A stretch of DNA of 64,000 bases from an uncultured Planctomycetales bacterium (lineage in GTDB: Bacteria > Omnitrophota > Gorgyraeia > Zapsychrales > Fredricksoniimonadaceae): NCBI GenBank assembly GCA_964438075.1, contig CAYTIW010000008.1:5359-69358 (forward strand), read 5' to 3'. Shown here in pieces: positions 1 through 64,000 of the stretch (its first letter is position 1; every line of letters starts with the position of its first letter). The notes under the pieces were generated by a model that worked only from the letters and a program-made list of their open reading frames with translations, ran no database searches and had not been told where the DNA came from. Made by a program: the position numbers and the translations under genes.

Positions 1-1810
1 AGACCGAGGCATCTTCGATCTTTTCCCGGAGCTGTTCATCGCTCATCGAACCAAGCTGGTCGCCGGTCAACTTCAGGGCCCCTTTCATGCCCAGCCACGA
101 AGAGACCGCGCTCCCGGTCGTAAGATTGTCGCCGGTCGCCATGACGACCTTGATCCCGCCGCGGTGGCAGGCCGCTATCGCTTTTTTCGCCTCTTCTCGA
201 GGGGGATCGATCATCCCGCAGAGGCCCACGATGATCAATTTTCCTTCCAGATCCTCATCGGACAATCCTGTTGTGCCGGCGGGGGCTTCCGCCCATGCGA
301 TAGTCAGTACCCGCATCGCTTTTCGGGCCATAGAATCCGCCGCAGCAATGAATTCCGCACGCCCGGCCCGGTCCAAAACTTTCTTTTGGCCGTCCTGGAA
401 GTAAAAGCCGGCCTTGGGCAGGAGCTTCTCTATAGCGCCTTTGACGAAGACCACCCTTTGTTGTCCATCGCGGTGCGCAGTAGCCATGTATTGACGTTCG
501 CTCTGGAACGGGATCTCTGCCACGCGGGGGTAGCGCGCCGCTTCTTCCGTTTTTCCCAAGCCAGCCTTGGCCGCAGCCACGACCAGCGCCCCTTCGGTCG
601 GGTCGCCGATGATCTCATAAACTCCGTCCTTCTGCGACAAAGCGGCATCGTTGCATAAAAGACCGGCGCGCAGACACATCTCCAGGCCCGAAGATCTTTT
701 TGCGTCGAACGGCTGCCCATCAAGCAAAAAAGCGCCTTCAGGAGCGTATCCTTGCCCGCCGACCTCTATGCTCTTTCTATCGATGAATATTTCTTTGACC
801 GTCATTTGGTTCAGGGTGAGCGTCCCGGTCTTGTCGGAACAAATGACCGTGGTCGAACCGAGAGTTTCGACCGCGATCAGTTTTCGCACGATCGCGTTGT
901 GGCGCGCCATCCGCTGCATCCCGACCGCCAACACCACGGTGACCACGGCAGGCAGCCCTTCCGGGATAGCGGCAACGGCGGCCGCCACCGCGAGCATAAA
1001 AACGTCCACCCAGGGCATGTTCTTCCAGAGTCCCAGCAATACCAAGGCGCCGCAAACACCGAGGACTATCCAAATAAGCGACACGCCCAGCTTGTCGATG
1101 CTCTGCTGCAGCGATGTCTTTTCTTCCTTGATCCCTTGGACCGCGGACGCGATCTTCCCGATCTCGGTTCCCATGCCCGTCGCGGTGATAACGGCCTGGC
1201 CCCGGCCGGAGATAACCGCCGTCCCGGTAAACACCATGTTCTTTCTTTCCCCCAGCGAAACGTCTTTGTCGATCACAACGGTATTCTTCCCGACCGGCAG
1301 CGATTCCCCGGTGAGGGAAGATTCGTTTATCTTCAAATTAACGCTTTCGACGAGGCGGCCGTCCGCGGGCACTTTATCTCCCGCCTCTAATATGATGATG
1401 TCTCCCGGGACGATCTCCTGGGCCGGGATGACCTCCAATTTGCCGTCCCGTCTCACCTTGGCCTTAGGCGCGGCCAGCTGCAAAAGGGCGTCCATGGCTT
1501 TTCCGGCTCGGAATTCCTGGATAAAACCGACGACGGCCATGAATAAAAGGACCGCGACGATCGTCAAGGCATCGAGAGGGCCTTTCACGACGGCCTTGAC
1601 CGTGGCGGCGGCGACCAGAATATAGACAAGGGGATTCAGGAATTGCCGGAAAAATATGACGACAGCGGTTATTTTCTTCTTTGAAGCCAGCTGATTAGGG
1701 CCGTAAGCATGATGCCGTTTCCGGGCCTCAGATCCGGACAGTCCTGACAGGCTCGAATTCAAGTCCGCGATAACGATGTCTACCGTTTTCCTATATTCCT
1801 CGGCCTTCAT
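1..1810 (-). CDS. Cation-transporting P-type ATPase (type II, Ca2+/Mg2+-ATPase-like); 3' end cut by window edge
   Basis: Not in the ORF track because the frame is open at nt 1. Reverse-strand translation from ATG 1810 (GGAGAAA upstream) reads MKAEEYRKTVDIV... It carries LTGES (actuator), ICSDKTGTLT (phosphorylation site) and VVMATGDNLTT (hinge). The frame stays open to nt 2. The + strand ORFs at 87-1625 are antisense shadows. Confidence 0.9.
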   Translation of the reverse strand, partial: MKAEEYRKTVDIVIADLNSSLSGLSGSEARKRHHAYGPNQLASKKKITAVVIFFRQFLNPLVYILVAAATVKAVVKGPLDALTIVAVLLFMAVVGFIQEFRAGKAMDALLQLAAPKAKVRRDGKLEVIPAQEIVPGDIIILEAGDKVPADGRLVESVNLKINESSLTGESLPVGKNTVVIDKDVSLGERKNMVFTGTAVISGRGQAVITATGMGTEIGKIASAVQGIKEEKTSLQQSIDKLGVSLIWIVLGVCGALVLLGLWKNMPWVDVFMLAVAAAVAAIPEGLPAVVTVVLAVGMQRMARHNAIVRKLIAVETLGSTTVICSDKTGTLTLNQMTVKEIFIDRKSIEVGGQGYAPEGAFLLDGQPFDAKRSSGLEMCLRAGLLCNDAALSQKDGVYEIIGDPTEGALVVAAAKAGLGKTEEAARYPRVAEIPFQSERQYMATAHRDGQQRVVFVKGAIEKLLPKAGFYFQDGQKKVLDRAGRAEFIAAADSMARKAMRVLTIAWAEAPAGTTGLSDEDLEGKLIIVGLCGMIDPPREEAKKAIAACHRGGIKVVMATGDNLTTGSAVSSWLGMKGALKLTGDQLGSMSDEQLREKIEDASV

Positions 1811-1839
1811 TGCGTTTCTCCAATTAATATTTGTCCAGC

Positions 1840-3468
1840 TTATAGGATATAGTCGGTCGACAAGAAATTCGACTTGTGGTCTTTGACGATCTCGTTAAGT
1901 ATCTTCTTATTTACATCCGTCTCTTTCGCGGCCACGAGGGAGCGTATGGAAAAGACCTTTAAAGCATCCGATACCGAAAGCGTCCCTTCCGCCGAATCTT
2001 TCCTGCCCGTGAACGGGAATGTGTCCGGACCCCGCTGGCACTGGCTGTTGATGTTCACCCGGCAGACATGGTTGACCAAAGGGTCGATCAGGTCCGCGAT
2101 CAGATCAGAGTCGCCGCCAAAGACGCTGACCTGTTGGCCATAATTAGAGTCGATAATATACCTGATCGGGGTCTCGATATCCTCGAAAGAAGCGACCGGG
2201 ACCACAGGGCCGAACTGTTCTTCCGCGTATACCCTCATTTTTGAATTCACCGGATACAATACCGCGGGATAGAAAAAAGTCCCTTTCGCCGAGCCGCCGC
2301 CGTTGTTGATGACCTTGGCGCCGTATTTCTTAGCATCCTCGACCAGCCCGGCCAGGTACTCGATCTTGCCCGGTTCGGGCAGAGGCGTTAAGAAAACGCC
2401 ATCCCCCCAGGGCAATCCGAACTTCAGTTTCTCGATCTCGGCGGTAAATCTCCTCAGGAATTCGTCCACCACATTGGCATGGACAAACACTATTTTCAAG
2501 GCCGTGCAGCGTTGTCCGTTATACGACAATGTCCCTAGAATGTGCTCTTTGACCGCCAGGTCCAGGTCCGCATCCTTAAGGACGATGGACGCGTTCTTCG
2601 CCTCCAGCCCCAGGACAAACCGGCAGCGGTGAGGCTTGGGATGCTGTTTTTGCAGGACATTGGCAGCCTGGCTTGAGCCGATGAAAGCCAGGGCGTCGAT
2701 CTTGCCGGACGACATTATGGGCCCCATGATCTTCCGCCCTTCACCGTATACCGTGTTCACCACTCCTTTCGGGAAAGACTCCTGAAAGGCCTTAAGCAAA
2801 GGCCGGTGAAGGAGGGCTCCCATCCTGGGCGGTTTGAATATGATCGTGTTCCCCATCATAAGGGCAGGGATAAGCGTGGCAAATGTTTCGTTCAGCGGAT
2901 AGTTATAAGGCCCCATGCATAAAACAACGCCCAAGGGAGCCCGGCGGATCTGGCCGATGACACCCTGCTCGATGACAAATCTCGACGATGCCCTGTCAAG
3001 TTCCTTCAGCGCATTGATGGTATCCCGGATGTAATCGACGGTCCGGTCGAACTCTTTTGCAGAGTCGGCGAGATTCTTGCCTATCTCCCACATAAGGAGA
3101 TTGACCACCTCGTCCCTTACACTCCGCATCTGGCCGACGAAATCCTCGAAATGCGTTATCCTTTCCTGGATAGAACGCGTGGGCCAGTATCCCCGGCCGC
3201 TGCCATAAGCCGCCACGGCCGCGTCCAATGCTTCCAGCGCTTCCTTCTCGGTCAAAAGAGGATAGTGCCCGATCGTTACGGGCAGGTCCTCTTTTCCCCT
3301 TTTGATCAGCACCGGCGACGGCACAAGCCGTACCGGCCCCTGCCAGTGCCTGAGTTCGCCATTTATCAGATATTCGTTCTGTTCAACAGCCGCAGGCAAT
3401 TTAAATTTTGAAGGGATGCCGCTCTCTTCAACAAATATGGTGGTCAATCTATCCGCGATATCCATTTC
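1840..3468 (-). CDS. Aldehyde dehydrogenase, non-phosphorylating GapN-like (NADP-dependent G3P dehydrogenase family)
   Basis: The track start at 3489 is TTG. The first ATG (3468) follows GAGAGGAGGAGAA. ALDH motifs are present: catalytic Cys in NGQRCTA, and [10 protein letters not shown]. The C-terminal [23 protein letters not shown] closely resembles GapN. Confidence 0.75.
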
Positions 3469-3566
3469 TCCTCCTCTCGACAAGAACAAGGTATTGCCCT
3501 TTGCATATTAATGCCGCCAATCGAAGCGGGACTGACAGCCTCACCGCAAATGAAGCCCGGCGTCAT

Positions 3567-5270
3567 CTATGCTTTTATATTTGTATTTGCCTCCGTCTGG
3601 GGACCGCGTGCCTCCAAGAAAAGAGTCCTTATCACTTCCCCGACCAAAAGGAAGCTCAACGCAAGCAAAATGATCCCGCAGACGCCCGCGGCGAGGACAT
3701 CCGGCCCCTGCCCGCCGACATTCAGGCGGACGACGGATACCAGGAACGGCGTCACCAGGTTGACCAGGGACCAGACCGTCATGACCAGCATGAAGATCAT
3801 GGGCAGGACCGCGAAGAGCGCGTTCTTGCCGGTCTTCACAAGCCAGACCGCGATGACCAAAAGGGTCAGGCTGGCCAAAAGCTGGTTGCTGGTCCCGAAG
3901 ATCGGCCAGGCCACCAGGTAACCCTTCTCTTTGGTCAGCATCAGGAAAACGAAAGGAACGGCCAAGCTGATCAAAGTGGCCATGACGCCGCCCATCCTCG
4001 AACGCCATCCCGTCAATTCCTGGAAGATATAACGCGTCAGCCTGGTGCAGACATCAAGTGTGTCGTACACAAAGGTCGAGAAGGCCAGGAGGGCAAAAGG
4101 AAGGGCAAAGTTGTAATTGATCTTCAGCAGCCCCATATACTGGGCGATGCCCTGGGCATAGATAAGGTTAGGTTCCGCCTTGAGGGCCCCGGTCCCTTTG
4201 GGCAGCATCATGACCGTGGCCATGGCCAGGACCGCGACCAGCCCTTCCAGGAGCATGGCCCCGTAACCGACCGGCAGGGCGTCCCGGTGCTTCTCGATCT
4301 GTTTCGAGGTGGTGCCTGAGGACACGATGCCGTGGAAACCGGAGCAGGCGCCGCAGGCCACGGTGATGAACAGAAGCGGGAATATCAGCTTGTGGTTGTC
4401 GGCCCCTTGGAGACCGGCCAGATTGAAGGCCGGGTACTCGATACGAAAGCCTCCGAACAAGGCCCCGATCAGCCCGATGGCGATCACAAGGTATAAAAGC
4501 CATCCGCCCAGGTATCCGCGCGGCTGCAGCAAGATCCACATGGGGATGAGCGAGGCGACGAAACAATAGGCCAAGAGGACCGCATCCCACTGTTTGATGG
4601 AAATACCGGACAGAAAACCCAGGAACGCCGGCGGCAGATGCGGCCCCGCCCAGATGATCAAAAGCACTACCGGCAGGAATATGGCGGTCGCCATCCCTAA
4701 TTTCATCTTGAACCGGTACAGCAGGACCCCCATCACCACGGCGGCCACGATATACAATAGCGACGATCCGGCCACGGCCGGACCGAAACTTTGATCCAGG
4801 GTTACGGTCTTGAACGTCTGGGCGGTTATATCAGTGAAAGCAATGATCACATAGATCAATGCGAGCCAAACGAAGACCAGGAACAGTTTATAGACCCGCG
4901 GCAGGTGCTCCTTGACCACTTCTCCGATCGAGGCCCCGTCATGCCGCAGCGACGCCATCAGGCTGCCCAAATCGTGCACGCCTCCGATAAAGATAGCCCC
5001 CAGGACTATCCATAACAGCGCCGGCACCCAACCGAACCAGAGGCAGGCCAGGATCGGCCCCACGATCGGGCCGGCGGCCGCAATGGCCGAGAAGTGCTGC
5101 CCTAGAAGGAGCTCAGGCTTGGCCGGGACATAATCCACGCCGTCATTGATGCGGCAGGCCGGCGTGGGCGCGGGGTCATCGACCTGGAATTTCTTAGCCA
5201 AGAAACGGCCGTAGATCCGGTAACTCAACAGGAACATAATAATGACCGCCAGTACTATCTGCGAGATCAT
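3567..5270 (-). CDS. cstA: Carbon starvation protein A family peptide/pyruvate transporter
   Basis: 567 aa and polytopic. CstA signatures: MISQIVLAVIIMFLLSYRIYGRFLAKKF and DGVDYVPAKPELLLGQHFSAIAAAGPIVGPI. Strong SD (GAGGAGG) upstream of ATG 5270. Confidence 0.9.
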   Translation of the reverse strand: MISQIVLAVIIMFLLSYRIYGRFLAKKFQVDDPAPTPACRINDGVDYVPAKPELLLGQHFSAIAAAGPIVGPILACLWFGWVPALLWIVLGAIFIGGVHDLGSLMASLRHDGASIGEVVKEHLPRVYKLFLVFVWLALIYVIIAFTDITAQTFKTVTLDQSFGPAVAGSSLLYIVAAVVMGVLLYRFKMKLGMATAIFLPVVLLIIWAGPHLPPAFLGFLSGISIKQWDAVLLAYCFVASLIPMWILLQPRGYLGGWLLYLVIAIGLIGALFGGFRIEYPAFNLAGLQGADNHKLIFPLLFITVACGACSGFHGIVSSGTTSKQIEKHRDALPVGYGAMLLEGLVAVLAMATVMMLPKGTGALKAEPNLIYAQGIAQYMGLLKINYNFALPFALLAFSTFVYDTLDVCTRLTRYIFQELTGWRSRMGGVMATLISLAVPFVFLMLTKEKGYLVAWPIFGTSNQLLASLTLLVIAVWLVKTGKNALFAVLPMIFMLVMTVWSLVNLVTPFLVSVVRLNVGGQGPDVLAAGVCGIILLALSFLLVGEVIRTLFLEARGPQTEANTNIKA

Positions 5271-5380
5271 GCCGCAGCCTCCTCAAGTCTTTTCAATCCT
5301 ATCCGCATCTACGCCTTAAGATGGAAAATAACCGGCCGGTCTGGCCCCCCAAACATCTTGCCAATATTACCATAATCTCA

Positions 5381-6376
5381 TCAAAAAAATACCTTATCCT
5401 CCTGCTGGAGCTCGAACAAGGCATCCGCCACGGCCCCATGCCCTTTTTTATTCAAATGGCAGGGATCGTTAACAAGGAAAAATGGTCTTTTTTCCCGATA
5501 CCGGGCTGAAAAATATTTATCCAGATCAACATACTTGAATTTATATTTCTTGAGCAGAGTTTCAAACCTGGCCAGGTCATTTTGCTGGTCACCGACGTTG
5601 GCCGGAAGCAAAACGAATAGGAATTCCAGATCATGCCTGGCCGCCATCTCCGGCAGCAGCTGGAATATCTGTTCCACCTCGTTGATATTCAGATACCGCA
5701 AATAAGGATTTTCAAACTGCCGGCCGCTGCGGCCGGACGTCCAATATTTCATGAACAGCTTCCAATACCTGTAGACCTGTGATTTGTATAGAACGCTCTC
5801 CGTGGCCCCCTCGTATCGGTAATATTCTTTATAAAAGGAATTCCTGTCGACCGCCTCCAGCTTTTTCCTGATCTCGGCCAATTCCGACGACGCTTCCTGC
5901 AGGTCATTAAAGGTCAGGCACCAGACCACCATATCCGGGTGGAAAGCAAGTGCCTTCTGCTTAAGATATTCGAATTCCTGTATGAATGAATACCCCTCCA
6001 CCCCCAGATTGATGATCTCGACGTTCTTGTCGGCCCACTTCCCACCCAAAAGCTCAGTAAAGCGTTCTTTAGGCTCAACGGTGAAACCTTCCACCACCGA
6101 GTCACCCAGAAAAACCAGCCGCTTTTTAGCCGGGTCTTTTCTAAGACTGAAAGCTCCTCCCCTATGGCCATATTCATTAAAGGGACCGGCATCGGGCTTG
6201 GGCTCGTAGAGCAGTTTCTTATTGGCAGATAAAATATATGTATAACCGGAGTCGGTGAAACTTATCCGGCGGAAAAGAGGGGCCGGCTTTACAACGGATA
6301 TGATCACTTCGGCCAAGAGAAGCGATAATATGATGGACGAACAGGCCAGCAGCAGCTTGGATTTAAATGGATTCAT
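5381..6376 (-). CDS. Membrane-anchored SGNH/GDSL-family hydrolase
   Basis: 331 aa with an N-terminal hydrophobic anchor (LLLACSSIILSLLLAEVIISVV). Block I is VFLGDSVVEG and the C-terminal DxxH block is DPCHLNKKGH. Confidence 0.7.
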   Translation of the reverse strand: MNPFKSKLLLACSSIILSLLLAEVIISVVKPAPLFRRISFTDSGYTYILSANKKLLYEPKPDAGPFNEYGHRGGAFSLRKDPAKKRLVFLGDSVVEGFTVEPKERFTELLGGKWADKNVEIINLGVEGYSFIQEFEYLKQKALAFHPDMVVWCLTFNDLQEASSELAEIRKKLEAVDRNSFYKEYYRYEGATESVLYKSQVYRYWKLFMKYWTSGRSGRQFENPYLRYLNINEVEQIFQLLPEMAARHDLEFLFVLLPANVGDQQNDLARFETLLKKYKFKYVDLDKYFSARYREKRPFFLVNDPCHLNKKGHGAVADALFELQQEDKVFF

Positions 6377-6469
6377 TCTTTATTCATCGTGACGGAACGT
6401 TACCCGTCAACAGCTTATTAAAAGCCTTCACGTGCATACTGTAATTAAGGAAAGCCGCTCGATCGACGC

Positions 6470-7933
6470 TCAACGGCCTTCGATCGTTGCCAATGTATGT
6501 TGCAGCGACCTGAAATCATCATCATTGGCCAGCACCAACAGGACATCTCCGCCCTCAATGACCGTAGCCCCGGATGGAATGATGAATTTATTGTTCCTGG
6601 AGATCAGGACGATAAGACACTTTTCCGGGATGTTCACATGCCTTATCATTTTTCCTGCGACATCAGAATCATAGGGGACGATGATCTCCGACAACTCGGC
6701 ATCTATACCCTTGGTCTTTTCGAACGCGATCGGGTAATTGATCTTTTTGGGCAAAGGGGTATCCAGTTTCAATACTTTCGATACTATCGGTATGGACGTG
6801 CCTTGAATAAATACCGAAGCTATAACGACGAAGAACACCACATTAAAAATGGTGTCGGCCTGCTGTATGCCCGCCATGAAAGGGAACGTGGCCAGGATGA
6901 TGGGGACCGACCCCCTCAGTCCGACCCAGGCGATCATGGCCTTTTTGCGCATGGCCATCTTGAACGGCAAAAGACACAGCAACACGCTGACCGGGCGGGC
7001 TATGACCATGAGGAGAAGGGTCAGTAATAGTCCGGGCCCGATCAAAGGAACGATATGCGAAGGGAAAACCAGCAGCCCCAGCGTCACGAACATGGCGATC
7101 TGCATGAGCCAGGCCAGGCCGTCATGGAATCTCATGATCATTCGTTTATTGGGAAATTCCGCCTGCCCCAGCATCAAGCCTGCCAGGTAGACCGCCAATA
7201 TCCCGTTACCTTTTAGAAAGACAGCGACCACGTAGGTCAAAAGCACCAGCGAGATCATTATCACCGGGTAAAGCCCTTCATATTCCAGCTTCAGGCGGTT
7301 AATGATGATCACGATGAACTTCGCCATCAGATAACCTATGATCGCCCCCATCCCCATATCCACCACGAACCTGGGGACCAGGGAGACCAGGCTCATATCC
7401 TTCACGGTGAGGATGCTTATAAACCCCACGGTCAGGAAGACCGCCATCGGATCATTGCTGCCGGATTCGAACTCCAGCAGCGGTTTCAAAGGCTTTTTCA
7501 GGCTTATCTGCCTCGATCTCAGGATGCTGAAGACGGCGGCAGCGTCGGTCGAAGAAACGATGGAACCCAGCAGCATCCCCTCGTAAACAGAGAAATCCAG
7601 TATGTATACGGCAAAAAAACCGGTTATTACTGCAGTGATCAATACCCCGAGAGTAGACAAAATGACCCCGGGCCAGGCCACGGGCCTGGTGTCCTTCCAA
7701 TTGGTATCAAACCCGCCGGAAAAGATGATGAAAACAAGGGCGATCACGCCTATGGACTTGGCGAGGTAGGCGTTGTCAAAATAGATCCTGCCTATACCCT
7801 CTGAGCCGGCCAGCATGCCGATAGCCAGGAATAACAACAGGACCGGAACTCCGTACCTGTCAGAGATCTTGCTCGACACAACGCTCACGAAGAACAGTAT
7901 CGAAACCCAAAATACAATATTTTCCATGACCAT
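6470..7933 (-). CDS. nhaP2: K+/H+ (cation/proton) antiporter, CPA1 NhaP2/CvrA type with C-terminal TrkA-C domain
   Basis: 487 aa. It has a polytopic Na+/H+-exchanger-like core plus a soluble C-terminal RCK_C-like segment (IIPSGATVIEGGDVLLVLANDDD). Confidence 0.8.
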   Translation of the reverse strand: MVMENIVFWVSILFFVSVVSSKISDRYGVPVLLLFLAIGMLAGSEGIGRIYFDNAYLAKSIGVIALVFIIFSGGFDTNWKDTRPVAWPGVILSTLGVLITAVITGFFAVYILDFSVYEGMLLGSIVSSTDAAAVFSILRSRQISLKKPLKPLLEFESGSNDPMAVFLTVGFISILTVKDMSLVSLVPRFVVDMGMGAIIGYLMAKFIVIIINRLKLEYEGLYPVIMISLVLLTYVVAVFLKGNGILAVYLAGLMLGQAEFPNKRMIMRFHDGLAWLMQIAMFVTLGLLVFPSHIVPLIGPGLLLTLLLMVIARPVSVLLCLLPFKMAMRKKAMIAWVGLRGSVPIILATFPFMAGIQQADTIFNVVFFVVIASVFIQGTSIPIVSKVLKLDTPLPKKINYPIAFEKTKGIDAELSEIIVPYDSDVAGKMIRHVNIPEKCLIVLISRNNKFIIPSGATVIEGGDVLLVLANDDDFRSLQHTLATIEGR

Positions 7934-8233
7934 TTCGGATCATCTTCCAGTTGCCGGCCGAGAACTGAAAACCAACGCAATCTATAATCTACAACCGATT
8001 CAGAACAACCCATAATAAAAAGAACATTATATTCCGGTCACGATCGAAAATTTGTCATAGCGTCGCCGAACAGGATAAGCTGGCTGCCCGGGAGGATATT
8101 ATCAGTTCGATATATAAACTGCCTTGACCTTTTTTTGAGCGGCCGACAAGCCGCTAGCAGGGATAGATCTCGAACGCCCTTGAAGCCCAAGGCATGGCCC
8201 GCTCCAGATACCTGGCCGCTGATGTCCGGCCGA

Positions 8234-10084
8234 TCACTTGGTAGCGTCCTCAAGGATCTCCATCATCCGCTTAACGTAATCTGAACGCGAGGGAAGCTCA
8301 CCGTCCAGCAATTGGGCGCTCTCATACAACTGCACGATGCATTTCTGCAGGAAAGGGTCGGAAGCATCAGCCAGATAGCGGCGGGAAAGATTACGTATGA
8401 CCGGATGATCGGTGTTAATTTCCATGATGCGCTTGGACTGGGGGACGTCATGCCCCATCATCTTCATCATCCGCTCCATTTGACGGTCCAGGCCCTTTTC
8501 CCCGGTCACCAATGTCACGGCTGAATCGACCAAACGTTTGGAGGCCCTGACGTCCTCAACCCGGTCCTTGAGGGTAGCCCTGATGAAATCCACTAAGGAG
8601 CGGGACAGGTTGTCAGTGTCTTTTTGCCCCTTATCCTCTCCGGCATCCAGTTCGATATCGGCCTTGTCGATGGCCCGGATCGGCTTCTTTTCGTATTCGC
8701 CGATACCGGGAATGATAAAGATATCCACCGGCTCGGTCAAAAAGATCACTTCGATCCCGTTCTTCCTGAAATATTCCAGATTGGGATTGCGCTCGACCTG
8801 TTCCCGGCTGTCGCCGGAAAGGTAGTAAATAGCTTTCTGCTCTTCCTTCATCCTGCCGATGTAATCCTTGAACGAGACCATTTCGCCGGCTTTTTGGGTA
8901 GAACTTTCGAAACGCAAGAGCTCGATCAGCTTGTCCCGGTTGAGGAAGTCCGTGTTAAGCCCGGTCTTGAACAAGGGGCCGAACGTCCGATAGAACTTCA
9001 GGTACTTCTCGGGATCGTTACCGGCCATTCTCTGCAGCCACTGGATGATCTTGGCCGTCAAAGTGTCCTTGATCTTCAAAAGGACAGGGGAAGCCTGCGC
9101 CACCTCGCGGGAAACATTCAAGGGCAGATCACTGGTATCCACCACCCCCCTGATGAACTGGAGATATTCCGGCAGCAGCTCTTTACAGTCCTCCATGATC
9201 ATGATCTTCTTGGCGTATAACTGCACGGTCTTGTGCTGCTGCAAGCGCATCAGGTCGACCGGAGCCCGCCCGGGCATGAACAATAATGCCTTGAACTCGG
9301 CCCCGGAACCCTCGATAGACAGATGTAAATGGGCCAGCGGCTCTTCAAAATCGTTAGTGATGAATTTATAGAACTCATTGCGCTCCTCGTCCTTGATATC
9401 GTTCTCGCTTTTGCGCCACAAGGCCTCCACCGTATTGACCTTTTCCTTGCCGACAAAGATCGGGAAATCGGCGAAGTTGGAGTATTTCTTTATTATCTGT
9501 TTTATCCTTATCTCCTCGCCGAATTCCTTCGCGTTCTCCTTGAACTTGAACGAAATGACCGTGCCGCGGTCGGCCTTTTCGATCTCTTCGATCGTATAGC
9601 TCCCCTCCCCGGAAGAGGTCCAGCGGTATCCCCTTGAATCATGGTCAGCGTGGCGGGTCTCGATAGTGACTTCGTCGGTCACCATGAACACGGAGTAAAA
9701 TCCCACTCCGAACTGGCCGATAAGGTCTCCCACATCCTTCTTTTCCTCCTGCATTTTCTTCAGGAATTCCAGGGTGCCGGACCTGGCGACGGTACCTATG
9801 TTCTCGATAAGCTCCTGTTTGGCCATTCCCATACCGTTGTCCTGTATGGAAAAAGTCTTATCTTCAGCGTTGACCGTTATCTTTATTTCCAAATCCTGGC
9901 CCCGGCCGAGGATCGTTTCGTCCGTCAGCTGGCGGTAACGAACCCTGTTCAAAGCATCCGAAGCGTTAGAAACAAGCTCGCGTAAAAAGACCTCGGGATG
10001 CGTATAAAGAGAATGGATGATCAGGTTCAGCAACTGCTTCATTTCAGCTTTGTATTCGAATGTCTGGACCGCATTGTTCTCCAT
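8234..10084 (-). CDS. htpG: Molecular chaperone HtpG (Hsp90)
   Basis: 616 aa. The N-terminal GHKL ATPase signature is FEYKAEMKQLLNLIIHSLYTHPEVFLRELVSNASDAL, followed by GQFGVGFYS. GAGGGGA SD. Confidence 0.95.
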   Translation of the reverse strand: MENNAVQTFEYKAEMKQLLNLIIHSLYTHPEVFLRELVSNASDALNRVRYRQLTDETILGRGQDLEIKITVNAEDKTFSIQDNGMGMAKQELIENIGTVARSGTLEFLKKMQEEKKDVGDLIGQFGVGFYSVFMVTDEVTIETRHADHDSRGYRWTSSGEGSYTIEEIEKADRGTVISFKFKENAKEFGEEIRIKQIIKKYSNFADFPIFVGKEKVNTVEALWRKSENDIKDEERNEFYKFITNDFEEPLAHLHLSIEGSGAEFKALLFMPGRAPVDLMRLQQHKTVQLYAKKIMIMEDCKELLPEYLQFIRGVVDTSDLPLNVSREVAQASPVLLKIKDTLTAKIIQWLQRMAGNDPEKYLKFYRTFGPLFKTGLNTDFLNRDKLIELLRFESSTQKAGEMVSFKDYIGRMKEEQKAIYYLSGDSREQVERNPNLEYFRKNGIEVIFLTEPVDIFIIPGIGEYEKKPIRAIDKADIELDAGEDKGQKDTDNLSRSLVDFIRATLKDRVEDVRASKRLVDSAVTLVTGEKGLDRQMERMMKMMGHDVPQSKRIMEINTDHPVIRNLSRRYLADASDPFLQKCIVQLYESAQLLDGELPSRSDYVKRMMEILEDATK

Positions 10085-10139
10085 CGATCTATCCCCTCAT
10101 TCTTTGTCAGTGGTTTGCCACGATTGATAAACGTTCATA

Positions 10140-11252
10140 CTAATTGCCCAGCTCCTGCAAAGTGGCTGTTGTACCGTATTCCTTATTGCCTCGCATAAAT
10201 TTTATATCGACCTTATCTCCCGCATTCTTGTCGTCGAAATATTCCACCAGATCATCATTGTTCTTAACCTGCCGGCCATTGATCGAAATGATCACGTCAC
10301 CGTAGATCACGGTCCCGAAGTTATTCCTTCGGGTCGACTTCAACCCGGCCTGATCGGCCGAGCTGCCTTGAGGTATCTCCCAGACCATGGCGCCCTTGAC
10401 CCCCAACCTTTCCCGTATATAATCCGGCACCAGGACCAGCCCCAGTCCGGCCTTCTTTATCCTGCCATATTTGATAAGCTGCGGGACTATCCGCTTTACC
10501 GTATTGACCGGGATAGCGAATCCCACCCCGGCGGAAGCCCCGGAAGGGCTGTAGATCATGGTGGTCACACCGATGAGGTTCCCCGAGGAGTCCAGCAGCG
10601 GCCCTCCGGAATTTCCCGGATTGATGGCCGTGTCGGTCTGGATCACATCGTGTATCTTCCTCCCGCCTATGGAACGCATCGTGCGCCCCAGGGCGCTCAC
10701 CACCCCGGTAGTCAAAGAATAATCAAGGCCGAAAGGGTTCCCGATAGACAAAGCCCGCTGCCCCACTTTGAGATCCTTCGAGTTACCCACCGGGATCGAT
10801 CTCAACGCATCGGCCGGCGCATCTATCTTCAATACTGCCAGATCATGTTCAGGAGATATCCCGATAACCTTGGCCTCGTATGGCTTTTGTTCTGCCAATA
10901 AAACCTCTATCTTGTCCGCCTGATAGATAACATGAAAATTAGTCACGATATGTCCCTGGGCATCCCATATGAAACCCGAACCGGCGCCGCGGGGTATCTC
11001 GTACATGTAATCCGAGAACCAGTCCCATTGCAAGGAGGCGTTCTTGATGAACACCACCGAAGGGGAAACCCGTTCAAAAACATCCACTGTCGCCTGTTCG
11101 TCCGGCTTCAATTCGGCCCGGGCCGATAATTGGAAAGGCATCAACACGAAGGCCAAACAAAAAAGCAGGAACTTACTTTGTCTTTTTAGGTATTTTAATA
11201 ACAAGGGCAGCTCCTTCCTTTTGCGTGTCGGCCTTTGGGGATCCGCTGTCAT
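10140..11252 (-). CDS. htrA: Periplasmic serine protease, HtrA/DegP (S1C) family with one PDZ domain
   Basis: Carries GNSGGPLLD (catalytic Ser), HDLAVLKI (Asp), a C-terminal PDZ and a signal-peptide-like KFLLFCLAFVLMPFQLSARA. The track start at 11264 is GTG. The first ATG is 11252. TTG 11204 behind AAGGAG is an alternative start. Confidence 0.85.
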   Translation of the reverse strand: MTADPQRPTRKRKELPLLLKYLKRQSKFLLFCLAFVLMPFQLSARAELKPDEQATVDVFERVSPSVVFIKNASLQWDWFSDYMYEIPRGAGSGFIWDAQGHIVTNFHVIYQADKIEVLLAEQKPYEAKVIGISPEHDLAVLKIDAPADALRSIPVGNSKDLKVGQRALSIGNPFGLDYSLTTGVVSALGRTMRSIGGRKIHDVIQTDTAINPGNSGGPLLDSSGNLIGVTTMIYSPSGASAGVGFAIPVNTVKRIVPQLIKYGRIKKAGLGLVLVPDYIRERLGVKGAMVWEIPQGSSADQAGLKSTRRNNFGTVIYGDVIISINGRQVKNNDDLVEYFDDKNAGDKVDIKFMRGNKEYGTTATLQELGN

Positions 11253-11520
11253 TTCCCGGCACACACTTCAGGTCCAGCGCTAAATCGATTTTGGTTTAAT
11301 TTAACAGGATTGACGTGCAGCCGGGCTACGGCCTTAAAATTTACCTGCAGCGAAAAATAAAATGTCTACCCGTCAAAGCAACACTTTATTTACAAAAATA
11401 CGTTCCAGTTGTCAAGACAAAAAATAACGCAACTTGCATCTTCGCATGAGATTACGCCTAGAACCGACTTCAAGGTACTGATTATACAGCTGATATATAT
11501 ACTAGAAACAAGGCAGGCTT

Positions 11521-11970
11521 TTAGCCGACCAGTTTATTCAGCTTATCCCATCGTCTTATAATATCCTGGCGTTGCTGTGGGGTTAGGGCTTTCAGAAGTT
11601 CCTGTATCTTCTCCGCCAACATCCGGTCGGTCTTGGCATGCTCATCGACCGCGATGGCCATCAACTGTCCGATCTTGCCATAATCAGGGCTTTCCTTAGC
11701 GAGTTCGCTGCGGAACTCAGCTATCTCAACGCTGTACCTGCTCCTGATCGCCTGGCGGTGCTCGAAGACCTCTCTGGCCAAAACCGCAAGCCTTTCTTTC
11801 TGCAACCCGGACAACTTCAAACGCCGGGCAACCATTTCAAGACGTCCTTCCGGCGACTTTAATTGTTTCAGCTTGCTAAAAACGATAAAATAGCTGCTTA
11901 AAAAACAAAGATTCAAGCCCAATGATATGAACAGCACTGCCTTCAACCATTTGAATTTCATGATATCCAT
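11521..11970 (-). CDS. Periplasmic Spy/CpxP-family (LTXXQ motif) stress protein
   Basis: 149 aa with an N-terminal signal/anchor (AVLFISLGLNLCFLSS). It is helical with LTXXQ-type motifs (LSGLQKERL, LTPQQRQDI), as in Spy/CpxP/ZraP-like proteins. Confidence 0.65.
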   Translation of the reverse strand: MDIMKFKWLKAVLFISLGLNLCFLSSYFIVFSKLKQLKSPEGRLEMVARRLKLSGLQKERLAVLAREVFEHRQAIRSRYSVEIAEFRSELAKESPDYGKIGQLMAIAVDEHAKTDRMLAEKIQELLKALTPQQRQDIIRRWDKLNKLVG

Positions 11971-11982
11971 AAAACATCCTTT

Positions 11983-12393
11983 CTATAAATTACCACCGCT
12001 TCCAGTATTCCCCCATTCAACGCTGAACCATATACCGTCGCATATAGTTTGCCCGAACTGCATCCCCATGTAACAGGCCATGACGATCATCACCGAACAC
12101 ATGGCCAATCCCATCGACCTGCCCGGCTTGAACAATAACTCCAGCCACGGCCAAGACCAGCTTTCACCCGGCTCATCGGTAACAGGGATCAGGTCCTTCA
12201 CTTTTTGGCGGAGGGCTGAAGGCGCCTCGACCATTTCCAAGGCCATTGAAGAACGCGCCTCAAGCAACCGGTCCAGGCAATCAGGACAACAGGCCAGGTG
12301 CCCCTCGACCTCATTAAGCTGATCCCCATGCAGTTCGCCGTCAAGGTATCCGGCCAAAAGATTGTCATCCACGCATCCGATCCCGTACTTCAT
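11983..12393 (-). CDS. Zinc-binding (ZAS, zf-HC2) anti-sigma factor, single TM
   Basis: 136 aa. HLACCPDCLDRL fits Hx3Cx2C. A C-terminal TM is present (MGLAMCSVMIVMACYMGMQF). It lies 77 nt downstream of an ECF sigma gene. Confidence 0.75.
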   Translation of the reverse strand: MKYGIGCVDDNLLAGYLDGELHGDQLNEVEGHLACCPDCLDRLLEARSSMALEMVEAPSALRQKVKDLIPVTDEPGESWSWPWLELLFKPGRSMGLAMCSVMIVMACYMGMQFGQTICDGIWFSVEWGNTGSGGNL

Positions 12394-12470
12394 ATTATTG
12401 CTCCCGTCTTCATTGGATTATACGTAGGCAAAGGACAAAACATCCCCAAAAAAGTTCATCCTTAATGGCA

Positions 12471-13019
12471 TTAGGATTCCTTTTTGTAATATTCCCGTAG
12501 GACCTGCAAGGCCTTATGCTTGGCGCTGCGGATGGTTTGCGCATCGACACTTAATATTTTGGCCGCCTCATCAACATCCAACCCCCTCCTGAAAAGCAGT
12601 TCGATCACCAGTCTCTGCCGGCCGGGAAGCAGATCCTCGGGGATATCAACGGGAAGAGAGATGGCCGGCTGATCATCAGACGCCGGAATATCCAGGCCTT
12701 CCAAAGTCTGTTGAGGACGGGGGGACTTACGTAAGAGGTCTATTGACACGCTACGCGTTACAAGGGTGAGCCAAGTGCTCAATGACGACCTGGACGGATC
12801 ATACGTCCTTAACAGCCGCATATCATCGTTAAGCAGCCGGACGAATACTTCCTGGAACGCCTCATCCAGATCACTGTCTTGCGCCTGATTCCGATACGCC
12901 AAGAAAGCCTTACGCGCGACCGAGTAGATAAGCCTGGAATATTGTTCTACGAAAGTGTCCCACTGGGCTTTGTCCCCGTTCAATAACAGCTCCATGTTCA
13001 ATCGGCATCTTTTTAACAT
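12471..13019 (-). CDS. ECF-type RNA polymerase sigma-70 family factor
   Basis: 182 aa. Region 2 (FEQYSRLIYSVARKAF...EAFQEVFVRLL) and a region 4 HTH (LSVDAQTIRSAKHKALQVLRE). The start could instead be ATG 12995. Confidence 0.85.
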   Translation of the reverse strand: MLKRCRLNMELLLNGDKAQWDTFVEQYSRLIYSVARKAFLAYRNQAQDSDLDEAFQEVFVRLLNDDMRLLRTYDPSRSSLSTWLTLVTRSVSIDLLRKSPRPQQTLEGLDIPASDDQPAISLPVDIPEDLLPGRQRLVIELLFRRGLDVDEAAKILSVDAQTIRSAKHKALQVLREYYKKES

Positions 13020-13055
13020 ATTAATCAGGAGAAATATTCCGGGGACGCTAACGTG

Positions 13056-15005
13056 CTATTTCTCGTTGAGAGTAGTATCATCGGACGGCAAAAATATCTG
13101 CATGGCAAAGAAATCTTCAGCTTGGCAAAACCTCCTGCCAGCCACCGTTATCTCTCCAGGCAATTTCTTTTGCAGCACTACTATCATGCAAGGTGCATTT
13201 GAGGAATTCTGGGCGGGTTTGTTCATGTCAGTCGAAACATAATAAAAACGCACTGGCCGGGGGCTCAAAGCCCATAAGGGGTACTCCCAGCTCCATTCGG
13301 TCGCTATCAGCCCGACCTCACGGCATCCTTGCTGCACATATTTGGCTACTTCAGCGTGGCCCTTTATATACGAAGGCCAGTATCTACGGTTGGCAAAATA
13401 CTGTAAATTCCGGGGAAGCGTAAGGACATTATGCTTCGGGCCGAATTCGATAGGCCTGGCCACGCTCTTAAAAAAGCATGGCAGCGACAAAAGGAATAAA
13501 CAGATGGCGAACAATGACGCGCTCCAGCGGCGGGCACCCCATACAATGCCCACAACCGGCACTGCCATAAGAAGAAAAGGAACATGGAACCGGTTTATAG
13601 TCGGGCCCCAGCGCAAGGTGAACAAGAAGAAAGTAACGGAGATCAACAGGCATAGCAAATACGGCCGGACACGCGCCTCCCCTATAAACATGGCCGCCAC
13701 ACAAACCAGGACCAATAAAATGATCTGGACCAGGTTGCCGATATGGTCCTCATGCAGAGAGCTAAGCGGATGCAACGCATCCCAGGCAAAGCCGAAAATA
13801 GTGGTGGACTCATCATCCAGAGCGACCCCCAGCTTATTATTGAACTTCTCGACCGCCGAGCGGCAATAATCCTTGACCGGCTCGATATCGATGTTGCATT
13901 CCGAAAAAAGATGTTTGGAAGCGTTCGAGAGCATATAGGCCAATGAGTAGTCACCCAAGTAGTAAAGGCTGACCCCCTGCCCTGCCTGGGCATGAACGCG
14001 ATCATGGTGATAGCGGACTAACCAGCCCGTCATGAAGATACATGTTATAACGAGCACCGCGAGCGGCCGCAACAATCCACCCAGCCTGAACCTGCGCCAT
14101 GAATCAACAGCGAGCCATATGACAAACGGAAAGAAATATAGCGCGGTCCCCTTGGTCAGCATTGCCAGGCCATAAGCACAAGCGGCGCAAATAACATCCC
14201 GCCATAGCCCGCTGGACATGGAACGCATAATGAAAACAACAGCGGTAAGGATGAAAAAGGAGAAAACAATATCGCTCTGGGAAGTGGTCGACTGCAACAG
14301 CGCGGTCGGCATCGTGACAGCCATCACCACCGCGACACCCCGTCCCAACAGGCCGGAGCCCAAATATCCTGCCAGAAGCGATACGGCCGCCCCGGCCCCT
14401 GCCAATGAGGCCCACTGCACCAGATTCACATAAAGGTCATGACCGGTCAGGGCATAAACATGCATCAGCAGATACTGCGCCCCCGGCAGATGCCAGTTTT
14501 GGCAAACGACATCGCTAGGATAGAACGCGACCGAGCCTTCCTGCAGCCAGTGCATGACGCGCGGCAGATGGTAGACCATCGAATCGAACGAATTAGGCGC
14601 CACCTTTAGAGCGACGACGAAAGTCCCGCTCAGGACGATCAGGGCAAGTATCTGCGCAAAGTTTACATGAAAGAGCTTCCGCCGATCAAAACCAGGGCCG
14701 ACCTCCTGCCCAGGCCCAAACCAGGCCCAGTGCAGCGCAAGCAATGCTAAAAGGACCCAGAACGAGATCAGATTGCTGCTGGCCAGCATCTTGCCTGAAC
14801 TTAACACCTCAACACACAGAACAGACAATGAACAGACCAGGATGGAAGAAAAAAGGCATGCCTCCCGCCAAGCGGAGAACAAACCCCGCCGCATGGCTCC
14901 CCAGGCAAGAAAGAATAATGTTAAGGGGATCAGGATCACCATTGTATTTTTCAACGCCATTTGATGCGGCCCCTGTGGAGAGCCCCGGGGCACGCGGCCA
15001 AACAT
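13056..15005 (-). CDS. Large polytopic membrane protein, GT-C (PMT/ArnT-like) glycosyltransferase candidate
   Basis: 649 aa with at least 12 hydrophobic segments. An acidic first-loop motif APNSFDSMVYHLPRVMHW is present. The assignment rests on architecture and motif only. The start could be ATG 14960. Confidence 0.5.
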   Translation of the reverse strand: MFGRVPRGSPQGPHQMALKNTMVILIPLTLFFLAWGAMRRGLFSAWREACLFSSILVCSLSVLCVEVLSSGKMLASSNLISFWVLLALLALHWAWFGPGQEVGPGFDRRKLFHVNFAQILALIVLSGTFVVALKVAPNSFDSMVYHLPRVMHWLQEGSVAFYPSDVVCQNWHLPGAQYLLMHVYALTGHDLYVNLVQWASLAGAGAAVSLLAGYLGSGLLGRGVAVVMAVTMPTALLQSTTSQSDIVFSFFILTAVVFIMRSMSSGLWRDVICAACAYGLAMLTKGTALYFFPFVIWLAVDSWRRFRLGGLLRPLAVLVITCIFMTGWLVRYHHDRVHAQAGQGVSLYYLGDYSLAYMLSNASKHLFSECNIDIEPVKDYCRSAVEKFNNKLGVALDDESTTIFGFAWDALHPLSSLHEDHIGNLVQIILLVLVCVAAMFIGEARVRPYLLCLLISVTFFLFTLRWGPTINRFHVPFLLMAVPVVGIVWGARRWSASLFAICLFLLSLPCFFKSVARPIEFGPKHNVLTLPRNLQYFANRRYWPSYIKGHAEVAKYVQQGCREVGLIATEWSWEYPLWALSPRPVRFYYVSTDMNKPAQNSSNAPCMIVVLQKKLPGEITVAGRRFCQAEDFFAMQIFLPSDDTTLNEK

Positions 15006-15012
15006 TGGCCGA

Positions 15013-15522
15013 TCACTTTTCGATATTCTTTTCTATCTGGGAGAAAAGTTCTTCATAAAACACCTTATCCTCGATCACCAATTCGGGCTCCTTGCTTTTA
15101 GTCACTTCTTTCCCGCCCCCTCCCGGTAAAGGGACCACAAAAAGGAAATACCTGGTCTTATCTGCCACGTAATTCCGCTCGGTTGTTTGAACAGCGTTCA
15201 GGAACAGCTGCTGTTCCTTTTCGCTCTTGCTCATGATCTTGGACTGGACCGCCACGACCACGTTCTGATAGCTTTTCGAGAAAAAACGGCTGGCGGTCAA
15301 TGTCCCGGCCTCAGGGTCCTCATTATCGATAACGAACTTCTTCGCCAACAGTGTCCGCGCCACTGCTTTGTGCAGGTCCTTAACGGAAGTCTGGTAGATA
15401 CGGGTATTATTTGGCTCTTCATCCTTCATAACCTCGCGATAAATATTCCTTGTCGGAGAACAACCGACAAACAAGATCAGGGGAAAAATGGCAAATAAGA
15501 CCACCCCTCTCGCAATAAACAT
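15013..15522 (-). CDS. Lipoprotein of unknown function
   Basis: Lipobox LFVGC after a hydrophobic signal. The track start at 15540 is TTG. ATG 15522 lies 6 nt after AAAGGGAGG. Its stop is 7 nt from the next gene. Confidence 0.65.
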   Translation of the reverse strand: MFIARGVVLFAIFPLILFVGCSPTRNIYREVMKDEEPNNTRIYQTSVKDLHKAVARTLLAKKFVIDNEDPEAGTLTASRFFSKSYQNVVVAVQSKIMSKSEKEQQLFLNAVQTTERNYVADKTRYFLFVVPLPGGGGKEVTKSKEPELVIEDKVFYEELFSQIEKNIEK

Positions 15523-15721
15523 AAACATCCTCCCTTTCAAGTTTAACGATCAACTGTGTTTTAGGGGAACACCCTGTATAAGCCGGCTCTTAATTAACAA
15601 ATGTACAGCCCGGACATTATATTAACCCGAATACAAACATTTTTCTGGCATTAGTTTAAATATAAGTTAATATTATCAACGGCTGTTTTTCAAATATTTC
15701 ACTTATCAATTTCGTTTATTT

Positions 15722-16318
15722 ATGGCACCTCCGGCAATACGCAACTTGATAACCAAAGAGTCTTTGCAGGGCACCATAGAGCGCGATGAGATATCCTGCC
15801 ATTGGTTCTCCGACGCCGTAATGATCCCGCAAGTAGGGGAAGCCCTCAAAGAATCCCCTGCCCTTATCCAGGCAAGAAACAGTCTGGGAAGAATAATATT
15901 CACTCAGCAGATCCTTTATTTCGTATGCGTACCGGCGCTGCTCTTACTTTTTATCTACTTCCGCTATCCCTCACTGCTATGGGCCAATGCCGTTGTCCTT
16001 ATCCTTTTATACCTTTTAGGCAGGACAAAAACCAAACTCATAGCTGATATTGCCTGGCAGTGGGTGGACAAAGAATTCCCCCAAGAAGAATTGAGCACTC
16101 TGACCTATTTTCAATTGACAGAAAGATTGGGCAAACGGCATTCCATCCCCACCCTGGTCGATACGATCAGCCGATGGGATTGGGTGTTACGGAAATGGCT
16201 TTTGGCCACTTATGTTATCTGCTCTTTGATACTTTTCTTCAATTTCCTTCATTTCATCGCCGCGCTGCTTCTCGTTTTCTTCATCACCTCTCTCTTTCTG
16301 CGGTACGCCTCGGCCTGA
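15722..16318 (+). CDS. Hypothetical 4-TM membrane protein
   Basis: 198 aa with an ATG start and four hydrophobic helices (ILYFVCVPALLLLFIYF, ANAVVLILLYLLG, LLATYVICSLILFFNF, IAALLLVFFITSLFL). No family recognised and no obvious SD. Confidence 0.45.
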   Translation: MAPPAIRNLITKESLQGTIERDEISCHWFSDAVMIPQVGEALKESPALIQARNSLGRIIFTQQILYFVCVPALLLLFIYFRYPSLLWANAVVLILLYLLGRTKTKLIADIAWQWVDKEFPQEELSTLTYFQLTERLGKRHSIPTLVDTISRWDWVLRKWLLATYVICSLILFFNFLHFIAALLLVFFITSLFLRYASA

Positions 16319-16336
16319 TAGCCGCCCCCGACAACC

Positions 16337-18310
16337 TCATGACACGCTGATCATCCTTAAGAAGAAGAACAATAACAGGTAACCCCCTAAAATAAGAACA
16401 CCCGCGTTGGACGTAGTGCATAAAAAAAAGAGCATAACGACTGAAAAAGCCTTGCGGAACAGGAAATTATCCAAACGCGGGTTATCATAAACAAGAGTAT
16501 GGAGGTTGTAACTCCGCCAATTAATGTCCCGTAGCTTGTTCCCCCTGACCATATCCTCAAAGAATGCGGAACCGGGGATAGGCGTTAAAAAGGACAAAAC
16601 GGTAAACTGAGGCCAAAGCTTAACACAAAACAGCCACAACCTTAACAATGACGCCAGCCCATCGTTCTCAAAACCATAGATAAAATGGCCTTTGACCTTA
16701 ATTCCCGCGCGCTTGAGTTTCATGGTCAGTTCGACATATTTTGCGGCCAAGGCCAATTTCCCTCCCCGGCCCGACTCTTCCGAACCGGGGCTGACCTCAT
16801 AACCTATCAACAACACGCAGCAACCGCTCTCCTTCAGCAGTTCGATCGTTTTATCGTCGCTGGCGATATCAATGCTTGATGAACCAACCCATTGAAAATG
16901 AAAAGGGACCATGGCCTTGAGAAGTTTCTTGAAATATTCCGGGTCGGCGTAAATATTCGAATCAATAAAACAGATTTTCTTGGTACGGGCGGATATTTTC
17001 TTCAAATATACCAGCATCTGGTCAATATCATTGGCACAGGCATCAAAACCTTCCTGCCAAAAGGGCATAGCGCAAAAATAGCACTTGAACTTGCATCCTC
17101 TGCGCGTTTCCAAAAAACTGGCAATGACTGCCGGAGGCTGTTCCGCCAGATATTGCCGCACAGTGTCCACATCTTTATCCAAAATAAAGGACTGATAGAC
17201 AGCGCGAAGCTCCCCCTTTTCGTGATCATGGAGCACCTGGCTCCAAACGCTCTCGACAGGGCCGATGACAACGCTGTCACAGAATTCCAGCGCCTCATCA
17301 GGAAAAATGCTCACGTGCGGCCCGCCCATGACGACCTTTGAACCACGTTTTTTGAATTCCTTGGCTATCTTGTATGCTTCGGCAGAATTGGCTGTCAGAC
17401 AAGATATCCCTACCAAGGCGCCCCCCTCATAATATTGGTCGCTCCATAAGACACGGTTAAACTCCCTGATCTGATATTTCCTGGGCGTTAAAGCCCTTAT
17501 AATTATTAATGCCGGCGGAGGCGACCAGAAGACCAGAGAACCCAATGCCTGGAGGGTGCCGCTGAAAGGCGGATTAACTAAAATAAGCTGATGCGTTCTT
17601 CCGGGCCCGGATGGAATCGGGCTTGGGGGATACAATGACCTGATCAAGAAGATAAAGAAAACCAGTTCAAGGAATTTCAAAGCAAAACTTAGAAGCGAGG
17701 CTGCAATAAAATTATCCCGCCAATAACCATATACAAGATACGCGAAAAGGACGTCCAGAAAGTAAGTAAAGAGCATTAACAAGCAGGTTCCGACATCCAG
17801 GGAATGCCTGGGGGGATGCGGGTTACCATTATGATATGGATCAAAATAGAGGGCCAGAAAAACGAGTAAAGGTATGTTACATATCGAGGCTATGATCTCA
17901 AATGGAACCGGATATTTACCTGTAAGCAGATAAGCCGCAAAATGGATCGCCGCCGGAATAAAAGCGCAACCCAGGACGGCTTTCCAGTTACGCCTCATCT
18001 GCGTCAACATGCGATCACGTTTGAGCAGTGCTTCCTCGCCGACAGCTATCATGGCCACGGTGGCAAGCCCGCCAGAAATAATTAACACCTTGGCCAAGGT
18101 CCCCAGCCCAAACTGCAGCGCGAACAATATAGGCTTCAGCACCAAGTTGGAAGTTGCAGCCGTAAAGACCCAATTATCGAAAAAATAAAAAAGAGCTATA
18201 ACCGACGTTACGCGCAAAGCCGTTCGTATAGAATCCCGCAAACGCTGAAGAACCTGATCGGGCCTGATGGGTCCTAATACTTTCGATATGGGCAGCATTT
18301 TGCGAGACAT
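16337..18310 (-). CDS. B12-binding-domain radical SAM enzyme fused to an N-terminal polytopic membrane domain
   Basis: 657 aa. Residues 1-235 hold about six hydrophobic helices. A Rossmann-like B12-binding region follows (LILVNPP...GISCLTANSAEAYKIAKEFKKRGSKVVMGGPHVS), then the CX3CX2C motif RRGCKFKCYFCAMP. A C-terminal hydrophobic tail is present (VVMLFFLCTTSNAGVLILGGYLLLFFFL). It starts 26 nt after the secretin stop. Confidence 0.8.
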   Translation of the reverse strand: MSRKMLPISKVLGPIRPDQVLQRLRDSIRTALRVTSVIALFYFFDNWVFTAATSNLVLKPILFALQFGLGTLAKVLIISGGLATVAMIAVGEEALLKRDRMLTQMRRNWKAVLGCAFIPAAIHFAAYLLTGKYPVPFEIIASICNIPLLVFLALYFDPYHNGNPHPPRHSLDVGTCLLMLFTYFLDVLFAYLVYGYWRDNFIAASLLSFALKFLELVFFIFLIRSLYPPSPIPSGPGRTHQLILVNPPFSGTLQALGSLVFWSPPPALIIIRALTPRKYQIREFNRVLWSDQYYEGGALVGISCLTANSAEAYKIAKEFKKRGSKVVMGGPHVSIFPDEALEFCDSVVIGPVESVWSQVLHDHEKGELRAVYQSFILDKDVDTVRQYLAEQPPAVIASFLETRRGCKFKCYFCAMPFWQEGFDACANDIDQMLVYLKKISARTKKICFIDSNIYADPEYFKKLLKAMVPFHFQWVGSSSIDIASDDKTIELLKESGCCVLLIGYEVSPGSEESGRGGKLALAAKYVELTMKLKRAGIKVKGHFIYGFENDGLASLLRLWLFCVKLWPQFTVLSFLTPIPGSAFFEDMVRGNKLRDINWRSYNLHTLVYDNPRLDNFLFRKAFSVVMLFFLCTTSNAGVLILGGYLLLFFFLRMISVS

Positions 18311-18336
18311 CAGTTATTAAACAAGAAATGGATGGA

Positions 18337-19878
18337 TCAATCGGCGTTGGGAATATTTTGGATATCGTGATCGCTCACATCCCCGGAAATGATCGTCGGT
18401 TTTATGAATATGGCTATTTCCGTCTTTTGGACCGAATGGTTCTCGCTTCTGAAAGCGAAACCCAGGAGCGGCAACTTGCCCAGGAGGGGGACCCTCTTAT
18501 CTGTCTTTATTATCTCTTCTTTGATAAGGCCTCCGAGAATGATAGTGACCCCATCCTTGATCATTACTTTTGTTTCGGCTTCGGATGTCTCAATGATCGG
18601 TATAGTATTATTGTTGCTGGTCGTTATCTTCCCCGTTGCCGAGCTGACTTCGGGCTTTATCTTGACGGTAATAAAACCATCATTATGAATAGTAGGGGTC
18701 ACATACAGCTTAACGCCCACTTCCATGAAGTTAACACTCTCCGCCGTTGTCGCCGGTCCGGAAGATGTGGTGGTGGTGGTGGAGGTCACATACGGTTCGG
18801 AAGAACCGACCAGTATCTTAGCTTCTTCGTTATTCAAAGCGGTGATACGCGGGCTGGAAAGGATCTTGGTCGATCCGATCGTATCTAAAGCTTCCAGCAT
18901 CAGCGTGAAATCATCTTCCGATAAAGTGCCGATAGCCACCTTACCGCGCTTGTCAGAGTCAGCCAAGACTGAAAAATCGCTGGTAAAGGTCAATTTCTTG
19001 TACTTGGCTATCACGGCTTCCCAGTCTATTCCCATCTTATGCTCGTCATCGAGGATAACCTGCACGATCTTTGCCTGGATCAAAACCTCTTTATGCCTCA
19101 AATCAAAAGCTTTGATGATGTTACGTATTTGATCCACAACCCGTACGGTATCTGTGACGACGAGCCGGTTGGAACGGTCGTCTGATTTTAAAATGCCCAA
19201 CCCCGGGGTCAACAAGGGAGTTATCTGGGCTGATACATCTTTGGCCAACGCGTAATTGATGTCAAAAACCTCCGTGATCGTCTTAACGTCCAGGCGCTTG
19301 ATGATATCTTCCATTTCAACAATCTTTGCCGGCGTATCTATCAATACCAGCGTATTCGATTTGTCATCTACCAGCACTTTCCCCTGAGAACTTTTGACTT
19401 GGTTCAATAGAGCCGAGACAGCGGCCGTATTACCGTAATTCAAATTATAAATGCGATTACTGAACGGCCGGCCGAACTTTTGCCCGAACCTTTCTTCATA
19501 CTCTTGAGACGTCATCACTTTTATGATATCCCCCTCTTCAACGAATGCCCAGCCGTACGCATCGACAATGACCCTCAACGCATCCAGCACTCCTATATCT
19601 TTTAAATATACAGTGACCCGGCCTTTAACATTTTGTGAAGCCACTATATTACGCTGAACCTTTAACGAAATTAGGCGCAAAACGTCCGCTATATCAATTT
19701 GTTTAAAATCCAACACATCTATAATCGCGGGAGCGGGAGGCGCGGACGCATCAATTTTTGTCGGGTTTCCAAGCGGGGGCTCCTCTATCGCAACGGCATC
19801 ATTGCATAAAGAACAAACAAATAAGCAACTTGCCCCGATGAGGATCTTCTTAAAAGAAAGGATGTAGTTTTCGGCCAT
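18337..19878 (-). CDS. gspD: Secretin (GspD/PilQ/MshL family outer-membrane channel)
   Basis: 513 aa with a signal peptide, an STN/N0-like domain and two Secretin_N-like repeats (YNLNYGNTAAVSALLNQV..., FDINYALAKDVSAQITPLL...). The C-terminal secretin core is TIILGGLIKEEIIKTDKRVPLLGKLPLLGFAFRS...EIAIFIKP. Confidence 0.9.
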   Translation of the reverse strand: MAENYILSFKKILIGASCLFVCSLCNDAVAIEEPPLGNPTKIDASAPPAPAIIDVLDFKQIDIADVLRLISLKVQRNIVASQNVKGRVTVYLKDIGVLDALRVIVDAYGWAFVEEGDIIKVMTSQEYEERFGQKFGRPFSNRIYNLNYGNTAAVSALLNQVKSSQGKVLVDDKSNTLVLIDTPAKIVEMEDIIKRLDVKTITEVFDINYALAKDVSAQITPLLTPGLGILKSDDRSNRLVVTDTVRVVDQIRNIIKAFDLRHKEVLIQAKIVQVILDDEHKMGIDWEAVIAKYKKLTFTSDFSVLADSDKRGKVAIGTLSEDDFTLMLEALDTIGSTKILSSPRITALNNEEAKILVGSSEPYVTSTTTTTSSGPATTAESVNFMEVGVKLYVTPTIHNDGFITVKIKPEVSSATGKITTSNNNTIPIIETSEAETKVMIKDGVTIILGGLIKEEIIKTDKRVPLLGKLPLLGFAFRSENHSVQKTEIAIFIKPTIISGDVSDHDIQNIPNAD

Positions 19879-19940
19879 AAATTGATTTATTTGTTAAATA
19901 GTATATATCTGGCAATGTTAATTTTACATGAAAATATGTT

Positions 19941-20540
19941 TTATCGGGCCAACTCGACAACCTGGTCCCCATCTTTGAGTAAAACCCGATCCGCTTTAAT
20001 TTCCTCAACAGAGAAATTATCGATCCTCTGCCCTTTGGAAACAATCATGGTTTGATGGCTCTGTATATCCTCAATGACCGCCGTTGGGTTATTATCCAAC
20101 ATTATTCCCGACAGCTTATAGCGATCAGAGACGGCCGCCACAGGAGATGAAGAGGAACGCTCGTCTTCATTCCTTTGCTCAACCGGGGAGGAAAATATAT
20201 CCCTGGCTTGTATGATCTCGTGATAATTCCGACCATCTTCCGTCATTATCCGCTCTGACAGCTCTTTTTCGCCGCTCCTGCCGGATCCCCCAACAGGAAT
20301 TTCCGACATAACAGGGCCAGATGTATTTGCTTTCTGAAATTTAACGACCAGTAAAACAAGCATGACCGCAGCCCCGATCAGAAAGATCACCGTGCCCCCT
20401 TTCCAGAAGAAAATGTAAAAGGAAGACCACCGGCGCGCCCCCCCATCCTTATCGGGCTCCTCAGGAACCGCCGCAGGCCCCAGCTTTTTATTTCGGATCA
20501 AATTTAATAATTTTTCTTCCGATGAAACATTCTTATTCAT
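19941..20540 (-). CDS. Bitopic GspB/GspC/PilP-like secretin-interacting protein (no PDZ)
   Basis: The track start is TTG 20552. ATG 20540 overlaps the exeA stop as ATGA. It has one TM (VIFLIGAAVMLVLLVV). The C-terminal domain YKLSGIMLDNNPTAVIEDIQSHQTMIVSKGQRIDNFSVEEIKADRVLLKDG resembles GspC-HR/PilP folds. Confidence 0.5.
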   Translation of the reverse strand: MNKNVSSEEKLLNLIRNKKLGPAAVPEEPDKDGGARRWSSFYIFFWKGGTVIFLIGAAVMLVLLVVKFQKANTSGPVMSEIPVGGSGRSGEKELSERIMTEDGRNYHEIIQARDIFSSPVEQRNEDERSSSSPVAAVSDRYKLSGIMLDNNPTAVIEDIQSHQTMIVSKGQRIDNFSVEEIKADRVLLKDGDQVVELAR

Positions 20541-21367
20541 GGATAATCCCAAATATTATCTTGCTGGATAACCTTATCGATGATGTTTTCCGTGACAAAG
20601 GGCTCCTCATTCATTATCAATAATTCTATCGCATTATGACAAAGCCTGGCTATCTGCCTGGGATACCCCTTAGTATGATCATAGATCTTTTTGATCGCCC
20701 CGGGAGAAAACAAACTGTTGGGAGCCGAGTATCCGGCTTTACGCAAACGGAATTCGATCATCTGCCCGGTTTCATATTCATCAAACGGATTTAACCTGTA
20801 TTTCAATGATATCCTATCTACAAAATTCCTGACATTTTCAAGGGCTGGCAAAAATTCCATTTGCGCGAAGATCACCAATTGCAACAGTTTCTGATCATTC
20901 GTCTCATAATTCAATAAGGTCCTGAGGATTTCCAGATGTTCTTTCTTTAATTTCTGGCCCTCATCAATTACCAAAACGACTGTTTTATGCTCCTCGACAC
21001 AACGCCTGAACAAGTACTTCTCGATGGCATCTCGATAGTCAACGGTGGTCCGAAAGAACGGGGATATCCCGAAAATCTTCGTTAAATGGGCGTAAAACAA
21101 ATTCTCCGACTTAAATGAAGGATCCAAGACCATATGGAATATAAAATCGTCCGCATCTTCTTCGAAAGACTGGATCAGAGTACGGCAGAGGGTCGTTTTC
21201 CCTGTCCCGACATCGCCCAAGACCAGGCTCAACCCTCTTTTTAAACGCAGAGCGATCTCCAGTTGGTTCAAAGCAGATATGTGCCCTGGGGACTTGTAGA
21301 AAAAGTCCGGATCAGGACTGGTGGAAAAAGGCTCACGTTCCAAATGTAGCGAAGAAAGATAGCTCAT
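20537..21367 (-). CDS. gspA: ExeA/GspA/MshM-type AAA+ ATPase
   Basis: 276 aa. Walker A is LGDVGTGKTTLCR and Walker B is VVLVIDEGQ. The length and N-terminal EREPFSTSPDPDFFY are typical of ExeA-like proteins. Confidence 0.8.
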   Translation of the reverse strand: MSYLSSLHLEREPFSTSPDPDFFYKSPGHISALNQLEIALRLKRGLSLVLGDVGTGKTTLCRTLIQSFEEDADDFIFHMVLDPSFKSENLFYAHLTKIFGISPFFRTTVDYRDAIEKYLFRRCVEEHKTVVLVIDEGQKLKKEHLEILRTLLNYETNDQKLLQLVIFAQMEFLPALENVRNFVDRISLKYRLNPFDEYETGQMIEFRLRKAGYSAPNSLFSPGAIKKIYDHTKGYPRQIARLCHNAIELLIMNEEPFVTENIIDKVIQQDNIWDYP

Positions 21368-21381
21368 GCCGAACCTTTAGA

Positions 21382-21915
21382 TCACTCCAGAACGAATATC
21401 CTGGATAACGAAAGATTAACACGCAAATCGGTGCCGGAGACTCTCATAGGCTTAACAATATCCAACTCATCGATATTAAAGTAATAAGGTTTCCCCTGCA
21501 TAGCATCGAGAAACTCAACTGTCCTGTCGAAAGGTGCCTCAAAAACCAAATTGACCGAAAAAGCATTGAACCGGCCTTGCCGTTTCATGACGGCGGGCTT
21601 CAGCTCGGAAATATGCAGGTCAACTTTTGTAGCCACCTTTTCTATTTCGGAAATCAATTTAGAAACGCTCTCTTCATCAGTACCTGCCTGCCGAAAAGCA
21701 CTCCGGTAATACGCTTCCTTGGCCTCCGCCCCTTTAGCTTTATTGATGGCCAACAAGTTCTTTCTCAAGATGCGCTTTTGTGACAATATCGCATCCGAGA
21801 CGGACTGCGACCTCTCCCGCAAAGGCTTGATCACAAAATGCATTGTTACATAGATCCAGACCACCCCTATGCATAAGGCCAATATGACTTGTTCTCTTTC
21901 ACCAAGACTACGCAT
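21382..21915 (-). CDS. GspM/PilO-like inner-membrane assembly protein
   Basis: 177 aa. It has an N-terminal TM (VILALCIGVVWIYVTMHFVI), a coiled-coil segment and a C-terminal alpha/beta domain. Position and size match GspM/PilO. Confidence 0.55.
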   Translation of the reverse strand: MRSLGEREQVILALCIGVVWIYVTMHFVIKPLRERSQSVSDAILSQKRILRKNLLAINKAKGAEAKEAYYRSAFRQAGTDEESVSKLISEIEKVATKVDLHISELKPAVMKRQGRFNAFSVNLVFEAPFDRTVEFLDAMQGKPYYFNIDELDIVKPMRVSGTDLRVNLSLSRIFVLE

Positions 21916-21919
21916 AATA

Positions 21920-23344
21920 TTATTGTGGCTTCTTTAATTTAAATTGGATCTTAAATTCCACCAGATCTTTATTATACAATTTACGCTTGGCAGTGAATTG
22001 CAGCGTAACGTCAGAAAATTCGGGAGAAGACACCAGCCGGGACTGAAATAAGTTAACGGACGAGCCGGACTGGGCGTAACCTCCTATAACCATTGCGCCC
22101 CCGCGATCGATGCTTAACGAACGCAGACTGACATCTGGGGGCATGATCTGGTATAACTTAATGATAAAACTGGAGAAAGAGAACCGTTTTGACAAATATT
22201 GATCTATGGAATCGACCAGGCCGACTTTGTCACGAGCCTGCTTGGCATCAGTGTCGAAACGAAAAACCTGCTCCTTGACTTGTTGAAGAGCGTGGGAATT
22301 ATAGAAATAATCTGCCCCGATCCAGCAAAGAAAAACAAACCAGAACGAGAAGGCCGCAATAATAAAACGGAAAATATACTTCCGTTTCGCATCCGCATCT
22401 TTAACGTTCCTGACGTGCTTGGCTATCAAGTTCATCAAATTCTTAGATTCAGCGCTGGCCAGTCCCAAGCATACGGCAAAAGAAACCCCGGGGCAATCCG
22501 GCATGCCGCTCTTAATTTTATTACTTGATATATTAATGTCATCCTGATGGTGGAACGACTCGACCGGCAAATGGAAACGCTCTTCCAGAACTGCCGTTAA
22601 CTCACTGATTTCCATCGCGGAGATCACAAATATTCCAGCCACATCCTCACCGAAACGTTCCTTGCGATAAAGACGGACGCTTTGCTCGACCTGGTCAACG
22701 AAACTCGACAGACCATCGTGATGAAGAACGGAAACTCCGCCATTGATAACTCTAGAAAAAAGCAGCCGGCCATCTTGAATAAAACAAGCTTCGGCATGGG
22801 CCAGATCCAGGTTCAGAAATAATATCGGCGCATCCCCCACTCTATCTTTCTTAAGCCTGGACCACTCGACAACACCTTGCGAACTCAACACGTATTTAGA
22901 CGGCAAGACTTTGGATCTCTCCAACAATCTCGCATACCTATCGCCGACATCTTTGTGAACTATATAAATTATCAGCTTGGCATATCCGCCATTTTCCCGT
23001 TCCAGAATCTCATAGTCATAAACCAAGTCCTCCAAAAGATGCGGCAACATATGACTGATCTGGATGGGAAGCATCTTGCGGATCTCTTTATCGTCCGACG
23101 ATGGAATACGCAGCCGCCTGATGGAAGACAGTCTCCGGGGAAGAACCATGATAAAATTATCAGGGTCCACGGATCGGGGCCGGATCATTTGCAGGAGCAA
23201 CAACTGGATATCTTCGTCCAGCTTGCCTTCGATAGAACAGGCATCCTGATCCAGCACCAATGTCCTGCCCCCGCTCCTTTTAGCCTGGATCAATTTGATG
23301 TGCGTCTCTGTGATTTCAATAACAGTTCTTATATTAGAAGGCAT
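21920..23344 (-). CDS. GspL-like protein: PilM-type actin-like ATPase-fold domain + TM + PilN-like periplasmic domain
   Basis: 474 aa. About 320 aa form a cytoplasmic PilM-like region (MPSNIRTVIEITETHIKLIQAK...). This is followed by one TM (YIFRFIIAAFSFWFVFLCWIGA) and a roughly 120-aa periplasmic domain. Confidence 0.65.
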   Translation of the reverse strand: MPSNIRTVIEITETHIKLIQAKRSGGRTLVLDQDACSIEGKLDEDIQLLLLQMIRPRSVDPDNFIMVLPRRLSSIRRLRIPSSDDKEIRKMLPIQISHMLPHLLEDLVYDYEILERENGGYAKLIIYIVHKDVGDRYARLLERSKVLPSKYVLSSQGVVEWSRLKKDRVGDAPILFLNLDLAHAEACFIQDGRLLFSRVINGGVSVLHHDGLSSFVDQVEQSVRLYRKERFGEDVAGIFVISAMEISELTAVLEERFHLPVESFHHQDDINISSNKIKSGMPDCPGVSFAVCLGLASAESKNLMNLIAKHVRNVKDADAKRKYIFRFIIAAFSFWFVFLCWIGADYFYNSHALQQVKEQVFRFDTDAKQARDKVGLVDSIDQYLSKRFSFSSFIIKLYQIMPPDVSLRSLSIDRGGAMVIGGYAQSGSSVNLFQSRLVSSPEFSDVTLQFTAKRKLYNKDLVEFKIQFKLKKPQ

Positions 23345-23350
23345 ATATGT

Positions 23351-24436
23351 TCAACTGCCGCTCCTCTGCCATGACAGGACATTTGATGTGCGCAAATCTA
23401 TAACAAATTGGCCGCTAATCACCACTCCGGAAGAAGTATCCGCCCCCCGTATATCGAAACGCAAAGCATCCGCCGGCGCTGAACCGTAAGATATCAGAGC
23501 AAAATATATGGCCTTCTCTTTGGAATTAAGCTCCATGTTATTATAATCGATCTTCCGGCCCGGGCTACCCATCTCGGCCAGAGAACGATCCCGATAATCC
23601 GATATTTTTTTGACCAGGCTGTCGGCATCTTCACGGCCAGTGTTTGTCCTCGGGCCGCTCAGGGCCCGGGCGAAAGCCAGGAGCAATTCCTTAGGTGCGG
23701 TATCCAAATTCAGGCTCAGCTCGCCCGTCCTGGGAAAGACCGTGACGTATGGTTCGAGTAAAAGCATGATCTCAGCGGTCATGCCTCTGACCAAAACCAG
23801 CTCCTCAAATGAATCAAACGGTCGGTTCTTGCATTTATACGGCCTGGTTTGATTAATATACAAATCGTCCTCATTTTCTTCGCCTTGCCCGAAAACATCA
23901 TTATCAGGATCTTTCCAATCCACGACCGATCTGGCGATATTTAGAGCGGCATCTTCTTTCACACCAAGGACCATTAACAACTCCTGCAGAACACTATAAT
24001 TATTAGCCCCTAGACCGTTAAGATTGATCCGGTCGGCCTCATCCTGGAACCACGGCTGAAACGCGGCCTTGGCACTGCTCTCACCCTTAACTGGGTTGCT
24101 TATGCGAAAATACCCCCCGTCCAAAGGCATTTGCTGGAACGGCTTATATATAAAATCCGCCAGCGGCTGTCTTCCTTCCGGTGCGGAGTTAACATCATTC
24201 CTTAAAGCGGACCACTTTTTTAACTTCTCGTGAGCGACGAACAATCCTGACCATACATAAGCCCTGCTCCTGGTCGAGCCGATCTGATATTTAGCGAAAT
24301 AAATTTCTTTTTGCGCCCACCTCCCTATAACAAACACAATAGCACTAAGAACCACCGTGACCCAAAGAACAGCTACCAGCACTATACCAGAATCATCGGG
24401 ACGCCGTAAACTGCATCTCATGTTTTTATAGGACAT
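23351..24436 (-). CDS. gspK: Minor pseudopilin GspK
   Basis: 361 aa. It has an N-terminal hydrophobic helix (GIVLVAVLWVTVVLSAIV). GspK blocks are present: DEADRINLNGL, ARSVVDWKDPDND...GEENEDDLY and NRPFDSFEELVLVRGMT. Confidence 0.8.
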   Translation of the reverse strand: MSYKNMRCSLRRPDDSGIVLVAVLWVTVVLSAIVFVIGRWAQKEIYFAKYQIGSTRSRAYVWSGLFVAHEKLKKWSALRNDVNSAPEGRQPLADFIYKPFQQMPLDGGYFRISNPVKGESSAKAAFQPWFQDEADRINLNGLGANNYSVLQELLMVLGVKEDAALNIARSVVDWKDPDNDVFGQGEENEDDLYINQTRPYKCKNRPFDSFEELVLVRGMTAEIMLLLEPYVTVFPRTGELSLNLDTAPKELLLAFARALSGPRTNTGREDADSLVKKISDYRDRSLAEMGSPGRKIDYNNMELNSKEKAIYFALISYGSAPADALRFDIRGADTSSGVVISGQFVIDLRTSNVLSWQRSGS

Positions 24437-24488
24437 AAACGATCATTTCTTGCCTGACCTCTTAAGATGAGATTTTCTCAATATGAGA

Positions 24489-25229
24489 TCAGCGCTTCAG
24501 GTTAATACCGCCTGGCATAAGGGCGACTTTATCAAAATCTATATTCTGCGCATTCTTATCACCGTTATCGTTAATAATAAAATGCATCCGAACTGCTAAC
24601 GGCAGGGCCGGCTCCTTCCACTCGGCCCTCCAAGCGAGAGCATTTGCCTTGTCCGAATTAACTGCATAGGCGAATTTGAGCCCCCCAGCTATGATGTTCT
24701 CAGCCATCGTTTCTTCAGGGCCGGATACCTGAAAATTCCCCGAGATATATTCAATGAAATCAACTTCCTCCCTGATCAAAGAAAAGCTCACAGGGGCATC
24801 CTGAGCATACTGAGTAACGGTGACATTACGTTTGTAACTATTGCCCAGAATGGTCTTCTTGCTAACGCCCTTTTCCCTAACCAGCAAAGAATATTTAACC
24901 ACCTTAAGTTTGCCTTGAGAACGGGCCACAAATACTATTGAATCACTTTTGCCTTCAAGAGCGGAATGACCGGGATATGAACCAGTAAAGTCATAAGCGA
25001 CCGCGTCCTCAATATCTTTTGCGAAACGGTTCATCACCAGCTGGGACTGACGATAAATGCCCTTCTGGCTCTCCAAACGTTTAAATATATCCATCCCGGT
25101 TCTGAATGTGACGTAAACGCACAGTGATACAAAAGAAAGCAGGGACACCCCCAAAAGCACTTCGATCAGGGTGAAGCCATGGAATTTTTTCGACTTACGG
25201 CTTGGCATCATAATAAACCAAAGGGACAT
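24489..25229 (-). CDS. Minor pseudopilin (GspJ-like by position and size)
   Basis: Prepilin-type N-terminal methylation motif KFHGFTLIEVLLGVSLLS. The track start is TTG 25232. ATG candidates are 25229 (AAGGT upstream), 25211 and 25208. Confidence 0.7.
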   Translation of the reverse strand: MSLWFIMMPSRKSKKFHGFTLIEVLLGVSLLSFVSLCVYVTFRTGMDIFKRLESQKGIYRQSQLVMNRFAKDIEDAVAYDFTGSYPGHSALEGKSDSIVFVARSQGKLKVVKYSLLVREKGVSKKTILGNSYKRNVTVTQYAQDAPVSFSLIREEVDFIEYISGNFQVSGPEETMAENIIAGGLKFAYAVNSDKANALAWRAEWKEPALPLAVRMHFIINDNGDKNAQNIDFDKVALMPGGINLKR

Positions 25230-25605
25230 CAATGCTTACCTTACGGCGCCCATACCCCCATTCCTGTTTCAGTGACAAAAGCTGAAGGCCATCATCGTCC
25301 CCGAAAGGAAGCTGGCCATGGGATATATGAAATAGGTACGGGTCAGAACCCGTATCAGCCGGGCCAGGGCTCTGGCTCAGTAATGTTTGCGGCATAATCA
25401 GAAATTCCGCTATTTTATTATCCAGCAGATTACAGGCCTCCATATAATTCCTGGCCCGAGATGCGGCCCTGGCGGAAGATGCCATCGATTGCAGGATAAC
25501 AACTATGCTTGAGGACAAAATAGCCACCGCGACAAGAACTTCTAACAAAACTGCCCCTCGTCGTGAATTGGGCCTCAGCTTGTTCGCCATGCCGCGTTTT
25601 CTCAT
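25195..25605 (-). CDS. Minor pseudopilin (GspI-like by position and size)
   Basis: Degenerate prepilin motif RRGAVLLEVLVAVAILSS. ATG 25605 overlaps the upstream stop as ATGA, which removes the long overlap implied by the track start at 25668. Confidence 0.65.
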   Translation of the reverse strand: MRKRGMANKLRPNSRRGAVLLEVLVAVAILSSSIVVILQSMASSARAASRARNYMEACNLLDNKIAEFLIMPQTLLSQSPGPADTGSDPYLFHISHGQLPFGDDDGLQLLSLKQEWGYGRRKVSIDVPLVYYDAKP

Positions 25606-26066
25606 TCCGAAGTCCATTCCGATATCCTGATATCGGCATATAATTCTTTTGTTGTTATGAGAATGCAATCATTCAAAATGCATAGGGTTATTTCCGCTTT
25701 TCCTATACTACCATCAGGCATGAACTCAACGGGCAATCCGTCACAAACGACTTTGACGGCAGGATCGAGATCGATAATTTTGCCCAGACTTCCGCTGACA
25801 CGGGAATAACCGTTCGTTTCTTCGTGTTCTAGCCAAAAATGAGACAGGTCGGGACTGGATGCGAGACGGTATCGGCTGTTCTGAGATAAAGCGCGCAAAT
25901 GAGCGGACTGCATCAAGTCCAGGATCTTATAGGCCTTGTTTTTCAAACCAAGTTTATTCAAAGAATTAGTAAGATCGGGGATGGTAAGGGAAGCCAGAAT
26001 GGACAGAACAACGATGACCAGTAATATTTCGATGAGCGTGAACCCGTACAAGCGTTTACAGCCCAT
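25602..26066 (-). CDS. Minor pseudopilin (GspH-like by position and size)
   Basis: Prepilin motif MGCKRLYGFTLIEILLVIVVLSILA. ATG 26066 lies 5 nt after GGAGG. The track start at 26093 is GTG. Confidence 0.7.
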   Translation of the reverse strand: MGCKRLYGFTLIEILLVIVVLSILASLTIPDLTNSLNKLGLKNKAYKILDLMQSAHLRALSQNSRYRLASSPDLSHFWLEHEETNGYSRVSGSLGKIIDLDPAVKVVCDGLPVEFMPDGSIGKAEITLCILNDCILITTKELYADIRISEWTSE

Positions 26067-26126
26067 AGCAGCCTCCGGACTCTTCATCAACACATTAAGC
26101 GGTGCCTGACCATTAACTGGCGGGTA

Positions 26127-26567
26127 TTATTTATCGCCCCAATTGTTAACATCATCAGAACTCACCACACCATCCGGCCCGAGAGAGGAAAGATCGTAAT
26201 TCTCCGGATTGTGAGCTCCGGGGCAAACATAAACATACTCCCTGCCCCAAGGATCCAGGGGGGCCTGCCTCTTTTTCAAATAAGGCCCCCTCCATTTCTC
26301 AATGCCATTATCAGCCGTCGGTTTTGTGATCAATGCCGGCAGTCCATCTTCAGTAGTCGGATATTTACCATTATCTATCTCATAAAGATCCAACGCTGTC
26401 GCCAAATTGCCGTCAATATCAGCCCTGGCAGCAGACACCTTGGCCTGTTCGCCGCGCCCCACGAAATTAGGGACCACCATGGCCGCCAGCACGCTGATTA
26501 TAATGACGACCAGCATGATCTCGATCAATGTAAATCCGTTTTTACGAACAATTTTCCTTTCCGCCAT
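26127..26567 (-). CDS. gspG: Major pseudopilin GspG
   Basis: 146 aa. KNGFTLIEIMLVVIIISVLAAMVVPNF followed by AKVSAARADI...LDLYEIDNGKYPTTEDGLPALITKP...WRGPYLKK...DPWGREYVY is the classic GspG pattern. Confidence 0.92.
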   Translation of the reverse strand: MAERKIVRKNGFTLIEIMLVVIIISVLAAMVVPNFVGRGEQAKVSAARADIDGNLATALDLYEIDNGKYPTTEDGLPALITKPTADNGIEKWRGPYLKKRQAPLDPWGREYVYVCPGAHNPENYDLSSLGPDGVVSSDDVNNWGDK

Positions 26568-26583
26568 CTTAACCCTTTTCTTT

Positions 26584-27819
26584 CTACCTTATGAGCTGGT
26601 TCATCTGCATTATAGGCAGCATTATAGCTATCACAATAAATCCGACCACGGCCACCAGCCCTATCAGGACCATCGGCCCTAACAAAGACACACTGGTAGC
26701 CATCATTCGTTCAGCCTCACGCTCATAGATATCGGCTATCTTGTATAAACCTTTCTCGAAGTGACCGGTTTCCTCGCCGATATAGATCATATCAGACACC
26801 ATTTCGGGAAAGAATTCTACTTTCTTTAAAGCGTTCCCGAGCGACATGCCATGCAAAACTTCGGACGAAACAGCCGACAATTGCTCCCGCAGGACATGAT
26901 TGCTTACCGTCTCTTTGGCGATATCCAAAGCTTTTACAATGGCCACTCCGTTCTCTATCAATGTCCCCAGGACCCTGGCGAAACGTCCCGTCTCAACCGC
27001 CTGGATAAACGGCCCGACTACCCACATTTTAAGCAGATGCCAATCTATCCACCTTTTTCCCCTATCCGTTCGGCCCCATTTGATCAACCAGTCGCTGCCG
27101 ATTATAAAAGCTACCCCTATCAACCACCAAAATCTAGCCAGCAATCCGCTGATCATCATCAAAATAGTTGTCGGAAGCGGCAACGACTGTCCGGCGTCCT
27201 CAAACATGATAACAAAACGAGGGATAACAAACGATAAAAGGATAAAAACCACCAGGAAACCAATGAACAGGATCAACAATGGATACGCCAGGCTAGCTTT
27301 TACTTTCCCGGCGATCTCCTGTTCTTTCTCCAAATAACCCGCTAAACGGCCCAAGATGATCTCTGACCTGCCGGCCATTTCGCCAGCCCTGACCATTTGA
27401 ACATAATATGGCGAAAAAATATTTTGATGCCTGGACAATTCAGAAGAAAAAGACGCCCCGTTCCGGATCCCCTCTCCCATTTGGTCAATAATAGACCTGA
27501 ACTCTTTATCACGTGTTTTTCTTGAGACCAGTTGAAGTGCTTTATATATAGGGACCGCTGCATCCAACATGTCGCTCATTTGACGAGTAAAATAAACCAC
27601 TTCATTCCTATTGATCCTAGCCTTTAACGCCTTTGGCTCTATCAGACCTTTGTCCGGACCGGTCAAAGCCGCCTCAATATCATCCGCCCTAACCTCTATT
27701 GGCGTTAATCCTTTCTTTATGAGCGCATCAACGGCCTGGCCGTAATCAGCAGCTTCCACGACACCTTCCAGCAATTCATGAGGCACTTCTTTCGCTTTGT
27801 ACTTGAACTTGGGGGACAT
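26584..27819 (-). CDS. gspF: Type II secretion / type IV pilus platform protein GspF/PilC
   Basis: 411 aa. It has two T2SSF repeats separated by TM segments (LAYPLLILFIGFLVVFILLSFVIP; LLGPMVLIGLVAVVGFIVIAIMLP). Confidence 0.92.
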   Translation of the reverse strand: MSPKFKYKAKEVPHELLEGVVEAADYGQAVDALIKKGLTPIEVRADDIEAALTGPDKGLIEPKALKARINRNEVVYFTRQMSDMLDAAVPIYKALQLVSRKTRDKEFRSIIDQMGEGIRNGASFSSELSRHQNIFSPYYVQMVRAGEMAGRSEIILGRLAGYLEKEQEIAGKVKASLAYPLLILFIGFLVVFILLSFVIPRFVIMFEDAGQSLPLPTTILMMISGLLARFWWLIGVAFIIGSDWLIKWGRTDRGKRWIDWHLLKMWVVGPFIQAVETGRFARVLGTLIENGVAIVKALDIAKETVSNHVLREQLSAVSSEVLHGMSLGNALKKVEFFPEMVSDMIYIGEETGHFEKGLYKIADIYEREAERMMATSVSLLGPMVLIGLVAVVGFIVIAIMLPIMQMNQLIR

Positions 27820-27821
27820 GA

Positions 27822-29513
27822 CTAGCCGGCCTCGTCCTGGGCCGTCACCCTCAATATCTCATGATAGGTGGTAAGACCGGTTTTGACCTTCTCCCAACCG
27901 GACTGCGCGAGTGTCTTCATACCCTTGGCCACGGCAGCCTCGCGGATCGTCTCGGCCGACGCGCGTTCGAGGATGAGCTTCCTGATACCTTCATCAATGA
28001 GAAGAAACTCGTAAATAGCTTGCCGCCCAAGGTAGCCGGTGCCGCTGCATTTCTCGCAACCTTTCCCTTCGTAAAATACCATCGACTTATCTATTGGCAG
28101 CCGGTCAAGACCTTCGAACCGTTTGTTGCTGGGGTTTTTGCAATGCGGACATATCGTCCTGATCAGCCTTTGAGCTATGAAACATTCGACCGTGCTTGTT
28201 ATCAGGTATGGTTCCACGCCCATATCCAACAATCGAGCCACTCCGCTGGCAGCATCGTTGGTATGCAAAGTGGAGAAAACCAAATGGCCGGTGAGAGCTA
28301 TTTGAACAGCTATCTCTGCCGTCTCAACGTCGCGGACTTCTCCTATCATCATGATATCCGGATCATGCCTCAATATAGACCTTAACCCTTTGGCAAAAGT
28401 CAATCCGACCAACGGATTGATCTGGATCTGGGTAATTCCTTTTAACTGGTACTCAACCGGATCCTCGATCGTTATTATTTTATAATCTTCGGTATTAATT
28501 CTGGACAAACAGGAATAAAGCGTGGTGGTCTTTCCGCTCCCGGTGGGCCCAGTGAGAAATATTATTCCCCAGGGCTTCTTAATCAGTTTTTCCAGCGTTG
28601 CTTTCTCATCCGGCCTTAAATTCAGTTCTTCGAATGAATACAGTTTAGCCGTATTAAGAATACGCAAGACCAAACTTTCTCCGAACTGGGTCGGCAGAAA
28701 AGAGACGCGGAGGTCCAAGTCCACGCCCTCAGCCCGCACTTTGAAACGGCCGTCATGAGGAATTCGGCGTTCTGCGATGTTCAGATTGGACAAAACTTTA
28801 ATACGTGTGGCTATCGCGTCCTTGAAATGTTTAATATCGGGGGGTATCTTGGCATTATGAAGGACGCCGTCGATACGATAACGTATCTTCAACTCATCCT
28901 CATAGGGCTCAATATGTATATCAGTCGCACGGCTCTCATATGCTTCCATCAATATCTGATTCAAGAAACGGCTTATGGTAGCTTCCGAACCCGGGTCATC
29001 CAAGCGGTTGATCAAAACATCGGTCTGCGGCGCAGCCCGAACGCTCCCCATCATCTTCTCAATAGTTTCAGCGCCCAAGCCATAATATTTCTGTATGGCC
29101 TCAACGATATCTTTCTCTGTTGCCAGGACAGGCTTCAATGGGAAGCCTGAGATCGCGGCGACCTCATCCAGATTCTGTATGTTCAACGGGTCGGCTGTTG
29201 CCACAGCCAGACCATGATCGTCACTGAAGACCGGAATTATCTTATAAAATAAAGCGATCTTAGCTGGAATTTTCTTAATAGTACCTCGCGATATCTCAAT
29301 ACTCTGAAGATCAACATAATTAAGGCCGCATTGTTCTGCTAAAACAGGGAAGAAAACTTTCTGGTCGCTGACGTATCCCAGTTCGAGCAGAATCTCCCCA
29401 AGCAACTGAGCGGACTTTTCTTGCCGGTTAAGAGCGAGGTCCAACTGCTCCTGGGTGATTATATCCTTTGCGACCAGCATCTGTCCCAATAATATGTTCG
29501 TTGGCAGTATCAT
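27822..29513 (-). CDS. gspE: Type II secretion ATPase GspE with N-terminal MshEN/T2SSE_N domain
   Basis: 563 aa. Walker A is LTGPTGSGKTTTL and Walker B is IMMIGEVRD. The Asp/His boxes and a tetracysteine motif CPHC...CEKC are present. The N-terminal roughly 145 aa form a T2SSE_N-type domain. Confidence 0.95.
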   Translation of the reverse strand: MILPTNILLGQMLVAKDIITQEQLDLALNRQEKSAQLLGEILLELGYVSDQKVFFPVLAEQCGLNYVDLQSIEISRGTIKKIPAKIALFYKIIPVFSDDHGLAVATADPLNIQNLDEVAAISGFPLKPVLATEKDIVEAIQKYYGLGAETIEKMMGSVRAAPQTDVLINRLDDPGSEATISRFLNQILMEAYESRATDIHIEPYEDELKIRYRIDGVLHNAKIPPDIKHFKDAIATRIKVLSNLNIAERRIPHDGRFKVRAEGVDLDLRVSFLPTQFGESLVLRILNTAKLYSFEELNLRPDEKATLEKLIKKPWGIIFLTGPTGSGKTTTLYSCLSRINTEDYKIITIEDPVEYQLKGITQIQINPLVGLTFAKGLRSILRHDPDIMMIGEVRDVETAEIAVQIALTGHLVFSTLHTNDAASGVARLLDMGVEPYLITSTVECFIAQRLIRTICPHCKNPSNKRFEGLDRLPIDKSMVFYEGKGCEKCSGTGYLGRQAIYEFLLIDEGIRKLILERASAETIREAAVAKGMKTLAQSGWEKVKTGLTTYHEILRVTAQDEAG

Positions 29514-29700
29514 ATTTGTTTTAACCCCATATTTTATTATTCATCCGTAGTATATAGTCTTCACTGGGGAGAGAAAAGCAATTATTTAGGAAATGGGCGG
29601 ACAAGAAGCCAGCTTTTACCGGATATATCTCTTCCGACATTGAAGGCAGGTTTCCGCACTAAAGTCAAAATAGAAACGACCCTTCTTGTGAAAAGTCAGA

Positions 29701-30546
29701 TCAAGCTTGATTAAGCCCTCCCGCAAGTTTATCCAATGCCATTGTGGCTGCGAACAGGCCAAAAATGCCGGTTATGGTAGAAAGGCTGCCCAGACGCCGG
29801 CGGCGACGCCCACGTTCAAGCTCCCCCTCCTCCTTTTCGGCGTCAGAGGACAAAGCGTGCACATTCTGAAATTGTTCCGAATAAATACAGGTAATGCCTC
29901 TGCCCACCCCTTCATCTTTCAATCTTCGTCTTATTCTGGCCGCCAAAGGACAGACCCTGGTATCCAACAGGTCTGCGACTTTGACCATAGCGGGATCTGT
30001 ACGGGTAGCAGCCCCCATGGAGGAGATAATGGGGATGCCCGATCTATAAACAGCTGACAAAACCTGGATTTTAGGGCTCAAGGAATCGATAGCATCGATT
30101 ATAACGTCAGGCTTAAGTTCGATCAGGCTCTTAATCACTTTACTATCCACGAAAGCATCAATTGTTTCCACCTGAGCTTCCGGGTTGATACTTAGGACCC
30201 GTTCTCGCGCAGCCAAGGTCTTGGGAAGGCCAAGAGTATTCTCTGTAGCCAGCAACTGGCGATTAATGTTCGCCGGACGGATAATATCGAAATCAGCCAC
30301 TATAAGACGGCCGACCCCTGCCCGGGCCAACCCCTCTAAGGCATAACTGCCCACCGCGCCCAGCCCGATAACACAGGCGCAGCTTTCCTTAAGCCTGGTC
30401 AGTTTGTCCTTGCCTATCAAGAGTTCGGTACGTGAAAACCGTTCCGTTGCGGTAGATCGTGCTGATAAATTCTTCAACCGGCATTCCTTTCCATTCAGCC
30501 GCGGTCTGATAACCTTGTCGTACGGCCTCAACATATTCAATGGCAT
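29701..30546 (-). CDS. tcdA: tRNA threonylcarbamoyladenosine dehydratase (ThiF/MoeB-fold, TcdA/CsdL)
   Basis: RFSRTELLIGKDKLTRLKESCACVIGLGAVGSYALEGLARAGVGRLIVADFDIIRPANINRQ parallels E. coli TcdA as I recall it. The start is uncertain (ATG 30546/30534 or TTG 30477). Every option overlaps tatD. Confidence 0.8.
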   Translation of the reverse strand: MPLNMLRPYDKVIRPRLNGKECRLKNLSARSTATERFSRTELLIGKDKLTRLKESCACVIGLGAVGSYALEGLARAGVGRLIVADFDIIRPANINRQLLATENTLGLPKTLAARERVLSINPEAQVETIDAFVDSKVIKSLIELKPDVIIDAIDSLSPKIQVLSAVYRSGIPIISSMGAATRTDPAMVKVADLLDTRVCPLAARIRRRLKDEGVGRGITCIYSEQFQNVHALSSDAEKEEGELERGRRRRRLGSLSTITGIFGLFAATMALDKLAGGLNQA

Positions 30547-31174
30547 TGGTCCATTTTACCTGATAAGGGAAGTCCGTCTCTATCAGGATACGATCTAGCG
30601 GAAGCGTCCAAAATACTTCCCGGGACGCGGCGTCTGATTTAAGGAATTGCCTGACCGGGATCGAAAAGTACCCCCCCATCCGGGCGATATCTTCGGCGAT
30701 CTCCTTAGAACCATTGAACGAATGCATGAGGAACTTAAGTCCAGAAGCGTTCTTTTTGATAAGGTCCACCGTTTCCGGCCAGGCGCGGACACAATGGACC
30801 GCAAAGGGCCTGCGGTATTTATTGGCCAATTCCAACTGGCCACGGAAAACATCTTTCTGCAGTTCGAAGTCCAGGTTCTTTCGCGCCCGGTCAAGTCCCA
30901 TCTCGCCGGCAAAAGCCCGTTCCCAAGAAAGATATTGTTCAAGGTCCTGGAACGCTTTCTTGTCGGCGAGATCTCCGAACCAAGGATGGAATCCAAAGAA
31001 GGGGACAACACGGGCATCGCGCTCTGCGTAGCTCTTCACCAGCGGCCAATCGACCGGAGTGATCGCACAATTGAAGAAACGGGCCAAGCCTCCTGCAAAG
31101 GCATCCGCAAAGAACTTATCGATCGCCACCGGGTTCTTGATATCCTGAACATGGAGATGCGTATCCTGGAGCAT
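30389..31174 (-). CDS. TatD-family metal-dependent hydrolase/DNase
   Basis: 261 aa. The N-terminal DTHLHV metal-binding motif and later His/Asp blocks (FAVHCVRA, LMHSFNGS, LIETDFP) are present. Confidence 0.85.
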   Translation of the reverse strand: MLQDTHLHVQDIKNPVAIDKFFADAFAGGLARFFNCAITPVDWPLVKSYAERDARVVPFFGFHPWFGDLADKKAFQDLEQYLSWERAFAGEMGLDRARKNLDFELQKDVFRGQLELANKYRRPFAVHCVRAWPETVDLIKKNASGLKFLMHSFNGSKEIAEDIARMGGYFSIPVRQFLKSDAASREVFWTLPLDRILIETDFPYQVKWTNAIEYVEAVRQGYQTAAEWKGMPVEEFISTIYRNGTVFTYRTLDRQGQTDQA

Positions 31175-31240
31175 AAAACTTTACCCGGCAATGGCCCGGG
31201 ATGCCCGTTATTAAGAACTCTTTTGAATAAATATTGGCTG

Positions 31241-31660
31241 TTAAAGCTCGTTCTCGTTTATCAGCTTAAAACCTGCTTTGCGCAGTGCGGCGGAAGCTTT
31301 CTTTACCTCTCCGACTTCCAAGCAACAAATGCCTGTCCCCGTTGGAGTATGCACAAAACCGCGGGCATCACTGAGATTGATCTTCAGCCTCTCAAAATTC
31401 TGGCAGATCTTGTGCAGGTTCCCCGGTCTATCCTTTGCTGTAATGAGGATGACCTCCTTGATCGCCGCGGCATAACCGGCGTTCTGCAACGCCAAACAGG
31501 CGTCATCGGCCTTATCAACCAGCATTTTTAATAAACCGAAATCACCTCGGTCTTGGATGGCAAAAAGGATAATATTCATCTTCTTGGAAGCCAAAAGATC
31601 GGTCACCGCATTAAGGCGGCCGGGTTTATTCTCTACGAACACATTGATTTGCTTGGCCAT
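31241..31660 (-). CDS. ACT-domain (amino-acid-binding) regulatory protein
   Basis: 139 aa. Tandem ACT-like beta-alpha-beta-beta-alpha-beta repeats (INVFVENKPGRLNAVTDLLA...; ITAKDRPGNLHKICQNF...). Confidence 0.7.
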   Translation of the reverse strand: MAKQINVFVENKPGRLNAVTDLLASKKMNIILFAIQDRGDFGLLKMLVDKADDACLALQNAGYAAAIKEVILITAKDRPGNLHKICQNFERLKINLSDARGFVHTPTGTGICCLEVGEVKKASAALRKAGFKLINENEL

Positions 31661-31671
31661 TTATTTTCTCC

Positions 31672-32985
31672 TTAGATCTTTGGTCGATTATCGACAACCC
31701 GTTTGGCCTTGCCTTCAAAAACAGGCAGACTGCCCGGCTCATGCAGCTCGACGACCGGGTTCAAGATGATAGACGCGCGAAGATTTTCCTTGATGGCATC
31801 CTTAAGCCTCTCGATCTCGGAAAGCTCACCGTGGAACATCTTGGAGTATATCTCCACCTTCACGATAAGCCTGTCCAAGGCCCCGTCTTTCTCCAAGTGG
31901 ATCTGATAATTATTGCCCACCTCGGGGATCTTCATGATGACCGATTCAATCTGCGACGGATAAACGTTGACACCGTTAATTATCATCATATCATCGGTAC
32001 GTCCGGTAATACGGGATATCCTTCGATGCGTCCGCCCGCAGGCGCAAGCGCCCTTGATGATAGCAGCCATATCCCGGGTGCGGTAACGGACAAGCGGCGA
32101 GGCTTCGCGGACCAAGTTCGTGAAGACCAGTTCCCCTTCTTTCCCATCAGGCAAGGGCGCGCCTGTCAGGGGATCGATCACCTCAACATAATAGGCATCC
32201 TCCCAAACATGCATACAGTCCTTTTGAACACACTCAAAAGCCACTCCGGGACCGTTCATCTCGCTCAGACCATAGGAATTGAAGACATCGATATTAAAAA
32301 GCTTCTCTATCTTTTTACGCGTATGCTCTGAATACGGTTCCGCGCCCAGATATGCTTTGCTAAGCTTGAGATCAGCCGGTTTCAGTCCGCACTCCGTCAG
32401 GGCCGCATAAATATGCAGCATGTAGCTAGGAGTGATATGTAGAGTAGTGGTGCCGAAATCCTTCATTATCTGGATCTGGCGTTTGGTGTTCCCTCCCCCC
32501 ATGGGAATGACTGTCATCCCCACCCGTTCCGCCCCATAATGCAGCCCCAGTCCACCGGTGAACATGCCGTAACTCATCATGTTCTGGAAGATGTCGTGAG
32601 GCCCGGCCCCGGTGGCCGTTATCGATCTGGCCACCAAGTCGGTCCAGGCTTCCAGATCTTTCTTGGTATGGTGAATGACCGTCGGCGTTCCCGTCGTACC
32701 GCTGGAGGTATGTATACGGACGACCTTGCTCATTGGCACCGAAAGCAGGCCGTAAGGATAACACTCGCGAAGTTCGTCCTTGGTCGTGAACGGGATCTTG
32801 TGTATGTCTTCCAGCGTACGGATATCCGAAACTGACCGGATATCCCAACGTCTCAAGCGTGTTTTGTAAAAAGCAGTGCGTAAAGCGTAAGACAGGACCT
32901 TTTTAAGTCTTTTTATCTGAAGCCTCTCCAGATCCTTTCGGCCGATGCATTCAACTTTCTTGTCCCAATAAACCGTTTTGATCAT
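31672..32985 (-). CDS. paaK: Phenylacetate-CoA ligase family (arylacetate-CoA ligase), copy 2
   Basis: 437 aa. AMP-binding SSGTTGTPTV, PaaK-type N-terminus (...IPFTTKDELRECYPYGLL) and C-terminal GKAKRVVDNR. Its ATGA overlaps the upstream ACT gene. Confidence 0.85.
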   Translation of the reverse strand: MIKTVYWDKKVECIGRKDLERLQIKRLKKVLSYALRTAFYKTRLRRWDIRSVSDIRTLEDIHKIPFTTKDELRECYPYGLLSVPMSKVVRIHTSSGTTGTPTVIHHTKKDLEAWTDLVARSITATGAGPHDIFQNMMSYGMFTGGLGLHYGAERVGMTVIPMGGGNTKRQIQIMKDFGTTTLHITPSYMLHIYAALTECGLKPADLKLSKAYLGAEPYSEHTRKKIEKLFNIDVFNSYGLSEMNGPGVAFECVQKDCMHVWEDAYYVEVIDPLTGAPLPDGKEGELVFTNLVREASPLVRYRTRDMAAIIKGACACGRTHRRISRITGRTDDMMIINGVNVYPSQIESVIMKIPEVGNNYQIHLEKDGALDRLIVKVEIYSKMFHGELSEIERLKDAIKENLRASIILNPVVELHEPGSLPVFEGKAKRVVDNRPKI

Positions 32986-33413
32986 ATCGCCCCGAGTTCC
33001 TTATTGCCGACGACGCGTATATGCTCATCTTTCAAAGCCACGACGGCCTTGGCTGGATCATCAAAACGGAACACCATCATCGCCTTTCCAGCCCTCGGCT
33101 CAACGAAGCCGTACATATACTCCACATTAATATTATGTTTATCAATGGCGCCGAGGACCGTGGCCAATCCGCCGGGCTTATCCTCCACCTCAACCGCGAC
33201 CACTTCAGTCTCATGCACGACAAAACCGTTCTCTTTAAGCAACTTGGCTGTCCCATTAGGGTCTTTGACTAGTATACGCAATACCCCGAAGTTGTCGCTC
33301 TCCGCGACTGTCAAGGCGCGTATATTCACCCGGTTCTCCCCCATAAAAGAACACACATCGTAAAGCCGGCCTTTCTTGTTCTCCAGAAAGATGGAAAGTT
33401 GTATGTGGGTCAT
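32982..33413 (-). CDS. ACT-domain (amino-acid-binding) regulatory protein
   Basis: 143 aa. Paralogous in architecture to 31241-31660 (LSIFLENKKGRLYDVCSFMG...; VEVEDKPGGLATVLGAI...). Confidence 0.7.
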   Translation of the reverse strand: MTHIQLSIFLENKKGRLYDVCSFMGENRVNIRALTVAESDNFGVLRILVKDPNGTAKLLKENGFVVHETEVVAVEVEDKPGGLATVLGAIDKHNINVEYMYGFVEPRAGKAMMVFRFDDPAKAVVALKDEHIRVVGNKELGAI

Positions 33414-33482
33414 GCGGCCTCCATGATTACAGTAGACCTGAAAAGAACGCCCAGATCAACGAGCAGCCCGTCTCAAGTTTCT

Positions 33483-34778
33483 TTATATTTTTCTTTTATC
33501 GATCACGCGCTTCGCCTTGCCTTCGCTGCGCTCTATGGTCCTGGGCTCAACGAGCTTCACCTTAACGTCAATACCCAACACGTCCTCGATCTCTTTACGC
33601 ACCTTATTCTCAAAGGAACGCAGCTCTTTCATCTCGTCCGAAAAGATCTTCTGGTCCACCTCGACCCATACCTCCAGCTGGTCCAAGGCGCCTTCCCGCT
33701 CAACGACCAAAAGGTAATGCGGCATGGTGCCTTCGATCCCCAGAAGAACATGCTCAATTTGCGACGGGAACACATTGATGCCGCGTATGATAAGCATATC
33801 ATCGGTACGTCCCAGGATCTTGCTTATGCGCGGCGTAGTGCGTCCGCACCGGCATTGGGCATGATTTATGGTCACGATATCCCTGGTACGGTAACGCAAC
33901 AGCGGGATCCCGCGTTTGGTGAGCGTTGTGATCACCAGTTCTCCGCGTTCGCCTTCTTTGACTGCCTTTCCGGTCTTGGGATCAATAACTTCGGGGAAGA
34001 ACACATCCCAATTCAGGTGGAGACCGCATTTATGCCGGCATTCCTGCGACACACCCGGGCCGATTATCTCGGAAAGTCCGTAAATATCCGTCGCCAGCAT
34101 ATTCCAGGACTTCTCTATCTCCTGGCGCATGGATTCGCTCCAAGGCTCGGCCCCAAAAATACCGATCTCCCACGAGCTGGACTTCGGATCAATCCCCATG
34201 GCTTTGGCCTCATCCAACATATAGATAGCGTAACTGGGCGTACAAGCCAGAATACGGGGCCTGAAATCATTCATCAGCTTAAGCTGACGCCTGGTCTGCC
34301 CGGCCGACGTCGGAAGAATCTTTAGCCCCATTTCGAGCGAACCATAGTGCAGGCCTAATCCGCCGGTGAAAAGGCCGTAACCATAGGCGATCTGGATCAT
34401 ATCTCCCGGTTCGGCACCGGCACAGCCCAAACAACGCGCCACGACCTCGGCCCAGAGTTTCAGATCCTCCTTGGAATATCCGACCACGGTCGGGTTTCCG
34501 GTCGTGCCGCTCGAAACATGTATCTCAGACGTGTTTTTCAGATCGGAAAAGATGCCGAAGGGATAATTATCGCGCAGGTCATCCTTCACCGTGAAAGGGA
34601 GCTTGGCGATGTCTTCTATGCCCTTTATGGCGCTGGGCTTGACACCGACGGCTTCCAGCTTGCGTTTGTAAACGGCATTATTGTCCCAAAGATAGCGGAT
34701 CATCTTCTTGAGGTATTTGGATTGGACATCCTCGATCTTTTTACGTGAAGCGCATTCGATCTTTTCATTCCATATCAT
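33483..34778 (-). CDS. paaK: Phenylacetate-CoA ligase family (arylacetate-CoA ligase), copy 1
   Basis: 431 aa. SSGTTGNPTV, LPFTVKDDLRDNYPFGIF and GKAKRVIDKR. Its ATGA overlaps the iorB stop. Confidence 0.85.
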   Translation of the reverse strand: MIWNEKIECASRKKIEDVQSKYLKKMIRYLWDNNAVYKRKLEAVGVKPSAIKGIEDIAKLPFTVKDDLRDNYPFGIFSDLKNTSEIHVSSGTTGNPTVVGYSKEDLKLWAEVVARCLGCAGAEPGDMIQIAYGYGLFTGGLGLHYGSLEMGLKILPTSAGQTRRQLKLMNDFRPRILACTPSYAIYMLDEAKAMGIDPKSSSWEIGIFGAEPWSESMRQEIEKSWNMLATDIYGLSEIIGPGVSQECRHKCGLHLNWDVFFPEVIDPKTGKAVKEGERGELVITTLTKRGIPLLRYRTRDIVTINHAQCRCGRTTPRISKILGRTDDMLIIRGINVFPSQIEHVLLGIEGTMPHYLLVVEREGALDQLEVWVEVDQKIFSDEMKELRSFENKVRKEIEDVLGIDVKVKLVEPRTIERSEGKAKRVIDKRKI

Positions 34779-35263
34779 GGCTTGACCTCGCTGAAACCCT
34801 CATTAAATATCCTGATATTATCATCTAAACGTTTATTTCTAAATTCACGCTCCAAAGCATCCATCCAGGAACGCATTGGAAGCTCCAGTCTCGCCGACAA
34901 TGCGCCAAGCATAAAGGTATTTAGGAACATGCGATCGATGTTCTTCTGATGCGCACTGATCAGCTGTTCGTGCAGGTTAATGCCGCCCGGCCTCAGGAAT
35001 GCGCGAAGCCGCTCCTCTTCGCCGGAATGGAAAGGGACCAAGATATCACATTCACCTTTGGGGACCATCGGCGAAAAGACCTGTTCGCCGAAACGCAGAT
35101 GAGACTCAACCGATCCTCCGCGCTGGGCCATGCCATGCACTTCGGACTTTTTCACATGGAAACCGGCGAAGACCGCTGCCCAGCCGCACACTTCGGACGC
35201 TTTAAGCACACCCTGTCCACCGGTACCGCAAAATAAAATATTCTTTGTAGCCCCTGCCGACAT
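34775..35263 (-). CDS. iorB: Indolepyruvate:ferredoxin oxidoreductase subunit beta
   Basis: 162 aa. The N-terminal NILFCGTGGQGVLKASEVCGWAA...EVHGMAQRGGSV is typical of IorB / 2-oxoacid oxidoreductase gamma-type domains. SD is GGAAGAAGG. Confidence 0.8.
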   Translation of the reverse strand: MSAGATKNILFCGTGGQGVLKASEVCGWAAVFAGFHVKKSEVHGMAQRGGSVESHLRFGEQVFSPMVPKGECDILVPFHSGEEERLRAFLRPGGINLHEQLISAHQKNIDRMFLNTFMLGALSARLELPMRSWMDALEREFRNKRLDDNIRIFNEGFSEVKP

Positions 35264-35445
35264 TATCTAAACCTTCTTCCAAAACCCCTGATATTCAAAT
35301 GTTCAACTTTGGCGGGTGAATTTAATTCTACAACTGCCCAATATGAAAACCAAACTAAAAAAATTATCGCGACAACAGCTGTCAATGCCACGATAAATTC
35401 AGAGAACTTGGGATCGCCTCGCACAACAACGGGACCCTATTCAGA

Positions 35446-37167
35446 TCATGGTTTAAGTAAGGCACCAAACTTGCATGATGACACGCAGACATAACAACCA
35501 ACGCACACATCCTGATCCACCTTGATAGTGCCGTCCTCGGCCTTAGACAAGGCCGGACAGCCGATGTTCAGGCACATATAGCACTTCTTGCATTGCTCGG
35601 CCATGAACTTGACCTTGGGCCGCTTGGCACGGTTTATCAACTTGCATGGGGTGCGCGTGATAACCACCGAAATAGCATCCTCTTCAAGGCGACGGCGTAA
35701 CAGGCTCTCCAACGCGGTGGTGTCATAAGCAGAGATCACGTCCACATTATCGACCCCGCAAGCCTTACATATATCTTCCAAGACCAGTTGTTTGGTAGGG
35801 ACACCTTTGGCCGTCTCACCAGTCGCCGGATGAGGTTGAGTTCCGGTCATGGCGGTGGTCGAATTGTCCAATATAAGCATCACGCCTTTTGTTTGATTAT
35901 ATACTGCGTTGACAAGCCCTGTGATCCCGGAATGCACGAATGTCGAGTCGCCTATCACCCCCACGACACTTTTACCCAGATTCTTGCGGAACCCTTCGAA
36001 CATGGTCACACCGGCCCCCATACACAGGCACGTCTGCAGAACGCTCAAAGGGGCCAAAGCGCCCAAAGTATAACAACCTATGTCCCCGGTCACAGTGAGC
36101 TTCAGCTTCTTGAGCACACTATAGACTCCTCTGTGCGGACATCCCGGGCACATAACCGGTTTGCGGGTCGTGGCAATCTCCGGGCTTCGCTCCACGCCGC
36201 TTACCACATCCTTTACATCTTCAGGACGTATCTCGCCTACCCGCCAACTGGGATGCTTGGCCCGATGCTTAATGCCGAGACGGGCAAGCTCTTCCTCCAA
36301 GAAAGGCTCAAGCTCTTCAAGCACGACGATATCATCCACTTTCGTAGCGAATTCCCTGATGAGCTTTTCCGGGAAAGGATAGGGAAAACCCAGCTTAAGG
36401 AATGAGGCATCCGGGAAGAATTCTCGTAAATAAAGATATGAGACGCCGCTGGTTACGAATCCAAGCTTGGTATTATTAATGTAGATTTTATTAAGTTCGC
36501 TCTGCTCTGCCTCAGCCTTTAAAAGCAACAGCCGTTTTTCGAGCTCTATGTGACGAAAATAGGCATTACGCGGGACCATAACGTATTTGGCCGGATCGGA
36601 CTTGAACCATCGAGCAGGCGGCTCGGAACGCTCACCGGTCTCAATGTTCTCCTTGGTATGAGCCACGCGGGTCGTTAACCGCACCATAACCGGAGTATCG
36701 AATCTTTCGCTCAGTTCAAAGGCGTAGGGCATGAAAGCCTTTGATTCTCCAGGATCAGATGGCTCCAGCAGCGGCAATTTGGCGAATCTGGCCACATAAC
36801 GGTTATCCTGTTCGTTCTGCGAGGAATGCAGGCCAGGCTCGTCCGCAGTTACGACCACGAAACCGGCGTTCACGCCTGTATAGGCCGATGTCATAAGAGG
36901 GTCCATAGCCACGTTGATGCCGACATGTTTGGCTGAAAATAGGGAACGAACGCCTGCCACAGCGGCCGCATACGCAACCTCGTACGCCACTTTTTCGTTA
37001 ACAGACCATTGGGCGTTCACTTCAGGATATTGCGCCAGAGATTCCAGTATTTCGGTTGCCGGAGTACCGGGATAGGATGCGGCAAACGAAACCCCCGCTT
37101 CCCAAGCGCCGCGGGCCAAAGCCTCGTCCCCGGAAAGAAAACGGATATTTGACGGGATATTGGACAT
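35446..37167 (-). CDS. iorA: Indolepyruvate:ferredoxin oxidoreductase subunit alpha
   Basis: It has a TPP-dependent 2-oxoacid:ferredoxin oxidoreductase layout (LSGDEALARGAWEAGV..., GDIGCYTLG, GDSTFVHSG). A C-terminal 2x[4Fe-4S] ferredoxin domain is present (CKKCYMCLNIGCP...CVGCYVCVSSC). The track start at 37233 is TTG inside the upstream terminator. The first ATG is 37167. Confidence 0.88.
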   Translation of the reverse strand: MSNIPSNIRFLSGDEALARGAWEAGVSFAASYPGTPATEILESLAQYPEVNAQWSVNEKVAYEVAYAAAVAGVRSLFSAKHVGINVAMDPLMTSAYTGVNAGFVVVTADEPGLHSSQNEQDNRYVARFAKLPLLEPSDPGESKAFMPYAFELSERFDTPVMVRLTTRVAHTKENIETGERSEPPARWFKSDPAKYVMVPRNAYFRHIELEKRLLLLKAEAEQSELNKIYINNTKLGFVTSGVSYLYLREFFPDASFLKLGFPYPFPEKLIREFATKVDDIVVLEELEPFLEEELARLGIKHRAKHPSWRVGEIRPEDVKDVVSGVERSPEIATTRKPVMCPGCPHRGVYSVLKKLKLTVTGDIGCYTLGALAPLSVLQTCLCMGAGVTMFEGFRKNLGKSVVGVIGDSTFVHSGITGLVNAVYNQTKGVMLILDNSTTAMTGTQPHPATGETAKGVPTKQLVLEDICKACGVDNVDVISAYDTTALESLLRRRLEEDAISVVITRTPCKLINRAKRPKVKFMAEQCKKCYMCLNIGCPALSKAEDGTIKVDQDVCVGCYVCVSSCKFGALLKP

Positions 37168-37231
37168 GGAAGAGATTATACAATTGAAAAAGGAATAGTC
37201 ATAAAGCTTTTTCTTACTTGAATCAAACAAC

Positions 37232-37260
37232 AAAAAAAGGCGCTGAAAGGCGCCTTTTTT
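37232..37260. terminator. Bidirectional rho-independent terminator
   Basis: AAAAAAAGGCGC-TGAAAG-GCGCCTTTTTT: a 5-bp GC stem extendable by A:T pairs, flanked by an A7 run and a T6 run. It sits 41 nt after the minus-strand anti-sigma::vWA stop and upstream of iorA. Confidence 0.8.
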
Positions 37261-37301
37261 GCGATAAATCTCTCAATGCTTTCTTATGCTAGCGGTTATG
37301 G

Positions 37302-39887
37302 TTATTTAAAATTGATCTCTCGCCTTTCCTCCTCCTGATAATCGTTGTAGTTATAACTGTCCTCTCGCCATACTGGTCGTGGTTGTGGCTGAGGATCAAG
37401 ATCGCGCGCTATCTCTATTAGGGTGATGAACTCAGAACGCATGCCTTGGGGGTCATTGCCAATATTGCTGCGCGCGATGTTCAAAGCATGCTCGTATGAT
37501 GCCTGTCCCCTGTACTCGGAACCGCGTAAAAGCATCCCGAACTCTGCCACCGCACTGGCCCAGGCGAAATCTCCGCTCGGGTAGCGGACATAATCAGATC
37601 TCTTTACCGTCCTGGATAAAAGCTTGCTAGCATCCCCGTTCGGTTCTTTGTAACGCAATTTTACTGTAGCGACCTCATTGCTGTTTATATTCGGGAAAAT
37701 AACCTTCGGTTTGCTCTGATATTTTAAGGGGTCCACTTTCGGCGTAGATTCAAAAGCAGACCATGGACCGGCAGGCACTATCTCGTAAAGGGCGGTCACC
37801 GTATGCCCCGCCCCGATCTCACCGGCATCTTTACGGTCGTTGTTGAAATCCTCCTTCGCCAGAACTCGTTTCTCGTATCCGATAAGACGATATGCCTTCA
37901 CTGAAGCCGGGTTGAACTCGATCTGGATCTTCACGTCCTTGGCAATGGTGAATAGCGTCGATCCGAGCTCGTTCACCAGGACTTTCTGCGCCTCCTGAAG
38001 GTTGTCGATGTAAAAATAATTGCCGTTGCCATTGTCGGCCAGTTGCATCATGCGGGAGTCCTTCAGATTATCCTGACCGAAACCAAGGATGGTCAAAAAT
38101 ACGCCTTCCCGGCGTTTTTCCTCTATCATACGGGTCAACTCGGCTGTATCGGAAACGCCGACATTGAAATCCCCGTCGGTGGCCAGGATTATTCGGTTAT
38201 TCCCCCCTTTTATAAAATTCTGCTTGGCTATCTGGTACGCCAAACGGATACCTGCGCCTCCTGCGGTGGACCCGCCGGCCTGCAGACTGTCTATCGCGCT
38301 CAAAATAGACCCCTTATCGGCACCGGAAGTCGGCGACAGGACCTCACCGGCATGTCCGGCGTAGACCACTATCGATACATAATCCTGAGGCCTCAACTGC
38401 TGGACCATCATTTTGAAGCCTTCCTTTAAAAGCGGCAGCTTATCCTCATCTGACATGGATCCGGAAACATCAATGAGGAAAACGAGATTGCTCGGGGGAA
38501 GGGTGAATCCAGTCGGTATCTTTCCTTTAAGGCCTACGCGCAAGAGCTGATGGCTTTGGTTCCAAGGGCATACGGTCAGATCAGTCGTAATCGAGAACGG
38601 TTGGAATAAAGGCGGCTGCGGATATTCATAGGAAAAATAATTTATCAACTCTTCAATACGCACTGAATCCCTTGGAGGCATCTGGCGTTGTGTCAGGTAG
38701 CGGCGCACATTGCTGTAGGAAGCGGTGTCCACATCAGCGGACAGGGTGGAAAGAGGGTTATCAACCGCTGATAAGAACGGGTTGTCCTCCATCCTTTTAT
38801 ATTCCTCGGTATTGCTGGGCGCATGCTGATAATATTGAGGATCATAATCAGGAGCGTAATAGGTCCAGGCTCCCGACTCGTCGCCATAATTTTGCTTCAT
38901 ATCGTAGTCAGCCCTTCGAGGCACGCTCTCCATGTAATATGGCTCGTATTGGAGGGTGGCTTCTGCCGCCGGGGCAGTATACCCCTTACGATAATCGATC
39001 CCCTGCTTGGCCCTTTCATATTCAGTTGTCTTGAACGAACGTACCGATCTAGCGGCAGGGACCTCTTTATCTACAGAATACGCCATGCCTCCCCCCGTAG
39101 AGGCCTGGGCATATATCCGTCCATCTCGCCCATACTGGTCTTTTTTCAAAGAGTAATTAGACTCACTGGCCAATCCGCTCCCATCGGACAAGCTCCTGGC
39201 AGCCCCGAGCTGAGATCTTGTTTTCAGATTTTCATTCCGGCTGGCCCCTTCAACAAGTACCGTCGGCGAAGGACCGGTTATCTTTTTTTCGTAAGGCTTG
39301 TTGGCAGCCTGCCCCCAATATTCTCCGGAGGCCTTACCAGCATCGATCTTTTCACCCGATATGGCCGTTCCCGACTTTTCGGCCTTTTGATAATAGGGCT
39401 CATATTGAGAGGGCGTGCCGGCGGTCTTGCCGGGAGATTTGCGTATGAACCTAGCGGCAGAAGCAGAGTACTGATCGCCGATATCGTCGGGAGCTGAACG
39501 CGGTGTCGATAGGACAGGCACAGCGGTCTGAACTTTCCAAGCCCCGTCTTCTTTTACTAATTGAGGTAGATATGTTCTACTGGTAAGGCTGTTATACGCC
39601 AGTACCACTACCAATATGGTGGCGGCAACTGTAGCTGGTGCTTTCCACTGATAGGTCTGCATACTTCTCTCCTTTTTGACTTTCGACAGGATCTTGAGTT
39701 CAGCATCGGGAGAGAGAGTTTCGTCCGTTAGGACATGTAAAGACGATGAGAGACGGCGCAGCTCTTCAAGGTAAATGCGGCACTCGGGACGCTCAGCCAG
39801 GAGTTTCTCGGCAACCACTTTGTCTTCTGGGGACAGAGCGTCATCCACATAGGCCGAAATAAGCTGTTTCCATTCCTGAGCGTTCAT
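37302..39887 (-). CDS. Anti-sigma factor fused to a periplasmic von Willebrand factor A (YfbK-like) domain
   Basis: 861 aa. The N-terminus WKQLISAYVDDALSPEDKVVAEKLLAERPECRIYLEEL is anti-sigma-like, with only one Cys of the ZAS motif. A TM lies at aa 83-99, then a Tyr/Pro/Ala-rich linker. The YfbK-type region follows (NPLSTLSADVDTASYSNVRRYL...), with MIDAS LIDVSGSMS. Its ATGA overlaps the sigma gene. Confidence 0.8.
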   Translation of the reverse strand: MNAQEWKQLISAYVDDALSPEDKVVAEKLLAERPECRIYLEELRRLSSSLHVLTDETLSPDAELKILSKVKKERSMQTYQWKAPATVAATILVVVLAYNSLTSRTYLPQLVKEDGAWKVQTAVPVLSTPRSAPDDIGDQYSASAARFIRKSPGKTAGTPSQYEPYYQKAEKSGTAISGEKIDAGKASGEYWGQAANKPYEKKITGPSPTVLVEGASRNENLKTRSQLGAARSLSDGSGLASESNYSLKKDQYGRDGRIYAQASTGGGMAYSVDKEVPAARSVRSFKTTEYERAKQGIDYRKGYTAPAAEATLQYEPYYMESVPRRADYDMKQNYGDESGAWTYYAPDYDPQYYQHAPSNTEEYKRMEDNPFLSAVDNPLSTLSADVDTASYSNVRRYLTQRQMPPRDSVRIEELINYFSYEYPQPPLFQPFSITTDLTVCPWNQSHQLLRVGLKGKIPTGFTLPPSNLVFLIDVSGSMSDEDKLPLLKEGFKMMVQQLRPQDYVSIVVYAGHAGEVLSPTSGADKGSILSAIDSLQAGGSTAGGAGIRLAYQIAKQNFIKGGNNRIILATDGDFNVGVSDTAELTRMIEEKRREGVFLTILGFGQDNLKDSRMMQLADNGNGNYFYIDNLQEAQKVLVNELGSTLFTIAKDVKIQIEFNPASVKAYRLIGYEKRVLAKEDFNNDRKDAGEIGAGHTVTALYEIVPAGPWSAFESTPKVDPLKYQSKPKVIFPNINSNEVATVKLRYKEPNGDASKLLSRTVKRSDYVRYPSGDFAWASAVAEFGMLLRGSEYRGQASYEHALNIARSNIGNDPQGMRSEFITLIEIARDLDPQPQPRPVWREDSYNYNDYQEEERREINFK

Positions 39888-40468
39888 ATTCTATCCTCCT
39901 TGATGATCGGAGCCAACTCTTCACGCAGCCTTTCACGGCCGCGGAATATCAGGACCTTGACTTTATCCAGGGAGCATTCCAGGATCTCGGCTATTTCACT
40001 GTATTCTTTGCCGCAATATTCCCGCAAGATCAGCGCCTCTTTCTGTTCCTCAGGCAGCCTTTGCAGCGCAAGCCTGATCACCCTGGCATTTTCTCTCTTG
40101 TTGATCGCTTCAAGCGGCAGGTCGGCGGTGTCCGGAAGGTCCCATTCCCCATAGTCATCTGAATCGTCCTTCTTGAACCAAAGCGACACCGTACGTTTAG
40201 CCGAGCGCAACCTGGAAAGGCAAGCGTTGCGTGCCACTGTTAAAAGCCAAGTAGAAAGCTTGGCCCGACCGTTATCCTGGAACCTTTTATGAAAGAGCTG
40301 GATGAAAACCTCACTGGTTATATCTTCGGCGTCTGCCCGGCTCCCCACCATCCGCAGAGCAAAGTTGAAAACTTTGCCCTTGTGACGGTGGAAAAGCCCC
40401 TCAAACGCGGCCTGATCCCCCGAATTGTAGTCTTGCCACAACTCTACGTCGGTCCTATCCATCGTCAT
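39884..40468 (-). CDS. ECF-type RNA polymerase sigma-70 family factor
   Basis: Region 2 (FEGLFHRHKGKVFNFALRMVGSRADAEDITSEVFIQL) and region 4 (YSEIAEILECSLDKVKVLIFRGRERL). The track start at 40483 is TTG. ATG 40468 follows GAGGAGAG. Confidence 0.88.
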   Translation of the reverse strand: MTMDRTDVELWQDYNSGDQAAFEGLFHRHKGKVFNFALRMVGSRADAEDITSEVFIQLFHKRFQDNGRAKLSTWLLTVARNACLSRLRSAKRTVSLWFKKDDSDDYGEWDLPDTADLPLEAINKRENARVIRLALQRLPEEQKEALILREYCGKEYSEIAEILECSLDKVKVLIFRGRERLREELAPIIKEDRI

Positions 40469-40787
40469 TTTCTCTCCTCGCAACGGCCCAACCTCAACCC
40501 GTACTCTAGATTACCGGCTTTGGCTTGACCGAAGCAAGATCAGGGGCCCGCAAGCGATATTTAGCCTCGATATCAACCCGCCTAAACCCTACCGGGTTCA
40601 GTTGTAGGCCCTTTCTCCTACTGTTTAAACGCCACCGATGGCAAAAAGTTACATTATTTTTGATTGTACCTTCCGTTCCTCTATAACCCAAAAGGATTTA
40701 AATATATTTAACAGATTTCTTTTTGACAATCTCGCCGATGTCTGTTATATTCTCAACAGTTTTAACAAATTCCATGAGGAGGAAATT

Positions 40788-41063
40788 ATGCCCCACGTTG
40801 TTTGCGAACCCTGCGTTAACTGCCGCAACACCTTTTGCTGCGTAGTATGCCCAGTAGAGGCCTTCCGGGAGGATGCCAAAATGCTGGTAATCGATCCTGA
40901 CGTATGTATCGATTGCGGCGCTTGCGCGGCCGAATGCCCGGTACAGGCTATATATCCGGCTGATGACGTGCCTGCTAAGTGGAAGAGTTATATCGAATTG
41001 AACAAGACCAAAGCCCCCAATCTGGCGATGATAAACCAGAAAAAGGAACCGCTGAAAAAGTAA
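40788..41063 (+). CDS. Ferredoxin, FdxA-like (3Fe-4S/4Fe-4S-type cysteine spacing)
   Basis: 91 aa from the ATG preceded by GAGGAGGAAATT. Cys patterns are CEPCVNCRNTFCCVVCP and CIDCGACAAECP. The upstream 50 codons of the track ORF lack coding support. Confidence 0.85.
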   Translation: MPHVVCEPCVNCRNTFCCVVCPVEAFREDAKMLVIDPDVCIDCGACAAECPVQAIYPADDVPAKWKSYIELNKTKAPNLAMINQKKEPLKK

Positions 41064-41092
41064 CGCGGTAACTTGATCCATCTACACGAAAA

Positions 41093-41125
41093 GGCACTGA
41101 CGGGATTAATCAGTGCCTTTTTTTT
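41093..41125 (+). terminator. Rho-independent terminator after ferredoxin
   Basis: GGCACTGA-CGGGATTAA-TCAGTGCC: an 8-bp stem followed by T8 (41118-41125), 30 nt after the stop codon. Confidence 0.85.
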
Positions 41126-41207
41126 GATATTTATATAATAAAATTCCTCCGGACCGGCAATAAACTGGTCAATGGTCTGGAGCAATACACTCGAAAACGA
41201 GGTACAT

Positions 41208-42947
41208 ATGCCAAAAAAGACCGTTAAATCCATGAAAACCCCCAAACCCATGACAGGAGCCCAGGCGCTGATCAAATGCCTGGAGAATCACGGGGTGGAA
41301 TATATTTTCGGACTGCCTGGCGGAAGCGTTATCCCCATATTTGATGCGATATATGAATCCAAGATCAAGACCATACTTGTCCGACATGAACAGGGTGCGA
41401 CCCATATGGCTGACGGCTATGCCCGTGCGACTGGAAAGGTGGGGGTGGTCCTGGTGACCTCCGGCCCCGGGGCTACCAATACCGTTACCGGAATAATGAC
41501 CGCTATGATGGATTCAGTGCCTTTGGTGGTTCTGACAGGCCAGACCATATCTCCAATGCTGGGTAAAGATGCTTTCCAGGAAGCAGATATTTCCGGTATA
41601 TCCATGCCTGTGGTCAAACACAGCTACCTGGTGAAAGATATCAATTCAATACCGCGCATAATTAAAGAGGCGTTCCACATCGCTTCTACCGGACGGCCCG
41701 GACCGGTTTTGATAGACCTGCCCAAAGACATGACTGCCGGCAACTTCACTGCCTCTTTGGATCAGCCAATGGATATACCCGGCTATTCGATACCCAAACA
41801 AGGGAACAAAGCGTCCATAGTTCAGTTAGCTAAAATGTTCAAAGAATCAAAAAAGCCGATACTGCTGGTTGGGCATGGTGCGGTTATTGCCGGTGCCGAT
41901 AAAGCAGTTCGAGAACTGGCTGAAAAAATGCAGTGCCCGGTCACCGTGACCCTGCTAGGCAAAGGCGGCTTTCCAGAGACCCACCCGCTATCATTAGGCA
42001 TGCTGGGCATGCATGGAACGGCCTATGCCAATAAAGCCATAACCACCTGTGACCTGATCTGCTCCATAGGCTCAAGATGGGATGACCGGATTAACGGTAA
42101 TAACGACGAATTCTGTATCGGTGCCAAGAAGATCCATATCGATATCGACCCGGCAGAGATAGATAAGATCGTGAAACCTGACCTGTCCATCATCGGTGAT
42201 GCCAAACTTGTCGTTGAAGAATTACTCAAACATGTCGAAAAGCTTGACACCGCCGACTGGCTGAAAGAACTGGATTTCTATAAATCGGAATTCCCGCTCC
42301 ACTACTCCAACAATGAAGGGCTCACTGCGCAATGTGTAATTGATACTCTTTACAAGGTCACCAAAGGCAAGGCCGTAGTGGTTACCGATGTCGGGCAACA
42401 CCAAATGTGGGCAGCTCAGTTCTACAAAGCTGAACGCGGCCGTGACTGGCTATCCTCCGGAGGCGCCGGCACCATGGGGTACGGCTTCCCCGCAGCCATT
42501 GGAGCCCAATTCGGCAGGCCAGGCGAATTGGTCGTAGCCATAGTCGGAGATGGCGGTTTCCAGATGACCCTTTGCGAATTGGCCACTGCCGCAATCAATA
42601 AGCAACCGGTCAAAGTGCTGGTTATTGACAATAAATACCTCGGCATGGTACGCCAATGGCAGGAACTTTTCTTCGATAACCGACTCTCCGGCGTGGACCT
42701 GGTCGGGAACCCTGATTTTGTTAAACTGGCGGAAGCTTATGGAATCAAAGGCTTTCATATCAACAACGTTTCCGATTGCCAACGCATTCTGGAAGAGGCC
42801 ATGCAAAATCCTGGCCCGACCCTTATCCATGCCGAAGTCATCAAGGAAGGTAATGTATTCCCGATGATACCGGCCGGAAAATCGGCTTATCATATGATAG
42901 TTGAAGCCCCTAAAGTCAAAATGGAGAAACCGACAGGATCAACATAA
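41208..42947 (+). CDS. ilvB: Acetolactate synthase (acetohydroxyacid synthase) large subunit
   Basis: [25 protein letters not shown], and the TPP motif [16 protein letters not shown]...[12 protein letters not shown] 41208 follows GAGG. The upstream codons of the track ORF are dropped. Confidence 0.93.
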
Positions 42948-43018
42948 AACCAAATTCTACTAGCCACTAAAGCAAAATAATGATCGCTCCCATAGCGGCA
43001 TTACCCAAAGGAAACAAT

Positions 43019-43516
43019 ATGAAAACAAATTCTATTCACACACTTAGTATACTGGTCGCTAATAAACCCGGCGTGCTGGTGCGTGTTGCGCTAACTTTTG
43101 CCCGCAGGGGTTATAACATCGACTCTTTGGTCGTCTCTACAACCCAGAACCCCAAATTTTCCCGAATGACTGTTACAGCCAAAGGCGACCTGGCCACGCT
43201 GGACCAGATCATAAGGCAGTTGAACAAGCTGGTCGATGTGATCCATGCCAGCGAACACGACCCGTTCGCGGCCGTTGACATGGAAATGTCCCTTCTGAAG
43301 GTCAAAGTTACGGCCACATCCAAAACCATCATTTCTAAATATATGAAGGAATATCACGCCAAGTTGGTGGATGAAACCGACAATGTCCTTATTATTTCCC
43401 AAATGGGATCGACCGAAGAGCTTAATGCCTTTGAAGAAATATTAAGCAAATACGGCCTGATCGAACTGGTCCGTTCAGGCAAGTTACTCATGATGAAAGG
43501 TAAAGAAACCACTTAG
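43019..43516 (+). CDS. ilvN: Acetolactate synthase small (regulatory, ACT-domain) subunit
   Basis: HTLSILVANKPGVLVRVALTFARRGYNIDSLVVSTT...SRMT is the IlvN/IlvH signature. The ATG is 43019. Confidence 0.9.
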   Translation: MKTNSIHTLSILVANKPGVLVRVALTFARRGYNIDSLVVSTTQNPKFSRMTVTAKGDLATLDQIIRQLNKLVDVIHASEHDPFAAVDMEMSLLKVKVTATSKTIISKYMKEYHAKLVDETDNVLIISQMGSTEELNAFEEILSKYGLIELVRSGKLLMMKGKETT

Positions 43517-43642
43517 GGGGCCAGGGGCTAATTATCGTAGGGATTCTAGAAGCATGTTTGAGAAGGTCAAACCTTCAGAAGGTTTCGTTACATTTTTAAA
43601 ATTCAGGCGCAATTTGATGCCATTTCGGGATAGTGTAATCCC

Positions 43643-45124
43643 CTAACCGCTAGAGCGCCTTTTGAACAACTTAACCGCCCCCGAAGAATCTATCTTTTCC
43701 CAATCCTTCATAAATTCTTCTATCTTTTTACCGGCATATTCGCCGTCGTTTCTCATGGCATTAGAAAGCCAATCATCATTGAAATTGATCAACGCGTAGC
43801 TGACATCATCAGGAACCCGGAAAGGTGGCTGGCCGACATAGAACATGCTCTCCCTCATACTTGCCTCATCTTGATATTCCCGGCTGTAAACTTTATGAAA
43901 AGAATATAGTCCTTTTCTCAAAGACAAAGCCGGCAAGAATTCAAAAGTGGCAATAACGGATGCATCCTTAGGGATATGATTCACCATCCTCCATTTATCA
44001 GCATCGTTGCTGTCATGCGAAAAACCCGTCTTAATGGCCAACGGGACCCGATATTTGTGCATTTGGACAAAAGAGCCGCCTAAAAGGAACAGGCAAACCA
44101 AAACAAGGACAATCCCTTTAAGTTCAAACTTCTTGAGCGTGTGTACTGTCGCCAAAAAAATCATTGGCGTCATAGATAATGCATATACGTTATAAAGCGA
44201 TTTCTCCGGCACAAAATCTGATAATATGTGATACCCCAGAATCGGCAGCATCAACATCAGGATAAAAGGGCTCAATAAGGCCGGCAAAAGGAATACCGAA
44301 AACAGGGAAAGGACAAAGTTCTGGTTCAACGGATTAGTTAAAATTTTCTTCCAGGTTGTGAATTTCAAAAGGCTCTGAAAAATCTCTTTCTTGGTGGCCC
44401 CTAAATACGCATAACGCGACCATACAGTATAGGGAGCGCCTCGGAAGAAAGGAATTATGCAAGCATAGACGAATATAAAGTAAATACAGGCTATAGCCAA
44501 AGGCAATACTCCCCACACCAAACGGTTACGATCCTTGGCCAACAATCCCCAGATACCCAACATGGCGACCACAAAAGCCATGTTCTCTTTAACCAAAAGA
44601 AGAAAGAACAAAGATACAAAATAAGGGGCAGCCTTGTTCTTTCTGAACAAATAAACGGCAAGCATAATGAAGAAAGGAGACAAAGATTCAGCATTGTGGT
44701 CATGGCACAAGGCCAACAAATTAGGAGGGCAAAAAAGGTAAGCCGCGGTGATCAACAATGCCGGGAACTTATCTATTTCCTTTACTGCCATAAGATAAAA
44801 AAGCCACCCAGACAAAAGAAAAAAAACTATCTGGACGAAAGTGAAAGTCAAGGGGTGCGGGAATATCCAAAGGAGCGGAGCCGACAAATCAATCAGGAAT
44901 TCAGCATGAGCCCCCCATGGTTTAAGTGCATAAAGCTCAGAAAAGAGCCTGCCATGTATCAAATTCCACAGGGACTGGTTATAGAATGCCATATCCCAGT
45001 CGTTGTATGCAAAATGTATGTACTTGTGGATAACCAGAAACGAATATATTAATAAAGAAACCAGCAATAAAAACAATACCGGCTTGTGCTCATTGTATAA
45101 CTTGGCGATAGTCCTAAAAAGCAT
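43643..45124 (-). CDS. DUF2079-like polytopic membrane protein (GT-C-fold candidate)
   Basis: The motifs YNDWDMAFYNQSLWNLIHG, GAHAEFLIDLSAPLLWIFP and CHDHNAESLSPFF match what I recall of DUF2079. The track start at 45154 is GTG. ATG 45124 follows GAGGAAAAG. Confidence 0.6.
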   Translation of the reverse strand: MLFRTIAKLYNEHKPVLFLLLVSLLIYSFLVIHKYIHFAYNDWDMAFYNQSLWNLIHGRLFSELYALKPWGAHAEFLIDLSAPLLWIFPHPLTFTFVQIVFFLLSGWLFYLMAVKEIDKFPALLITAAYLFCPPNLLALCHDHNAESLSPFFIMLAVYLFRKNKAAPYFVSLFFLLLVKENMAFVVAMLGIWGLLAKDRNRLVWGVLPLAIACIYFIFVYACIIPFFRGAPYTVWSRYAYLGATKKEIFQSLLKFTTWKKILTNPLNQNFVLSLFSVFLLPALLSPFILMLMLPILGYHILSDFVPEKSLYNVYALSMTPMIFLATVHTLKKFELKGIVLVLVCLFLLGGSFVQMHKYRVPLAIKTGFSHDSNDADKWRMVNHIPKDASVIATFEFLPALSLRKGLYSFHKVYSREYQDEASMRESMFYVGQPPFRVPDDVSYALINFNDDWLSNAMRNDGEYAGKKIEEFMKDWEKIDSSGAVKLFKRRSSG

Positions 45125-45137
45125 CAGATACTTTTCC

Positions 45138-46976
45138 TCAAAATGATTTATCACGGTTACCCAAATACAGAGTCCGGCTCATCCATAATATAACGGCCAA
45201 AGGCATAGCTCTCGAAACAAGCCTAAGCCATACTTCCGTGTAATACCCCCAAAAATCGCTGTTGGTCCAACAGAGGCCGGCTGAATAAGCAAATATGACC
45301 ATCCCGCAGACAAGAAAGAAAATAAATCGCTCAGACTGCGACCAAGGTCTTTCATTTCTTCTTAAGAAAGGAAAAAGGATAGCAATAAAAATAATAATTA
45401 CGGTGATATGCGAGTCGGCAAGGTACATCTGCGTGATCTGAAATATAGCCAGAAAGTTTTCAGGCGTTAGCTCTCTACGCAGATGGAATATAGAATAATG
45501 AACTCCCTGGAGATCAAGCCAGCATAGCCATAAAGGCTGCATCAATAATGCTATTAACAAAGGCGATATGGATTTAAATACAGGCCATAGCTCATTTAAT
45601 TTAGGCAGTTTTGATAACAAGAACGCGATAAAGAAGAAACCAACAATAACCGTACCTTCAAACTTAGCGCCACACAAGCCTACCAGCGATATAACCGTTG
45701 CATACAATGAACCTTTCGAACCATTTTTGATCCAATCCACAAAGAACGCCACGCTAAGCAAAACAAGGGCGATAAATATATTCTCCGCCAATGCAGTGAA
45801 GAAAGTCCAATGATGAAAATAAACAAGAAACACCAAAACTACCAACCAAGACGCCTTTTTACCCAACCCCAAAGACATGGAAATCGATTTCATCAACCCC
45901 AAGGAAGAAAAAAATATAAGCGCTGAACCCCATTTTGCGATTTGATCATGATCTCCCTGAGTGAATATCAACTGTATCGTCAAATATAACGGCCAAAAAA
46001 CAGGATAATAATTGGTTATCATTTCTGTATATTCAAAATTCAAAAGCCGAAGATCAAAGAACATTTTTGCCTTAAGAAGCCAAATATGGACTTCATCAAC
46101 AATGCCAATAGGATAAGAAATTATAAGAGTGAGAAAGAAAACAGCCACTGACAAACCGATAATATTTAACATCAATGACCGCGCAGAGAATTTCTTAGTA
46201 ATAAAACAATTGGCAAGACTTACGCGCCTTCTTTTCATGAATAAATAACTGGAAAAAACCAGCAAACACATCCCAAGATAGACGATAAAATCACTCAAGG
46301 GCACACGAAAAAGCGCTAAAACCCAGAAAGGGAAAGTTACCCCGATAAGCCCCAGCAAAAACGAAGCTCCCATTTTGCCTGACAATGGCCAGTCTCCAAT
46401 ATTAGAAATCAGACCACATAAAATAAAAAGGCCTATCAGGAATCCCACAATCAAAAAACATAAGTACGCCCACCCGGACCACTCTGCCGTCTTTGGAGAA
46501 CTCGGATGTAGGTCAACGGGGGAATCCCCTATTGCAAAGATTCTAATCCCATCCTTCAATGGTATTTCTCGCCAATGCGCTGGGGGATTCTTTATTTGCG
46601 CATTGAGATCGACAAAATAATTGCCCCCGCAGACTCTTTTTTGACTATGAAAATCGTTTACTTCAGGAATTGTAAATTTCAGAGGATAAACATAATACCG
46701 AAATGAAAGCAAAAGCGTTATTGGGACTCGGGAAACCTCTATACAGGCATCCTTTGGGAGCATTGCTTTAACTCTATTAGCTGTATCAATTAGCAAGGCA
46801 GAATGAGCCATTGACTTGGCATTGCCACCAACTGAAATATATTCTTTAAGCAGGCCTATTCTGTCCCCCAGCAAACCTGTTATAGAAAGCTTACCCACAT
46901 AAACACACATTAAGAATGCTATCGGGACCAGAAGCATTCTGATAATATCCCATAAGGAAAAACTGGCCTTATCCAC
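45138..46976 (-). CDS. Large polytopic membrane protein, unknown family
   Basis: 612 aa with a GTG start behind GGGGG. An N-terminal TM is followed by a roughly 150-aa extracytoplasmic segment and then at least 10 hydrophobic helices. No motif recognised. Confidence 0.55.
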   Translation of the reverse strand: MDKASFSLWDIIRMLLVPIAFLMCVYVGKLSITGLLGDRIGLLKEYISVGGNAKSMAHSALLIDTANRVKAMLPKDACIEVSRVPITLLLSFRYYVYPLKFTIPEVNDFHSQKRVCGGNYFVDLNAQIKNPPAHWREIPLKDGIRIFAIGDSPVDLHPSSPKTAEWSGWAYLCFLIVGFLIGLFILCGLISNIGDWPLSGKMGASFLLGLIGVTFPFWVLALFRVPLSDFIVYLGMCLLVFSSYLFMKRRRVSLANCFITKKFSARSLMLNIIGLSVAVFFLTLIISYPIGIVDEVHIWLLKAKMFFDLRLLNFEYTEMITNYYPVFWPLYLTIQLIFTQGDHDQIAKWGSALIFFSSLGLMKSISMSLGLGKKASWLVVLVFLVYFHHWTFFTALAENIFIALVLLSVAFFVDWIKNGSKGSLYATVISLVGLCGAKFEGTVIVGFFFIAFLLSKLPKLNELWPVFKSISPLLIALLMQPLWLCWLDLQGVHYSIFHLRRELTPENFLAIFQITQMYLADSHITVIIIFIAILFPFLRRNERPWSQSERFIFFLVCGMVIFAYSAGLCWTNSDFWGYYTEVWLRLVSRAMPLAVILWMSRTLYLGNRDKSF

Positions 46977-47021
46977 TATTGAGCCCCCGAGTAAAGTTTT
47001 GGTGCTATTGAAGCGTTGATG

Positions 47022-47762
47022 TTATTTGATGCGAGAATATTCGGCTATAAAATCGATATAAAAATATATATTATCTTGCTTGTCCAGCAATTCCTCCCTG
47101 CTCAAATCGGAATCAAATTCAATCTTAAAACCTATATCTTCCAATAAAGCAATGAATTCACCTGGTTTAGTTCCTGCGGCTGCCAATCCATAAGGCCAAA
47201 ATTCACCCACCATAATGACCTTATCAGATCGCTGGATTGTTTGTCTCATGCCCTTTATTGCATAATATTCATAACCTTGGATATCGATCTTGATAACATC
47301 TAGCTTTTCTCCTTCCTTGAAGTAATCGTCAATGGCGACCGCCTCCACTGAAAAAGTTTTACGCCCTTCCCCCGTATCATACGTCTTGCCATCCACATTC
47401 AAATCATCTGATTTATAAAGTAAAATCTTTCCGCTCTTACTATCCACCGCTTTATTATTAAGAGTGATATTACTGAATCTCTTGGCACATATTCCAAGAC
47501 GCATATAATTATCAGCTTCTGGCTCAAAGGCATGCACCTCGCCCTTCTCCCCAACCAACTTGGCAAAAAGAGTTGTGTAAAAACCTATATTTGCGCCCAC
47601 ATCAAGAACTCGCATGCCCGGCTTAATGACACGTTTTATATTAGCTATCGACCTTCTTTCGCAGATATTTTTGTAAATAAAATAAAAAAATTTATACACG
47701 GGAAATAACTTACCGAAAAATAACTTTTCAAAAATAACAGCTGAATAATAATAAATCTTCAT
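47022..47762 (-). CDS. FkbM-family SAM-dependent methyltransferase
   Basis: VLDVGANIGFYTTLFAKLVGEKGEVHAFEPEADNY is the FkbM signature. Its ATGA overlaps the upstream small ORF. Confidence 0.8.
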   Translation of the reverse strand: MKIYYYSAVIFEKLFFGKLFPVYKFFYFIYKNICERRSIANIKRVIKPGMRVLDVGANIGFYTTLFAKLVGEKGEVHAFEPEADNYMRLGICAKRFSNITLNNKAVDSKSGKILLYKSDDLNVDGKTYDTGEGRKTFSVEAVAIDDYFKEGEKLDVIKIDIQGYEYYAIKGMRQTIQRSDKVIMVGEFWPYGLAAAGTKPGEFIALLEDIGFKIEFDSDLSREELLDKQDNIYFYIDFIAEYSRIK

Positions 47763-47968
47763 CCCGGTTCCTTCCCGAAGGTATTGGAATGATTATTAGC
47801 GATCTTGAATTGCTGATAGTCAAAATAACCCGAAGAAGCTACATATTTTGAAGATTTATTCTTGATAAGAATAGATATCAATAACCTTTTCAAACAAAGA
47901 CTTGCGAACGGGATTCGCCCTAAACTTATATTGTAGAGCCGTAATAATATCAAACGAAAAGTGGTCAT
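47759..47968 (-). CDS. Small (69 aa) basic/hydrophobic hypothetical protein
   Basis: ATG 47968 lies 4 nt after GGAGGGG and 11 nt after the upstream stop. Its stop overlaps the FkbM start (ATGA). No homology recognised. Confidence 0.45.
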   Translation of the reverse strand: MTTFRLILLRLYNISLGRIPFASLCLKRLLISILIKNKSSKYVASSGYFDYQQFKIANNHSNTFGKEPG

Positions 47969-47979
47969 TTCCCCTCCGC

Positions 47980-48882
47980 TCAAATCGGCATCTTCAAATA
48001 ATTGCCAGCGAACGGAATACAATAACGATCATCCATCCATGCCGGATTCAAAATAAAATTATTCTGCAAACCGACCTTTAAACGGTCCAACACATCCGGA
48101 GCAAAGATCGAAAAACCATATGGATATATAAATTGTGTTCGCCGAGACATGTTTACCGGATTGAAATAACCATGCTCATCTATATAATGACTCATATTGT
48201 TTATGCAACTCGCAGCAGCCTTTTTTATATCATCCCGTTGATCTTTTTGATAAAGCTCTGCCAGGAAACTTAAAGTTATTGAATCATACCCCAAATCGAA
48301 CCCGCCATATTCATTAAAGAATCCAGTATCATTTTGCATAAGCAAAAGCTTGTCAATCTTCTTATCCGCGGCCTTCTGGAATCGTTCGTCTCTTGTTAAT
48401 ATATATAAATTAAAAAGAGCCGTAGCTGAGCATGCCATTTGGTTGGCCACATCTTTATTATCATGCTTAATTAAAAAATGGCCGGTCGACCTTAAATCCT
48501 GAGTAGGTTCACTACCCATCAACATAAGAGTTTCAGTTACGGAATATAAAGTGAAAGCCGTTGAACAAAAATGTCGTTCGTAAGGGTAACTTTCATCCGT
48601 GCTCCCATCCGCATGCCTTCTCCTTGACCAGAAGTTTATTACCGCATAAATCCAATCTTTCAATACTTTTGAGGCAAAGAACCTGTTATCAGACACATCA
48701 AGATGGAATACCAACCCCAATATTAAAGCAGCCTCTTGTAGACGGGAATTGGGGAAATCAACAACTTTATAATGCCAATAATTACGGTCACAACAACCAT
48801 ACGTCATAGAATTAGGATCACGGTCGATAAGCCCTAATATCCTTGGCAATTGTGACAACCCAATTTCATGAAAAATATTCAT
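47980..48882 (-). CDS. Hypothetical protein (helical-repeat, possibly alpha/alpha-toroid)
   Basis: 300 aa with an ATG start and no TM. It is rich in aromatic and helical repeats. No family recognised from the sequence alone. Confidence 0.55.
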   Translation of the reverse strand: MNIFHEIGLSQLPRILGLIDRDPNSMTYGCCDRNYWHYKVVDFPNSRLQEAALILGLVFHLDVSDNRFFASKVLKDWIYAVINFWSRRRHADGSTDESYPYERHFCSTAFTLYSVTETLMLMGSEPTQDLRSTGHFLIKHDNKDVANQMACSATALFNLYILTRDERFQKAADKKIDKLLLMQNDTGFFNEYGGFDLGYDSITLSFLAELYQKDQRDDIKKAAASCINNMSHYIDEHGYFNPVNMSRRTQFIYPYGFSIFAPDVLDRLKVGLQNNFILNPAWMDDRYCIPFAGNYLKMPI

Positions 48883-48897
48883 AAGAAAATATGTTCC

Positions 48898-49803
48898 CTA
48901 CTGGGCTGTTTTTTCACTCCACATTAAACTTCTGGCCCTAGCTTGAGCAACAATAAGATCTGCCAAAAGCCCCTGGAAGCCAATAACTACGCCGCTCAAG
49001 ATTAAAATAATATCTGATAGCTGCAACCTATCGATCACAAAATAAAAATCATATAACGATTTGAAAACTCCCCCGATGATAAGTATCAACGCCGTAGGCA
49101 AAAAAATACGCAAAGGGTCAAAATAAGTGATTAACCGAAAGACCGTCAATATATAATTGTAAGTGTCTTTAATAGGATGGAATTTCGATAAGCCTATCCT
49201 TTTGTGATATTCGGTGGGTATATACTTAACAGGATGGCCGTTACAGAGAAATGCCAAAGTCATGGATGATACACATGAAAAACCATCAGGGATGGTCCAT
49301 AAATAACGTAACATTAGTTCACGTTTAAATGCCTTAAGACCAGTATTCAAATCGGGTATCTTCTGTCCTGCGATAAAACTAGCCAGGTTGCGAATCAGCC
49401 ATTTGGCCGGAGTTCTGAGTAAAAAAAGAGTTCCCTTCTCGCTTGTTCTCGCCCCATTAACTTGGTCATACTCAGGAAAGAATTTGAGCATCTTGGGGAT
49501 ATCTGCAGCTGTATAGGTACCATCCGCATCCAACATAACTATAATTTCCCCCTCTGCAGCTAATATCCCGGTCTTACGCGACGCACCTGCCCCACGCCGT
49601 ACAGCCCTGCGTATAACGCGACAGCCTAAATTCTCCGCGATAGTAACACTATTATCCGTGCTCCGATCATCCACGATCATAATTTCATATGAATAACCAA
49701 CGCCATTCATTGCATCACGAATATCAGTGATAACTTTTGGCAATGCCAATTCTTCGTTGTAACAAGGCAATAATATTGTGACCTTCATACCTTTTTTTTC
49801 CAT
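48898..49803 (-). CDS. GT2 polyprenyl-phosphate glycosyltransferase (GtrB/ArnC/DPM1-like)
   Basis: VTILLPCYNEE, MIVDDRSTDNS and MLDADGTY (DxD) are present. Two C-terminal TM helices follow (IFLPTALILIIGGVF; IILILSGVVIGFQGLLADLIV). ATG 49803 lies 6 nt after GGAG. The track start is TTG. Confidence 0.8.
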   Translation of the reverse strand: MEKKGMKVTILLPCYNEELALPKVITDIRDAMNGVGYSYEIMIVDDRSTDNSVTIAENLGCRVIRRAVRRGAGASRKTGILAAEGEIIVMLDADGTYTAADIPKMLKFFPEYDQVNGARTSEKGTLFLLRTPAKWLIRNLASFIAGQKIPDLNTGLKAFKRELMLRYLWTIPDGFSCVSSMTLAFLCNGHPVKYIPTEYHKRIGLSKFHPIKDTYNYILTVFRLITYFDPLRIFLPTALILIIGGVFKSLYDFYFVIDRLQLSDIILILSGVVIGFQGLLADLIVAQARARSLMWSEKTAQ

Positions 49804-49848
49804 TTGCCGCTCCAATCAGTAATAAAAAGATTAGAAAGATTTAGCTCA

Positions 49849-50679
49849 TTATGTTGCAGGACATAATGAATATGTTGTGGTGAAATTAAAACCAAACGAA
49901 GGAAAATAAAAAGGAAAGAATATTCTTTCTTTTATGACGAAATGCCTTCTTAGGGCCCTGTCAATCTGATGTATCGTATTTATATGATCTATCCGGTTGG
50001 ATTTAATATAATCAATCTTAAGCAGTTCACCGAAATACCTTGCTGACGTCATCTCGCGCCCCTTGGTCCAAAGCAGGCCCCCCTCATTCGGCATACTTGC
50101 AAAAAAAATACCAGATGGCTTTAAAACCCTTTTTATTTCTTCCAAAGCTAAATCAAGAAAAGCAAGGTGTTCCAACTGGGCATGCGAAATTACAACATCA
50201 AAAGAACAATCAACAAAAGGCAACCTATAATTTGTCCCCCTTATAACAGCAGCCAAATTTTGCCGCCTCTTGATCTTAGTCAAAGAACATCTATCCGCAT
50301 CAAGCATTATATAATTTTCCGGGACGATACCTCCATGGATTTCTTGAAAAATACCCGTGCCACAACCGCACTCCAAAGCCATCCCTTTATGTTCCCTGAA
50401 AAGTCTTTTGATGGCGCGATAGCCCGAAGCCTGAACCCAATTAATTAGAGGATTCTTGTTCCGATATAAATAACCTTCCGTCTCCCCCTGCAAAGCATAA
50501 AACTTCTTATAATTTAGCTCATTATAAATATTTAATTCAGGAACGATTTCCTTACTCGGCATCATGTCACAAATATCATCTTCACAGGCATATTTCCTCA
50601 TACAGCTTTTACATGTAAGCGCAGCATTGATACAACCACCGCAATCGGGGCACTTCAAGACTTCAAATTTTTCTTTCAT
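49849..50679 (-). CDS. Class I SAM-dependent methyltransferase with N-terminal zinc-ribbon
   Basis: N-terminal CPDCGG...CKSC, and motif I ALECGCGTGIF. Confidence 0.75.
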   Translation of the reverse strand: MKEKFEVLKCPDCGGCINAALTCKSCMRKYACEDDICDMMPSKEIVPELNIYNELNYKKFYALQGETEGYLYRNKNPLINWVQASGYRAIKRLFREHKGMALECGCGTGIFQEIHGGIVPENYIMLDADRCSLTKIKRRQNLAAVIRGTNYRLPFVDCSFDVVISHAQLEHLAFLDLALEEIKRVLKPSGIFFASMPNEGGLLWTKGREMTSARYFGELLKIDYIKSNRIDHINTIHQIDRALRRHFVIKERIFFPFYFPSFGFNFTTTYSLCPAT

Positions 50680-50713
50680 ATTTTTTATAAAAATTAATTG
50701 GTTTTAATTAAAA

Positions 50714-52363
50714 CTACCTTAACCTACCCAAAGTATTTCGTCTATAAATCTTAATCGCATGGTCCCAAGACCATATGGCCGGGTTCTCCCACTTGCCAAA
50801 AATGATTATTGGCGTGAAATTATGGTCAATGTATGAACCCAGCATCTTACAGTTAGTTACCCCAAATCTTCCCAAACCGGCTTCCGGACTATGAACCCTA
50901 TTAGACATTACTATATAATTAACTTGTTCTTTTTCCAAGTCTCTAATAATACGTTTTTCTTGCTCTATGGGTATATTAACAAAATCAAAAAACATCGTTT
51001 CAACGACCGGGGAACGTCTTTCTAATAACCAATAATAAATAGGCTCATAAGGCACGGCCAAAAACTTCTCACCCGGCATAATATTTGCTTTTAAGTAATT
51101 GGTTGTTTCTTCAACAGCCAAAGTCCAATTGGGTGGATTTAATGAATATATATTCATTTTATCAAACGGCAAGAAGTACTTATTGGAAGCGATCAACCTA
51201 TTTTTAAAAACATACCCCCCCAATAAAGTCATGACCATAACCACGCTCATAATAAAAAACCATATATATCTAAAAACAATATATTTCCTTAAAAATTCCC
51301 ATGCCAGAAGAAAGAAAACGCAAATAAATACAGGTGCCGGCAACCACAACTCATAAAGAACCCCAAGGACAATAAATTCGTGTGATAAAAAAATAATAAA
51401 AAGTAAGAAAATTAAAAAATATTTATTATTTATATTTTTTTTAAAAAACCTAAGGCAAAAATCTATAAAGAAACAAAGAAACGACAGAATAAATAATCTT
51501 TCGGCCCAAATATTAGAAAATATGGAATTCGGCATTAACCTAGATTCTAACCCCATAAAGTGGGCATAGGCCATTCCGCACAGATGTTTAATAAATAAAC
51601 TGAGGTCCGGGCTTACTTGTATATAACTAGCGGACAAGGGGAAACATTGTTTAAGATAATAATCTGGCAATCCCATTAACAGTAGCGAGTATACAAAGAC
51701 CGCAAGAACTATAGACAAAAATAAGAGAATCAACAATGTATTTGTAATAAATGGGCCTTCAGGTTTCTTTTCTTTCCTAAATAATGCTATTGAAAAGAAT
51801 GAGGAAACCAGAACTGATAAACCAATATTAATCTTTATTAGAAATAATAGAAATATAGTCGCCGCAACACCTAGAAAAATACGCTTGCGGGGAAAGTCAT
51901 GATAGATAAATATAAGATAAACATTCAACAATATCAAAGGAACGGCGCCACAATGATTAAAAGAAAAAGTAATTTTATCATAAAACAGCCAAAACCAACC
52001 AGCTCCCAACAAAGCCATGGCTCCCGTTGTGAGTTTCTTTAAAATTAAATATATCATTGTCCCCGATATTATATTTAGAAGCATGAAACCTATAATAATG
52101 CTAGGGAACTCAACCCCAAAAAACATATAAAATAACGCATAATAAAAAGGCATAAAAGGCCCATAATTATAAAAATAATCTCTGTAAGGCAATTCGCCTA
52201 ACAATGTCCTATGATAAACATAAAGATCTCTTGAAAGGTCCCCTTGCACCACCAGTGGCCAATAATCAAGCTGCGGATAATGAATTAATAATGCAACGAC
52301 GCCCAACATAAATAACTCGAGCCACTGTTGATTGTATATGGTTTTGAAGAAACTATTTTTCAT
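50714..52363 (-). CDS. Polytopic GT-C-like membrane protein with C-terminal soluble domain (paralog A)
   Basis: 549 aa. The first-loop acidic motif is HYPQLDYWPLVVQGDLSRDLYVYHR. The C-terminal roughly 150 aa are non-hydrophobic. It aligns end to end with 52488-54146. Confidence 0.6.
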   Translation of the reverse strand: MKNSFFKTIYNQQWLELFMLGVVALLIHYPQLDYWPLVVQGDLSRDLYVYHRTLLGELPYRDYFYNYGPFMPFYYALFYMFFGVEFPSIIIGFMLLNIISGTMIYLILKKLTTGAMALLGAGWFWLFYDKITFSFNHCGAVPLILLNVYLIFIYHDFPRKRIFLGVAATIFLLFLIKINIGLSVLVSSFFSIALFRKEKKPEGPFITNTLLILLFLSIVLAVFVYSLLLMGLPDYYLKQCFPLSASYIQVSPDLSLFIKHLCGMAYAHFMGLESRLMPNSIFSNIWAERLFILSFLCFFIDFCLRFFKKNINNKYFLIFLLFIIFLSHEFIVLGVLYELWLPAPVFICVFFLLAWEFLRKYIVFRYIWFFIMSVVMVMTLLGGYVFKNRLIASNKYFLPFDKMNIYSLNPPNWTLAVEETTNYLKANIMPGEKFLAVPYEPIYYWLLERRSPVVETMFFDFVNIPIEQEKRIIRDLEKEQVNYIVMSNRVHSPEAGLGRFGVTNCKMLGSYIDHNFTPIIIFGKWENPAIWSWDHAIKIYRRNTLGRLR

Positions 52364-52487
52364 AGCGATCTAATAAAGAAATTGGGTTGGGCATATTGGG
52401 AACAGATGCGGTATTATTGATCAATCAATCGATCCTTCAATTTCAGGTAGTCCATTGATAACATCTTAAGCCCCCCTCTCTCCAATC

Positions 52488-54146
52488 TTAAATCGAACTA
52501 CCTGATAAACTTTTATTACTGTCTATCACCTTGCGTTCATAAATACTAATAGCGTGATCCCAAAACCATTCTCCCGAATTATTCCATCTCCCGAAAGTGA
52601 TAACTTTTTTAAAATTATCGTTTATATATTTATAAATATTTGGGCAATTCGTTATGCCAAATTTACCAAGCCCGGCTTCGGGGCTATGAACACGATTGGA
52701 TAAAATAATATATTTTACTCGCTCTCTTTCCAAATCAGCTATTATCCTGATTTCTTGTTGAGGTGGAATATTTATAATATCAAAGAACATTGTTTCAACG
52801 ACGGGAGATTTGCGATCTAATAACCAATAATAAATAGGTTCATATGGCAAAGCGAGAAATTTCTCCCCTGGCCCAAGATGAGTTCTTAGATAGTTAACCG
52901 TTTCTTCAACAGTTAAAATCCAATTTGGCGGGTTCCAAGAGTATATCTTTACTTTATCCCAAGGGATAAAATGATTTTCCATATTAACCAATTGCTTTTT
53001 TAAATAATATACACCGGTGAACTGCATTACAAGCGTGACTCCCACAATTGATAACCAAATCATTTTGGCCCATGGATACTTATTTAAACAGATCTCTGCC
53101 ATAATAAATAAGAGGCAAATAAACAGAGGATAGGGCAACCAAAGCTCGTATGGAACCCCGATAATAATAAATTCGTGAGATAAAAATAACAAAGTGATCA
53201 ATAAGATCATCCATGATCCCAAAACCTTCTTCGAAAATATGAATAAAAAAATAAAAGATATGACGGATACTATGACAACCCAATAGGAAATAAAAATCGG
53301 AAAAACAGAAGTGGGGAAATAATTAGGTTTAAATCCAAAGAAATGCACATAAAAAATAGTCCATAAAAGTTTCTTGGGGACAAATAGAATGTGCTGGTTG
53401 AACTGATGGTATCCTGATGTTATCGGTAAACATTGTTTAATGTAGTAATCCGGCAAACCCTGAAAAAGCAAAAGGTAAATAAAGATGGCGGATGCGAGTG
53501 GCGCCAAGAAAAGCCATAATAAAGGCCATTTTATAGGAAATAATCTTAAACGCCCTTTAATAATCATAGCAAGGATGATCAAGAAAGAAGAAGCAAATAT
53601 ACATAGACCAATATTAATTTTAATAAGCAGAAGAATAAATACCGTCGCCACCACTCCCCAAAATACCCATATACGAGGTGACTCATAAAATTTGATCAAC
53701 AAATAGACGTTTATAAGAATCAACGGCACTGCACCGATATGATTAAAATTGAAGATTATTTTCTCGTAGAATAACCAGAACCAGCTCGCGCCCAAAATAG
53801 CCGTCACCGGTGTTGTCCAGCGAATCAGAATCAAATAGATGAGCATGCCTGCAAGCACATCAAGCAATATAACACCATAAAGAACGCTAGTTATATTGAC
53901 GCCAAATAGTATATTAAAGACTGCGTAATAATAAGGCATCAAAGGCCCGTACTGATAAAAATATCCTCGGTATGGCAAATCGCCATGTTGTGTCCTGCAA
54001 AATGCATAAAGATCACGGCCAAGATCGCCTTGGACTATAGCAGGCCAGAAATCAAGTTGCGGTAAATGAATAATTATGGCGAGAAATATCAATAATGAAA
54101 AAATCCAGACATGATCAGAACCTGGAAACTTAGGGGAAGTATTCAA
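52488..54146 (-). CDS. Polytopic GT-C-like membrane protein with C-terminal soluble domain (paralog B)
   Basis: 552 aa with a TTG start; there is no upstream ATG and the N-terminal length matches paralog A. It carries HLPQLDFWPAIVQGDLGRDLYAFCR. The C-terminus KFLALPYEPIYYWLLDRKSPVVETMFFD...SNRVHSPEAGLGKFG is near-identical to paralog A. Confidence 0.6.
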   Translation of the reverse strand: MNTSPKFPGSDHVWIFSLLIFLAIIIHLPQLDFWPAIVQGDLGRDLYAFCRTQHGDLPYRGYFYQYGPLMPYYYAVFNILFGVNITSVLYGVILLDVLAGMLIYLILIRWTTPVTAILGASWFWLFYEKIIFNFNHIGAVPLILINVYLLIKFYESPRIWVFWGVVATVFILLLIKINIGLCIFASSFLIILAMIIKGRLRLFPIKWPLLWLFLAPLASAIFIYLLLFQGLPDYYIKQCLPITSGYHQFNQHILFVPKKLLWTIFYVHFFGFKPNYFPTSVFPIFISYWVVIVSVISFIFLFIFSKKVLGSWMILLITLLFLSHEFIIIGVPYELWLPYPLFICLLFIMAEICLNKYPWAKMIWLSIVGVTLVMQFTGVYYLKKQLVNMENHFIPWDKVKIYSWNPPNWILTVEETVNYLRTHLGPGEKFLALPYEPIYYWLLDRKSPVVETMFFDIINIPPQQEIRIIADLERERVKYIILSNRVHSPEAGLGKFGITNCPNIYKYINDNFKKVITFGRWNNSGEWFWDHAISIYERKVIDSNKSLSGSSI

Positions 54147-54210
54147 TCTAATGATGCCTTTTATTTAAAAAACCATCCAATTGAATCAATATATGGAATC
54201 AGAATACCTA

Positions 54211-56106
54211 TTAATTTAATCCACTCTTATGTGTTCGCAACCAATAAAACAGGACAACGAGGCTCATAATCTGCTTGTCCAGCAATAAAGGAGAATGAGT
54301 GCGCTCAATGCGTAACCTATTAATAGCATCAGGATTCAACCATTTAAATTTTTTTAACTCGTCTGAATCTAATATTTCATCTTGAAACTTTCTTAATTTG
54401 TTCTCGAAGCCTTTATGCATTGGCAAATAAAAAGGCTTCTTCTTCTTGGGCAGAAACGGGCGTTTTGATTGATAAATCCCCCTAACAATACTTTTTTTGT
54501 TACACAACAATTGATAATGCCTCAATGGCAGTTTTAAAAAGAATTCAACCAATCTATAATCCGCATATGGACAACGGCCTTCAATCGAATTAGCCATAGT
54601 CAATCTGTCAAACTTCATAAGTGTTTGCTCGGGGAACCATGTTTTTAAATCCCATTGAACTGCTAAATCTGCCATATGAATATCTGTACGGTCAAAATGG
54701 GATACCATCGCTTCCCACAACTCATTTGGCTCTCCGGCTAAAGAATTATTGAATTCTTCGGTATATAAACTTTTCTTATCATCCTCTGAAAACAAAGTCG
54801 CGAAACCTAAATAAGAATAAATCCCATCGGGATATTTCTCAATTAGATTCACCATCCGTTTTCGTCCAATTTCCCCCATACTAGCTGGATAATGAAACGC
54901 TTTATCGAGAACAGATAAAGGCATACGCTGTGCAATCAATGCAAAACATCTACTTAGTAAAGAAGGAAGGACCGGCATATTACGGAAAAATGCATGATGT
55001 ATATAACCGCCCATGATTTCATCTGCCCCATCGCCAGTTAAAACTACTTTAACCCTTTCGGAGGCTTTCTTTGCCAGAAGATAAGTAGGCAAAATTATAG
55101 GATCGCCATAAGGTTCATCCAAAGAAGAAACCGCATTGGGCAACTGATCGAAATCATCTTCCTCCATCTGCAGAACATGGTGCTGACCACCTAACTCTTG
55201 TGCAATCATACTGGCCGCATTGACCTCATCCGCTTCAGAGCCAAATCCTATTGTAAAGAACGTCGGCCTAGAAACCTTGGCCATTTCAGAAGCTATTGAT
55301 ACGCTGTCTATCCCCGAACTGAGAAATGCTCCTAGCGGCACATCGGCGATTAACCTTAATTTAACTGCAGAAGAAAAAAGCTGCTGAAATTCATCACGAT
55401 AAGCCTGTAAAGATTTCCTAGCCACCGCTTCTCTGCGGGAAGGTATACTCCACCACTGTTTCTTTTGCACAATCCTCGCCTTGTCATCAAGTAAAATCCA
55501 ATGACCTGCCAATAGCTTCTTTATCTCCTTGTGAAAGGTGCGTTCTCCCGGCACATATCGAAAGGTCAAATATTGATCAACGGCGCGAAAATCATAAGTG
55601 CCTTCAAAAAATGGCAAATTCCATATGCTCTTTGCCTCCGAAGCGAATAAAAACATCCCCTTGGAAAACCATAAGTAAATAGGCTTTTTACCCAATCTAT
55701 CCCGAGCTATCCACAACTTCCTGCTAGCCTTATCCCACAAAGCAAAAGCAAACATACCATTAAATCGATCCAAGCAGTCTAACCCCCACTCCAGGTAAGA
55801 ATTTAGAATCACTTCAGTATCTGATACTGTTCGGAATAAATGGCCCTTCTTTAATAATTCTTTACGGATTTCGCCAAAGTTATATATTTCACCATTAAAA
55901 ACAATGACACATTGACCATTTGAAGAAAACATGGGTTGTTTACCCGAACTCAAATCGATGATACTTAAACGGGTATGGCCTAAAGCAAGGTTCTCTTCGA
56001 TATAAAACCCCTCATCATCAGGACCTCGATGCTTAAGGGCGCATCCCATCTCTTGGAGGGTGGAAAGTGAATCGGGGATAGCTATTCCGCCAAATATTCC
56101 GCACAT
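54211..56106 (-). CDS. Asparagine synthase (glutamine-hydrolysing) family amidotransferase
   Basis: The MCGIFGG N-terminal nucleophile Cys follows ATG 56106. The track start at 56127 is TTG. The PP-loop is FLSSGIDS. Confidence 0.85.
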   Translation of the reverse strand: MCGIFGGIAIPDSLSTLQEMGCALKHRGPDDEGFYIEENLALGHTRLSIIDLSSGKQPMFSSNGQCVIVFNGEIYNFGEIRKELLKKGHLFRTVSDTEVILNSYLEWGLDCLDRFNGMFAFALWDKASRKLWIARDRLGKKPIYLWFSKGMFLFASEAKSIWNLPFFEGTYDFRAVDQYLTFRYVPGERTFHKEIKKLLAGHWILLDDKARIVQKKQWWSIPSRREAVARKSLQAYRDEFQQLFSSAVKLRLIADVPLGAFLSSGIDSVSIASEMAKVSRPTFFTIGFGSEADEVNAASMIAQELGGQHHVLQMEEDDFDQLPNAVSSLDEPYGDPIILPTYLLAKKASERVKVVLTGDGADEIMGGYIHHAFFRNMPVLPSLLSRCFALIAQRMPLSVLDKAFHYPASMGEIGRKRMVNLIEKYPDGIYSYLGFATLFSEDDKKSLYTEEFNNSLAGEPNELWEAMVSHFDRTDIHMADLAVQWDLKTWFPEQTLMKFDRLTMANSIEGRCPYADYRLVEFFLKLPLRHYQLLCNKKSIVRGIYQSKRPFLPKKKKPFYLPMHKGFENKLRKFQDEILDSDELKKFKWLNPDAINRLRIERTHSPLLLDKQIMSLVVLFYWLRTHKSGLN

Positions 56107-56141
56107 AAAGACCCATGAATGGTTCAAAAACAGGGGAAAAA

Positions 56142-56957
56142 TTACTTCTCGACTTCGAAGAAAATCATTGTTCCAAATACTCTATCTAAAAATTTAAAAA
56201 GCCATAAAGGAAGCTTATCAGAAAGGCGGAAGAAACGCTTGGGGAAATAATACACTCTGGAACGAACTATTTTAAACCCTGCCGTGGTGAGCATCTTTTC
56301 ACATGCTGCCCGAGAATATATCTTTCCAAGCGGATTATCTACTCCATCGTACATGTTGCCGAATTCTTCTTTCGTTAAAGCAAAAGAAATTTTCTTGACC
56401 CCATGCAATTTGACACCTAAAATTCTCATAATTAATTTTGTTAACATAAAAAACTTTCCACGCAACATTATATTCTCATAATAAAAAGAAAGCGCAGCGC
56501 GTCCACCTGTCTTAACAACACGACATATTTCAGCCACCCCTTTTTCCGTACCGGGAGTATGATGTAAAACCCCATCGCAAGAAACAAAGTCAAATGATTC
56601 TCTTTTATAGGGTATATGCTCCGCATCTGCAGTTACAAAATGACTATTAAATCCATCTTTGGTCAAGTTCTTTCTGGCCAAAGTAACAGCAGTAAACGTC
56701 AAATCCAACGAAAAAATATTAGCGCCGCTCTTTGCATATTGATACGTAATCCAACCCGGCCCGCATCCGACATCCAAGACTCGTCTTCCTTTCGCCCCCT
56801 GAAAATTGTAATAATCCATAACAAAATAAGAAGAGTCGTTCCTGATCAAATTTAATCTATTAAAATATTCAGCAGAGCCGAGCTCCTCTTTTATTTCATA
56901 GCTGCCTAAAGGGTGATTCGACCAGAAATTCTTAACATCTTTTTTTTCAACCCCCAT
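56142..56957 (-). CDS. Class I SAM-dependent methyltransferase
   Basis: Motif I is VLDVGCGPGW. The acidic post-I residue is in FSLDLT, followed by DFVSCDGVLHH. Confidence 0.8.
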   Translation of the reverse strand: MGVEKKDVKNFWSNHPLGSYEIKEELGSAEYFNRLNLIRNDSSYFVMDYYNFQGAKGRRVLDVGCGPGWITYQYAKSGANIFSLDLTFTAVTLARKNLTKDGFNSHFVTADAEHIPYKRESFDFVSCDGVLHHTPGTEKGVAEICRVVKTGGRAALSFYYENIMLRGKFFMLTKLIMRILGVKLHGVKKISFALTKEEFGNMYDGVDNPLGKIYSRAACEKMLTTAGFKIVRSRVYYFPKRFFRLSDKLPLWLFKFLDRVFGTMIFFEVEK

Positions 56958-57013
56958 GACCAGACCTTTCCGGTTTATTAGAGAATATTTTTCATAAAAT
57001 ATTAAATTAATTA

Positions 57014-58462
57014 TTAATCACCGCTAACAATAAAACGGAATACTTGCCCCCCAGCGGTAAAAAGCCTGATAAACTCCGCCCAACTGCGTATTCTAGCAAG
57101 CCGCTTTAATATATAACTTGGCCGCATATAAAATCGGCGATAACCTTCTTGGACATACTGCTCAAGCCTTCCCTGCTCAAGTTTTGTAAAAATTTTTGAG
57201 AAAGACGCGTTGGTGTGTATTGAACGGATATCAATGCCTGTTCCGTCACCGAAACTTGGATCGACAGCCAAAACCTGGCGATAAATTTCAGTCCCGGGAT
57301 AGGGGGTCATTATTCCATAAGTAATAGTTGAAGGCTGAATTTTATTAATGAAAGCGAATGTTTTCTTTATTGTCTCGTCAGTTTCGCCTGGCATTCCTAA
57401 CATCATATGGGCATGAGTATCAATCTTCAATTGTCTTGCCCAACGGAAAGCGTCTTCAACTTGTCCAATCTTTACATCCTTCTTAACATTATTCAAAATT
57501 TCTTGGACACCAGATTCTACCCCAATACGAATGAGCCGACATCCCGCCTCTTTCATTGCATTCAACATATCAAAAGATGCCGTACTTGCCTTTACACTAC
57601 ATATCCAAGAAACGTTAACTTTAGCATCTATGAATCTAGTGCAAATATCAAAAACACGCTTTTTATCAATAGTGAATGATTCATCTCTGTAAAAAATTTC
57701 TTTAAATCCAAGATCGCGCAGATATAACATTTCTTCAAACACATTCTGTGCCGATCGGGCGCGATACTTAGGACCGTAATAAGAAGGAGAGGTGCAAAAT
57801 GTACAACGGCTAGGGCATCCGCGGCTAGATAAAGCAGTCGTCCATTCAGAATATTTAACAATAGGATTATAATAAAAAACATTTTTAGATAAGAACGATC
57901 TGTCTGGAATTGGCAGCTCATCTAAATTATCAATATAAGGGTAATCCTGATTAATAATCACTTGGCCATCTTGGCGGAAACCGATACCAGGTACCTTTTT
58001 CCATTCGTCTCCCCCGTTACGTAAAGCTCTTACCAAATCGCGAATAACGTATTCCGACTCTTTACGAACGATAATATCCACCGAATTTCGTTTTAGCGCC
58101 TCATGCGGTAAAAAAGTCGCATGGGAACCGAACACAATGGTTTTTAAACGCGGATTCTTTTTCTTTAGGCACTCAAGAACCTCAGCATCTTCAGCGTAAC
58201 TCATGGTTGCTGAAATTAAGAAAACAACGTCATAATTTACAATCATTTTTTCGACATCAGCCAAGGTAAGGCCCTCACCTTGAGCGTCAAGAACATCAAC
58301 GGAGAAACCATCCTTTTTTAAAATGGTAGCTACATAAATTATCGGCAAAGGAGGAAATTGTACCCCAGCTATGCGGCGCCCCTTGCACCAACAACCCCAA
58401 AGCAGATCCCTGGCCACATTTTTACTGTATTTACTCGGCGGATTCAAACCTAATATTTTCAT
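57014..58462 (-). CDS. B12-binding-domain radical SAM enzyme (soluble)
   Basis: 482 aa. The N-terminal B12-binding-like region is PPLPIIYVATILKKDGFSVDVLDAQ...LISATMSYAEDA. The CX3CX2C motif is SSRGCPSRCTFCTSP. Confidence 0.85.
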   Translation of the reverse strand: MKILGLNPPSKYSKNVARDLLWGCWCKGRRIAGVQFPPLPIIYVATILKKDGFSVDVLDAQGEGLTLADVEKMIVNYDVVFLISATMSYAEDAEVLECLKKKNPRLKTIVFGSHATFLPHEALKRNSVDIIVRKESEYVIRDLVRALRNGGDEWKKVPGIGFRQDGQVIINQDYPYIDNLDELPIPDRSFLSKNVFYYNPIVKYSEWTTALSSRGCPSRCTFCTSPSYYGPKYRARSAQNVFEEMLYLRDLGFKEIFYRDESFTIDKKRVFDICTRFIDAKVNVSWICSVKASTASFDMLNAMKEAGCRLIRIGVESGVQEILNNVKKDVKIGQVEDAFRWARQLKIDTHAHMMLGMPGETDETIKKTFAFINKIQPSTITYGIMTPYPGTEIYRQVLAVDPSFGDGTGIDIRSIHTNASFSKIFTKLEQGRLEQYVQEGYRRFYMRPSYILKRLARIRSWAEFIRLFTAGGQVFRFIVSGD

Positions 58463-58608
58463 ATAATCTACTTTTTGATTAAATTATACCATAGTAAACA
58501 CTCAAACTTCATCCAAAACAAAGTCGAAATCGGTTAGAAATAATAACAAGAAAAAATAAACAAATCAGAAATAATACATTAATGATATTAAATTATTAGT
58601 CAAATAAA

Positions 58609-60450
58609 TTATTTATCGGCCTTAACCAATCTAGGCTTCCAAACTTTCACTATTTCGTTAGTAGCCGGCCAAATAAGTTGAGCTAGTAAAACATAATCTT
58701 TAGGAAAGTTAATATTATATTTCATGAGATTAGGCATGCCGGATAAATCATCCATCTTTTGCAATATTAAAGACTTAGCAATGGCTTCGCTGGAAATTAG
58801 AGAAAGCCCGAACTCGTTATATTCCTTATTGTGGTAAAGTGACATATATTTCCCCATATACCAAGGCACACCAGGAGATCGGCCACCTAGAATAAAAACG
58901 ACACCAGCCATATCAGTAAAGGCTAAAATATTATCACCGGGCTTAAAACCCGCCTCAGATGTTATTTGTTTAAGACTTACGAAAAAATCTGCCGTGGGCT
59001 TATCTAAGAAGATTCTCGAGTTAGATAATCCATAAGTTAATAGCTCGTTCTGAGCCAAGACATTGACATTGATTCCGTACGGAGAAATAATCGGTGCAGT
59101 AATAATCTGGGATGCAGCTGCCATACTGATTAGAGCGGGAATCATTTTATAAAACCAACAGGGCCAGATAGATTTAATATTATTAGTCCAAAACAAAAGG
59201 AACAAACAGAACCAAGGAGCAATGTTCATAACCACATTACGCATTATAGGGTTCCCAGTTCCAAAGGCTCCAATGTAAGGAAGTAAAAAAAGCATAAAAT
59301 AAAAAATGATCCTCTTTAGTCGGTCAGAAATCGAAAAATGGGGACTATTATCATGCCCAGCTCCTAGCCAGAACGAAATAGCCTTAATTAATGGCCCCAA
59401 AAAAAGTAATATTATCCACAACAAGAAAAAGACATACGCATCATAAAGGTGATGGAATCCACCCAGAAAACAATGAGCAATATAAGCATGGATCACAATG
59501 CTAAGAGTTACAATAAATAATGATATATATAGATATATTTTTTCTTTATCTTTCTTAAATTCAATCAAAAGTCTTGTAGCCAACAACAACAAGATTTCCC
59601 GTCTAAAAACAAATAAAGTTTCTTTTAGACTATAAAAGAATTCAGTGGCATGCCTCTTAAAGAAATTCATTGAATCTCCGCTGGTAATCAATATCGCGAC
59701 CCACCCGTTCAAAAAAGAATGGCGAAACCAGATATCTATATTTTCCATAAAAAGGAAGAAAAAAATGAATACTGTAATAAAACCAGATAAGAAAGACATT
59801 ATAGTCCAGAAAGAACTCCTTCCTGATGGAGCCGTAAATAATATCCACAAAAACGCGGTTAAAAATAACCCTGCAGCAGAAGTGATCTTGGAGAAAAATC
59901 CAATGGCTATTATCGCTCCCCAAAAGAAAGCCATTATGACTGAATAACGGATAGGGTTCAGCTTGTATTCCGATTGAAAATAAAAAAAAGAAATAAAGGC
60001 AGCGGAAAGATTAACTGCCCAAGCGATAGTCGCGTTATAACCGGGTGAATATATACCCCAGATGTAATACACTGCCGCCCCCAATCCGCCAAGAGCAGCG
60101 AAAGCAAATTCGGCCATTTTGGAATAACCGACCTCTATAGAATGGCTAACTGATTTATAAAATGCCCAACCAGCCAGCATGCCAGAAAAAATAAGTATAA
60201 GCATGCCTACTAACCGGATACCGTAGATATCGAAATTGACCATTTTAAATAAGGGATGAATAAAATAATATGCAGATGTTGCACAGACGAGAACATCTTT
60301 GGGGTGTTTTGAAGAAAGGAGATAAAGACCTTCATCCGTAATATCAATACCATGTCGAAAGAAAAATAATAGCGACAGGATGACAACGAAAAATGCCGAT
60401 ATTACCATTAAATACGGTAGGCAAGTAAGAAATCTATTTTTGTTTATCAA
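58609..60450 (-). CDS. Polytopic GT-C-like membrane protein with C-terminal soluble domain
   Basis: 613 aa. The first-loop acidic motif is GIDITDEGLYLL. At least 12 helices precede a soluble C-terminus of about 130 aa. TTG 60450 overlaps the upstream stop (TTGA). ATG 60408 is an alternative start. Confidence 0.55.
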   Translation of the reverse strand: MINKNRFLTCLPYLMVISAFFVVILSLLFFFRHGIDITDEGLYLLSSKHPKDVLVCATSAYYFIHPLFKMVNFDIYGIRLVGMLILIFSGMLAGWAFYKSVSHSIEVGYSKMAEFAFAALGGLGAAVYYIWGIYSPGYNATIAWAVNLSAAFISFFYFQSEYKLNPIRYSVIMAFFWGAIIAIGFFSKITSAAGLFLTAFLWILFTAPSGRSSFWTIMSFLSGFITVFIFFFLFMENIDIWFRHSFLNGWVAILITSGDSMNFFKRHATEFFYSLKETLFVFRREILLLLATRLLIEFKKDKEKIYLYISLFIVTLSIVIHAYIAHCFLGGFHHLYDAYVFFLLWIILLFLGPLIKAISFWLGAGHDNSPHFSISDRLKRIIFYFMLFLLPYIGAFGTGNPIMRNVVMNIAPWFCLFLLFWTNNIKSIWPCWFYKMIPALISMAAASQIITAPIISPYGINVNVLAQNELLTYGLSNSRIFLDKPTADFFVSLKQITSEAGFKPGDNILAFTDMAGVVFILGGRSPGVPWYMGKYMSLYHNKEYNEFGLSLISSEAIAKSLILQKMDDLSGMPNLMKYNINFPKDYVLLAQLIWPATNEIVKVWKPRLVKADK

Positions 60451-61586
60451 GCAGCCACTCGTTGATGAATAAATTCAAGAAGTTTATCCCTTATATAATC
60501 CACATGGACTTTCTCCATGCCTATCCAGAAAGGAAGACTTATGGTCATATTACCAATATTTTCCGCATTCGGAAAATTGCCATCCTTGAATGCAAACATA
60601 TTTCTATAATATTTCAATAAATGGATCGCTCGATAGTTTACCGTACATCCTATACCAGCAGAATTAAAGTGAAGAATAAGCTGATCCCGATAATGCATAT
60701 CTACAAAAATAGTGAACAGATGCAACGCGCTCTTAGAATGAGAATAAATTATAGGCATTATGATATGGGGGATTCCTTCAAGGGCCTCACGATATAAATC
60801 ATATAATTCCTTTCTCGAAAGCCAACGTTCATCAATTCGCGACAGCTGCGGCAACAGAAGCGCAGCCTGTATATTGCTCATGTTGTACTTCCAGCCTAGC
60901 TCTAGCATATCCCAATGCTTGTAATCCCCCTGATACCTGTCCGCGGCCTCCTTGCTCATACCATGTTGACGAAGTAAGCGTATCCGCTCTGACAGCTTAT
61001 GGTCATTAGTAGTAACTGCGCCGCCTTCTCCGCAAGTCAAATTCTTTGTTGCATAGAAACTAAAACACGCGGCATCTCCCAACAGTCCGGGCCGCACCCC
61101 ATCTCTCTCGCCCTCCACACAATGCGCACAATCTTCTACAATCTTAATTTGATAGCGATCTGCGATTTCTTTTATCGAACGCATATCACACATTTGACCA
61201 TAGAGATGAACAGGAATGATCGCTTTCGTATTCGGCGTAATCGCATCTTCAATCTTTCTATGGTCAATCAAACCCGTATCGGGTTCGACATCTACAAAAA
61301 CAGGTCGCGCTCCAACATGAAGAATAGCATTAGCGGTTGCAATAAAAGTCATTGGTGTAGTTATTACCTCATCTCCAGGCCCGATATCCAGAGCCAAGAG
61401 CGCTAAATGCAACGCGGCTGTACAAGAATTCAAACCTACAGAGAACTTTGAACCAAGATAATCAGCGAATGCACCTTCGAAATCTTTCACATACTGTCCC
61501 GACGTCAAGAAAATCCCATCCAAGCACTCGCACACAGAACGCTTTTCCGCCTCACCTAGATTGTGTTTAAAGAACTCTATTTTCAT
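60447..61586 (-). CDS. DegT/DnrJ/EryC1/StrS-family PLP-dependent sugar aminotransferase
   Basis: NSCTAALHLALLAL, DEVITTPMTFIATAN and FSFYATKNLTCGEGGA (PLP Lys). ATG 61586 follows AAGAAGG. The longer track ORF overlaps rfbB. Confidence 0.88.
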   Translation of the reverse strand: MKIEFFKHNLGEAEKRSVCECLDGIFLTSGQYVKDFEGAFADYLGSKFSVGLNSCTAALHLALLALDIGPGDEVITTPMTFIATANAILHVGARPVFVDVEPDTGLIDHRKIEDAITPNTKAIIPVHLYGQMCDMRSIKEIADRYQIKIVEDCAHCVEGERDGVRPGLLGDAACFSFYATKNLTCGEGGAVTTNDHKLSERIRLLRQHGMSKEAADRYQGDYKHWDMLELGWKYNMSNIQAALLLPQLSRIDERWLSRKELYDLYREALEGIPHIIMPIIYSHSKSALHLFTIFVDMHYRDQLILHFNSAGIGCTVNYRAIHLLKYYRNMFAFKDGNFPNAENIGNMTISLPFWIGMEKVHVDYIRDKLLEFIHQRVAA

Positions 61587-61614
61587 TAAGATACCTTCTT
61601 TAGATTTATCATTA

Positions 61615-62652
61615 TCAATGCTGTTCAATAATGCCATTTTCCGTTAATATAGGCACCGTACGCATCCACAATAGTTTCTCCCACCAGGATCGATTATTAC
61701 GATACCAATCTATTGTCATGCCGAGGCCGTCTTCAAAAGAATGTTCGGCCTGCCAACCTAATAAATCCTTAGCCTTTTCAGTTGAGGATATGTGTCTGGC
61801 TACTTGCCCAGGCCGGTTACCTATGTAATTTAATAAACCATGCGGCTTGTTTAATAATCCGATAACTTTAAGAGCAATATTCCCGATACTCTCTTCCCTC
61901 CCGGTACCTATATTTATAACCTGTCCTTTAATCTTATCAATATCCACATGTATTGCACGGTCTAAAGCTTTACAAGTATCGCCAACATACACCCAATCAC
62001 GAGTATTTTTCCCATCCCCGTGAATATTTAGTTTCTCATCCAATATCGCGCTTGTGACGAAACGCGGAATTACTTTCTCCAGATGCTGTGACGGCCCATA
62101 TTGATTAAAAGGCCTCAAAATAACAATTGGCAAGTGATAAGTCACCCAATAAGAATACATTAGTCTATCGGCACCACATTTTGCACTGGCATAAGGGCTA
62201 GTAGGATTAAGAGGATGATCCTCCGACATGGGATCAGTATAGGCGGTCCCATAAACTTCAGACGTCGATACATGTATGAAACGCTCAATACGTTTACGGT
62301 GTTTCAGAAGGTTACATGCCAATACTTGGCTACCCATGACATCAGTTTCAAAAAAGACCGTATCATCATATATCGAACGAGCCACATGTGTTTCCGCCGC
62401 CAAGTGCACTACAATGTCTGATTCTGACATCAACTTATCAACTAAATTCCCGTTGCGTATATTCCCATAAAAGAAATTAAACCTTTCTGAACTCTTGATC
62501 CCCTGAGAAAAATTTTCGGGATCACCCGCATATGTCAGGGCATCCAAGACACAAACTCTGTAGTTGGGATAATTGGAAAAGATATGTTTGACAAAATTAC
62601 TGCCAATGAACCCAGCTCCGCCAGTTATCAAAATAGTTTTTTTTACCGCCAT
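61615..62652 (-). CDS. rfbB: NDP-sugar 4,6-dehydratase (dTDP-glucose 4,6-dehydratase-like SDR)
   Basis: ILITGGAGFIGSNF, VSTSEVYG and YASAKCGADRL (YxxxK). ATG 62652 follows AAGGAGG. Confidence 0.8.
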   Translation of the reverse strand: MAVKKTILITGGAGFIGSNFVKHIFSNYPNYRVCVLDALTYAGDPENFSQGIKSSERFNFFYGNIRNGNLVDKLMSESDIVVHLAAETHVARSIYDDTVFFETDVMGSQVLACNLLKHRKRIERFIHVSTSEVYGTAYTDPMSEDHPLNPTSPYASAKCGADRLMYSYWVTYHLPIVILRPFNQYGPSQHLEKVIPRFVTSAILDEKLNIHGDGKNTRDWVYVGDTCKALDRAIHVDIDKIKGQVINIGTGREESIGNIALKVIGLLNKPHGLLNYIGNRPGQVARHISSTEKAKDLLGWQAEHSFEDGLGMTIDWYRNNRSWWEKLLWMRTVPILTENGIIEQH

Positions 62653-62690
62653 GCTTAATGCCTCCTTATTTATGCAATACTCAAATTGCC

Positions 62691-63311
62691 TCAATCTTTA
62701 AAACATTGCAAAATTGTATGTGTATAAGGTATGCGTAACATATCATGTCTGACATCACATTTGATCCGCTCGAAAGAAAGGGCGGCCAATTTATAATAGC
62801 CTTCCGCAGTGCGAACATTCTGACCGCGGTCTCTGGATATTATCCATCGCGCAATCTTTGATTGACCTTCCACAAATGTGCAATCAATAGTTATAAGCCT
62901 TCCCCCGACCTTGAGAGCCTTTTTGGCTAATTTGAATAGATGTTCAGATTCGCGATCATCTAAATGGTGCAATACCCCTATAGCCAAAACGACATCAAAA
63001 TATTCCGTCTCTTTTAAGTTTGAATCCGTTACCTTTTCACATAGAAAAGTTGCCTTACTTCCATACGCTTTTATTGCCGCCGCAATATAATCAGGGTCGG
63101 AATCAAATCCGTGGTATTCTACATCCGGCAAGAAATCTACCATTCTCCCCATGCCACAGCCGATATCTAAAACACGTTCGCGCGGTCGAGGGCAGATATA
63201 GTTATCGACCAAAACACGAGTGCCTTCGGCGCCCCCTAAGATATTAATAAATAATTTAAAGAGCGTCGGGTTGCCTAATAATGATCGCACACCACTGTTA
63301 TTTTGCGCCAT
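62691..63311 (-). CDS. Class I SAM-dependent methyltransferase
   Basis: Motif I is VLDIGCGMGRM, with DVVLAIGVLHHL. 206 aa. Confidence 0.8.
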   Translation of the reverse strand: MAQNNSGVRSLLGNPTLFKLFINILGGAEGTRVLVDNYICPRPRERVLDIGCGMGRMVDFLPDVEYHGFDSDPDYIAAAIKAYGSKATFLCEKVTDSNLKETEYFDVVLAIGVLHHLDDRESEHLFKLAKKALKVGGRLITIDCTFVEGQSKIARWIISRDRGQNVRTAEGYYKLAALSFERIKCDVRHDMLRIPYTHTILQCFKD

Positions 63312-63349
63312 TTAGTTCAAGACCACCAAATTCATGGTTTTTGATTAAT

Positions 63350-64000
63350 TTATTTTTTTGGAATAAAGCCAGAATATTCTTCTGCCGCAATTATTTTAAC
63401 TCCAGGAGGAATAATTATACGCTTCTTGTTAATTATAATGTCCAGACTCTCCTTACCATGATTGAACAATAAATCTAATACTGATAAATGTGAAATAAAA
63501 ATATCGCTGCCCCACCTTTTCTGATCATAATAAGGATGCTCGTAATTTTGCCATAGAACATCGATACCATGTTCCTTAAACATTCTTTTGTCTAAATATT
63601 CCTTTGCGGCATTTCCAGACAAATATTCATCAGCCTTAAAGAATCTGCATATTTCCAACAATCTATCACTCCTGGCGAAAGAACTATCAATTAGATCTGA
63701 AGAGAAAACAATCTTCCTGACAAGTCCGGTATAGCTAAGAAATGCATTAATAAAGCTCATGCAAATATTTATCAACCTGCTCTCTTTGGCTATTAATACA
63801 TTCTCGTACAAATGATAGATCTCATCAAAAAAAGGCGTTTTCTTATAATTCATTTCAATGGTCTTTAAGTGTAAGCGCCTCCAAGGGATTTCATCACGAA
63901 CCATAACATCTTTTATCAAAAGTTTCTGGCTAATCCTTTTGTTGTCCCGCACAGGTATAGTTAACCATCCTACGCCATTAGCTAAACGTATCCTGTTACG
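63350..64000 (-). CDS. WbqC-family protein (5' end beyond window)
   Basis: The track start at 63952 is a GTG. The frame stays open to nt 64000 and reads RNRIRLANGVGWLTIPVRDNKRISQKLLIKDV...W...HLKTIEMNYKKTPFF. This matches the WbqC pattern as I recall it. Confidence 0.7.
   Translation of the reverse strand, partial: RNRIRLANGVGWLTIPVRDNKRISQKLLIKDVMVRDEIPWRRLHLKTIEMNYKKTPFFDEIYHLYENVLIAKESRLINICMSFINAFLSYTGLVRKIVFSSDLIDSSFARSDRLLEICRFFKADEYLSGNAAKEYLDKRMFKEHGIDVLWQNYEHPYYDQKRWGSDIFISHLSVLDLLFNHGKESLDIIINKKRIIIPPGVKIIAAEEYSGFIPKK

Follow-up and report, generated by a model that had tools for sequence, protein, structure and literature searches.

Positions 18337-29513 of the window (a 64,000-nucleotide stretch of DNA from an uncultured Omnitrophota bacterium) hold 12 co-directional, closely packed genes on the minus strand, arranged E-F-G-H-I-J-K-L-M-A-C-D (Table 1). 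All 12 open reading frames (ORFs) lie as described in the initial annotation, and the non-canonical gene order with the secretin last (E..M-A-C-D) was borne out. Chance is ruled out because E-values reach 1e-129 and the genes are conserved across loci. The intergenic distances are 2 nt (E/F), 16 nt (F/G), 33 nt (G/H), 52 nt (J/K), 6 nt (K/L), 4 nt (L/M), 14 nt (M/A), and 62 nt (C/D), and H/I and A/C overlap by 4 nt each. These are the two ATGA overlaps proposed earlier, that of H/I being read directly from the sequence; the only departure from the earlier description is the I/J overlap, which exceeds 4 nt and measures about 35 nt depending on the J start chosen. The region upstream of the operon contains a terminator-like hairpin (29698-29677) located 3' of a ThiF/TcdA-like gene; no Rfam family matched within 29514..29700 and hence no c-di-GMP riboswitch.

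Table 1 Features of the operon and its upstream region
Gene	Product	Coordinates	Strand	Basis
E	Assembly ATPase (GspE/PilB/MshE class), 563 aa, MshEN-type N-domain, CxxC...CxxC zinc motif	27822..29513	-	Pfam T2SSE + MshEN
F	Inner-membrane platform protein GspF, 411 aa	26584..27819	-	T2SSF x2, 197 bits
G	Major pseudopilin GspG, 146 aa, prepilin site G/FTLIE (cleavage after G)	26127..26567	-	TIGR01710
H	Minor pseudopilin, GspH position, about 161-163 aa, G/FTLIE	25602..26093	-	N_methyl 26.7 bits; weak GspH/GspG/ComGD matches
I	Minor pseudopilin, GspI-like, 136 aa, G/AVLLE; start overlaps H stop (ATGA)	25195..25605	-	TIGR01707
J	Minor pseudopilin, GspJ-like, about 246 aa, G/FTLIE	24489..25232	-	N_methyl 22.9 bits; weak GspJ matches; best reference E. 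coli GspJ
K	Minor pseudopilin GspK, 361 aa, prepilin-like N-terminus without Glu+5	23351..24436	-	PF21687 T2SSK_1st
L	GspL/MshI-equivalent, 474 aa	21920..23344	-	PilN Pfam 44 bits; TIGR01175 PilM 40.6 bits (weak)
M	GspM/PilO-like bitopic protein, 177 aa	21382..21915	-	Weak GspM/XpsM match
A	ExeA/GspA/MshM-family AAA+ ATPase, 276 aa, Walker A GDVGTGKTT, Walker B VLVIDEGQ	20537..21367	-	AAA_22 75.5 bits
C	GspB/GspC-like bitopic protein, 199 aa; start overlaps A stop (ATGA)	19941..20540	-	Weak T2SSC match; HR fold
D	Secretin, 513 aa: signal peptide, N0, N1/N3-type Secretin_N, secretin domain	18337..19878	-	Secretin 164 bits
	Upstream intergenic region, 187 nt, presumed operon promoter region	29514..29700	-	Sole long gap flanking the cluster

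Pseudopilins, assembly ATPase, and inner-membrane proteins

The filament genes are clearly T2SS-type. GspG passes the NCBIfam trusted cut-off of TIGR01710 (138 bits vs. 88.85) and matches Pfam T2SSG. Its identity to GspG of E. coli K-12 is 46% across 142 residues, with the C-terminal GPDG..DDxxNWG motif shared; PpdD and the MSHA pilins gave 22 and about 27 bits, respectively. Against the E. coli T2SS/T4aP and Aeromonas MSHA references, I, J, and K match only GspI, GspJ, and GspK. The I protein, whose length is also given by the gene caller in the identical locus L004, scores 35 bits on the GspI model, under the cut-off of 44, and has E. coli GspI as best reference match (18.8 bits); K, with E. 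coli GspK as its sole reference match, scores 77.6 bits on T2SSK_1st (cut-off 26.2) and 107 bits on NF037980 GspK, under the cut-off of 130. The earlier reading of the locus as a type IV filament machine whose pseudopilins are of the T2SS kind was correct. An alternative product, a genuine surface pilus (T4aP/MSH-like) with which the cell would attach to its host or prey, in place of a secretion pseudopilus, appears unlikely given the orthodox GspG as major subunit, the GspK with its alpha-domain, and a locus without PilT, PilY1, an MshN/TPR protein, or an MshA-type pilin, although the major pilin of paralogous F-ATPase-linked "T4aP" loci is very similar (57-59% identity).

The best matches of full-length E, PilB and MshE, also favor a surface pilus. 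E scores 432 bits on Pfam T2SSE, 66.6 bits on MshEN, and 53.7 bits on NF053729 (cut-off 38), and nearly ties on the NCBIfam GspE (587) and PilB (580) models, both under equivalog cut-offs. Its best PDB sequence match is Geobacter PilB (472 bits), the catalytic part alone giving PilF 372 and EpsE 365; among the references, Aeromonas MshE (398) precedes E. coli GspE (347) and HofB (320), and MshE is the best match inside the Aeromonas caviae genome, which holds all three ATPase classes. MshEN-type N-domains are also found in T2SS ATPases (PMC5013675). For F, NCBIfam GspF (366) outscores PilC (284), and the reference scores are 182 for E. coli GspF, 180 for Aeromonas MshG, and 109 for HofC. The window contains no PilT-like second traffic ATPase, second secretin, or second HR protein.

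L consists of a cytoplasmic actin-like (PilM-fold) domain (residues 1-300), a long TM/coiled helix (306-384), and a periplasmic PilN-type ferredoxin-like domain (390-470). Foldseek with the AF2 model (pLDDT 79.9) ranked PilM 5eou first (E=9e-20 over 350 columns), followed by FtsA and the GspL cytoplasmic domain (4pht_X/1yf5, E about 5e-9), placing the cytoplasmic domain closer to full-length PilM than to the shorter GspL domain. Together with the Pfam PilN match, this confirms the proposed fusion of a PilM-like domain, a TM segment, and a PilN-like domain. A PDB sequence search with L returned no match, and no Pfam GspL model matched. GspL, like MshI, is by homology itself a PilM+PilN fusion; the PilM/PilN-like fold is also what a surface pilus would predict. 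The L family comprises 1076 clusters (50% identity) at E<=1e-30, and the 150 matches listed are mostly ~470-490 aa and full-length. M scores 32 bits on NF040576 GspM_XpsM, 22.8 on T2SSM, and 20.6 on T2SSM_b, each under cut-off, and its orthologues at other loci match PilO and T2SSM.

Pfam Peptidase_A24 is absent from the scanned ORFs (most of those >=150 aa in the window), and E. coli GspO found no match by phmmer --max among all window ORFs >=60 aa. The window lacks a prepilin peptidase as well as GspN, as noted at the outset, and also any GspC bearing a PDZ domain or a coiled coil. Prepilin peptidase is missing from MSH loci too (PMC6668835), in keeping with a surface pilus.

A second ATPase, an HR protein, and the secretin

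A is cytoplasm-only, with neither TM nor peptidoglycan-binding domain, and no other protein of the operon is as well conserved (60-88% identity across loci); more than 120 clusters are >=60% identical to it, the names given in Omnitrophota being "general secretion pathway protein A" or "ExeA family". Its assignment to the ExeA/MshM family holds, based on AAA_22, TIGR03015 (165 bits over full length, under cut-off), Aeromonas MshM (110.9 bits), and the Aeromonas ExeA ATPase domain (106.1 bits); the match to E. coli GspA was not significant. TXSScan v2 lists an MshM-type ATPase as a mandatory MSH component (PMC6668835), a further point for a surface pilus. That A is a mere passenger outside the secretion machine, e.g., in polysaccharide export as in PEP-CTERM/EPS loci, is suggested by its best NCBIfam model, the XrtA/PEP-CTERM-associated ATPase, and by a Rhodovulum plasmid homologue in an EPS locus beside a chain-length determinant. 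This idea is scarcely credible, however, considering that A is in every case flanked by M and the HR protein, that it overlaps C and its presence tracks the HR protein's N-terminal motif, and that EPS genes are adjacent in none of the loci.

C comprises a cytoplasmic N-terminal helix with the motif SSEEKLLNLIRNKK, a TM helix (about 40-73), a linker, and an HR beta-sandwich (141-198); HMM scans found no PDZ domain. The AF2 model of the HR domain has six strands (pLDDT about 90), and its best Foldseek match is the ETEC GspC HR domain 3oss_C (TM 0.80, rmsd 1.2 A, 32% identity), followed by PilP, GspC-HR, LspC, and PulC. The family profile also hit 3oss_C in the PDB (E=4e-5), and profile and fold together confirm the HR domain, in agreement with the bitopic protein with a PilP/GspC-HR-like C-terminus that had been proposed. 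Pfam T2SSC matched 7/12 and T2SSB 6/12 family members, every match being under cut-off.

The cytoplasmic motif of C (EEKLLNLIRKK; E-E-K-L-L-x-x-I-R) is present in 10/10 loci with A and in 0/3 without it (L008, L009, and L042), a count over 13 related loci that is uncorrected for phylogeny and concerns a short motif. Proteins encoded directly after ExeA/MshM ATPases have similar N-termini, as in Ideonella GspB (MSYILDALRRAD), Aeromonas ExeB (MSTLLKALRRAD), and MshN (MSVINQMLKDLD / MSLLNEMLKDLN). GspB is a TM and HR protein that binds the secretin N0 domain and is usually co-located with gspA, and Alteromonas-type GspA is without a periplasmic part (PMC9239104). Because the motif tracks A and resembles the GspB/ExeB and MshN N-termini, the A and C pair looks like a GspA/GspB-type secretin-assembly module placed inside the operon; the new point is this co-occurrence of a conserved cytoplasmic motif with the ATPase.

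D contains two Secretin_N domains and a GspD N0 domain (31 bits, cut-off 27), and its secretin domain ends at residue 497 so that an S-domain would not fit. NCBIfam PilQ (248) and GspD (244) tie, MshL reaches 177 against a cut-off of 250, and each is under cut-off; the best PDB match is XcpQ/GspD 5wln (143 bits), the N0-N1 region matches GspD N-domains, and the reference scores are HofQ 117, GspD 108, and MshL 107. The low MshL score and the GspC-like HR domain both argue against a surface pilus.

Distribution among Omnitrophota

The full gene order recurs in L001-L007, L010-L013, L045, L052, and the P0057 contig. More than 10 independent Omnitrophota MAG/metagenome loci share it at a GspL identity of 28-51%, and it is therefore the standard form of Omnitrophota, not a one-off. 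The possibility raised initially that this is already the common annotated form in the source lineage thus holds for the form but not for the annotation, which is generic ("PilN domain-containing protein", "AAA family ATPase", "ExeA family protein") and does not name a T2SS.

In L010, L011, L013, and L045, 0.3-6 kb are inserted after M and the A-C-D block is intact. Such separability, the complete lack of A in some relatives (L008, L009, and L042), the 34% identity of A to MshM, and a weak match of C to MshK (E=0.0013) would all fit a recent chimera in which an E-to-M block from a T2SS was joined by recombination to an MSH-type block (MshM, PilP-like protein, and secretin). We find this distinctly improbable: A is equally ExeA-like, D is not MshL-type, the HR domain is nearest GspC, GC is uniform along the operon (about 0.45-0.49), and the block is kept with the rest of the operon even at the low L identity between loci, so that any fusion is old and lineage-wide and not a peculiarity of this genome.

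The one large survey of Omnitrophota that relied on TXSScan recorded T4aP and Tad systems without reporting T2SS (PMC10066038). T4aP are reportedly almost universal in these bacteria, which are reported epibionts or predators (PMC10066038), as would suit a surface pilus. The survey's report of T4aP was counted against a T2SS-class reading, as were the GspE/PilB tie of E with MshE as best match, the tie of D, the PilM-like L with no Pfam GspL match, the lack of a PDZ- or coiled-coil-bearing GspC, of GspN, and of a prepilin peptidase in the window, and the scores of E, F, D, K, I, J, and M under NCBIfam equivalog cut-offs.

Discussion

Altogether, our analysis indicates that the operon probably encodes a single-operon, T2SS-class type IV filament machine in the standard form of its lineage. 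The "blend" of T2SS and T4P/MSHA features that had been proposed is not needed because GspL itself is PilM+PilN, A resembles ExeA as much as MshM, and T2SS ATPases have MshEN domains as well. The operon's only unusual feature is an internal second ATPase with a small partner protein that is predicted to bind the secretin.

By analogy with characterized T2SSs, we infer a mechanism in which the E hexamer would dock on the actin-like cytoplasmic domain of L and on the GspF platform, and in which L would have the GspM/PilO-like protein as its periplasmic partner. G, H, I, J, and K would be cleaved by a prepilin peptidase encoded elsewhere, and a K-I-J(-H) tip may prime a short GspG pseudopilus that pushes folded periplasmic proteins out via the GspD-like secretin. 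A-C-D would be the lineage-specific part, with a cytoplasm-only AAA+ ATPase presumably translationally coupled to the small bitopic protein. We predict that the HR domain of C binds the secretin N0 domain and its conserved cytoplasmic helix binds A, and that A and C, by analogy to GspA/GspB (ExeAB), assemble, anchor, or gate the secretin under ATP control. C would also replace the missing GspC as link between inner membrane and secretin.

Similarly to the T2SS of Proteobacteria (Gsp/Pul/Xcp/Eps), the operon includes E, F, G, H, I, J, and K, L- and M-equivalents, an HR protein, a GspD-type secretin with N0, and the GspG and GspK hallmarks, with no retraction ATPase in the locus. It differs in its order (C-D-E..M in the T2SS), in an L whose PilM-like cytoplasmic domain is retained in full alongside a PilN Pfam signature, in an HR protein without PDZ/coiled-coil, in the ExeA-type ATPase inside the operon, in the lack of GspN and GspO, in the short secretin without S-domain, and in an E with an MshEN-type N-domain and LLG replacing RLG in both motifs. 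With GspA/GspB (ExeA/ExeB, EpsA/EpsB; Dickeya OutB/GspB; PMC9239104, PMC4098917), it shares a same-family AAA+ ATPase (106 bits to the ExeA ATPase domain) and, encoded immediately after it, a bitopic protein of ~200 aa with an N-terminal cytoplasmic LLxxLR+-type motif, TM, linker, and C-terminal HR domain, and a cytoplasm-only ATPase is also found in Alteromonas-type GspA. GspA/GspB, however, have been described only in gamma- and betaproteobacteria, usually in a separate operon (PMC9239104, PMC4098917), and GspA usually has a periplasmic peptidoglycan-binding domain; unlike GspB, the HR protein here is the only one of its locus, has no accompanying GspC, and is nearest in fold to GspC, not OutB.

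The MSH pilus, compared using the loci of Aeromonas caviae and Legionella adelaidensis (L056 and L058), likewise has an MshM-type ATPase that is short and cytoplasmic (111 bits), an MshE-like N-domain in E, PilM/PilN-, PilO-, and HR/PilP-type proteins with a secretin in one locus, and no prepilin peptidase there. Its pilins are MshA-D/O-Q instead of GspG/GspK, its secretin is of the MshL type, it includes the MshN TPR protein, its gene order is different, and both loci encode the PilM- and PilN-like parts separately. T4aP PilMNOPQ offers counterparts of the PilM and PilN folds, the PilO-like protein, the HR (PilP-like) domain, and the secretin; here, a single fused protein covers PilM and PilN, a bitopic protein and not a lipoprotein carries the HR domain, and PilA-type pilin, PilT, and PilY1 are absent. 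Finally, the Omnitrophota F-ATPase-linked "T4aP" (PMC10066038; group-2 loci, e.g., L032) differ from this operon in their order E-F-L-M-G-(H)-I-J-K, in the F1-like ATPase genes upstream, and in having no A, HR protein, or secretin within 10 kb, but they share the L-like fused family (20-24% identity), the major pilin (57-59% identical), and homologous E, F, M, I, J, and K.

Operon layout and machine class

The 12 ORFs of the operon, in the order E (assembly ATPase), F (platform protein), G-K (pseudopilins), L (PilM/PilN fusion), M (GspM/PilO-like protein), A (ExeA/MshM-type ATPase), C (HR protein), and D (secretin), are encoded on one strand and follow one another closely. The initial annotation had described them as a tightly linked operon, and the ORFs, their junctions, and both ATGA overlaps in the DNA demonstrate that this operon is real; the gene identities proposed there are all supported by Pfam and NCBIfam scans. 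Upstream of E, a 187-nt gap and a terminator-like hairpin are followed by a ThiF/TcdA-like gene.

Coordinates of the features discussed in the text
Feature	Sequence	Positions	Strand
Operon, 12 ORFs (E to D)	window	18337-29513	minus
N-terminus of E (MshEN)	window	29340-29513	minus
B12-binding radical-SAM gene	window	16337-18310	minus
PaaK/ACT pairs and oxidoreductase	window	31241-37233	
Sigma factor and VWA protein genes	window	37302-40483	
Low-GC glycan-biosynthesis genes	window	43643-63952	minus
Very large flanking proteins	L003	15459-21434	
Very large flanking proteins	L052	1-2978 and 13255-14274	
Very large flanking protein, upstream gene	P0057		
Paralogous filament locus (group 2)	L032	2368-14160	
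Bitopic protein after ExeA/MshM-type ATPase	L056	9834-11018	
Bitopic protein after ExeA/MshM-type ATPase	L058	9910-10965	
Bitopic protein after ExeA/MshM-type ATPase	L059	6630-7241	
Bitopic protein after ExeA/MshM-type ATPase	L057	2953-3636	

Junctions between adjacent genes of the operon (negative values, overlaps)
Junction	Distance
E/F	2 nt gap
F/G	16 nt gap
G/H	33 nt gap
H/I	-4 nt, ATGA overlap seen in the DNA
I/J	about -35 nt overlap
J/K	52 nt gap
K/L	6 nt gap
L/M	4 nt gap
M/A	14 nt gap
A/C	-4 nt, ATGA overlap seen in the DNA
C/D	62 nt gap

Judged by their sequences, the filament genes are T2SS-specific. G is a GspG by its score of 138 bits with TIGR01710 (cut-off 88.85) and shares 46% identity with E. 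coli K-12 GspG over the whole length, including the C-terminal GPDG..DD..NWG motif; with E. coli PpdD and the Aeromonas MSHA pilins it reaches about 22-27 bits only. Prepilin cleavage motifs are present in the translations of G, H, and J (G↓FTLIE) and of I (G↓AVLLE). H, I, and J are prepilin-type genes in the H-I-J positions, each with all family scores below cut-off, and among the E. coli T2SS/T4aP and Aeromonas MSHA references I, J, and K match only GspI, GspJ, and GspK. K contains the alpha-helical insertion domain of GspK (PF21687, T2SSK_1st, 77.6 bits vs 26.2) behind a prepilin-like N-terminus (...DSG↓IVLVA) that lacks Glu+5, and scores 107 bits with the NF037980 equivalog, short of the cut-off of 130. 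F has a T2SSF domain and scores 366 bits with the GspF model TIGR02120 (cut-off 424) vs 284 with the PilC model, and 182 with the GspF reference vs 109 with HofC.

The secretin D has the domain set of a GspD with N0 (PF21305, 31 bits vs 27, together with Secretin_N and Secretin), and its best PDB match is XcpQ. The PilQ and GspD models tie on D, which does not reach the GspD equivalog, and its 177 bits with the MshL model TIGR02519 fall below the cut-off of 250, whereas a genuine MshL scores 279. No PilT-like paralog is present in the window. We assign the operon to a T2SS-class machine from profile scores and gene content, on the strength of its pseudopilins, its GspF, the pairing of N0 with HR, and a window that lacks a retraction ATPase. 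The earlier interpretation of the locus as a blend of T2SS pseudopilins with T4P/MSHA-like components is only partly right; we read the operon as a T2SS-class machine in a form typical of its lineage.

The rest of the window encodes no further traffic ATPase, no other HR protein, and no additional secretin. ORF scans confirm the earlier remark that the 64-kb window contains no prepilin peptidase; in many systems this enzyme is encoded away from the machine genes.

The assembly ATPase and the platform proteins

The class of the two most conserved machine parts, E and D, is ambiguous. E is a T2SSE ATPase with an MshEN domain (Pfam). It scores 587 bits with the GspE model TIGR02533 (cut-off 630) vs 580 with the PilB model, also below cut-off, and a genuine MshE gives the same GspE/PilB tie. 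Against three reference classes, E scores 398 with MshE, 347 with GspE, and 320 with HofB. Its best match in the PDB is PilB, owing only to the N-terminal domain; in the PDB sequence search the catalytic part is a tie between PilF and EpsE. T2SS and MSH have both been placed as derivatives of T4aP (Denise et al., PMC6668835), and an E ATPase of intermediate appearance is therefore unsurprising.

In NCBIfam, the N-terminal part of E scores above the cut-off of the c-di-GMP-motif model NF053729 (53.7 bits vs 38). MshEN contains two 24-residue c-di-GMP motifs (Wang et al., PMC5013675), and compared with the published motif both Arg residues of E are replaced by Leu and Gly18 by Asp. In E and its orthologs (L002-L050), LLG, or a form with another non-Arg residue, replaces RLG at the start of the motifs in most readable N-termini. 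RLG occurs in motif I of one distant paralogous locus, L027, and the remainder of the MshEN motif is retained in the E ATPases of the clade. The MshEN of the clade may be a non-binding variant or one of altered specificity. An Rfam scan found neither a riboswitch nor any other Rfam family in the window and, with both MshEN Arg residues missing as well, we do not propose control by c-di-GMP.

L has a weak PilM match in its N-terminal part and a PilN match in its C-terminal part (Pfam/NCBIfam) and matches no GspL model, while M matches GspM/XpsM weakly only. PDB sequence searches with L, M, and A gave nothing useful, and the fold of L was therefore taken from an AlphaFold2 model (pLDDT 79.9), in which a cytoplasmic domain (residues 1-300) is followed by a long helix including the TM segment (306-384) and a C-terminal alpha/beta domain. 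In Foldseek, the cytoplasmic part resembles full-length PilM (5eou, E=9e-20, 350 columns); FtsA ranks next, ahead of the GspL cytoplasmic domain, which is shorter (4pht_X, 1yf5, E about 5e-9). The model, the Foldseek matches, and the C-terminal PilN domain agree with the initial reading of this 474-aa protein as a PilM-PilN fusion. GspL has the same architecture, with a cytoplasmic actin-like domain, a TM segment, and a periplasmic ferredoxin-like domain. In architecture and role, such a fusion would correspond to GspL, and on its predicted fold L is better described as a GspL equivalent retaining a complete PilM-like domain. The fused family comprises 1076 clusters (50% identity) at E<=1e-30, and among the 150 matches listed most are ~470-490 aa long and align over their full length.

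The ExeA/MshM-type ATPase and its HR protein

A is an AAA_22/ExeA-type ATPase of 276 aa with intact Walker A and Walker B motifs and neither a TM segment nor a periplasmic domain. No other protein of the operon is as conserved (60-88% identity, vs 56-79% for E and 22-51% for L), and over 120 database clusters are at least 60% identical to it. A scores 110.9 bits with Aeromonas MshM and 106.1 bits with the Aeromonas ExeA ATPase domain, and has no match to E. coli GspA. As the MshM and ExeA scores are equal, sequence cannot tell an MSHA component from a T2SS accessory protein, and only the architecture is informative. In this respect, A has the short architecture of MshM and of the Alteromonas-type GspA (PMC9239104); GspA usually contains a periplasmic peptidoglycan-binding domain (PF01471) that A lacks. 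MshM is a mandatory component of MSH in TXSScan v2 (PMC6668835).

C, a protein of 199 aa with a weak T2SSC match and no PDZ domain, begins, in a 12-member alignment, with a conserved motif on the cytoplasmic side (S-x-E-E-K-L-L-N-L-I-R-K-K), followed by a TM helix and a linker that varies between members; the C-terminal domain is conserved again. Its matches to Pfam T2SSB and T2SSC fall below threshold and lie over one and the same HR region, and profile comparison with a small set of references did not place C among GspB, GspC, MshK, and PilP. In the PDB, the family profile identifies the HR domain of ETEC GspC (E=4e-5), which is also the best structural match (TM 0.80, rmsd 1.2 A, 32% identity) of the predicted six-stranded model (pLDDT about 90), followed by PilP, GspC-HR, LspC, and PulC.

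A and C have the layout of a GspA/GspB module, in which an ExeA-family ATPase adjoins a bitopic HR protein, here with ATGA coupling. The N-terminal motif of C co-occurs with A: for this short motif and across 13 related loci, it is present in ten of ten loci with A (the window, L002, L003, L006, L007, L010, L011, L013, L045, and L052) and absent in three of three without A (L008, L009, and L042), in which C starts almost at the TM helix. Similar N-termini are found elsewhere on four proteins encoded directly after ExeA/MshM-type ATPases, namely Ideonella GspB (MSYILDALRRAD), Aeromonas ExeB (MSTLLKALRRAD), Aeromonas MshN (MSVINQMLKDLD), and a Legionella MshN-like protein (MSLLNEMLKDLN). Ideonella GspB, with 203 aa, has the same plan as C, from the motif through TM segment and linker to a C-terminal HR domain. 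[quoted passage not shown] In our model, A and C would make up a pair of the GspA/GspB type within the operon itself. We infer physical contacts between them from indirect support, namely the occurrence of the motif together with the ATPase and its likeness to the ExeB/GspB N-termini. C would probably also supply a GspC-like link from the inner membrane to the secretin, because it is the sole HR protein in the locus and takes the position of GspC in the variants that lack A.

Bitopic proteins encoded immediately after ExeA/MshM-type ATPases in four comparison loci (L056-L059) have in common a cytoplasmic motif at their very N-terminus, MS-x-[IL]-[LN]-x-[AM]-L-[RK]-x-[AL]-[DN]. It occurs in GspB, ExeB, and MshN of Ideonella, Aeromonas, and Legionella despite their differing periplasmic domains (HR vs TPR), and ATPases of the ExeA/MshM family may generally dock at this motif.

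Distribution in Omnitrophota

The initial annotation described the gene order as non-canonical. It is, but the comparison loci show that it is normal for Omnitrophota. A genome-contig search returned a single locus, the closest genome match L001 from a Candidatus Omnitrophota MAG (L 51% identical), which has the order E-F-G-H-I-J-K-L-M-A up to the contig end. The identical 12-gene order is found on L002, on L052 (a 1.17-Mb contig), and on the P0057 contig (NCBI/JGI/ENA), with a long ORF of L052 that runs off the start of the stretch at the position expected for E, and L003 has the same order with no recognizable G. Scanning metagenomes with aligned relatives of L yielded 47 loci, onto which the 12 window proteins were mapped by phmmer. 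All sufficiently long loci with an L 28-51% identical to that of the window have E-F-G-H-I-J-K-L-M and then A-C-D, either directly after M or past an insertion of 0.3-6 kb (L010, L011, L013, and L045). Among the variants without A, L042 has the canonical C-D-E-F-G-H-I-J-K-L, and L008 and L009 have L-M-C(-D). Because the order recurs across loci and the L-like family is large, the layout is the norm of the lineage and not peculiar to this genome. All named database relatives of L and A are from Candidatus Omnitrophica/Omnitrophota, under generic labels ('PilN domain-containing protein', 'AAA family ATPase', 'ExeA family protein', and 'general secretion pathway protein A').

The downstream neighbors of the operon differ in every other locus compared. 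In this genome, a B12-binding radical-SAM protein of 657 aa starts 26 nt past the secretin stop codon on the same strand; its gene may be co-transcribed with the operon but adjoins the secretin in this genome only, and we therefore rejected it as a part of the system.

Very large putative surface or secreted proteins flank the orthologous operons on L003, L052, and P0057. They include an fn3/beta-helix protein of 1143 aa with an RHS/YD-shell protein after it, another protein of >1714 aa, and one of >1008 aa with CarboxypepD_reg matches and only faint matches to Big_1, FG-GAP, and other families; on L052, an Amidase_3 peptidoglycan hydrolase follows. We regard these flanking proteins as candidate substrates or co-factors. 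The operon in this window has no comparable neighbors.

In a TXSScan survey of Omnitrophota, T4aP was found in nearly all, often adjoining a non-respiratory F-type ATPase, and T2SS was not reported (Seymour et al., PMC10066038). A paralogous filament locus with the order E-F-L-M-G-(H)-I-J-K is present on L032 as well as on L017, L021, L027, L030, L034-L036, and L040, and F1-like ATPase genes (OSCP/b, alpha, gamma, and beta) lie directly upstream of its E. Within 10 kb of these loci there is no secretin, ExeA-like ATPase, or HR protein. Their L is 20-24% identical to the L of the window, their major pilin is 57-59% identical to the window GspG, and their K protein matches T2SSK/HHH_3. These loci are the 'symbiotic F-type ATPase/T4aP' arrangement of Seymour et al., and their T4aP label may be in need of revision.

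We found no published description of the operon or of its A-C module. The 'T2SS-like locus' by giant genes (West-Roberts et al., 10.1101/2023.11.21.568195) is RcpC/Tad-type and unrelated to the operon.

Other genes in the window

A long run of minus-strand glycan-biosynthesis genes has a low GC content (0.35-0.41, vs about 0.50 elsewhere) and includes genes for DUF2079, FkbM methyltransferase, GT2, SAM methyltransferases, AsnB-like amidotransferase, a B12/radical-SAM enzyme, DegT aminotransferase, and NDP-sugar dehydratase; this run of genes probably represents a surface-glycan island. A PaaK-like phenylacetate-CoA ligase is paired with an ACT-domain protein twice in tandem, and the two pairs adjoin a 2-oxoacid (indolepyruvate-type):ferredoxin oxidoreductase, suggesting aromatic amino-acid fermentation. 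Finally, an ECF-type sigma factor and an 861-aa vWF_A/VWA/YfbK_C protein are encoded by overlapping genes, with the overlap at the start of the latter, in what looks like a sigma/anti-sigma-like pair.

Implications and comparison with known systems

Omnitrophota are uncultured nanobacteria that are thought to be predators or parasites, and machines for export and adhesion are therefore central to them. The operon is a clean, complete, and widely conserved example of such a machine, and the result is of use in annotating Omnitrophota, among whose T4aP calls there may be systems of the GspG/GspK type. Denise et al. (PMC6668835) report T2SS in several non-proteobacterial phyla with little experimental support, and almost all knowledge of T2SS beyond Proteobacteria is computational (PMC4793230, PMC6668835). 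Earlier descriptions of the GspA/GspB module are confined to gamma- and betaproteobacteria; the operon extends it to a distant phylum and into the core operon. The N-terminal EEKLLNLIRKK helix of C offers a proposed, testable contact with A, which could explain the role of ExeA/MshM-type ATPases.

It is tempting to speculate, although we consider the full combination unlikely, that in the T2SS of Omnitrophota a GspB-like HR protein stands in for GspC and is wired via a conserved cytoplasmic helix to a dedicated MshM/ExeA-type AAA+ ATPase. If so, a second cytoplasmic ATPase would control secretin assembly or gating across the inner membrane with no peptidoglycan-binding domain, the system would be an early-branching intermediate between T4aP/MSH and classical T2SS designs, and some Omnitrophota 'T4aP' would actually be T2SS-like.

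Compared with known systems, the T2SS-class machine proposed here differs from T4aP in having a GspG-type instead of a PilA-type major pilin, and in that PilM and PilN are fused and the HR protein is bitopic, whereas T4aP have separate PilM, PilN, and PilO and a PilP lipoprotein. It differs from the MSH pilus, which has MshA-type pilins and the TPR protein MshN, in its GspG major pilin and in a locus that encodes no TPR protein. GspC combines a TM segment and an HR domain with a PDZ domain or coiled coil, while C has the first two and stops with HR at residue 199. The operon is not a new kind of machine. The single feature that sets it apart is that a short GspA/MshM-type ATPase is integrated in it and coupled to a GspB/GspC-like HR protein.
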